A stretch of 41,900 bases of DNA from Basidiobolus meristosporus CBS 931.73 (taxonomy: Eukaryota; Fungi; Basidiobolomycota): the NCBI GenBank assembly GCA_002104905.1, contig MCFE01000726.1, positions 1 through 41,900 of the forward strand, in the 5' to 3' direction. Under the pieces are notes generated by a model, which saw nothing but the letters and a program-made list of their open reading frames with translations, was not told the origin of the DNA and made no database searches. A program made the translations under genes and the position numbers. Within the stretch, counting starts at the first letter, position 1. The number at the start of each line of letters is the position of its first letter. Below, piece by piece: positions 1 to 41,900 of the stretch.

Positions 1-440
1 ACTGGCCATTTTGGCAAACCAAAAAGAAGTAGGATCCTTTGCAACCGTATCTGCCATTCACTAGACACAGGGCTCCAAGGGCGACAGTGGAGTCCGGTTG
101 ATTTGTACTAGTGATGGTTGTAGTACTAGGCTCGGAGGTGGTTGTCTTAGTGGTGGTCGGTTTAGTGCTAGTGATTGTTGATGATTTAAAGTTGCTAGTG
201 GCAGACTTAGTATTGGTTGATGTCGTCGTAGTAGTCTTGATGGTGGTTTGGGCTCTTGCAGTTAGGGCAGAATGCAGCGTATGCAGGATGATCACAACAA
301 TTGCCAGCACAGATATTCTAGAGGAGCCAGTTTGACATTGATAGAGGTTTTGGCCTTCGCAGTAGTAGGAGGCACCACTATTTCGATTGCATGACACCGA
401 GGGCAAGCTGCAAGTACAGTAGTAGTGGAGGCGTAGGTTC
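1..440 (-). pseudogene. Partial, probably frameshifted Ser/Thr-rich protein with Cys-rich modules (CBM19-like chitin-binding resemblance); runs off the window start
   Basis: Minus-strand frame reads ...GASYYCEGQNLYQCQTG...TTIKTTTTTSTNTKSATS...STVALGALCLVNGRYGCKGSYFFLVCQNGQ to base 1. A Cys-rich stretch CAGNCCDHPAYAAFCPNC lies in a different frame near 260-320. No clean ATG/signal peptide found. Confidence 0.35.
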
Positions 441-889
441 AAACACCGTTGTTTTCCTTCGTTTGGGAGTGAGAAATTTATGACAAATGCACATTCAAGT
501 GGACATGACTCCTTATGATAGGGAATTGGTGATTTGAATCACGAAGATGCCAATATATGGCATGCATTATTGTTATTGTCCTGTATATATATATATGCTT
601 CACAGGATGATTTTTTACCTGTTAGTAGCAATAGTCAATATATTGAACTGGAGTAATAATAGTGGGCGCACGGAGTATCCTAGAACAGATCAGGGATCAA
701 AGACTAGTCACTGGCCATCAATGTAGCCGATCAAGCCAGTGTATGTGTATTGGTGATAATCTACCAATTGGTTCCATTAGATTGCACTCTCTACGGCGGG
801 TGTTTGAAATCTCTAACCTACTCGTTATATCCTTATGGTTCAATTCAAGTTGAAAGATGTTTATTGGCATTGAACGCAATTATAGTAAC

Positions 890-1420
890 CTATGCTTGAC
901 GAGCAAAATTTTGGGTCCAGTAGTTACCTTTGGCGACATAGCCAGAGCCAAAGTGGGTATATTGTGAGCTAAGAATATTGCTACGATGACCGGGAGAGTT
1001 CATCCAGCCCTTCATCACCGCATCGATGCTTCCATATCCCTTGGCTACATTCTCACCCAAAGCCCTCCATTTAAACCCGGTTTCGGAGACACGAGTGCTA
1101 AGAGGCCTGCCAGGCTCGTCATGAGTCATCTGGCCAACGCGAGCCTGATAATCAGTATGCTTTTGAGCGGAAAGCACCAGGCGGTTATCGAGCTTTAAGG
1201 CGGTTTTACCATTGAGCTGGCGTTGTCGGTTGACCAGTTCGAGCATCTTTTGTACGTCGCCATTCCCAGAGCCGGTCTGAGGAGGCGAGGTAGGGAACCT
1301 CTGAGAGCTACGGTTCGGAATTCTTACCGAATGACCAATTGGGGCAGCGAATACCAGCACCGCTTGAAGAACAAGTGAAATGAGACATATGGCAGTAAAC
1401 CAGCTCTTCATAGTTTTCAC
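890..1420 (-). CDS. Secreted CAP/SCP (cysteine-rich secretory/PR-1 superfamily) protein, intronless, bacterial YkwD-like type
   Basis: 176 aa. Hydrophobic N-terminal signal peptide; motifs LELVNRQR, AQKHTDYQA, GENVAKG, WMNSPGHRSNIL, YWTQNF. TATAAAA about 40 nt upstream (1459-1465, minus strand). Confidence 0.92.
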   Translation of the reverse strand: MKTMKSWFTAICLISLVLQAVLVFAAPIGHSVRIPNRSSQRFPTSPPQTGSGNGDVQKMLELVNRQRQLNGKTALKLDNRLVLSAQKHTDYQARVGQMTHDEPGRPLSTRVSETGFKWRALGENVAKGYGSIDAVMKGWMNSPGHRSNILSSQYTHFGSGYVAKGNYWTQNFARQA

Positions 1421-2085
1421 TTAGAAGGAATACTCTTCTCTATCGGAAGGTTGGGTTCTTTTATAGCTTAACTCGCCATAAGGGTACGATCCATGATCGG
1501 TTGTACAGCTTTATTCAATTAAGCAGCTTCAGCATAGTAGGATTCAGGAAGTGCAAATTTCTATACAAAGAGGCATACGAGCTGATGATACATTATGTAG
1601 AAGCTGCTATAGGTGCCTGAAAGCAGCTCACATGTTGGCGAGAGTTGGGTGAATCAAGTACGTAATGTAGTACATGCTAAAGAATTGTGTTACATTCGAA
1701 TAAAGGAGGCGCCATCTAGGGTACTTGACATAGCATCAATCAGCTAGTCTCTCGCTTCAGTCTGTTTAAATTCAATAAGGCTACCCTGATGATGATCGTT
1801 TGTACCGTAGTAGCCGATAATCGTGTAAGCGCTATCGTTAAATCCTATCTGAAACCACCATAGAATAAACGTCAGTTCGGAACACTTCTATGCGTAAAGT
1901 GGCAGCCGTATTAATACTGAATCGTTTTTTACGGAATGCAACTGAATTGGTTGATTGGTCTTAGCTAGAGTTGGCTATCCATATCTTTAGGACACAAATC
2001 TCAGAATAGACCAGTAACCATTACAAATATTCCAAATGAGGTAGACCGACTGATATACTCTTCAGTTATTGGATTGGGATCTTCC

Positions 2086-2194
2086 CTACTTCGAAAATCG
2101 CGGTTACAGTGTTCTACTTCGAAAATCGCGGTTACAGTGTTCTACTTCGAAAATCGCGGTTACAGTGTTCTACTTCGAAAATCGCGGTTACAGT
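2086..2194. repeat. Tandem repeat, 28-bp unit CTACTTCGAAAATCGCGGTTACAGTGTT, about 3.9 perfect copies
   Basis: Copies start at 2086, 2114, 2142 and 2170; the last is truncated at 2194. Confidence 0.97.
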
Positions 2195-3825
2195 ATTTAT
2201 CGAAGCTTGAGGGCCGATGTTAGACGCATAGAACAATACTCAGAGGGGATGGGGATTTAGGATATATAAAGCCATTCGAATCGCAGAATCTTGAATAATC
2301 ACAACATAATTCATTATCTCATCATGATTAAAATATCAATTGCCTTCACCTGTGCCACTCCTAACTACGAGTGCATTGCCAACCTCCACGGTGAGTGAAG
2401 TGGCTCAGCTTCAGAATCACACCGAGGTACCAAAGCTCCAGAGTAACCTTGCCGAGATCACCAATTTCTCAGCAAGCTCCAAATATATTCATCATGAAGT
2501 AGAATGCTGGAGAAATAACTCTATCATTCGGATATTTATCGATAACTGTATAAGGAACATTTGGGCTATTTTGCTTACCTGGGGATAAAAGCCACGAATT
2601 TTTTGCAAGTATTCTTCCAAAATTTCAATACCTTCGCCTCAGGACTGAACATAGTACTCTTAGTCAGAGTGGCATAGATTTGTGGACAGAAAAAGGTTTC
2701 CAACTCCAAGGTACCCCATTTTCCGTGATGTAGAAGATTTTTGTATAATTTCCAAGCGTACTGCATCAACCTTAGGGAGGGTATCTATTTTGATTGCTTC
2801 TCCCGGGTTCGGTAGTAACCTCCAGTAGAACGGGATTAATGTTATGCTTACTAATACGATGCTGCCAAATATACTCCATCACACATAGTAAGGTGATTCG
2901 GGAAAACGACTACTTCTTTTATAATTCCACAAATAGTCGTTATTTTGTCCTGCCTGAGGCATTTCCATACGCTCCGCCTTTTTAGTCGACTTGCATGTAT
3001 GGATTCATGAATGATCGGATTGAATCTCTGATCTCAAAAATACAATGTAACTTGTCAACTTAAGTAGATAGCATGAACATTACGCTCACAAATCATATTT
3101 GAAGACATAACACATACATCATATACACATGAAACATTCCACTCAAATCATCCTTTTTTTGCATTTGAAACCTGAATCTAACCAGTGGTCCATCAATGAG
3201 CCCTAAGATCTGTTTCTATTGATTGCACGAAGTCCAGATTTGAGGATCTGCATGGATTCATTCACTTGATCGAAACTCCCTTTGATGCTCAATCATGCTC
3301 AGTAATTGGATTCAAACTCTTCATGGAACTACAAGGTCGATGGGAGAGGAGGGCCGTACATCAACATCTATACCAAATGCAATGATACCAACAAAATGTC
3401 TTTTGTCTTTTCTTAGGATAACACTAGTAACTGTATTGAAACTCTTCGTCGCTTGAATGACTGCTGGTTCCGCAGTTCTATCGAGGCTGGAGGCCTGATA
3501 AACTCGTCACAATTGTGTCTATGATATTGCTGATGTATAAAAATGGCGCAAGCTCTGGCTCGAAAAATCATCTCTGCATCATGGTAAAAGTCTCAACCAC
3601 TCTCTCATATGTCACTACTAGTGTACCACATTAATTTCCACGGTAAATACAACTACACAGCCACGAAACCACACCGAAGTGCTCAAGTGAACTTCATCAT
3701 GGAAGGCCAGCTAATCTACAAAGCATAGATACCAAAAGATGTTCAGCAGCATACCATCACAAAGAGCAATAGGAATAAGTCGGACTTTTATTTATTCATC
3801 TCTCGGTATTCTGGAAAAAACAACG

Positions 3826-3937
3826 TGGTTGTTTCTTCACTAGTCATGCGTAATGGTTGTTTCTTCACTAGTCATGCGTAATGGTTGTTTCTTCACTAGT
3901 CATGCGTAATGGTTGTTTCTTCACTAGTCATGCATAA
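3826..3937. repeat. Tandem repeat, 28-bp unit TGGTTGTTTCTTCACTAGTCATGCGTAA, 4 copies
   Basis: Copies start at 3826, 3854, 3882 and 3910; the last has one mismatch at 3934. Confidence 0.97.
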
Positions 3938-5220
3938 AAGGGATACATCGAAGGAGGTGTGTGTTGGATACCAAAGTTGGATAATTTTGATCTCTACGAT
4001 GAGTCACACCAGTTGCGTAATGCGTGTAAGACGTTGGTAAGTGTTTTGATGGGTAAACTTGACCCAATCACTCATGGTTGTTTACTCTTGCCACAAGGTG
4101 GCACAAGTATGTTCGTGAGCGGGAATCAGTAACACTACGTGCGGTTAAACAGTCCCCACAGGCCCGATGAGGAGGCAGATTTTAAGCTTATTATGCACGT
4201 TGGAGTTGCTGCACATTCAAACCATGTTCTCGAGGTCTTCAGCTTAGCGTAAGCATGGGCCTATCATGAGAATTTTCCCGACCAACCCACGCGCACAAAT
4301 CAAGCCCATATCATCAATCTTATCTACACGGTAGCTGCTTCCATGCCCACGATGATTGGATGTCTTAAAAATAGCCTCGCCTTTATATAGTTAATGTGAG
4401 TAAACACACGAAAACACCAGCGGACTTTACGTGTCTCTGCTCGTGAAGACGGGTGCGGCAGAATGGCACCATATTTAGTCTAGATGGAATATATCAAAGT
4501 TACGCCAATCGAACTGGTCTTCTCTGGGGTAACGCCCAGCAAGATTCCGGCTCATCCAAGGCAAGGTGAGTGCCAAAAATGGCTTCGGAAAATGGGATCA
4601 AGTCGGTCCAAAAATCTGCCAAGGGATTTTGGGATTTCGGGATTTTGTTGATATTGACTCAAAAAGTGATCCATCCGTTGCTCCTTAAAACATTCGAAGT
4701 TACACCGCCCGCGGCCACTGCAAAACAACCGACTTTCTTCCGCGTGATATCTCGCTGGCCTTATTGACACTCTACCTTGTACTTCTACCAGCCACCGTTC
4801 TCTTTCCCCAGCTCCTCCCGCGACGTAGTTTTTGCCTCTTCTCGGAGCCTCCTATAACGCTTCCCCCATGTTTGTACATAAGAATTCACAAAGCCAAGTA
4901 GCCACCACCTCATCGGTTAGTATCTCGAGGAACTGAGGGGGAAACACAAACTCACACGGGTTTTTTTGCACACAGGCACTCACTCGGTCGGAATACGTAA
5001 AGCCTCGGCAGAACGAGAGCAAAGATTCCCCGCCTGTCTCCATAGGGGAGGGGAGTTCCGAACAGGTACCGTTCGCCCAGCCTCCTGTGCACCGGAGTGA
5101 TTTGTTTCGATGCAGATTACTCAAGCACTGTTCTATCTCTAGGGTGGCTCCTTCAACTCGGAGGAGGTTTCTTTCACCTCGTACAGTTCCTTCACCGTCA
5201 AACCCAAGAGCATCAAACCA

Positions 5221-6836
5221 ATGGACCTTCGTTCCCTCCAATCTTACTCTGTACTCACCACCCCTGAGAAAAAACGTTTCAGTAAGCACCTTCACCGTAG
5301 ATCCAGAACCCTCACTTCGATTGACTGACGTCGATGCTCTCTTGAACTTAGGTAACCTCAATGTTTCTACACTGGTCAGCCCTGTGACTTCCCTCTTTAA
5401 CTTGGAGAGGAAGGTGGAGGGGTCGAAGCATTCGGAGGTGGATACCATTCGCGGACCCCGCTACGACGCCATTGGTGTGCACCATGGTATGCCAGCGAAG
5501 ACAGAACCCGAGCTAGCATCCAGGAAATCCACCAGCCTACCTAGACCATCACTTGACGCGTTACTAGAGAGTTTCCATGAGCAAGGGTATGATTATGCTG
5601 GAGCCCATGAACAAAGCAGCGAGGTCAGGGAAGAGGAAGAGGACGACACCCAAATGGAGCTATTGGCGAGCGCCCTCTCCGCTGCCGAAGGCTTCCATAT
5701 TCTAGGCCTGAACGAGTTCAAACTGCTGAGCCAGGTAAGTGGGATGTTTCTCTCGTTCGGTGGCCACCCAAGCGTCTCACCAAATCCCGTGTTAGGATTA
5801 CCTGGAGCACACCATCTCCATGGAAACCTTGAAGACTAAGCTCGAGCAGGAGCTGAAATTCCGGGAGGGGGCCACCTCCATGGTAACCGTACAGACCGAT
5901 AAGAAGATGCTGGAGCAAGCGCAGGAGGAGCTGGCCAGTTCCGAGCGTAAGGTGAACCAGTTCTCTTCGGAGCTATGGCGCGTGTCGCAATCCGCAAACC
6001 TCCTGGAGAGGAGGTGCATGCAACATGTCGCTGGGGTTTTGGCAAGCTCCATACGCCAAGGCACCGCTCGAAGGATTGTCCAGCCTAGCTCCAGTAAGCA
6101 AACCCCTGAGGTTTCACTCGATGGTCTGTCAATGATGAGCACTCAGTTGAACGAGATGAGCAACCAACTCAGCTCCTTCGTTAAATCCCAGACCACGATG
6201 AAACTGTCTCAACAAACCGAGGCGGAGATCGAGAACGCCAAGTTGAGGGAATCGCTGAAGCAGGCATCATTAGAACGGGACCAGTATAAGAAGGAGTTGG
6301 AGGATCTGAAGCTGAAGAATCGGCAGTACCAGGTGTCGAACCAAGACCTGCCCGCGCTCGGCGAAGAGGAGAAGGACCAGATGATCCACAGACTGCGTCA
6401 AACGGTTGACGAGTGTCTGCATGACATATCCCAATTGAGCGACGAGAAGGCGGAGATCCTAACGAACCTGAAGTACCTTTACCATCGACTACCGGACGTC
6501 TCACTCTCCCGGGAGAGTTCCGTCTCCTCGAAACTCTCCTCCAATAGCGAGTTCGACGGGAAGAAATTCACCGACCGTATAGACAAGCTGGTCCAGGAGA
6601 ATCACCGACTCATGGACCGTGTGGTGAAATTACAGCACAAGAGCCAGTTCGCCAAGGTCGATCGAAGGGGCGCCCTCTCACCGAAGGACAGGCCCCACGG
6701 CTTTTACTCGAACAAGAGTAGCTCTAACCCACGCATCTGGCTCGAGCAGTCCAGCAGTGACGAGGAAGACTCCCTGTACGACCAAGAGGAGTCCATCACC
6801 TCACTTGGCGCCTCGCTGCAAAACCAAACCTTGTGA
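5221..6836 (+). CDS. Up-regulated-during-septation (Uds1-type) domain coiled-coil protein, paralog 1
   Basis: Exons 5221-5281, 5352-5734, 5796-6836 (GT-AG introns; 494 aa in frame). Domain signature FHILGLNEF...LKTKLEQELKFREGATSM...ELWRVSQ...RCMQHVAGVL, followed by coiled coil. Confidence 0.8.
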
Positions 6837-7193
6837 TTCCCCTGCCTCTCCTTTTTCCCCTCCCGACATATTCATAGCCATCCTCTTCCCTGCATCAAAC
6901 TCTACTTATTCCCCTGGGTGTGTGGTTGATCCCACACATTGGCCAAGTCGCACCAGATATCTTTGTCAACCATTGTACACCCACGTATAGTTCAACTTTG
7001 ATAACCAATATAGTCAGTTCAATCCATGTTTGATGGTGATTTATTTGGATTTGGATTCTGGAATTTGGATATACATGTAGACGTATATATCAGTTGGCTA
7101 ATAGTTGCTGGTACTTCTAGTGGTTCGCGTTCTAGGGAAACGCTGGCCCAACTGGCCGGGGTCCGGGTCACCGCTCGTAGGGGCATCCTCGAC

Positions 7194-10100
7194 TCAACGG
7201 AATCTGGTCAAGTCTAGGGGGAATCGACTTCCCGTCCCGCCACTGGGGTACATCTTCCTACCGAAGCCACCGTACTTCTGCGGGTTCGCGGGACCCGGTA
7301 ACTCGTGGTCAGATAGGAACGTCCATTCGCTACGGCCCCCCGAATGGTTGGCCATTGGCGCGGGTGGCACGGGTAGGGCCATCTTGGGGGAGGTTGAATT
7401 TGGTAATGATGGTGGGGCGGGGAGGGAGAACCCTGGTTTGTTGCCGGGTGCCGTTGGTGGTGGTGGCGGGGGAGGTGGTGGTGGAGCAGAAGGTGCTGAT
7501 GAGGTTTTAACTGCATGTGGCGGTGGTGGTGGTGGCAGAGTGGTAGGTGGGAAGCCAGCTCTAGGTCCGGATGTAGCACCGCCAGCTGGTGGTGGCGGCG
7601 GCGGCGGTGGTGGTGGTGGTGGGGCAGAGGGCGAAGATGTAGCATTTCCTCCGGAGAATCCTGGTTTGCTGCCGGGTGCCGTTGGTGGTGGTGGTAGGGC
7701 TGATGGTGGGGGGCAAGGCGGGGGAGGTGGTGGTGGAGCAGAGGGTGCTGATGAGGTTTTAACTGCATGTGGCGGTGGTGGTGGTGGTAAAGTAGTAGGT
7801 GGGAAGCCAGCTCTAGGTACAGATGAATGATCTGGTGGAAGACCAACACATGGTATTGGCGAGGGAGGAAGTGGTGCAGATGCCTTAACCGGTGGTGGTG
7901 GCGGGGGGAGGGTAGTGGGTGGGAAGCCAGATTTGGGTCCAGATGGAGCACTACCAGCTGGTGGAGGAGGAGGCGGTGGTGGTGGTGGAGCAGTAGGAGG
8001 GTTGCCAACTCTGGATCCCAGTGATGCAGCAGGAACCGGTGGAGGTGGCGGAGGGTTAGAAGGTGAGCGACTGGTGCGGGCCCCCATAGCTGGCGGTGGC
8101 GGTGGAGGCAAGGTTGAGGGTGGGAAGCCTGCTCTCGATATCGGTGCTGGAGGAATGAATTTAGGTGCTTGTGAACTGGAAGCGTTGGTCAAATTTTCAG
8201 GAACCGGGGGAGCGGGCGGTATACTTCCTGTAGATGCGCTTCTAGAATGACCACGTTCGGAATCGGACTCCAACGGTTCTGAAGCTCCCTGAGGAATGGG
8301 TGGTGGCGGTGGTGGAAGCGGAGCTCCTGGCGCCTTACCAACAGAACTACTACGAGAGCGATTGGCAGATAAAAACGGAAGATTGGAGACCGCGGACATG
8401 TGGGGGGAAGGTGCCCTGTTTTGATGGTTGGTTTCCTCACCGGAGGTTGAGTTACCTGGTTTTATGAATGGAGGGGTCCTTGCATTTGACAAGCTACGGA
8501 TTCGATTTGCCACAGAAACCCTAGGGCTCTCATCTTCTTCATCATCGTTGCCGGCGCTCTCCACGTTTGCGGCAAATGCCGGCGGTGGTGGTGGTGGTAG
8601 ATTTGAGGCAGGGGCTTTGCCGATGGAGGAACTACGAGCGCGTCCAAGATTTCGTTGCCAGGCAGGAAGTGCGCTACCACCGTTGGATGGAGATTCTCTG
8701 CCCGATGCCGAGGCAGTGGGGGCGCTCTTTTTGATGAACGGAGGCACTGGTTTACCAAAAGATTTTGGTGGAGATGGGATACCGTGGGCCGCATCGCTGT
8801 CATTTGCGTCCGATTCCTCCGACTCTGGTTGGCTGTGAGTATTGGGTGGCGATGACATGGAATCCGTCGCATCGTTCTCCCTCTTGTTAGATGAGATATG
8901 GTTCACCGGTTTCAGATTGGCCCGAAGGAAAGATGGAGTCGACTGGGATTCGGAGCTGGCGGAAGAGTTTTGCAACCACCTTTGCTGAACTGATGGGGCC
9001 TTACTGGTTGCTGACAACCAAGTCGACGCTGTCTTGGGTGCGCCACCGGCAAGCTTCGCTTTCGAGCTGGTCACGTTATTGACGGTACCAAATTTACTCG
9101 CAGAATTGACAAACAAGGGCTTGGTGGCAGTGACAGGGGAGGGGGATCGGGAGGTTACCAAGGGGGTCTTCGCCTTTTCTTGTGATCCTTCGGAATCGGA
9201 AGTGGGTGTGGCTCGCGCTGCTTTTTTAAGAAACGGTAGCGCAGGTGAGACTGTAGACGAGTAAGAGTTTGAATTCAAGGCTTTTGACGTAGGCATGCTG
9301 GCGGTCATATCTGGACTGGGAGGTTGAACCGGAGGCGGAGTTGGTGCTGAGCGTGTTGGGGGTGTGAGTGCAGGACTCTGGGGAGGACGAGGTGATGGTG
9401 GTGGGGGAATAGAGTGGTTCGAGTGGGGTGGTGGTGGCGGTGGCATCGCTGGTGCTGAGCGCACAGGAAGACTAGGAGTGGAGCCTGGCACTGGTTGAGG
9501 TGGTGGTGGTGGAGCTGAGCGAGTAGGAAGGCCAGGCGGTGGATGTGGGGCTGAATGAGGTGGTGGTGGTGGAGCTGAGCGAGTGGGAAGGCTAGGTGGT
9601 GGGTTTGGAGCTGGATGAGGTGGTGGAGGCGGAGGTGCTGAGCGTGTAGGAAGGCCTGGGGGTGGGGCTGAAGGTGCTGAACGTGTAGGTAGGCTAGGTG
9701 GGGCTGGAGTTGCTCTTTGTGCTGGATGAGGTGGAGGTGGCGGAGGTGCTGAGCGTGTGGGAAGGCCGGGAGGCGGTGGTGGAGCGGGCGTTGAACGCGA
9801 TGGCAAAGCAGGGCTTCTTGCTGGCGGTGGGTTGCCTCTATTGGGAGGCGGTGGTGGTGGTGGCATTGGGTGTGAAGGTGCCGAGAAGCTTTCTTTAGGT
9901 GGTACGGGAGGGACAGCAACTGCCGGGCGAGAGGGACGTGGAACACCGAACGGAGGTTGTGGTGGATTTGGTACGCTACTCGTAGGTGCTGATCTTGTAG
10001 GCAAGGATGGCTGAGGTACTGAGCGCGCGGGGGCTGTAGGAACCTTTGGTGGAGCAAAAGATGTCGCGGGAGACGAGCCTATCGGAGAAAACGACACTAC

Positions 10101-10463
10101 AATTAATAAAAATCATCAAAGCGCAAGTATAGAATCGCTACTGACCCTCGTTTAATCGTCCAGTGTCAACTCCACCACGACTCTTTAGCTTTGGCATTCC
10201 TTGAGCAAAGAGGCCACCTAAACCAGCTGGAGGTCCGACAGGTGCATCTCTCGAGCCTTGACTACTATGCATAGGTTCGGCGGAAGCTGGAGAAGATTTG
10301 GCGCCTAAGTTAAGGAAACAGCAACTTTTAGTACAACAGTACTAGGGAGGTTCAAGCCTGGGTCTTTACCTCCACCGGCCACTTGGGGTGCAGATCTATC
10401 ATTGGTAACAGTTTGTTTTAACTTCCTCCCTTTGTGAATCTCATTCAGTAAAGAGGAATTCAT
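7194..10463 (-). CDS. VRP1: Verprolin / WASP-interacting protein (WIP)
   Basis: Exons 10463-10370, 10304-10146, 10096-7194 (1051 aa). WH2 motif LLNEIHKGRKLKQTVTNDRSAP, second motif GLGGLFAQGMPKLK, long polyproline body, C-terminal WASP-binding-like EWTFLSDHELPGP...KMYPSG. A further 5' exon is possible. Confidence 0.88.
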
Positions 10464-11019
10464 TGTTTAGGCGAGGTAAAAGAATAGGTTGGCGCTTGAT
10501 TGACCAAGTGTATATGTATAAGCGGGGATGATAGTGTCAGAGTAAAGCTTGGCAATGGATCGAAATATTGCTGAGAGGATGTGCTACGGTTCAGGTTTGA
10601 ATGAGTCTTTTTGTGCGATCAATTCTTGGCAAACCCGGGTGAATTTTTCCTCGGCAAGCATGAATTAGCCAAAATGAAGCTCTTCGAGGTGATGCGCATT
10701 CAAAGGTTTTAGTGTTTAGTATTGGTTCAAAACTGATGATAAGGTGACGTTACTTGAATCACAATATTCGGCTGCAGTATCAATATAGCCAGCCGCCCAA
10801 AATTCCCGCTATCGTAACCAAATCATCCCATCAATCAAATCGTTTTGCCGATTTACCGAACTGCTTCATTTGGCTCGTCCTTATATCATACTGACAATTT
10901 TGCCGCCAAACAGTGGAGTTGTGCTGTGTGTGGAAAGTCAACTGAAGTGATGTTTATTTGGGGTTGAATAGAATGAGGTTAATGAATGTGAAGCCATGGA
11001 TCCTTGTGCGGCATTTTAT

Positions 11020-11241
11020 CTAAGCAAGAGGGCTGATCATGCGGATAAGGGAGGGTTTAGGCGTACTTCTGGTGAAGCCTGGTTTCAATGGGATTTGTGT
11101 TAGCTCAACTATTGACGAATGCAAGTTTGGGCGCGCCGGGGACTTACCGAGGTAAATGATGAAAGGAATGAACCCGATATGCACGATGCGCTTGGTGATG
11201 TCGGTGGCACGAAGGATCAATTCTTTGGTCTCGTCTCTCAT
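11020..11241 (-). CDS. TOM7: Mitochondrial outer membrane translocase subunit Tom7
   Basis: Exons 11241-11148 and 11078-11020 (69-nt intron) give 50 aa: MRDETKELILRATDITKRIVHIGFIPFIIYLGFTRSTPKPSLIRMISPLA, a typical Tom7 pattern. Confidence 0.93.
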   Translation of the reverse strand: MRDETKELILRATDITKRIVHIGFIPFIIYLGKSPARPNLHSSIVELTQIPLKPGFTRSTPKPSLIRMISPLA

Positions 11242-11862
11242 GTTGCAGTTAGTTCAGGAACAGGTAACCATGAACATTAAAGCATCTTTATCTTTTCAAG
11301 ATAGAATTTTTCTGAATGTACCGGGGACCAATGCGGGGGTGAGTAGACGGTTTAAGCTAAACTAGATTCGCCGTAAGCTGGCCAAACAAAGCACGAACTA
11401 AACGATCGTGATTAAATAAAGCATACAGGTCGGAGATTTCAGACTGGCAATATATGCAACGTGCATGAAAGTTTCCTATTCTTTCGGTGGAAATACACAC
11501 ATCTGCTTCCCTAGCTTTATGGGACGTAGCTGGATCAATAGGTACTTCAGCCTGCATTAGGATGAATTGAAGGGGGAATTTGATTGATGTGACAATGCTT
11601 CGAGGTAATATATAAAATACGCACACTGGAAAAATCCGCTCAAAATATTTGGCCGCTTCCCCCTTTCTTCTTGCATCCACCGAGATTCTTTCCCCCTAAA
11701 TCAACCACCTTAAAAGCTTGCCTCTCCTAAATCGTCCCCTTTGGTAACGGAGACCAGCTTTTTTCACCGTCACGATATCGTACCACCTTTGCCACCAAAC
11801 CGGTTACGTGAACATCCACTTGGTCCGTTTGTAGCGTTTCTATGCGTTGCTAGAATACTCTG

Positions 11863-12546
11863 ATGAAGTACGTACTTTTCTCGATTCTCATCTTTCTCTT
11901 GATCTCGTGGGCTACTGTAAATGGGGATCTGGCTATCACCTCACCGATTGAAGGAACGCGCTGGAGGACCGGCGAGCCTGCGACGATTTTCTGGCATGAG
12001 CTCCCCAACACCAGGCCTACCAGAGGCCCTATCAACATTGGCCTGACATCTGGACCGACGCATAACCTAGTGTTGGTGGCACCAATAGCAGTTGAGGTTG
12101 ACCCATCTATTGGTGCCTACACGTGGACAGTTCCAACGGAGATTGTTCCAGGTGTTCGTTTCTCAGTTCGCATTGGTGCTGCTCCCAATTGGTCCTACAG
12201 CCATTACTTCACCATTGAAAAGGGCGCACTACCTTCAGAGCAGCCCTATGCTGCAGGAGCCCCACCGCAGCAACCACAGTTCCCAGTACAAAACAACCCC
12301 GAGCCAGCTGCGTATTCCCCTCCCATCTACGAAGGCACTCCACCAGCACCAGCACCAGCACCGGCACCGGCACCGGCAGCCGCACCACCTTCTCCGCCAG
12401 ATCAACCACCTACTGAGCCATCGACCGAAGAGTTCGCAGACCAAGAAGATCAGCCCGAACATTTCGTTGATCCAGGAGAACCTCCGATCACTCTGGATAT
12501 GGACGAGGCTTATGGGGAGGACTATGATGCTCTGCTTAATGGATGA
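11863..12546 (+). CDS. Secreted protein with Kre9/Knh1-like N-terminal Ig-like domain (Ser-Thr-rich GPI-anchored family domain) and Pro/acidic tail
   Basis: 227 aa. Signal peptide, then ITSPIEGTRWRTGEPATIFW...INIGL...GAYTWTVP...YSHYFTI; PA repeats; acidic C-terminus. Confidence 0.8.
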   Translation: MKYVLFSILIFLLISWATVNGDLAITSPIEGTRWRTGEPATIFWHELPNTRPTRGPINIGLTSGPTHNLVLVAPIAVEVDPSIGAYTWTVPTEIVPGVRFSVRIGAAPNWSYSHYFTIEKGALPSEQPYAAGAPPQQPQFPVQNNPEPAAYSPPIYEGTPPAPAPAPAPAPAAAPPSPPDQPPTEPSTEEFADQEDQPEHFVDPGEPPITLDMDEAYGEDYDALLNG

Positions 12547-12848
12547 GATTTATTGCAGCCGTTCCTTTGGCGCTTCAACGAACAATAGACTCAAAATACA
12601 AAGGAATGTGAGACAAGTTGTATATTTTCATTCTCTCCACCTTCGCACTCCCTCGGGCCCCTTGAATACCCTAGCTATCTATTCGATTTCTTATAGATAA
12701 TATATAAATATCAAACCATTCGGATGTAGTCAAAATGGGTGTCCGTGTGAGGGTTGGGCAATATATATAGTTCGTGGGCCCACCCTTCGGTCGACAAGAA
12801 ACGTGAAGGAAAATTTCGTCGATCGATCAGAGGATAAGACGGATGTGC

Positions 12849-15268
12849 TTAACGGTTCCATAGATGCGATGGTCGATGGGTCTTATTCTTGGCAAAGTAC
12901 AGGCCACATGCATTGCACAGCTTGGTATCTGGTGTTTCACCAGCTCTCCAGCCGGGTGTGTCTGACGTCCCACAGTTGGCGCACTTGAGTTGCGGCTTGT
13001 CCGGATCGTGTCGTTTGTTGGGCTTGTGAGTCTTGGTCGGGGTGGGACTAGCACTCGGGGGTTTGGCGATGCGCGGTGCAACCTTGATGCTAGCCGGTGT
13101 GGTTGGGAGGCCTTGTACGGTGCGCGACATGGAAATGGGCGACACTACTGAAGCGCCAAGGCGTAATATGGGTCTCTGGGTTGAGATTTCGGAGGTTGGC
13201 GCACAACGTGCTAATTGGAATAGCCTTATGCGAAGCTCCTCCTGTAGTGTGTCCTTGTTTTGTGGCATGGTGGCATTGGTACTTTCCGAGGTGGATGGCT
13301 GTGCCAGGCCATTTGGCGCGCTATTGGTCGTGGACGGTGCCAAGTTCGGAGCAGACTGGGTCAGAGCATCTGAGGGCAACTCAGGCTCACTTGCGGTGAC
13401 TATCACGCCAGCCCCAACCCCCTTGACAGCGTCATCTGCTGGGCTCTCTGTGGTGGCGGCTGAGGTCGAGGTTGAGTTTGGAGGAGACGAGACAAGTTTC
13501 TGAATAGCCTCCTTATTTTTGTCTAAAGCCGATTGTAACGCGCCCTGATCTATTCTAGTGGAAAAAACCTCGGGCTGTTTCCAGTCGCTGTCTTTAAACA
13601 AGACGTCCAAATCAATCACCTGCTTTCTCCATTGCTCAAGCTCGCTTATTTCTTGTCGTAGCTTGGGTAGTCGTTCCAGTCGTCGAATCTCCTCCGATAC
13701 GTTCACTCGACCGAGGTCGGTTTCTACCTCCTCTTTATCGAGCTTCCTCTCCATGGCTTCCTGGACTTTGTTGGCGACCTTGTGTGCACCCTTGGTTAAT
13801 TTGTCCAGTGTGGTTTGGCAGTAATCGTCAAGATCCCCTCCCACGTCTTTCAGAAACTCTTGGATGCTTTGTGAATAGGCAAAGCCTCGTTCGTCTCCGT
13901 AGGTGTTGAACAGGAAGTTGGATCTCTCGTTGCTCACCGGAGGCGGCGCAGGCCCGAGGGTAGCAAAGGGTCCATAGTCCAGGAACGAGGCACGTTTAAA
14001 TACGTTTTCGGTGAACGGGTTGCTGAAGCTCGTGATCACCGTCAGATTAGGCACTTCCGGGCAGACAGAGGCCTGTGGTATAAAGGAGTCAAGGTCCGCA
14101 CCTAGTGAAAACCAAAATGCCGCTTAGAGTTGGGGATGTTACGTGACCATATTCACTCTTTCTTACCTGGATCCAGACTTCCATCTCCCCTGAAAGAATA
14201 CTTGAATTGACCATCAAATAGCCTCTTCGGGATCGCGCTCTTGGCGCTTGGCTTCCTTCCTCTTTGTGCGGGAACCTTCATCGGGGTTTGGGATCTTGAG
14301 CTCTCGGCAGCAGTAGCTCCAGCTTCGTGGTGGGCTCGTGTAATATCCATGGGAGTATGGTTGGAGTCAGTGGCCCTATTTCCATGATTCTCATGCATCA
14401 AACCCTCCACATCTACATCGTCCTCTAACTTCGGGCTGATCCGCTCCACCACTACGTTGGGTCTTTCTTTTTCGATGGCCCGCAGCCCGTACTGCCAGAT
14501 CTTGTGCGCGCTCTTGTAGTAAAGAGTCTCGGGGGCGTTATACGTCTTCGCGTTGTTGCACACCAGCTCAAAATCCAACTTGAACTCATCCAAGGATCGG
14601 TAAAATCTCTTCTCAATCTTCTTGCGTATGGTGCCGAAATCCATGGGATTTTTGATGATCTCCCTGTAATCCGTTACAACACTGGTGTCCACCGGCTCCA
14701 AAAAGAACCCGTAAGCGTCTTTTTTGATGAATGACTCTAGAAGCTTGTGTAGTGTGGAACTCAATTCCTTGGGCTTCGCTGATTGACCATGCTTGTTGGA
14801 CACAGGGCTCCCGAGCGCCTTGTTGTGGCCGGATTTCAGCACTATCTTTGTGTGCACGCCATTCTTGTCTGGGCTCTGCGAAGAGACCAATGAAGCGCTG
14901 CTGTGAATATCGTTGGAGGATTTTCGCCGTTTGAACATGGATTCGGATGGCTCTTCTTTGACATCAATCAGGCTGTTCTTTCGCCGATCGACACCACTGT
15001 CGAGATCGTCCTCGTCACTCTCGCTGGAACTCCTCTCCACCAGAGTTAGCTTTCGCTTTTTCCCCGATCCGTAAGAGGGGGCCTCTGAATACACCTCGGT
15101 CGAAGCTCTCTCCTCTTCCTCCTCTTCATCTGACCAAAAACTACTCACATCGGACAGGTCGGAATTCTTGGAGCTTTGTTCGGAATGTTCGGTAGCAACG
15201 CTCTTGGCGGCCGGCACCTTCAAGGATATCTTCAGCCTTTTGGGGGTCGCTTCTTCTAAAAATGTCAT
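12849..15268 (-). CDS. BRD7/BRD9-like bromodomain protein with C-terminal GATA-type zinc finger (single two-exon gene)
   Basis: Exons 15268-14167 and 14101-12849; a 65-nt GT-AG intron joins the two track ORFs in frame (784 aa). Bromodomain KKDAYGFFLEPVD...IIKNPMDFGTI...NAKTYNAPETLYY. BRD7/9-like region LDYGPFATL...TYGDERGFAYSQSIQEF...LDKLTKGAH. C-X2-C-X18-C-X2-C finger CANCGTSDTPGWRAGETPDTKLCNAC. Confidence 0.82.
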
Positions 15269-15790
15269 GGCGCGAACCGAAGGGTTGGAGGTGGGCAAGA
15301 AGTATAGACAGGAAAGCAAAATAACCGAGATTAGTTGGACGTGACAAACAGTGGCAAATCTTCAGTACGTCTATTCGAGGGCAAAGGGTATCAAGGATGG
15401 AAGAAATTCAAGCAAGGGCCACGCGTAGAAACTGAAGGGACATGAAAGAGGCAAGAAGGGAGCGTGAGGGTGCACGCGGTGGCTTTCGGAGTGGGTGAAG
15501 TGTCCCTTTCTGGAATAATAAGAAAAAACTTACTTTTGGAGCGCATATTTTGATTGATTGATTTTTCTTGTGCACTATTCCTCTATTCTGTTTTCTTCAA
15601 GAGATTTCTCGATTACCCCCTTCTCTCTACAAACCCATAAATCTCCCATTTTCCGCGGGATCACGTGTTGCGGGTTCCTCCTCGCTTTTTTTCTCTTATT
15701 TATATCAGCCGGCTATTTTCCAATCCTCAGCTCACATTACGTCTCAGCTAGCCAATCAATTCCATATGAGGCAGTGGTCGCGTTTGGCCA

Positions 15791-15808
15791 TATATATATA
15801 TATATATA
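15791..15808. repeat. (TA)9 microsatellite
   Basis: TATATATATATATATATA between the bromodomain gene 5' end and the ARF1 3' end. Confidence 0.9.
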
Positions 15809-15976
15809 ATAGCTTATTGGTATATACAACAGATATGTATATTGTGATGTTTTGTGGTCATTATTTCGCGGGACAAGGGAGAAGACACATACAAGCACCC
15901 AGATCGCAATCTGTGGCCTATGATACCAAAGGAGGTAAAGGGTATCTACTTAAGAACCAGTAAACCGTAACAATCT

Positions 15977-16711
<735 letters not shown>

Positions 16712-17026
16712 TCACTATCAGAGTGGCGTGATATGCTAGGGGGAGAGGGGGGCAGACGTGGATAGCCCTGATACGCCAGGAGCTTTCCAAGCATGTAGCA
16801 TAGGTTTGATTTGGGGACAGATGGGCATCTGATCACTGTGATGTACAGAAGAGCATCTGATCTTTATGATGTGCGATGAATGTTGATGTTTATTGTAATC
16901 GGTCAGATGAGGCAGTCACAGACCTATCACGTCACGTGACTACATATATATCACTGAATTGATCTATGCGTGAGAACAGCTGCTGGTACAGGCTGTGAAT
17001 GGCTAGTGTGGGGATTTCCATCATGT

Positions 17027-18745
17027 TCACAGGTCCTCTTCATCACTGGAGGCCATCCATGACCTCGATTGATAGGAGTCAGGTGTGGGGGCCGATCTTT
17101 CAAACGCTTGATCAACGCAGTTGCTACTTCTACGTTTGCGAGCATCGGCTCGGTAACGCTCATTTTCGGACTGTAGCTCCAAAACACGATCCATCAGATG
17201 GTGATTCTCTTCAACGAGGTAGCTTATGCGGTTCACAAAGCCATCAAGGGTGAACTTCTCCTCTTCCTCGTCGTCAGCATAGGTATGATTTGGCGAGTAG
17301 TTAGGGCACAATGCAAACAACTGCCGCAGAGTGTCTTTGACATCTTCATTCTCCTCCCGAAGCAAGTCGATGTCCCGAATAGACTCTTCCAGCTGGCTGC
17401 GCAAGTTGTGCACTCCCTTATCTTCTAGACCAGATTCCGGATTTTGGCTAGACGTGCGTTGCAATGCCTCTATTTGGTTGGCTAGTTCATTGCGTAATGA
17501 TCTCTCTTTTTCGAGCTCAATTCTGTACCGTTCTTTCTCAACAATGGCGTTTTTCAACGAGGAACGAACGAGCTCATTAACTCGCGGGTTATCCACATCT
17601 GTAGCGGCAGACTTCCTTTCGTAGTCGACTATCTTGTCTTGTGCGTGTTGTAGCTCAGTCTTCAGAGAGTTGACTTGTTCGGTCAGCTGATGGATGGTTT
17701 CGTCTTTCCCCGATTGCCACGAGTATCTGTGATCTACAGAGTACCAAGATTTACGCTCACGGTTCATCACATCGCTGTAGTCCACCGAATTCCGAACCTC
17801 ATCTCTCGAGTCCATGATGGCGTCCAGCTTGGAGCTCATCTCGGTCAATTGCGTTTTCAATATGGATATCGCATCGTTTTCTGAATGGCTGCTTGGCTGT
17901 GCTTTGGGGGCGGGGTTTTTGTTCTGGAACGATTGGCCCAGAACTGCCGCCGTGTGCTCGAGTAGTTTTTGGTGAATGTAGTTTGTGCTTTGGGAAAGCC
18001 GCCAGATTTCTGAGGATAGTTGACCTACTCGCCTCTCTGAGCTCTCGAACTGATCACGTGCTTGCCTGCAAAGTTTCTTGTCTTTTTGAGCTCGAACCAA
18101 AGTAGCGGCGCCGTCTCTTAACCTCATTTCACTCTTCAGCTTGATTTTTAGACTTTCAATGGTTTGTTTTTGCTTTTCGAATTCCTAACAGAATCGATCG
18201 CGAGGAAGGTAGGGGTTAGAGGGGTTATGGCATATCGTGGGAAGTGAACACAAACCTCCTTGGATAGTATGTATTCGTTCCAGGGAAAGGGGCGAATTTC
18301 TGAATCTCAGACAAGGCCTCCTCCAGCAATTTTTCCATGTTCTCTGGGCTCTCTTCCTCAATAGGAAGTGGGTTCCCGATGCTCTTTGCTTTTTCCTCAA
18401 AATTCTCCAGTAGGACCCCAATCGAAGGCCTAGGGGATTTGTCAAAGTTTCTCCGAGTCCTCACCGACGCGGCCGATTTCTCTATGCCATTGAGAGTCGC
18501 AATTCTACTCCGAAACTTCTCATATTCAAGCGCAGGGGGAGCTTCTGGTGTATTAGCCACTGGTTGCTGTTGGGTTTTCTTAGTGTTACGAAAAAGGGAA
18601 GTTACCGGGCTGACCAGGTTGGAGACCTTAATGTGATCTTGAAAACCTAGGAGGTAAGCAAATTGAATATCATCCCGAAGACCACTCCGCCCCGACACTT
18701 ACTGAAACGTTTACGCTCTGGCGTTGCGGGAACGGCTGCGTCCAT
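17027..18745 (-). CDS. Uds1-type domain coiled-coil protein, paralog 2 (apparent 1-nt frameshift near 18290; possible pseudogene or assembly error)
   Basis: Exons 18745-18703, 18646-18256, 18184-17027. Same two intron positions and phases as paralog 1 and shared motifs (PERKRFS, VSNLVSPVTSLF, PRPSIGVLLENF, MRLRDGAATL, KLLEHTAAVL). Exons 1+2 sum to 434 nt, one short of the phase-0 junction. Confidence 0.72.
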
Positions 18746-19266
18746 GTGGATAGCACTGAAGCGAGTAGGCTGAGAGATGGTTAGGCTTGGAAAGGCATTC
18801 TTGTACTCGGTGATGCGGATTCCTCCAAATATTGATTTTCCACTAAGGATCAGATCCAGGATTGCGAGCTCACCAATGTAAACAAAGAAAATCCTGGCAA
18901 CTGTCTAGATGGATCAGCCAACGAACCACAAACAAGTAAATCCCCCTTATTTGAGGAAAGATCCGGTTTTTTTCCCAAGAAATCCCATTGTTTTCCTGAC
19001 AACCATCCTGAAACTGGTGAAGTGCGCTTTATTCATTTCACTGACACTTGGGAATCTTGGGTTTCTCCCAATTGTCAACAGACTGTTTGTTGATTGGCGT
19101 TGGTCTGATTTACCTTTATTGTCCTGGTGATGGATCGTTCGGCCATCGTCCTAGTGTTGGCCATTGGTGTCACACTATAATTATGTCATGTGCTCAGTTA
19201 CTAGTCTAAACGTAGATTAAACTTCATGCTATATATCGTTGTACAAATGATGGGGGGCGGGGGTAT

Positions 19267-20805
19267 TTACTGTAGGAAGCAGCCAGGTTCTTTGATTTTC
19301 TTCTTGGCATCGCAGTGTGGCATTGAAGAGTGATGTCTCTCGACCTCGTGGTCTTTCTGGACTGGAGTTTCAGGGAGTGATGAACAAACGAGTTGATAGA
19401 GGAACAGGTACCCGTTCTCTGACATGTCGTCAAAACACTTGGCCATGGGATACTTTCTAATTCTACGATGGCCGTACTCGAGATCATCGTGCTTGTACCA
19501 GGTGGTCGAGTCATCAAGGCTGACGGAGTAGGAAATGTAATGTCCTGACGACAGGCTGCTTCCCAGGTGGCATACTGCCGACTTCAGGACCAGGGTGTAT
19601 TTGATAGGCGCAGCGCCCGGTTGCAGACCAACAAAATTACTGAAGTCTATTAGAGGTGGGATGATTACGCGACGGTTGATCCGCGTCGGGTTCCCATCGT
19701 GGTCGAGAGTGTAGCGCTTAAGCGTAAGTGGGACGATCATGGTGTGCTCAGGGAAGTCCGCCGATTCTGCCGGTAAGTTCGCCCCCAGTTCGTTCTGTGG
19801 CGAATAAAAGGGAAGTAGCTCCATCACTGACCACGCGTCGACGCTTTCCTCGCGACCGAGTTTCGTTACGTTTCGACGAAGCCCTGTCACCTTGTTGTTG
19901 TAGAAATGGTTGACCAGGACATTCTCCAACAGTAGGGGTCGCGTAGGATCTTGTAACTCTTGACTTGGAATCGGCAGTTGGAATATACGCTCGGTAATGA
20001 TCCTCATGTCGTCCGCTTCGGTGTCACCATCGTGGTGAAGCTTCACGCCCAAGGGCAAAAAGGGCAGCTCGAAGTTCTCCATAAGGAACAGCAGTAGTTC
20101 ACTGGCATCCTCCTGGGTCGGCTGGGTCTGGCAAGATCCCCCGAATTCCTCGGAAATACCCCCGTTCCATCCGCAAGCATCCAAATCACTCCGAATCATT
20201 TCCACCACGATCTTACTGATATGCGTTCCGGAGCGCAGCAAGTTTACATACAGGCGGCAGACTGTTTGAAGATGAAGCACTGTTTCAGAGGAAATTTGGC
20301 GGCGATGCAGCAAACCATCGTAGCATGAGTGGGTTCCAAACATCGCGAACAATAGACTGTCTGCGGTCCGCAGGATTAGCAAGGGTCAGGGGGGGGGAGT
20401 GGATAGTGTGCCTACCAATATAACAGCTAGTGCCGAGGGAATTTTTCGGGCCCTTGAATTGGATGTTTCGTTTGACTGGTACCAGTATGCCATCCGAGGC
20501 TTTCAGATACTCATTAAAGAAACCGATTGCATCATCGACGATCCATCGGCACTTTATTAGCACTCGCTCCAGTTCGCTCACTGGGAGCGAATGGCCGTTC
20601 TTGTGCAAGTATGCGCCCACTACAGACAAATCAAAGAAACGTTAGATCAGTCCTCGCTCCAAGACGCGCACGGCACCCGGGTACCTTTGGCAAGCTTCAA
20701 TTCATGTCTAAAATCTCTAGACACTGGGTCAAGCCCCAGCACATGCCACATTTTATTGGGCTTCGGTTTTTTGATCGGTTGATTAGGGTGTGTTAAAGAT
20801 GTCAT
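19267..20805 (-). CDS. Ubiquitin-specific protease (USP/C19 family) with small N-terminal UBA-like helical segment
   Basis: Exons 20805-20685, 20619-20416, 20360-19267 (472 aa). Cys box NSLGTSCYIDSLLFAMF, QEDASELLLFL, His box CHLGSSLSSGHYISY and YKHDD. Start codon uncertain. Confidence 0.82.
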
Positions 20806-21188
20806 TTCGGCAAGTGTCTCATATTGGGAGAAGCCAGAGAGCTGTTCGCGACCTTGATTTATAGGCGCTCCGTGTGGTGCCAAGCCAATAGCAACATCCA
20901 ACCCATCTAGCCATTCCGGGCTATCAGGGAAAAGGATAGGTTGCCATTTCCTTTTTGGCCACGCTTATTGGATCACAGTTGTCGACCAAAATAGGCTCCT
21001 ACTTGCTAGAAAGAGCTTAGATGCTGGTGGACTGAGATTAAACCTCATGGCTAACCGGGTTAGAAATTCCGGCTAAATATTGGCATCTATTCTTTTCCGA
21101 CCATGCGGCAGGCGAATGATATCCTTTTAATTATATGTACAGGATTTGGTAACGCGGAGTTGCTGGAACCGCGGGCATTTGGGTCAAA

Positions 21189-23257
21189 CTACGTGCACGA
21201 CGGTGCATCTTCGGGGAGGGTCAGGTTAAGCACGATTGACAGTATCCCTGCCAAAATATACCCGGTTGAAGCAATGGTCTCAAGCGCCTCGTAGAACCCA
21301 GATAACGCCACATTCGTGGTGGCTGGTAAAACGTGGCTAAACCAGCCAGGCACAAGCTCCACTCCCAATGCCAATGCCAAAGAGGCAGCCACGATGATGC
21401 GATCCCTGCGCGTCCAGTCCAGGTAGGCGAGTATACGGATGCCTGAGGTTGCAACGGAAGAGAACAGTAGGGTGGTCATGCCGCCCATGACTGGCGAGGG
21501 AATTGCCAAAAATGCGCCCGAAATTTTGGCGAACATTCCGCAGATGATCAGCAGCCCTGCACAAACATAGCCGGCCACCCGGGATGCACATCGAGTGACC
21601 GCAATGACACCATTATTTTGACTGAACGTAACCACTCCCATGGATGTGGCTGCTCCGCTGAGTACGCCGGACAGCCCGTCAGCTAGTAGGCCGCCTTGCA
21701 TTCGGGAGTCGAAATCTGGCCCCTCGACCGCAATTCCAGAAACATCACAGCTAGCCGTGAGATCGCCTATACATTCGATCAGAAAGTCAACATAGACAAA
21801 CAAAAGTGGGATGACTCCTGGCCCGTAGACCGAGAGCTTGAACGTTTTGACCCAGAGGAAGGTGACGATGGGTGCGCTTTGAATGCTGGACGAATCAAAC
21901 ATGCCGACTGCTCCTCCGATAGCGCATCCTATTTTGGGCAATTAGTAATCGTAGCGATGAATGGGATCCACTTTCATTACCAACTGCAAGTCCAATCACG
22001 ACCGCGATATTCTTCAAAAAGATGGAGCCGACCATCTCGACCACGATGATGGTCACGAACACACTCGCACCAAGACCAATATAGGCCGGTGACCCCCATG
22101 GGAAGCTGCTCGGTGCTTCGGTAGTCGGACATTTGCTGAACATCCCGGTGTCCGGACGAGCGGAGCATGGGCCAGTTCCACCCGCCCAGTTCTGCATGCC
22201 TGATATAATAAGCGAGGCCCCTATCACCGTCAGAACAACGCCGGTGACGATTTTGGGGAAGATTCGTCTCATCACACGCGAAGGCAGAAAGCTAATGGAA
22301 ATGGAAATCGCCGCGCAGAGCATCTATACAATGTCGTCATCAACCTCCGCTATTTTCATCGGCAGCCTCGACTACTTACCTGGGTTCCCAGAATGGCCCC
22401 GAATGCGTCAGGACATGGGTGATAAAGATATGTTCCGTCGGACTGGAGCTCTCTGGCGCATGACCCATTCTTATACATTGACCCGATGATTGCTTGTGCG
22501 GCGGGGATGTTAGAGAAAGCTACGCCGGTGATCTGAAGTAGTCTGCTAGCGGGGTGAATACCAATTCTCAGAGAACCAAGAGGAATGAGAAGTACCCTGC
22601 TCCTATGAAGTATTTGGTTCTCGGGATGCGGAAGCGAACGATTTGGATAATACTAGAGCGCCTTAGTTAAATCAGGTCAATTCTTATGGTGTCATAGCGC
22701 ATTACCTCATCAGACCCGACATCTGGAGCAAGATGCTGGTCAGCTTTACGCAGGGAAGAATATGTTGTGACAAGGAACCTTACCATCAATGATGCAGAGA
22801 TCATGTAGGAACGCGTCTCCTGGTCCAAATTCAAGAAGGTCTCTCCTGCACCGCTGATCATGATTGTGGGACTAATGATGCCTCCGATAACGGCCAAGAA
22901 ATCTACAGGTGCGTGGATTAGTCGGATTACTGGGGAGGTTGCTCAATGATTTCGATTTACGTTGGAGGCCCATCAGTAGGGCTACAGATATGGGAATTTC
23001 ATCATCTGGTCCGAAGAATGGAGACGTATTGACCTGGTTGCGTTGGAGGAATGGGATCCGTGGCATACTGAAGTCACGTTAACACAAAGTGTCCAGATGG
23101 ATAATGTTTCGAACCGTTACCAAAGTGCACCATAGTCATATTCTCCAAACCACCCTCGACGACTCGTAACCTTCTCGACCAATGTCAACTTCAGCGGGTA
23201 GTTGAGAGACAAGTCTGATTCCTTTTCCAAGGCCATGTGTTTGATATCGTCTACCAT
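21189..23257 (-). CDS. NCS2/NAT-family purine permease, UapA/UapC-like (xanthine/uric acid type), multi-intron
   Basis: N-terminus WFGEYDYGAL|CMPRIPF...PFFGPDDEIPISVALLMGLQ(H). TM8 LIECIGDLTA. NAT signature FSQNNGVIAVTR (~21591-21626), matching UapA FAQNNGVIALTR. Internal exons and the 3' end not all resolved. Confidence 0.92.
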
Positions 23258-23500
23258 GTTGTATAGCGTGGAGAGGTGTTGGTGGAGGTTTTTATGCAGA
23301 AATTCCCTTCCCTTATCTTTAATTTGGTTGAAGGGAACGGGGAAATACTGGTAATGGTGCTACCCCGACCGGTTTCCAGTGGAATGATAGAGAATCGACA
23401 CCCAGATAAAACCCATCTTATCTCGGATCGTCTACATGGGAATCCGGGGAATATAAATTCGATTTTCCGGTTGCATCCTTTACCTCGTCATTGTATAAGA
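23258..23500. promoter_or_regulatory. Divergent promoter between permease and deaminase 1, with four HGATAR sites and a TATA box
   Basis: TTATCT 23313-23318, TGATAG 23385-23390, AGATAA 23404-23409, TTATCT 23418-23423; TATAAA 23452-23457. Confidence 0.55.
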
Positions 23501-24569
23501 ATGTTTTCTATCAAACGCTTGGCTATCGTTGCGGGACTTGTTGTCTCATTGCTTCAGGGAGAAACATCAGCCACCTCGTGTGACCTCGAGAGTCAGCTCG
23601 CGAAAGATGAATGCTACATGAAGATTGCCTTGGACTTTGCCAAGGCCCACAACCCTGGATTCCCATTCGGTGCCTTGATCGTGGACCACAAGAAAAACGA
23701 AATCTCCTGCTACGGCGCGAACAGCAACAAGCAAAACAAGCTGATGCATGGTAGGCCCTCGTCCACTATCTGCTCCCCGTTTCCGTTGTCTTTACCTTTC
23801 TCTTTGCGTTTCTCTGTTCTCCCTCCCTTCCTTCTTTCCTTCTGGCTCACTCCACCTCATGTGCTCGGACTGTGATACTCATGCCACTTCATCCTAGGTG
23901 AGACCGCAGCCTTCTGGAAGTAAGTAGTCACGCATACTTGGCTGGCCAGAGGAAGATCCACTCACCAACCTGTTCTGCTACACAGTTGCACCCAGATGTA
24001 TCCCTCGCCCACCAACGACGACATGAACGACCCAGGACTCGACTGGTCCCAGCAAACACTCTACACAACCGGTGAGCCAGTGAGTATCTTCAGCGCTGGC
24101 TGCGGTATGGCCATATGACACACAATAGAGTATAACCAGAGTTTCCCATGTGTGTAGTGTCCCATGTGTGCGTCACAGAGTATCTACCGAGGAGTGTCCC
24201 GAGTAGTGTGGGGAACATCCATTCCAGACATCAACAAGAGCGGCCGTCAGCAGATCATGATTCGCATGTGAGTATCACTCGCCCCTCTCTAACAACACAA
24301 AACTGTGTGCTGATTTCAGTTTTAGGGAAGAAGTGGTTAACTCGGCCCGTTTAGGGGGGAACAGACCGGACAAGCGAGTACCGGAGTTGGTAGGGGGAGT
24401 GTTGAAGAAGGAGTGCGATGCAGCCTTTTGGGACGCGTTTGCAGTCTTCCGAGATGACGATTATGTCGAGGGGATGAAACTTTGGGGAGAATCGGAATAC
24501 ATACATAGTCACGAGCCTCAATCCTCAAGCCCAGGAGAGGCTGAGTTCTACGCACGCGATGAACTCTGA
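23501..24569 (+). CDS. Signal-peptide zinc-dependent deaminase (cytidine/guanine/TadA-like superfamily), copy 1, C-terminal RDEL
   Basis: Exons 23501-23750, 23898-23919, 23986-24079, 24158-24267, 24326-24569 (239 aa). FPFGALIV, HGE (HxE), YTTGEPCPMC (PCxxC); signal peptide; ends FYARDEL. Confidence 0.88.
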
Positions 24570-24749
24570 TATCCCAGGAAATATATGGTTCGCAGCCACT
24601 CCATGTAAAATCACGCTGTAAATAACTCGATTTTTATGAATAAATTCATACTACCATTCAGGAGTCCTTTTCTTTTACTTGGGCCAGATGGAGCCTTCAT
24701 TTTTGTTCTTTGTAAAGGCTAAAGATGCCTATGAACGTAATCCAAAGGG

Positions 24750-26170
24750 TAACATGAATTTATTGGTAGAAATCGAGTTATTTACAGCGTGATTTTACAT
24801 GGAGTGGCTGTGAACCATGCGCGTCTTCGCATCCAAGTGCTCCTCCCCCCTCTGTTGTGCTTTCTCCGATTCAGATGGACAGCCAAGTTAGTGCTCGTGG
24901 GCCTTGATAAATCCCAGCTTTCCCCACTTCTTCATCCCTCTCAGGTAATCCTCGTCGCGGAATACTGCGAATGCGTCCCAAAAGGCTGCATCGCACTCCT
25001 TCTTCAACACTCCCCCTACCAACTCCGGTACTCGCTTGTCCGGTCTGTTGCCTCCCAATCGCTGAGAGCGGACCACCTCTTTCCTATACCATGGGTGAGT
25101 ATGTTCTCCCCGACTGATAGAGACGGGTGAGTGATACTCACATGCGAATCATGATCTGCTGACGGCCGCTCTTGTTGATGTCTGGAATGGATGTTCCCCA
25201 CACTACTCGGGACACTCCTCGGTAGATACTCTGTGACGCACACATGGGACACTACACACATGGGAAACTCTGGTTATACTCTATTGTGTGTCATATGGCC
25301 ATACCGCAGCCAGCGCTGAAGATACTCACTGGCTCACCGGTTGTGTAGAGTGTTTGCTGGGACCAGTCGAGTCCTGGGTCGTTCATGTCGTCGTTGGTGG
25401 GTGAGGGATACATCTGGGTGCAACTGTGTAGCAGAACAGGTTGGTGAGTGGATCCTCCTCTGGCGCAGCCAAGTATGCGTGACTACTTACTTCCAGAAGG
25501 CTGCGGTCTCACCTAGGATGAAGTGGCATGAGTATCACACAGTCCGAGCACACTGAGGTGGAGTGAGCCAGAAGGAAAGAAGGAAGGGAGGAGGGAGAAC
25601 AGAGAAACGCAAAGAGAAAGGTAAAGACAACGGAAACGGGGAGCAGATAGTGGACGAGGGCCTACCATGCATCAGCTTGTTTTGCTTGTTGCTGTTCGCG
25701 CCGTAGCAGGAGATTTCGTTTTTCTTGTGGTCCACGATCAAGGCACCGAATGGGAATCCAGGGTTGTGGACCTTGGCAAAGTCCAAGGCAATCTTCATGT
25801 AGCATTCATCTTTCGCGAGCTGACTCTCAAGGTCACATGTCGCGGCAAACACTCCCCCGTGAAGCAGCAAGCTGGTGATCCCAGCGAGAAGTAACAGTGC
25901 GCACGATGGAGAACATATGGGAGAAAGAGGGTTGAGCGAAGGTGATGTGTATTGTGGATACTGTGGTGGTGAGCGAGTGGGAAGCCTCTATATATTCGCG
26001 ACTCTTGCCCAGGGAATCCAGACCAGGTATGGGTTTGGTGATGTCTACTACACAAGTGTTCTCAGGCAAACCTGTTGGAATACCAAGGGAATGTTTCTCC
26101 TCTGGATGGTGAGTATGGCGGTGTGTTCCGTGTGGAGAGCAGAGGGTATGAGGGGAGCAGCACACAAATC
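24750..26170 (-). repeat. Left arm of a ~1.4-kb near-identical inverted duplication (partner 26855-28270)
   Basis: The reverse complement matches 26855-28270 through 5' flank, introns and 3' flank, ending at AAATTCATGTTA. Weaker similarity extends a further ~50 bp into the spacer. Confidence 0.93.
24888..25916 (-). pseudogene. Deaminase copy 2: inverted duplicate of copy 3 with a +1 frameshift in the signal peptide
   Basis: Exon 1 (25916-25666) is 251 nt versus 250 in the other copies: GTTACTTCTCGCT versus GTTATTCTCGCT (extra base at 25891). Remaining exons, HGE and PCPMC intact; ends KAHEH. Confidence 0.8.
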
Positions 26171-26854
26171 GGTAAGCACCAAATCGCACCTGGTGCGAGT
26201 GACCGGGTGTGAATATCTTTCTGCTCAGATTACAGATGGAAAGGCATTTCTGCGTAGCTTTAGATACCAGGTAAATTCGCTGACAACCTGTTTCGATCGG
26301 ACAAATTCTATTTGGCACTTTACCTTCACGAAAAACCTAGTGTGATGCAAAAGAAAATTCCCCAGCCTCTTAACATTTATGCGATAGCAAGTCACCTATC
26401 AACAAAGCAGAACGTAAAAGAATGGAACGGAAATTGGACTAGCCCAATCACCATAGATCCAAATGATGATATCGTCTGTTCGCTTGTTTAATGTTCGTTG
26501 AAGAGCATCTACCATGGATTGTCTGTTGAGTGGTAACACGATTAGTCGGCAAACGTTTCCATAGAAACGAAGCTATTTGCACTTTCATGATCAGCGCTTC
26601 GGATAAGCCTTTCTGGTATCTACATGTAACGCTAATCGGAAATAAGTGATTATAGAATTTAATCAGAGATAGCGGTGATAGGAGAGTAACATTAGTATTA
26701 TCGTGATTAATGATCAGGCAGATTAGTACCTCATTCCCCTCCGGTCTAATGGCTTCCGGAGGATTTACCTGGGATAAAGTACTACACAATCATATATCTA
26801 CATCCAAATGAGAAGATATACGCACTCTCACCATGTGCGATTCAGTGCTCATTG

Positions 26855-28270
26855 ATTTGTGTGCTGCTCCCGTCATACCCTCTGCTCTCCACACGGAACA
26901 CACCGCCATACTCACCATCCAGAGGAGAAACATTCCCTTGGTACTCCAACAGGTTTGCCTGAGAACACTTGTGTAGTAGACATCACCAAACCCATACCTG
27001 GTCTGGATTCCCTGGGCAAGAGTCGCGAATATATAGAGGCTTCCCACTCGCTCACCACCACAGTATCCACAATACACATCACCTTCGCTCAACCCTCTTT
27101 CTCCCATATGTTCTCCATCGTGCGCACTGTTATTCTCGCTGGGATCACCAGCCTGCTGCTTCACGGGGGAGTGTTTGCCGCGACATGTGACCTTGAGAGT
27201 CAGCTCGCGAAAGATGAATGCTACATGAAGATTGCCTTGGACTTTGCCAAGGTCCACAACCCTGGATTCCCATTCGGTGCCTTGATCGTGGACCACAAGA
27301 AAAACGAAATCTCCTGCTACGGCGCGAACAGCAACAAGCAAAACAAGCTGATGCATGGTAGGCCCTCGTCCACTATCTGCTCCCCGTTTCCGTTGTCTTT
27401 ACCTTTCTCTTTGCGTTTCTCTGTTCTCCCTCCCTTCCTTCTTTCCTTCTGGCTCACTCCACCTCGTGTGCTCGGACTGTGTGATACTCATGCCACTTCA
27501 TCCTAGGTGAGACCGCAGCCTTCTGGAAGTAAGTAGTCACGTATACTTGGCAGACCAGAGGAAGATCCACTCACCAACCTGTTCTGCTACACAGTTGCAC
27601 CCAGATGTATCCCTCACCCACCAACGACGACATGAACGACCCAGGACTCGACTGGTCCCAGCAAACACTCTACACAACCGGTGAGCCAGTGAGTATCTTC
27701 AACGCTGGCTGCGGTATGGCCATATGACACACAATAGAGTATAACCAGAGTTTCCCATGTGTGTAGTGCCCCATGTGTGCGTCACAGAGTATCTACCGAG
27801 GAGTGTCCCGAGTAGTGTGGGGAACATCCATTCCAGACATCAACAAGAGCGGCCGTCAGCAGATCATGATTCGCATGTGAGTATCACTCATCCCGTCTCC
27901 ATCAGTCGGGGAGAACATACTAACCCATGGTATAGGAAAGAGGTGGTCCGCTCCCAGCGATTGGGAGGCAACAGACCGGACAAGCGAGTACCGGAGTTGG
28001 TAGGGGGAGTGTTGAAGAAGGAGTGCGATGCAGCCTTTTGGGATGCATTCGCAGTATTCCGCGACAAGGATTACCTGAGAGGGATGAAGAAGTGGGGAAA
28101 GCTGGGATTTATCAAGGCCCACGAGCACTAACCCGGCTGTCCATCTGAATCGGAGAAAGCACAACAGAGGGGGGGGGGAGCACTTGAATGCGAAGACGCG
28201 CATGGTTCACAGCCACTCCATGTAAAATCACGCTGTAAATAACTCGATTTCTACCAATAAATTCATGTTA
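26855..28270 (+). repeat. Right arm of the ~1.4-kb inverted duplication
   Basis: Reverse complement of 24750-26170; spacer about 680 bp. Confidence 0.93.
27108..28131 (+). CDS. Signal-peptide zinc-dependent deaminase, copy 3
   Basis: Exons 27108-27357, 27507-27528, 27595-27688, 27767-27876, 27936-28131 (223 aa). MFSIVRTVILAGITSLLLHGGVFA signal; HGE and PCPMC; ends KAHEH. Confidence 0.88.
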
Positions 28271-29015
28271 GTTTGCTTAAAGACCGAAAGATTCAAGGTT
28301 TCTCGTCTAGTGCTAAGTAAGATAAAGTTTCACCAGGATCAATGAGGAGCAAGTGTATCCGTAAATTACAGCAGACTACGTGACTATCACAACTCCAGGA
28401 CTGGCATAGCAGATTCCGATTTTATCCCAGGCAATGCTTGCTTGTAAGGTATGATCTACGGGGCGAGGTGTTGGGAAGGAACTGGTGGATTAGGGTTAGA
28501 ATCGTATACACTTGCTACTAGTAGTTAGTTGAAAACCGTGCTGTTTCTGTTATGTGAATCTTTATAAAAATTACCAAATAAGTATGATGTATAACGCTGA
28601 TCCTGGATCTCCTTGATGGCTGTAGAGTGCTGGGAATACGCCGGTTATTGTTGGGACTTTGGTGTATGTGTAACTAAGATGACGCCTGGTTCTGATGAGA
28701 TCATAGTGACCCGTTTCCGTTGAGTAACCGCTGCATGGCTCAACAGGTTTACCAGGGAAGTTTTCAAAATATTGAGGCGTTGGATACGATATACCTCCAA
28801 AGTACCATATATGGGGGTGGCGATCATCCTACTTGCAATAAAGTATCGATACAATATTCGTAGGGAAATGCCGATTCATATTCTTAGTTCTCCACACGGG
28901 TCATCAACACACTACGTGGGAATACCAAAAAAGATGGAGACTACACGTAGGCTGGACATACAGAGTATATAATCCCACCTACACACACATAGCAGGTCCA
29001 CTTCTCAATACTACA

Positions 29016-29943
29016 ATGCTTTCGCTGAAAAAGGGTGCTTTCCTTACTGGGCTTGCCGCCTTGTTGCTTCAAGGTGAGGTGTTTGCCTCCTCGTGCAATT
29101 CGGAGAGTCAAGTAGAGAAAGACGAGTGTTACATGAAGATCGCGTTGGATTTCGCCAAAGCGCACAACCCGGATTTTCCTTTCGGTGCTTTGGTCGTGGA
29201 CAACAACAAAGATGAGATCTCTTGCTATGGTGTGAACAGCAGCAAGCAAAATAAATTGTTGCATGGTAGGACCGTTCATATGCTTTTCCCGAGGACTGGA
29301 TGCTTAATGCTTATTCTAGGCGAGTCGGCTGCTTTCTGGAAGTAAGCAAGCACCTACATTTGGCAGACCAGAGGAAGATCCACTCACCAACCTGTTCTGC
29401 TACACAGCTGTACCCAGATGTATCCCTCGCCCACCAATGACGACATGAACAACCCAGGACTCGACTGGTCCCAGCAAACACTCTACACAACCGGTGAGCC
29501 AGTGAGTATCTTCAGCGCTGGCTGCGGTATGGCCATATGACACACAATAGAGTATAACCAGAGTTTCCCATGTGTGTAGTGCCCCATGTGTGCGTCACAG
29601 AGTATCTACCGAGGAGTGTCCCGAGTAGTGTGGGGAACATCCATTCCAGACATCAACAAGAGCGGCTGCCCACAGATTATGATTCGCATGTACGTATTAA
29701 GATATTCACTTCGCAGTTGTGATCAAGATTACTCACCAGCAATACAGGAAAGAGGTGGTCCGCTCCCAGCGATTGGGAGGCAACCGACCGGACAAGCACG
29801 TCCCAACCTTGACCGGAGGAGTGTTGAAGAAGGAGTGCGACGCAGCTTTTTGGGAGGCATTCGCAGATTTCCGTGACGAAGACTACCTCCAGGGGATGAC
29901 AGAATGGGGCCAGTTAGGGTATATAAAGGCACATGAACATTAG
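29016..29943 (+). CDS. Signal-peptide zinc-dependent deaminase, copy 4 (most diverged)
   Basis: Exons 29016-29265, 29320-29341, 29408-29501, 29580-29689, 29748-29943 (223 aa). HGESAAFW, PCPMC; ends KAHEH; TATATAA at 28966. Confidence 0.88.
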
Positions 29944-31599
29944 CTTTCAAACCCAGTGTGATCGGCACTCCATGTATCGCGCATCAAATTCTAGCCAATA
30001 AACTCCTCGATCATCTGACTCCGAGAAGCAGGGTAGACGGCACCAGTGTAAGACTCCCACCCGTCCAATGATTTGTTCACTGCATCTTGACGCAAATCAC
30101 GTTTTGCATATTTTGTAAATAATACAACATGAGTACCGCAGCTAGGGTTTGGCGTTTGAAAGTAAAAAAGTTTCTTCGTCGAGAGTTTATTTTATACATT
30201 TTGTAAATGACACAACACAAGTACCCGAAACTAGAGTTTGGCGTTTGCAGAGGAGGACTGGCTTTGCCGCTGATCTGGTTGGAGTAGAGATGACATCCGT
30301 GGGACTCGCTTTTGGTGTATGATCCATGATGCATTGAACGTTGCCAATTTTCAAAACTCGGTTACCGTCTTCCTTGCCTAACACCACCGATCAGCTACCT
30401 ACCGGAAATTCAGCCGAGTAAACGGTGCAGGTCCCGTCAAATTGGGGCTAAATCTTTTCTCGTTTGGACGTTGCTTCTCACGCACTCTGTACACAGGCAC
30501 TTCGACTAGGCGACTGAACAGGTTTCCGTGAGAACTGCAATGAGGTGGGAGTTCAACAACATTGGTTTTCGTATATATTTCATAGAAGGCCAGGTCAATG
30601 CCAGTAGTACTGTACCATTATTGTTCTTTTGTAACTTTTGTGGTGTCGCTCATTAGTTGCACTGTAGGATCATGCCTGGTATGAAATTTATACACCTGAT
30701 GTGTAAGTATTCCATATAAAATTTGCTTGTAGAATCACTGAAGCCTCCTGCATATCAGCCTCAATATATGTGTACATCTGCTGCAATTGAACCAATTCTA
30801 GCACCTGAGTCCAGCTAATAGCATAGTCTGGCAACATATCAATGCCTAATATTGTGAGAAACCAGGGTATTATGGCATCATTCAGGCAGGCCTTTTGTGA
30901 ATTCAGGATGGCCTTACACCCTATGAAGAATTATTGTGATAATCCTGTCAAAAGGCCGTCACAAATTCTAAGTCCTGTCACTAAGAGGTATTGATCCCAT
31001 CAGGACACCTTGCAAAGACCATCAAAAAATAATTGCACCCTGATATCACAAAAAACTTGGTCAAAATTTCTCATCACAACAATACAAAAGTGGCTTATGA
31101 TTGGTTGTCTGCCAATTTTTGCACTTTCTGATCCTGGACACTCTATCACCTCCTACATTTGTGTGCATTGATTGGCTATTGCCTCTTTTTTGTTGTAAGA
31201 GTCTTGGAGATATTGGAAGTGATTTAGGAGGACAAGTAGATTGTAGGGTTTTCACTTGATGATATATTGAATGTAAAGTAGTATTTATACTTTTACATAG
31301 TATTGGCATTACAAACCCATAGAATAGATTAAGGAGGGTCCCAAGAACATGTGTGCAAAGTTTGGGGCTGTTTGGACAACTTTGAGAATTTTCATGTTCT
31401 GTGTACCTGGTATTTTGGATGAAAGTATTCTAAGTACATCCCAACAAGGAATTTGGTCAGTATCCTCTACAGATCTGAAGGTAATGATCTAAGTGACTAA
31501 GTTAGGTGAATATTTAGGTGGAATTACAAATTTTTACAACATTTTTCACACTCCTTACTACCTGAATCAGCCATTTCACTTACTTTTCATGCATACAAA

Positions 31600-33110
31600 T
31601 TGATTTATTTCTGTTGGCACTTCAGCTGTACCTCAATCCAACCAGACCAGAAATAGCCCAAATTACTATATCAATGAGAGTACAAACTTAGCCCATGCCT
31701 ATTCTGTCCATATTGATGAGACTCAGACTGTAAAAGAGGCCCAAAATAGTCCTCAGACAAAGCTTTGGCAATCTCCAATGATCAAGGAGTGTCAGGCCCC
31801 AATGTAAAATCATACTTGGGACTTGGTCAAATTACCAGTCAACCAAAAATCAATCATATGCAGATGGGTCTTGAAGACAAAATACAAGGCTGATATGATG
31901 TTGAAAGATGTAAAGCAAGACTTGTAGCCAAAGGATATTCTCAAACAAAATGACTTGACTACACCAAGACCTTTGCATTGGTAGCCAAGCTTAATTCCAT
32001 CAAATCAATAATGGCTATTGCAGCCAAATATAAGTTTCTTGTCTATCAAATGGATGTAAAAGCTGCATGCTTAAAGGGAGAACTTGAAGAGAATGTGTAT
32101 ACAGACTAGACTGTTGGAATTGCTGACCAGTTAGCCTCCATTTTGCTTGCAAGCTTAAAAAGTCTCTACAGGGTCTCAAACAATCACCAAGAGCCTGGAA
32201 TTGCTAGATGGACTTTTATTTGGAATCATGGAGTTTTCAAAGGAGTACTGCTCACTATTGCATACACCATAAGCCAGATGGAGCAAGTCCAGCTTTACTA
32301 GCCCAATATGTGGATGATCTTATTATAGCCACCAGTAGCCCAGAAACACTAGAAGTGACTAAATTCAACATATCTCAGGAGCTCAATATGGCCATCTGGG
32401 AGAACTCAGTTACTACTGAGAGATAAAGTTCTCCATAGACAGAAGGACCCAATCTATTACATAAAGTTAGTCCAAGCATATGCAAGATATACTAAAGAAG
32501 TACCAAATAGAAGACTGTAAGCCAGCAGCTACCCCAATGGAGACAAACCTTAACTTGGTCAAAACTCAACCAAATTAAGAGATCTTAGCGCCATCTCAAA
32601 GCCCTGACTTTCTGTATCAATCTATGGTCAGCAGTCTGATGTATATCATGCCTAGAACACATCCAGATACCTCATATTCAGTGGGAGTTGTCAGCCAACA
32701 AAATCAGAACTATGGATCTGATCATATTGCAGCAGTTGAGTGGATTTTTAGATACATAAAAGGAACCGCAGATATCTGCTTAACATACTCCTATAAGGAT
32801 TCAGAACAAGATCTTTATGGATATACTGGTGCTGATTGGGGATGAAATATAGAAGACAAAATACCCACCACAGGATACACATCTCTTTAATGCAAAGGAG
32901 CAACTTCATGGAGATCAAGAAAGCAACCAACTGCAGCATTTTTTACCACCAAGAAAACAACTATTATATATTCTAAAATAATCAAGGATTTATAAATTTG
33001 GTAGAAATCCATCTTTTCATGCTAGAAATAAGCACATCCATATTACTCATCATTAAATATGCAAAGTTATAGAAATAGCTTGGCTAACTTGGTTTACTGT
33101 CCTTAGAGGT
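31600..33110 (+). mobile_element. Degenerate Ty1/copia retrotransposon pol (RT-RNase H) relic
   Basis: Broken frames read TVKEAQNSP...NHTWDLVKLP...CRWVLKTK, RLVAKGYSQ, QMDVKAA, LKQSPRAW, YVDDLII, RTHPDTSYSVGVVSQ, YTGADW, NPSFHARNKHI. Many stops and frameshifts; no LTR recognised. Confidence 0.9.
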
Positions 33111-33479
33111 GATTCTACAGTGGAATATATGAATTGTGTAAGGGGAGGTAGAAAAATGATATACCATTTGGTAAATTAGTTTGGTAGCATTATACAGAAC
33201 TAGCTGTAGGTCACCCTACTGCTGTGATAATGCCATCAGAAGCTTGCAATGAGGCTGTCAAAACACAGTCAGGTTTTCTGCCAAATAAGGCAATTGGATG
33301 TACAGGCTAGTCAGATCCACTCAAATAGTTGTAGAGCCCACTAAGACTGCAAGAATGCCATGCCACCCATGGCAATATACTGTACAAACACTGTTATGTT
33401 TTTACCTTTATTTGGCAGCAAAATTAGCCAAATGCTGTTGTGATCCCATCATAGGATTGTGTAGTTTGTCACTGTCAGT

Positions 33480-33950
33480 TGGGAATGAAGGCTTCTAGGA
33501 CTTTTGTTGCCATGGATAGTGGGAGAAAGCCTTGTAGTGCAATAGCTCTTGTAACATCAGAGAAGCTTAACCAGATATCTTATTGAGTAGATTGGGGTGG
33601 AAGGTCCACAGCACATAGCATAGATCTCCTTTAATGTGTCAGAGGAAATCCAGTAGTAGTGATGGGACTGGTAAGAAAAGACCATTCAGAAGAGTAAGTC
33701 ATATTAAGATTAATAGATGATTGAGTTAGTGTGTACAGACTTGACTGGGTGTAGTTGGCAATAGTTATCTGGTTCTCCATGCATTATGATTAAGTCCCCA
33801 TCAATTGCCACATATCCATTCACTATGTTTCAAATCACCCTAAAATCTATATGCAAATGCAAAATCTGTATATGATGTAGTTTTATCTGTGTCAATGCAA
33901 TTGAAGATGCATTGTGCCTAATATATGGAAAGTTTAACAATCTGTTGTGT
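33480..33950. repeat. Diverged direct-repeat copy of 36010-36500 (probable transposon relic)
   Basis: Shared anchors TTCTAGGA(C/T)TTTTGTTGCCATGGAT, TAATGTGTCA(G/A)AGGAAATC(C/T)AGTAGT(A/G)GTGATGGGA, TTAAGATT; otherwise clearly diverged. Confidence 0.7.
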
Positions 33951-34249
33951 TGTAATATGATTAGTTTGAGGCTAGCTCTAACATTTAGAGACTAATTAAC
34001 AATATACAATACCTTCCAGTCTGCTAGTACTCAAATAGTATATTAGGAGTTGAATATACCAATAGGAGATATAACTTTCACTGATAGCCTCAATCTGAGT
34101 CTCAAAAAGTAATATAGGCAGTGTTTTTCACTTCTACAACTGTGCTCTGACCTTCTGTCAGCTCTTAGGCTAATTTATAGTACAACAACTTTCCTTTTTT
34201 GAAAGCCACCTCCCTTTCTGAGAAAACATTTCCTGATATGGAAACTATG

Positions 34250-34485
34250 GACTCCCCTTTAACTTACAGGGGTGTGTTGTAGGAGTCTCTAAAGGGGTTT
34301 TTAGACCTGAAGGGGTGTCTAAAGAGGTGTCTTTAAAGTAATGGGGCTTCTTACAGTAGTCTTGCAAGTGAACTTTACACTAAAGGGGTGCCTAAAGGGG
34401 CTTCTTTAAGTTAAGGGGCTTCACAAAGGGGTCTCTGAGTTGGTCTTCAGACTAAAGGGGTGTAAAGTTGGGTGTCTTAGAGGGG
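34250..34485. repeat. Cluster of short (C)TAAAGGGG(T)-like motifs
   Basis: About nine imperfect copies in ~235 bp, plus one inverted copy (CCCCTTTAA, ~34254). Confidence 0.7.
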
Positions 34486-35229
34486 ACCTGTCCAGCAGAA
34501 AAGTAGTATTATTCTTGTAGAACATAAATTGGATACTTGTGAGCCTTGCACTCTCTTTACCAATGCAGCACTAATCAGAGTTAGAATACTCAAAAGTGCA
34601 AGTGATGCAGCGGAAGTCTTACAACCTTTTAAGCTGGTAATTGTAGTGTGGAGATTCTGGAAAGAGAGGCTCTTGTTTATTTTCAGCTGGGGAAGTCAAA
34701 TATATTTAAATTCTGAAGGACCAAGTCTGTAGGCAATTGGAGAAGCAATATGAATGGTATATAGTAAAAGTTTATTGTGATGTAGATCTTGAATGAGTTT
34801 TGGCCTCATATAAGTAATATACTGTGTTCTATATTACTAAAGCTAAGTTGCTTCTAAGAGCAGTATAAACCAGACTAATCAAGGTGCAAGATGTAGCACT
34901 GCCAAATGCTTCAGTAGTGATCCTTGTGGAACCAAACCTTGGGAAAGATGATGCAATTGTCTTGAACTACTGTCATTTGCCATGTTCCAAAATGCATTTT
35001 TTCTGCAATCTGAATCAAGCTATTGAAAACCAGTAATCACCAAATTTCTGATAAAAGTAATATCAAGGTTGTTTCACATTCAAGACAGAGCCCTTGTAAA
35101 TAAACACCCTGCATACTTAAATCTTCATCCATTATACTGGTGCAGCTATTTAATCTGTTTTGAACCTACCCAATTGGTCACATACTAGGTATGATAACTC
35201 ATCCAATCAATAAAATCAGAGATATACTT

Positions 35230-35640
35230 TCTTAATGTGCACAATAGGATATTTGATGGCTCCTGGTTTCAGGATATTCCTAGATTATTCAACCACTGAT
35301 TTACTATCTAATTGGGGTGATAGTAGCAACAATGGTAAATATTAGTTTAATTTGTGGTGTAATATGCATCTATATCTATTTACATTAAAGAAGCAAGTTC
35401 ATATTCTGGATATACCTACCACAGTGGTATCCAATTGCACATATGATGCAAGTGTTGCAAGTTGCCGCAATGATCCATACTAGCCTCATTGTGTCATATT
35501 ATGCCATAGTGTACAACATGGACCAACATAGTGCCAAATTATCCAAGAGCAATCTTGCCTACTGGCTGATACAGCATTGTGCCTTATTACTCTTAATGAC
35601 TGAGGATTGCACTGCACACCCTGACACAGTATGATGGAAT
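35230..35640 (+). mobile_element. Highly degenerate tnp2/CACTA-like transposase fragment
   Basis: RIFDGSWFQDIP resembles the DIFDG motif at 36740; a downstream HSG...CKCCK resembles the GHxG..CxxC segment. Frameshifted. Confidence 0.35.
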
Positions 35641-36480
35641 AAGTCTTTAGTATAAGCTAATTCTGCCATAAATTGCACCTCTCTGCTGAGTCTAGGATAA
35701 TTCACTATCCTGTGTAGTTTATCATGCTTAATTCCATCAGCTGGCTCACTAAATCAGATGTTATTACCCTCAATGCAAAGAGTGTTTAAGACTCCATGCT
35801 GTGTGTGTTGTTTTTGCCAGAAAAGAAGTGCATCTACCCTTTGAAGATCTATTTATCATCACTAGGAAGGTATCCAAGATACTCCCACTACAGAACCTGT
35901 TATTGCACACTCTGGGATATGGGAGTCAATTGAAGCATTTAATCCCAGTATTTAAAGCTTGCTTTAAATGAGTCATTCCCTTTGCAAGATGGTGCTCCAT
36001 TGCAGCCAGCCAAAAATGAAACCTTCTAGGATTTTTGTTGCCATGGATGGTGGGAAAAACTATGTATGGCAATGGTTATGGTAAAAGCCAAGAAGCTTGG
36101 CAAGTGATCTCTATGAGTATATTGGGGTAGTGCATCCAGACTACATGGTGTAGATATCCTCTAATGTGTCAAAGGAAATCTAGTAGTGGTGATGGGATTT
36201 ATGAGAAAGGACTACTCAGATCAATATGTCATGTTAAGATTGATCAGTGAGGAGTAGCACCAAATTGACATGATCAGCTTGTTTTATCTGATTTCCAATA
36301 CATTATGAGCATATATCCATCAATTGCAATGCATCCTATGATTATGTTGCAAAAGTTATCCATAAACAATGACTTGGAATTTTTATTGATGAATCACTTG
36401 CAAGTCAATGATCACCTAAGAAATCTGCAACTGAATTTATCTGATTTGCGTCAGCTCAATACAAAATGCTTCATGCATAA

Positions 36481-36553
36481 TAGACTTGCTCTGTGGATGT
36501 TGATACATTGAGCCATGAGCACTAAAAAATGCCATAGTGTGCCAGAAAGGCTT
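36481..36553 (+). repeat. Short terminal fragment of the foldback element
   Basis: TAGACTTGCTCTG...ACATTGAGCCATGAG...GCCATAGTGTGCCAGAAAGG matches the first ~75 bp of 38278. Confidence 0.7.
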
Positions 36554-36672
36554 AGTAGTTAGAAAATACCACCATTGCAAACTGCTCAAAATGTCAGGTA
36601 TTCACCAACAGAGGAAGAGAATGTTGTTCACACACCCAATGCATTCCAGTATTATCCTGTCTAAGGAAGCCC

Positions 36673-36918
36673 ATGCAGCCCAGCATATACTGTGAATCTA
36701 TAAAGTACTGCACTCTGTATCAATCAAACACAAACATTTCAAGCATATTTGATGGTAAACTTTACAAAGAACTAAGAGGTAAGGGCTACTTTGAAGGTAT
36801 GAATGACTATGCCTTTGCCTTGCCACATAATAGATTCTCATTGAACCAGTGCTCTACCAGCAAATCCTGCTGGCCACTGATTCTCATCAGTATGAATCTG
36901 CCCTGTGTCTTATGTTGA
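36673..36918 (+). mobile_element. Transposase family tnp2 (CACTA/CMC-EnSpm-like) fragment
   Basis: SIFDGKLYKEL..GYF...DYAFAL...SCWPLILISMNLP matches the tnp2 N-terminal pattern; truncated by a stop. Confidence 0.7.
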
Positions 36919-36919
36919 A

Positions 36920-37260
36920 ATAATTAGGAGCGCAGCTAATAATATTATCAATAGATGCTGTATTAGCACTTGGATAAATGACATATTTCACAATATTAAC
37001 TTGGAAATTAGTTTGTAGGATATTTGCTTATTATTGGAAGTCAATGAAGTACAGAATTTTAAGAAGACCTGAAACTTGCTCAAATTAGCCAAAACTTAAC
37101 ACATATACTCCTGAGACTCCCCTAATAGTGAGCAGATAGTTATATGTATGTAGTTTTGCAATCAGTAGAGATACTATGTTGCAACTCAGTAGGTCAATAA
37201 GTGAACATCATGTAAAAATTCTGATGCTTCATTTTATTTCCCATATATATCTCTAAAGCT
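36920..37260. repeat. Diverged repeat; empty-site homolog of the sequence interrupted by foldback element 1 (38180-38277 plus 39014-39250)
   Basis: Shared blocks TAGCACTT...AAATGACATATTTCAC, GTACAGAATTTTA, TACTCCTGAGACT, GTAGTTTTGCAAT, ATACTATGTTGCAACTCA, TCAATAAGTGAA. Confidence 0.8.
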
Positions 37261-38277
37261 GCAAGAAGTAATGAGCCCCAAGCCTGCTATGTCTTTGGTG
37301 TCTACTTTGCTTCAGTGCTGTTTCTTTATTCTGGACAAAGACTGCCTTGTTTACCTGAACCAACCAAAGTACATGCATATAATATCTATAAACACTGTGG
37401 AGAGTATATGAGATACTATTGAGGAACATACTATTTGCCCTATACTGGTACCTATTTCACTAGGAACTAAGTGATTGCCAATCATATATACAAACATAGA
37501 TCAGATGTTGATCTTGCTATTATGATCAGATCAATGTACATACAGGTCCTTGCTATGGGCCACACTGCAGTAAGTAATAGTAATGCATTAGTCCAGAAGA
37601 AGAAACATTAGATCAACTGGTAACAATCAAGACTACCATAGTACTGACAAGTTGTTGGCTCTAACAGATGATATATGGTGTATACAAGGGAGGTTATTAT
37701 CCACAACCAGTTATGGATATACCGAGAATAGTCCAAGTGAAGTTGACTATATACCAGAACTGTGGATGATCCAAATCTCCTGGTAAGAAACTATATCATA
37801 ACTTCATAGACCAATCATGCTCAAATAAAAAGGCAGCAGAAAGCCTAAAAGCATGGTTACCTAATGGTGGACAGAATACAAGGATATAATTGGTATCTGA
37901 AACGCTTTACTCCAATTAAGTGGATGATACTCATTCATAGATATTTTGTGATGAGATCAGAATTCAGACTCAGAGTAATTTGATCTGAAGTATGTAATCA
38001 ATAGTATAGGCTTATACTTAGTTATCACAGATAATATGCAATCCTTAACATTCACTGCACAATATATTAGTCCAACAGGTTTTATGGTTATTTGCAGGTT
38101 TAGTTTCAACTGAAAGATACACAACATCACAGAGAGTTCAAAAGGATATGAATATACTATGGGAGTGGGAGTGTTGAAATAACTAGGAGTCCATATAATT
38201 ATTAGTCTATTATGACCTAGCACTTAGGTAAATGACATATTTCACATTATCAACTTAAAAATTTGTTTGTAAGATAT

Positions 38278-39013
38278 TAGACTTGTTCTGTTGGATAGTG
38301 CCACATTGAGCCATGAGTGCCAAATGATACCATAGTGTGCCAGAGAGGTCAAGTGAGCCTATACTTGGCCACAGAGTGTGAAACATAGCTCTGCATCTTC
38401 ATGTAAAGCAGCCCCTGTGTTTCACCCATTGCACAGGAGAAAATCCATTTTTTGACCTTTTTTTGTGGATCAATGTAGCTCAGGATGTGTAAGAGCACAG
38501 GAGAACTGAAGATATGCATCTGGTACTCAATACCCATAGCACTCTGAATCTAGCTCCTGTAGCTTGTATCATGTAACAAAAATGAATGGCACTATCTTGG
38601 TCCACTGGTACTATCTGGCACTATATTTAAATATTAGCCCTAAAGTAAGATCTATACAAAGCACTTATAGTGCTAGATAGTACCAGTGGACCAAGATAGT
38701 GCCATTCATTTTTGTGACATGATACAAGCTACAGGAGCTAGATTCAGAGTGCCATGGGTATTGAGTACCAGATGCATATTTTCAATCTGCTTGTGCTCTA
38801 ATACATCCTGCACAACATTGATCCAAAAAAAAAGGTCAAAAAATGGATTTTCTCCAACACAATGAGTGAAACACAGGGGCTGCTTTGCATGAAGATGCGG
38901 AGCTATGTTTCACACTCTGTGGCCAGGTAGAGGCTCAATTGGCCTCTCTGGCACACTATGGCATCATTTGGCACGCATGGCTCAATGTGGCACTATCCAA
39001 CGGAACAAGTCTA
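38278..39013. mobile_element. Non-autonomous foldback/MITE-like element, copy 1 (complete): 348-bp inverted arms with a 40-bp spacer
   Basis: Left arm 38278-38625 starts TAGACTTGTTCTGTTGGATAGTGCCAC; right arm 38666-39013 ends GTGGCACTATCCAACGGAACAAGTCTA; absent from the homologous site at ~37020. Confidence 0.88.
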
Positions 39014-39532
39014 TTTGCTAATTATTAGAAATTAGTGAGGTACAGAATTTTAGGAAAATCTGAAGCTTGTCCAAATGAGCTGAAACTAGTCACATGTACT
39101 CCTGAGACTTCCCTGGTAGTGAGGTGACTGTTGCATATACGTAGTTTTGCAATAAGTATAAATACTATGTTGCAACTCAATATATCAATAAGTGAATATC
39201 ATATATATCTTCTAATTCTCCATTTCACTTCCAACATATATCTTTAATATTTCAACATCTTTTGGTGTCAGAGCAGAAAGCTGATGGTAGTGTTACTGGT
39301 AGCTGTGCCTGACTCACCATCAACCTGGATAGTTACTGTTTCCATTGTTGAACAAACTCTGTTTGCTCTTCAGTGAGATATTACTAAATGACCCACATAT
39401 CAAGCATGTATTACTATCTGCATTGGAGCTACTCTAGCCATCAGCAAGTTAGATGGCTTTTCTAGTTACAACAAATTGTATTGCTGCTGAATATGTGAGA
39501 TCCAGGGAATATATTCAATAACCTATACACAT

Positions 39533-40182
39533 TAGACTTGTTCTGTTGGATAGTGCCACATTGAGCCATGAGTACCAAATGATGCCATAGTGTGCCAGAG
39601 AGGTCAAGTGAGCCTATACTTGGCCACAGAGTGTGAAACATAGCTCCGCATCTTCATGCAAAGCAGCCCCTGTGTTTCACCCATTGCGCAGAAGAAAATC
39701 CATTTTTTGACCTTTTTTTGTGGATCAATGTAGCTAAGGATGTGAAAGAGCACAGGAGAACTGAAGATATGCATCTGGTACTCAATACCCATGGCACTCT
39801 GAATCTAGCTCCTGTAGCTTGTATCATGTCACAAAAATGAATGGCACTATCTTGGTCCACTGGTACTATCTGGCACTATATTTAAATATTAGCCCTAAAG
39901 TAAGATCTATAAAAAGCACTTATAGTACCAGATAGTACCAGTGGACCAAGATAGTGCCATTCATTTTTGTGACATGATACAAGCTACAGGAGCTAGATTC
40001 AGAGTGCCATGGGTATTAAGTACCAGATGCATATCTTCAATCTGCTTGTGCTTTAACACATCCTGCACAACATTGATCCAAAAAAAAAGGTCAAAAAATG
40101 GATTTTCTCCTACACAGTGGGTGAAACACCAGGGCTGCTTTGCATGAAGATGCAGAGCTATGTTTCACACTCTGTGTCCAGG
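39533..40182. mobile_element. Foldback element, copy 2; right arm truncated by LTR insertion
   Basis: Left arm 39533-39880, same 40-bp spacer at 39881-39920, right arm 39921-40182 breaks at ...GTCCAGG|TGTTATGA. Confidence 0.88.
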
Positions 40183-40550
40183 TGTTATGATCTGCCGCTT
40201 GAATGTTTAAGTTAGATCAGTTTTTAGTCAAATCAGTTAGTATATGTTTAGGTTATCAGTACATCAGTATTATCTATGAGATCAGTAGCATTAGTCAGCA
40301 AATGAATCAGCAGATCCTTATCAGACAGAAATAGATATATTAAGTAGGATCTTATTGGGTGATGATGATGCAATCAAATGAGTCATCAGCCACAACCTAC
40401 ATTAGGAAATACAATTAGTCAGCAATTGATCTGGCAAAATGTATATAAGGAGCTGCTGGAACCTCAATAAAAATCAGTTCAAGTTTTAGTGAATACAATA
40501 CTAGCTAAACTCCCTATTCCTCTACAACTCTTATACCAAGACTTGTAACA
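40183..40550 (+). mobile_element. 5' LTR of a Ty3/gypsy retrotransposon (368 bp)
   Basis: Termini TGTTA...TAACA, immediately followed by PBS-like TTGGTAGCAGCG (40551-40562), complementary to an initiator-Met-type tRNA 3' end. Confidence 0.85.
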
Positions 40551-40608
40551 TTGGTAGCAGCGATAACCAGAAACCTCCCTCCTGAAGAAAGAAGAAACCA
40601 CCCTCAAG

Positions 40609-41900
40609 ATGTCGGACAATCAAGAATGGAAGAATGCCATGCAGCAAATCCTGGCCCAACAGCAACAGCTACTCCAGATCCTCAGCCAACAGCAACAAGG
40701 AATGACTACCATGGCTCAGAGCCAGCAAAGCCCTGTCAAGAGCAACTTTAGTGTGAAGGTCAACCGGTACCATGGCAGAGTCAATGAAAACCTGGGAACT
40801 TGGCTCTTTCAGATTGAAGAAGCTTTTAAAGCTAAAGGAATTGCTCCAGAGAGCAAGTTGCATTATGCAGCTTCTTACCTGGCAGATGCAGCTTTACAGT
40901 GGTACCACAACAAGATCAGGTCAGCTACTATGATGGGATGCTCTACAATCTCTACCTGGGATGAGTTTGTGTCGGAAATTCAGGATGCTTTTGAACCTCC
41001 ACACCAGCAGACACTACTAAGAAGGAAGTTAAAGACACTCAGACAGAAAGGAATGGTGCAAGAATACATCTATGAGTACAGATGTCTACTTGGACAAATT
41101 GAAAGAATGGACCCCTTGGATCAAGTTGAATACTTTATTGATGGGTTGAAAGAAAGAACTCGCAAGGAAGTCAATTACCAAAGACCTCAGACTATTGAAG
41201 AAGCCATCAAGATTGCCATTGACTATGACTCAGCTATGTTTGGAGTTGGGAAGCCTACAGTGACTAGTCAGAAAGGCTATAATCATTATGAAAGAAGACA
41301 ATCAGAAGCAGTACCAATGGAAATAGACGCTATGCAGAAGAATCCCTCCTCAGAAGAATGCAAGAAGAGAGGACTTTGCTTCAATTGCCACCAGCAGGGA
41401 CATATTGCAAAGTACTGCCCTCAGAGAAGAAATGGACACCAGCCAACAAGAACCTTCAACCATATTGAGTCCCATGAACACAATAATGAGGAAGATGAGC
41501 TTGAAGAAGACTCGGAACTCACCTTCCATATGACAGAAGAGTACTTGTCCCAAATGACTTCAAACTCAGGGAAGTTATTGTACCTGAATGGAGCAATCAA
41601 TGGAGTACCTGCCAAGATCATGATTGACTCAGGAGCATCGCATGAGTACATGTCAGAGCAATTTGCTTTGAAAGCTGGAATCAACTCGGAACCTACCAAA
41701 TCAACTTCAGTCTCCACAGCTGATGGGAACTCCCACATAATCAACCGTATTACCCAGCCAGTAAGAATGAAGATCAATGACTATGAAGAAGACCTACAGG
41801 CTTATATATTTGGGAACTGCAAGTTTGACCTTGTACTTGGGAAAACCTGGCTATTTTGTCGTAATCCATCAATCAACTGGAGAACCCATGCTACTCAGAT
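40609..41900 (+). mobile_element. Ty3/gypsy gag-pol ORF (gag, zinc knuckle, aspartic protease), open to the window end
   Basis: MSDNQEW...WLFQIEE...AALQWY...TWDEF...LRQKGMVQEY...FIDGLK...PMEID...CFNCHQQGHIAKYC...IMIDSGASHEYMS...FDLVLGKTWL. No stop from 40609 to 41900; missing from the ORF track because it runs off the edge. Confidence 0.93.

Follow-up and report, generated by a model that had tools for sequence, protein, structure and literature searches.

Gene organization at the locus

The window analysed is the entire 41.9-kb contig of Basidiobolus meristosporus CBS 931.73, a fungus of reptile and amphibian guts. The features under study are the following.

21189 to 23257, minus strand: predicted UapA-type NAT/NCS2 permease, 8 exons, 560 aa, intact
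23258 to 23500, no strand: divergent promoter of the permease and deaminase copy 1, 243 bp, four HGATAR sites
23501 to 24569, plus strand: deaminase copy 1, 239 aa, with signal peptide, HGE and PCPMC motifs and C-terminal RDEL
23501-23750, 23898-23919, 23986-24079, 24158-24267 and 24326-24569, plus strand: exons of copy 1
24842 to 28177, no strand: inverted duplication with copies 2 and 3 (inverted repeats I2, I4, I5 and I6)
24888 to 25916, minus strand: deaminase copy 2, inverted, its frame broken inside the signal peptide, otherwise nearly identical to copy 3
27108 to 28131, plus strand: deaminase copy 3, 223 aa, intact, with signal peptide, ending KAHEH (no ER tail)
29016 to 29943, plus strand: deaminase copy 4, 223 aa, intact, the most divergent copy, no ER tail

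The permease (ATG at 23257, minus strand) and deaminase copy 1 (ATG at 23501, plus strand) lie head-to-head, 243 bp apart; the initial annotation gave the coordinates and motifs of this pair correctly, and our gene models reproduce the gap. Its count of four deaminases holds for copies but not for intact genes, of which there are three, the inverted copy 2 being frameshifted. Every copy has five exons, with the HGE motif split by intron 1 and PCPMC by intron 3. The arms of the inverted duplication (about 24842-26201 and 26823-28177) are 97-100% complementary and are separated by a 621-bp spacer; the 300 nt upstream of copies 2 and 3 match at 280 positions.

The permease

The permease is predicted to be a UapA-type xanthine/uric-acid proton symporter. 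Its exons (minus strand: 23257-23121, 23067-22961, 22902-22784, 22722-22706, 22652-22596, 22542-22380, 22323-21981 and 21928-21189) are separated by GT-AG introns of 52-61 nt. It matches PF00860 at 4e-32, and its last exon alone, at 111.8 bits, passes the gathering score of 27. Transporters of the NAT family carry Gln-His in TMS1, Glu-x-x-Gly-Asp in TMS8 and [TS]-[FY]-[AS]-[QEP]-N-x-G-x4-T-[GRK] in TMS10 (PMC5972032). All three motifs are present in the spliced 560-aa model, and in their UapA form: QH at 81, ECIGD at 366-370 and QNNGVIAVTR at 418, the TMS10 signature reading TFSQNNGVIAVTR alongside QH81 and ECIGD366. The UapA specificity residues claimed earlier are all there (QH, E-x-x-G-D, T-F-S-Q-N-x-G-x4-T-R), including both the Phe and the Gln on which the xanthine/urate specificity of UapA is based (PMC5972032).

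The deaminase family

Copy 1 matches PF00383 at 56.4 bits (cut-off 25) and carries the H-[AG]-E and P-C-x-x-C motifs of the CDA fold; H83, E85, C123 and C126 are invariant across 55 aligned relatives. An AlphaFold2 model of this copy (pLDDT 91) is matched by Foldseek with probability 1.00 to TadA, ADAT2, NE0047, GSDA and Fcy1, and on this model we are confident in predicting a CDA fold.

Placement within the fold is less specific. A family profile scores level against GuaD and GSDA (1.6e-23) and TadA (2e-24), its alignment to GuaD and GSDA ending before the C-terminal helix; a single sequence reaches only E = 0.19 against GuaD and favours TadA and Fcy1; the top TM-scores normalised by query length, 0.55-0.56, are those to NE0047. 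By these comparisons TadA and the guanine, guanosine and cytosine deaminases appear about equally close to the family, so that neither sequence nor fold singles out guanine, towards which the initial annotation leaned. We place the deaminase provisionally in an uncharacterised clade within the TadA/guanine deaminase/cytosine deaminase superfamily. Export is frequent in the clade: the exported fungal and amoebal members carry a Sec signal, and of the bacterial relatives examined about half have a TAT-like one. Identity across fungal orders is 60-74%.

Two narrower assignments were rejected. A TadA tRNA adenosine deaminase is contradicted by the score against the NCBIfam equivalog NF008113 (31.9 bits, cut-off 150) and by the signal peptide and ER tail; a protein that is lumenal or secreted is not expected to meet tRNA. 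Secondary Pfam matches, MafB19-like at 31.8 bits (cut-off 27) and Bd3614-like below its cut-off, fall on the same stretch as PF00383; a bacterial polymorphic-toxin deaminase was set aside on the weaker MafB19 score, the single domain and a dN/dS of 0.07-0.2.

Integrity, evolution and expression of the copies

In the contig sequence, copy 2 has one nucleotide more than copy 3 near 25891, an insertion that shifts the frame after codon 8 into one that meets a stop after 27 codons. In the public annotation this copy is a protein of 184 aa (P0019), started at an internal Met and devoid of signal peptide. Our model of copy 1 is identical to database protein P0001; for copy 4, no separate database protein was found among the matches of the protein search. 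Intron 3 is identical at 78 of 78 positions in copies 1, 2 and 4, and introns 1 and 4 of copy 4 cannot be aligned to those of the other copies: judged from such patterns, gene conversion has made a mosaic of the copies.

Purifying selection acts on the copies, those without a tail included. A comparison of copies 3 and 4 gives a dN/dS of 0.15 for the first 204 codons and of 0.09-0.19 for exon 5; exon 1 of copy 4 is saturated at synonymous sites relative to copies 1 and 3, with a dN of only 0.11-0.2; and dN/dS between old paralogues is 0.07-0.2. Copy 1 is transcribed and spliced, a 488-nt contig from run X3 joining exons 1-4 to exon 5.

Secretory signals and the ER tail

The deaminase N-termini are hydrophobic and resemble signal peptides (best 10-residue Kyte-Doolittle window 2.4-2.9), as the initial annotation had it. 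The N-terminal Cys pair and glycosylation sequons that it pointed out extend well beyond this locus: Cys27/Cys38 is found in 27/27 of the fungal sequences compared, the NCT sequon in 26/27 and an N-x-S sequon at 148-150 in 24/27. Cys pairs and an NCT sequon confined to the eukaryotic proteins are what would be expected of a lumenal or secreted protein.

The C-termini divide the copies. Only copy 1 has a longer C-terminus, ending RDEL, whereas copies 2-4 end KAHEH. The ER-signal pattern PROSITE PS00014, which we take to be [KRHQSA]-[DENQ]-E-L, is thus combined with a signal peptide in copy 1 and not in the others. Tails of this type end 10 of the 27 full-length fungal sequences, and three more have near variants. 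On the strength of its RDEL, the copy beside the permease is predicted to be retained in the ER and not secreted, and the only intact copies lacking a tail, 3 and 4, are the candidates for true secretion. The system was first described as extracellular; this is put in doubt for the promoter-sharing copy and stays tenable for copies 3 and 4.

Linkage and promoters in relatives

The head-to-head pair recurs in Umbelopsis (3 assemblies), Gongronella and Chlamydoabsidia; Absidia retains a remnant, its permease being partial. The linked permeases are orthologous (60-73% identical; about 70% between that of Basidiobolus and the cluster-linked ones of Umbelopsis), and the genes flanking the pair differ between genera and are unrelated. 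The linkage check proposed with the initial annotation has therefore come out in its favour in four further genera, and its view of permease and deaminase as a functional unit gains from a pair kept intact amid differing flanks. The same pairing in distant moulds probably reflects an undescribed nucleobase-nitrogen module; we found no published description of one.

In the Mucoromycotina relatives a third gene is kept with the pair, a thymine-dioxygenase-like 2OG oxygenase; among solved structures it matches Neurospora thymine dioxygenase best (6.5e-31). The gene is absent from this Basidiobolus contig; B. ranarum has a 70%-identical fragment. Members of this family about 47% identical occur across Dikarya, algae and bacteria, and in so broad a family the thymine-dioxygenase match does not amount to orthology. 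A distant relative in the ascomycete Daldinia has a TauD-family dioxygenase on one side and an NCS1 nucleobase-type permease on the other.

The 243-bp promoter contains HGATAR sites at 23313, 23385, 23404 and 23418, four against 0.9 expected (P = 0.0095, 2000 shuffles); no such site lies within 400 bp upstream of copies 2, 3 or 4. The orthologous promoters at five Mucoromycotina loci are enriched likewise, and the shared promoters of the six species pooled hold 34 sites against 14.2 expected (Poisson P = 5.6e-6). GATA-rich shared promoters are in keeping with nitrogen scavenging, and the permease-deaminase module is probably nitrogen-regulated. GATA sites also serve regulators unconnected with nitrogen.

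A proposed function, and its alternatives

The best reading of these data, and on balance a probable one, seems to us to be a module under nitrogen control, in which a deaminase working outside the cytoplasm supplies a xanthine/urate importer. From the evidence above we infer its compartment, substrate and coupling to uptake as follows. The permease would be transcribed divergently from a zinc deaminase of the secretory pathway, and the exported enzyme would act outside the cytosol, where it would hydrolytically deaminate an amino-oxo-purine, most likely guanine, since the product of guanine, xanthine, is import cargo of a UapA-type carrier. Deamination would free ammonia and give xanthine or urate, and the permease would take up the product. 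Given the ER-retrieval tail on the ancestral enzyme and on Basidiobolus copy 1, the probable site of action of these forms is the ER lumen or the early part of the secretory pathway; Basidiobolus would have amplified the gene, after which copies 3 and 4 lost the tail and copy 2 was broken.

Several observations weigh against this module. Scavenging of external purines is hard to reconcile with an ER-retained enzyme, and copies 3 and 4 were not seen as RNA in run X3, the one RNA data set. The deaminases of Phycomyces and Mucor velutinosus have no permease neighbour, of three ascomycete relatives two lack a transporter in the vicinity, and the bacterial relatives have no conserved neighbour. The clustered oxygenase, from its sequence, appears no less compatible with a pyrimidine route than with a purine one.

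The first two of these points bear on an alternative that we consider unlikely: an ER-lumenal housekeeping enzyme acting on some amine-bearing heterocycle of the lumen (nucleotide or nucleobase by-products of glycosylation, or pterin-like compounds), linked to the permease through shared regulation and with no relay of substrate to product. The RDEL is on the promoter-sharing copy, which is also the only one seen as RNA; PROSITE-type tails recur in the 10 fungal sequences; the Cys pairs and sequons are eukaryote-specific; and plants provide a precedent for purine-ring catabolic enzymes in the ER (PMC6245725). Against it stand the tight linkage to a nucleobase importer, which keeps its orientation from order to order with no other synteny preserved, and the repeated, independent loss of the tail (Basidiobolus copies 2-4, several Mucorales); and the fungal ER lumen has no known need for deamination.

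A pyrimidine route is improbable. Here the deaminase would turn cytosine into uracil, or 5-methylcytosine into thymine, the permease would carry the pyrimidine, and the clustered dioxygenase would act like thymine-7-hydroxylase, taking thymine towards uracil by oxidation. Neurospora thymine dioxygenase does head the solved matches of the oxygenase, and the deaminase has yeast cytosine deaminase among its nearest solved relatives; but the permease has Phe and Gln as in UapA, not the uracil-linked Glu version (PMC5972032), the oxygenase family is very broad, and its gene is missing from the Basidiobolus contig.

We give little credence to detoxification, by which the exported deaminase would inactivate competitors' base analogues or aminated antibiotics of the 8-azaguanine type and the permease would be unrelated or serve scavenging. 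Exported forms are widespread in soil bacteria (Streptomyces, Kitasatospora) and fungi, and NE0047, a structural neighbour, is by its entry titles a guanine deaminase crystallised with 8-azaguanine bound; yet the linked gene is an importer and not an exporter, the GATA-rich promoter points to nutrient control, and the strong conservation gives no sign of an arms race. Most improbable is a secreted effector or toxin acting as bacterial polymorphic-toxin deaminases do, by mutating or editing the nucleic acids of a host or competitor: signal peptides, tandem amplification in an animal-associated fungus and the MafB19-like and Bd3614-like matches are outweighed by the stronger match to the general PF00383 model, a single-domain protein lacking any module for delivery or translocation, no immunity-like neighbour at the loci examined, the low dN/dS, the 60-74% identity across orders and an ER-retention tail in the ancestral form.

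The nitrogen-regulated module might also be part of something wider. A clade of Sec- or TAT-exported TadA-like deaminases acting on nucleobases outside the cytoplasm would span bacteria, amoebae and fungi, the early-diverging ones among them; in fungi the lumen of the ER would be the site of this deamination, which would form a nitrogen-scavenging route of its own, firmly tied to a UapA-type importer; the 2OG oxygenase clustered with the pair would have been recruited independently, as a further hydroxylase of the imported base; and Basidiobolus would have made the ER enzyme into truly secreted isoforms fit for guanine- and urate-rich animal excreta. That all of this holds jointly we think doubtful.

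To our knowledge, deaminases of the CDA fold, whether for purines or for pyrimidines, are regarded as cytosolic. If the module is real, fungal nucleobase use would gain a first step outside the cytoplasm, carried out by a deaminase of the secretory pathway in a conserved pairing, kept under selection, with a xanthine/urate importer; and a widespread family now labelled no more than "cytidine deaminase-like" or "nucleoside deaminase" would acquire a function. The Basidiobolus array, with a copy predicted to be ER-retained beside tail-less ones, would then be a natural experiment within one locus.

Relation to known systems

The permease shares the PF00860 family with Aspergillus nidulans UapA (NAT/NCS2, PDB 5I6C), a uric acid-xanthine/H+ symporter; it matches UapA in the QH, ExxGD and TMS10 motifs and the Phe/Gln specificity residues (PMC5972032). 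UapA structures align to its C-terminal half (242 residues) at about 1e-72 to 1e-73, and the third motif position is Ser in the permease (TFSQ), Ala in UapA (TFAQ). The permease gene is paired with that of an exported deaminase, and we know of no such pairing for uapA.

Likeness to Neurospora thymine dioxygenase (T7H, PDB 5C3P), the best solved match of the clustered oxygenase, is at family level only. Plant ER ureide enzymes act at later pathway steps and belong to families unrelated to the deaminase. The likeness to plant ER ureide (purine-ring) catabolism is one of compartment and implies no homology; in Arabidopsis the purine-catabolic enzymes are spread over cytosol, peroxisomes and ER (PMC6245725).

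TadA and ADAT2 (PDB 7CPH, 1Z3A) are the best matches of the deaminase in both sequence and fold, sharing the H-x-E ... E-P-C-x-M-C core and the TadA-like C-terminal helix (GVLxxEC); they differ in lacking the signal peptide, ER tail, Cys pairs and sequons, and the invariant Asp after the EC of that helix is specific to the deaminase family. Yeast Fcy1 (PDB 1OX7, 1UAQ) matches at about 3e-7 with a single sequence and 1e-21 with the profile, and the Asn preceding HxE aligns between the two; Fcy1 is cytosolic, with SPCDMC where the deaminase has EPCPMC, and without signal peptide or Cys pairs. GuaD (B. subtilis, 1WKQ), NE0047 (Nitrosomonas, 2G84) and GSDA (Arabidopsis, 7DBF) have the same fold and catalytic motif and, unlike the signal-peptide deaminase, are cytosolic; their product, xanthine or xanthosine, is one that suits the neighbouring permease.

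Organization of the permease-deaminase array

The gene models rebuilt from the contig sequence comprise one UapA-type permease and four copies of a CDA-fold zinc deaminase:

21189-23257, minus strand, permease (NAT/NCS2 family)
23501-24569, plus strand, deaminase copy 1
24888-25916, minus strand, deaminase copy 2
27108-28131, plus strand, deaminase copy 3
29016-29943, plus strand, deaminase copy 4

The permease gene has 8 exons, separated by seven GT-AG introns of 52-61 nt, and encodes an intact 560-aa product; alignment with the Umbelopsis and Chlamydoabsidia orthologues settled two difficult junctions, a 17-nt micro-exon and a GTACTT donor. Its ATG (23257, minus strand) and that of deaminase copy 1 (23501, plus strand) are indeed separated by the 243 bp reported in the initial annotation. 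Each deaminase copy has 5 exons, intron 1 interrupting the catalytic HGE motif and intron 3 the PCPMC motif, and the copy 1 model is identical to database protein P0001, the 239-aa "cytidine deaminase-like protein" of B. meristosporus CBS 931.73. Copy 1 ends in RDEL, the remaining copies in KAHEH. All four copies that had been announced are present with their motifs, but the sequence models show copy 2 to be inverted and frame-shifted: relative to copy 3 it carries an extra 1 nt near 25891, which shifts the frame past codon 8.

Copies 2 and 3 agree at 280/300 positions of their upstream 300 nt, and are a recent inverted duplication. The array is a mosaic: from intron 2 to exon 4 all four copies have been homogenised (copies 1, 2 and 4 agree at 78/78 positions of intron 3), and copy 4 has introns 1 and 4 that do not align with those of the others, the signature of gene conversion among old paralogues. 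Outside the homogenised parts, copy 4 has diverged from copies 1 and 3 to or close to saturation at synonymous sites, dN is 0.1-0.2 and dN/dS is 0.07-0.19 wherever computable, from which we infer that selection maintains copies 3 and 4, which lack the RDEL tail.

Linkage in relatives

The initial annotation had named permease-deaminase linkage in other fungal genomes as one test of its proposal, and comparison of seven Mucoromycotina loci revealed just such linkage. Umbelopsis (three assemblies), Gongronella and Chlamydoabsidia share a Xan_ur_permease gene (minus strand) head-to-head with a deaminase (plus strand), followed by a DIOX_N/2OG-FeII_Oxy gene (plus strand); Absidia has the same three-gene order with a partial permease. 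A tblastn search with the Basidiobolus permease model confirmed permease identities of 60-73%, and also the partial state in Absidia. Mucor velutinosus retains the oxygenase and has a LINE in the expected place of the permease; Phycomyces has lost both partners and kept the LeuRS neighbour. Since the arrangement is preserved while the genes flanking the trio change between genera (Dicer, SET, fasciclin, F-box, TPP enzyme, LeuRS), the pair is conserved by selection rather than by general synteny. The transporter can itself be duplicated instead of the enzyme: at the Gongronella butleri locus (4474-9316) two tandem NAT permease genes adjoin the deaminase.

The best solved match of the relatives' oxygenase is Neurospora thymine dioxygenase (6.5e-31), within a very broad oxygenase family. 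Tblastx of the window with six orthologues found no 2OG oxygenase on the Basidiobolus contig; B. ranarum has an oxygenase fragment, 70% identical. Permease and deaminase form a conserved module, accompanied in relatives by a dioxygenase, and the enzyme is predicted to enter the secretory pathway; we give slightly better than an even chance to the reading that this module serves nucleobase-nitrogen use.

Promoter and transcripts

Nitrogen regulators of the AreA/Nit2 type bind HGATAR, although other GATA factors exist. The 243-bp promoter holds four such sites against 0.9 expected, and the orthologous promoters at five Mucoromycotina loci are enriched too, the pooled count being 34 against 14.2 expected (Poisson 5.6e-6). 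Copies 2, 3 and 4 have no HGATAR site in their upstream 400 bp. The enrichment fits a role in nitrogen scavenging.

Sequencing run X3, although labelled DNA, contains a contig of 488 nt in which exons 1-4 are spliced exactly at the modelled sites and which runs on into exon 5 of copy 1, where there are zero mismatches. The copy 1 gene model is thus confirmed by RNA. This evidence comes from the contigs of a single data set and concerns copy 1 only: none of them represents copy 3 or 4 or spans the frameshift region of copy 2, such contigs showing presence, not absence. X3 also contains 22% of the words sampled from the 8.7-kb stretch, more than the copy 1 exons could give, which is consistent with the presence of permease mRNA as well.

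Compartment of the deaminase

A hydrophobic, signal-like N-terminus is found in nearly all the full-length fungal sequences compared. Cys27 and Cys38 are present in 27/27 fungal sequences, in 6-7/8 other eukaryotic members and in 0/23 bacterial members; much the same near-restriction to eukaryotes holds for Cys70/Cys92 and the NCT sequon. Such largely eukaryotic cysteine pairs and sequon are as would be expected of a protein folded in the ER. PROSITE-type ER-retrieval ends (RDEL, KDEL, HDEL, RQEL, HEEL) terminate 10/27 fungal sequences, against a chance rate that we estimate ourselves at about 1 in 10,000 proteins, and three further sequences end in KTEL, HTEL or HDEF. Tailed and tail-less paralogues coexist in several Mucorales, e.g. 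Parasitella and Benjaminiella. The ancestral deaminase thus appears to have been ER-retained, and the tail has been lost repeatedly, Basidiobolus copies 2-4 included. The original description of the enzymes as extracellular therefore needs qualification: their signal-like N-termini would place them in the secretory pathway, and copy 1, with its RDEL end, is predicted to be ER-retained, so that they are not simply extracellular. The tail-less copies, an addition in Basidiobolus, are probably secreted.

Distribution of the family

An exhaustive search returned 712 relatives, 10 of them with E <=1e-30. The named close relatives belong to Mucorales, Umbelopsidales, Basidiobolus and the dictyostelid Heterostelium; more distant ascomycete members occur in Daldinia, Elasticomyces, Colletotrichum and Zalaria. 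The tree places the Basidiobolus copies as sister to Umbelopsis with 100/99 support, and because it does not fix the root inside the fungal clade, we make no claim of horizontal transfer.

Of 80 bacterial loci, about half specify a deaminase that starts with a twin-arginine-like motif plus a hydrophobic stretch, and about a quarter have no N-terminal extension; export thus recurs in the deaminase clade. No neighbour gene is conserved across these loci, the commonest family being found at 11/80, and patterns are local: PhoB/PhoR adjoining in methanotrophs, an ABC ATPase in Kitasatospora, CIA30 in Planctomycetes. Around the exported bacterial deaminase P0055 (locus L008, 2321-6929) lie L31/L36 ribosomal paralogues of the zinc-independent kind, two cobW-type GTPases and DUF1826, as is typical of zinc-starvation (Zur-type) loci. 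At the Heterostelium locus a weak cobW-like gene lies 2.7 kb upstream of the deaminase, and no transporter adjoins it.

In Daldinia eschscholtzii (L090, 6089-11017) a distant relative of the deaminase is flanked by a 2OG dioxygenase of the TauD family on one side and an NCS1 (Transp_cyt_pur) permease on the other. This gives the same three roles as in the Mucoromycotina cluster, with partners from unrelated families, and the arrangement is absent at the other two ascomycete loci compared, those of Elasticomyces and Zalaria; we treat the Daldinia cluster as a lead, not as support for the module.

Literature searches found no paper describing the deaminase clade, and nothing relevant on secreted or extracellular guanine deaminase, on deaminases of Mucorales secretomes or on a thymine hydroxylase-permease-deaminase cluster. 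We consider the permease-deaminase finding real, and more interesting than routine annotation.

Remainder of the contig

Other genes of the contig are ordinary eukaryotic ones: a CAP/PR-1 protein, Uds1/HR1 proteins, Kre9, bromodomain/GATA proteins and a UCH hydrolase. Further features are:

2086-2194 and 3826-3937, two unrelated near-perfect 28-nt x 4 tandem repeats, ~1.7 kb apart
5820-6836 (plus strand) and 17027-18127 (minus strand), paralogous Uds1 + HR1 ORFs on opposite strands, 10 kb apart
7194-10097, minus strand, proline-rich open frame of 967 codons, with Pro runs of up to 12 and repeated LPTRSAPPPPPP units
31000-41900, AT-rich end, GC 0.35-0.41, with a single ORF of at least 110 aa (41421-41777) near its end

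AT-rich sequence surrounds both 28-nt repeats, which lie downstream of a gene fragment of CAP/PR-1 type (890-1420, minus strand). The proline-rich frame, which has no Pfam match, looks like a segment of a verprolin/WASP/formin-type actin regulator; GC is high (0.56-0.59) and GC skew strong (0.24-0.48) in the surrounding 3 kb, and the frame includes a 60-nt tandem repeat at 9450-9665. The last 11 kb being AT-rich and ORF-poor, the deaminase array stands at the edge of a gene-poor region.

Predicted substrates of enzyme and transporter

The fold and chemistry of the deaminase are clear: it scores 56.4 bits against PF00383 (cut-off 25), H83, E85, C123 and C126 are invariant among 55 relatives, and its AlphaFold2 model (pLDDT 91) has as structural neighbours, all at probability 1.0, TadA/ADAT2, Nitrosomonas guanine deaminase NE0047, plant guanosine deaminase, Fcy1 and Msd. 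A single-sequence search put TadA (5e-8) and Fcy1 (3e-7) on top, with B. subtilis GuaD weak at 0.19; a search with the family profile gave a tie (TadA 2e-24, GuaD 1.6e-23, GSDA 1.6e-23, Fcy1 1e-21). The data thus allow the original appeal to GuaD and GSDA without favouring it. By the NCBIfam equivalog the enzyme is not TadA itself, its score being 31.9 against a cut-off of 150. A Phycomyces member of the family is annotated "secreted cytidine and deoxycytidylate deaminase". Conversion of guanine to xanthine would be the most economical chemistry given the carrier, a tentative assignment whose chances we rate at somewhat under even.

The last exon of the permease alone scores 111.8 bits against PF00860 and, at about 1e-73, aligns with structures of UapA. 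Three motifs mark a canonical NAT: QH in TMS1, E-x-x-G-D in TMS8 and a signature in TMS10. Specificity is set by base-contacting residues of this signature, Phe at position 2 and Gln at position 4, and UapA Q408E is promiscuous, accepting hypoxanthine, guanine and uracil (PMC5972032). The Basidiobolus permease does carry the UapA-type specificity residues first ascribed to it, as QH, ECIGD and TFSQNNGVIAVTR, and a xanthine/uric-acid carrier is our best prediction from these motifs. Its configuration is that of UapA save for Ser in place of Ala at position 3 of the TMS10 signature, a position assigned to transport kinetics (PMC5972032).
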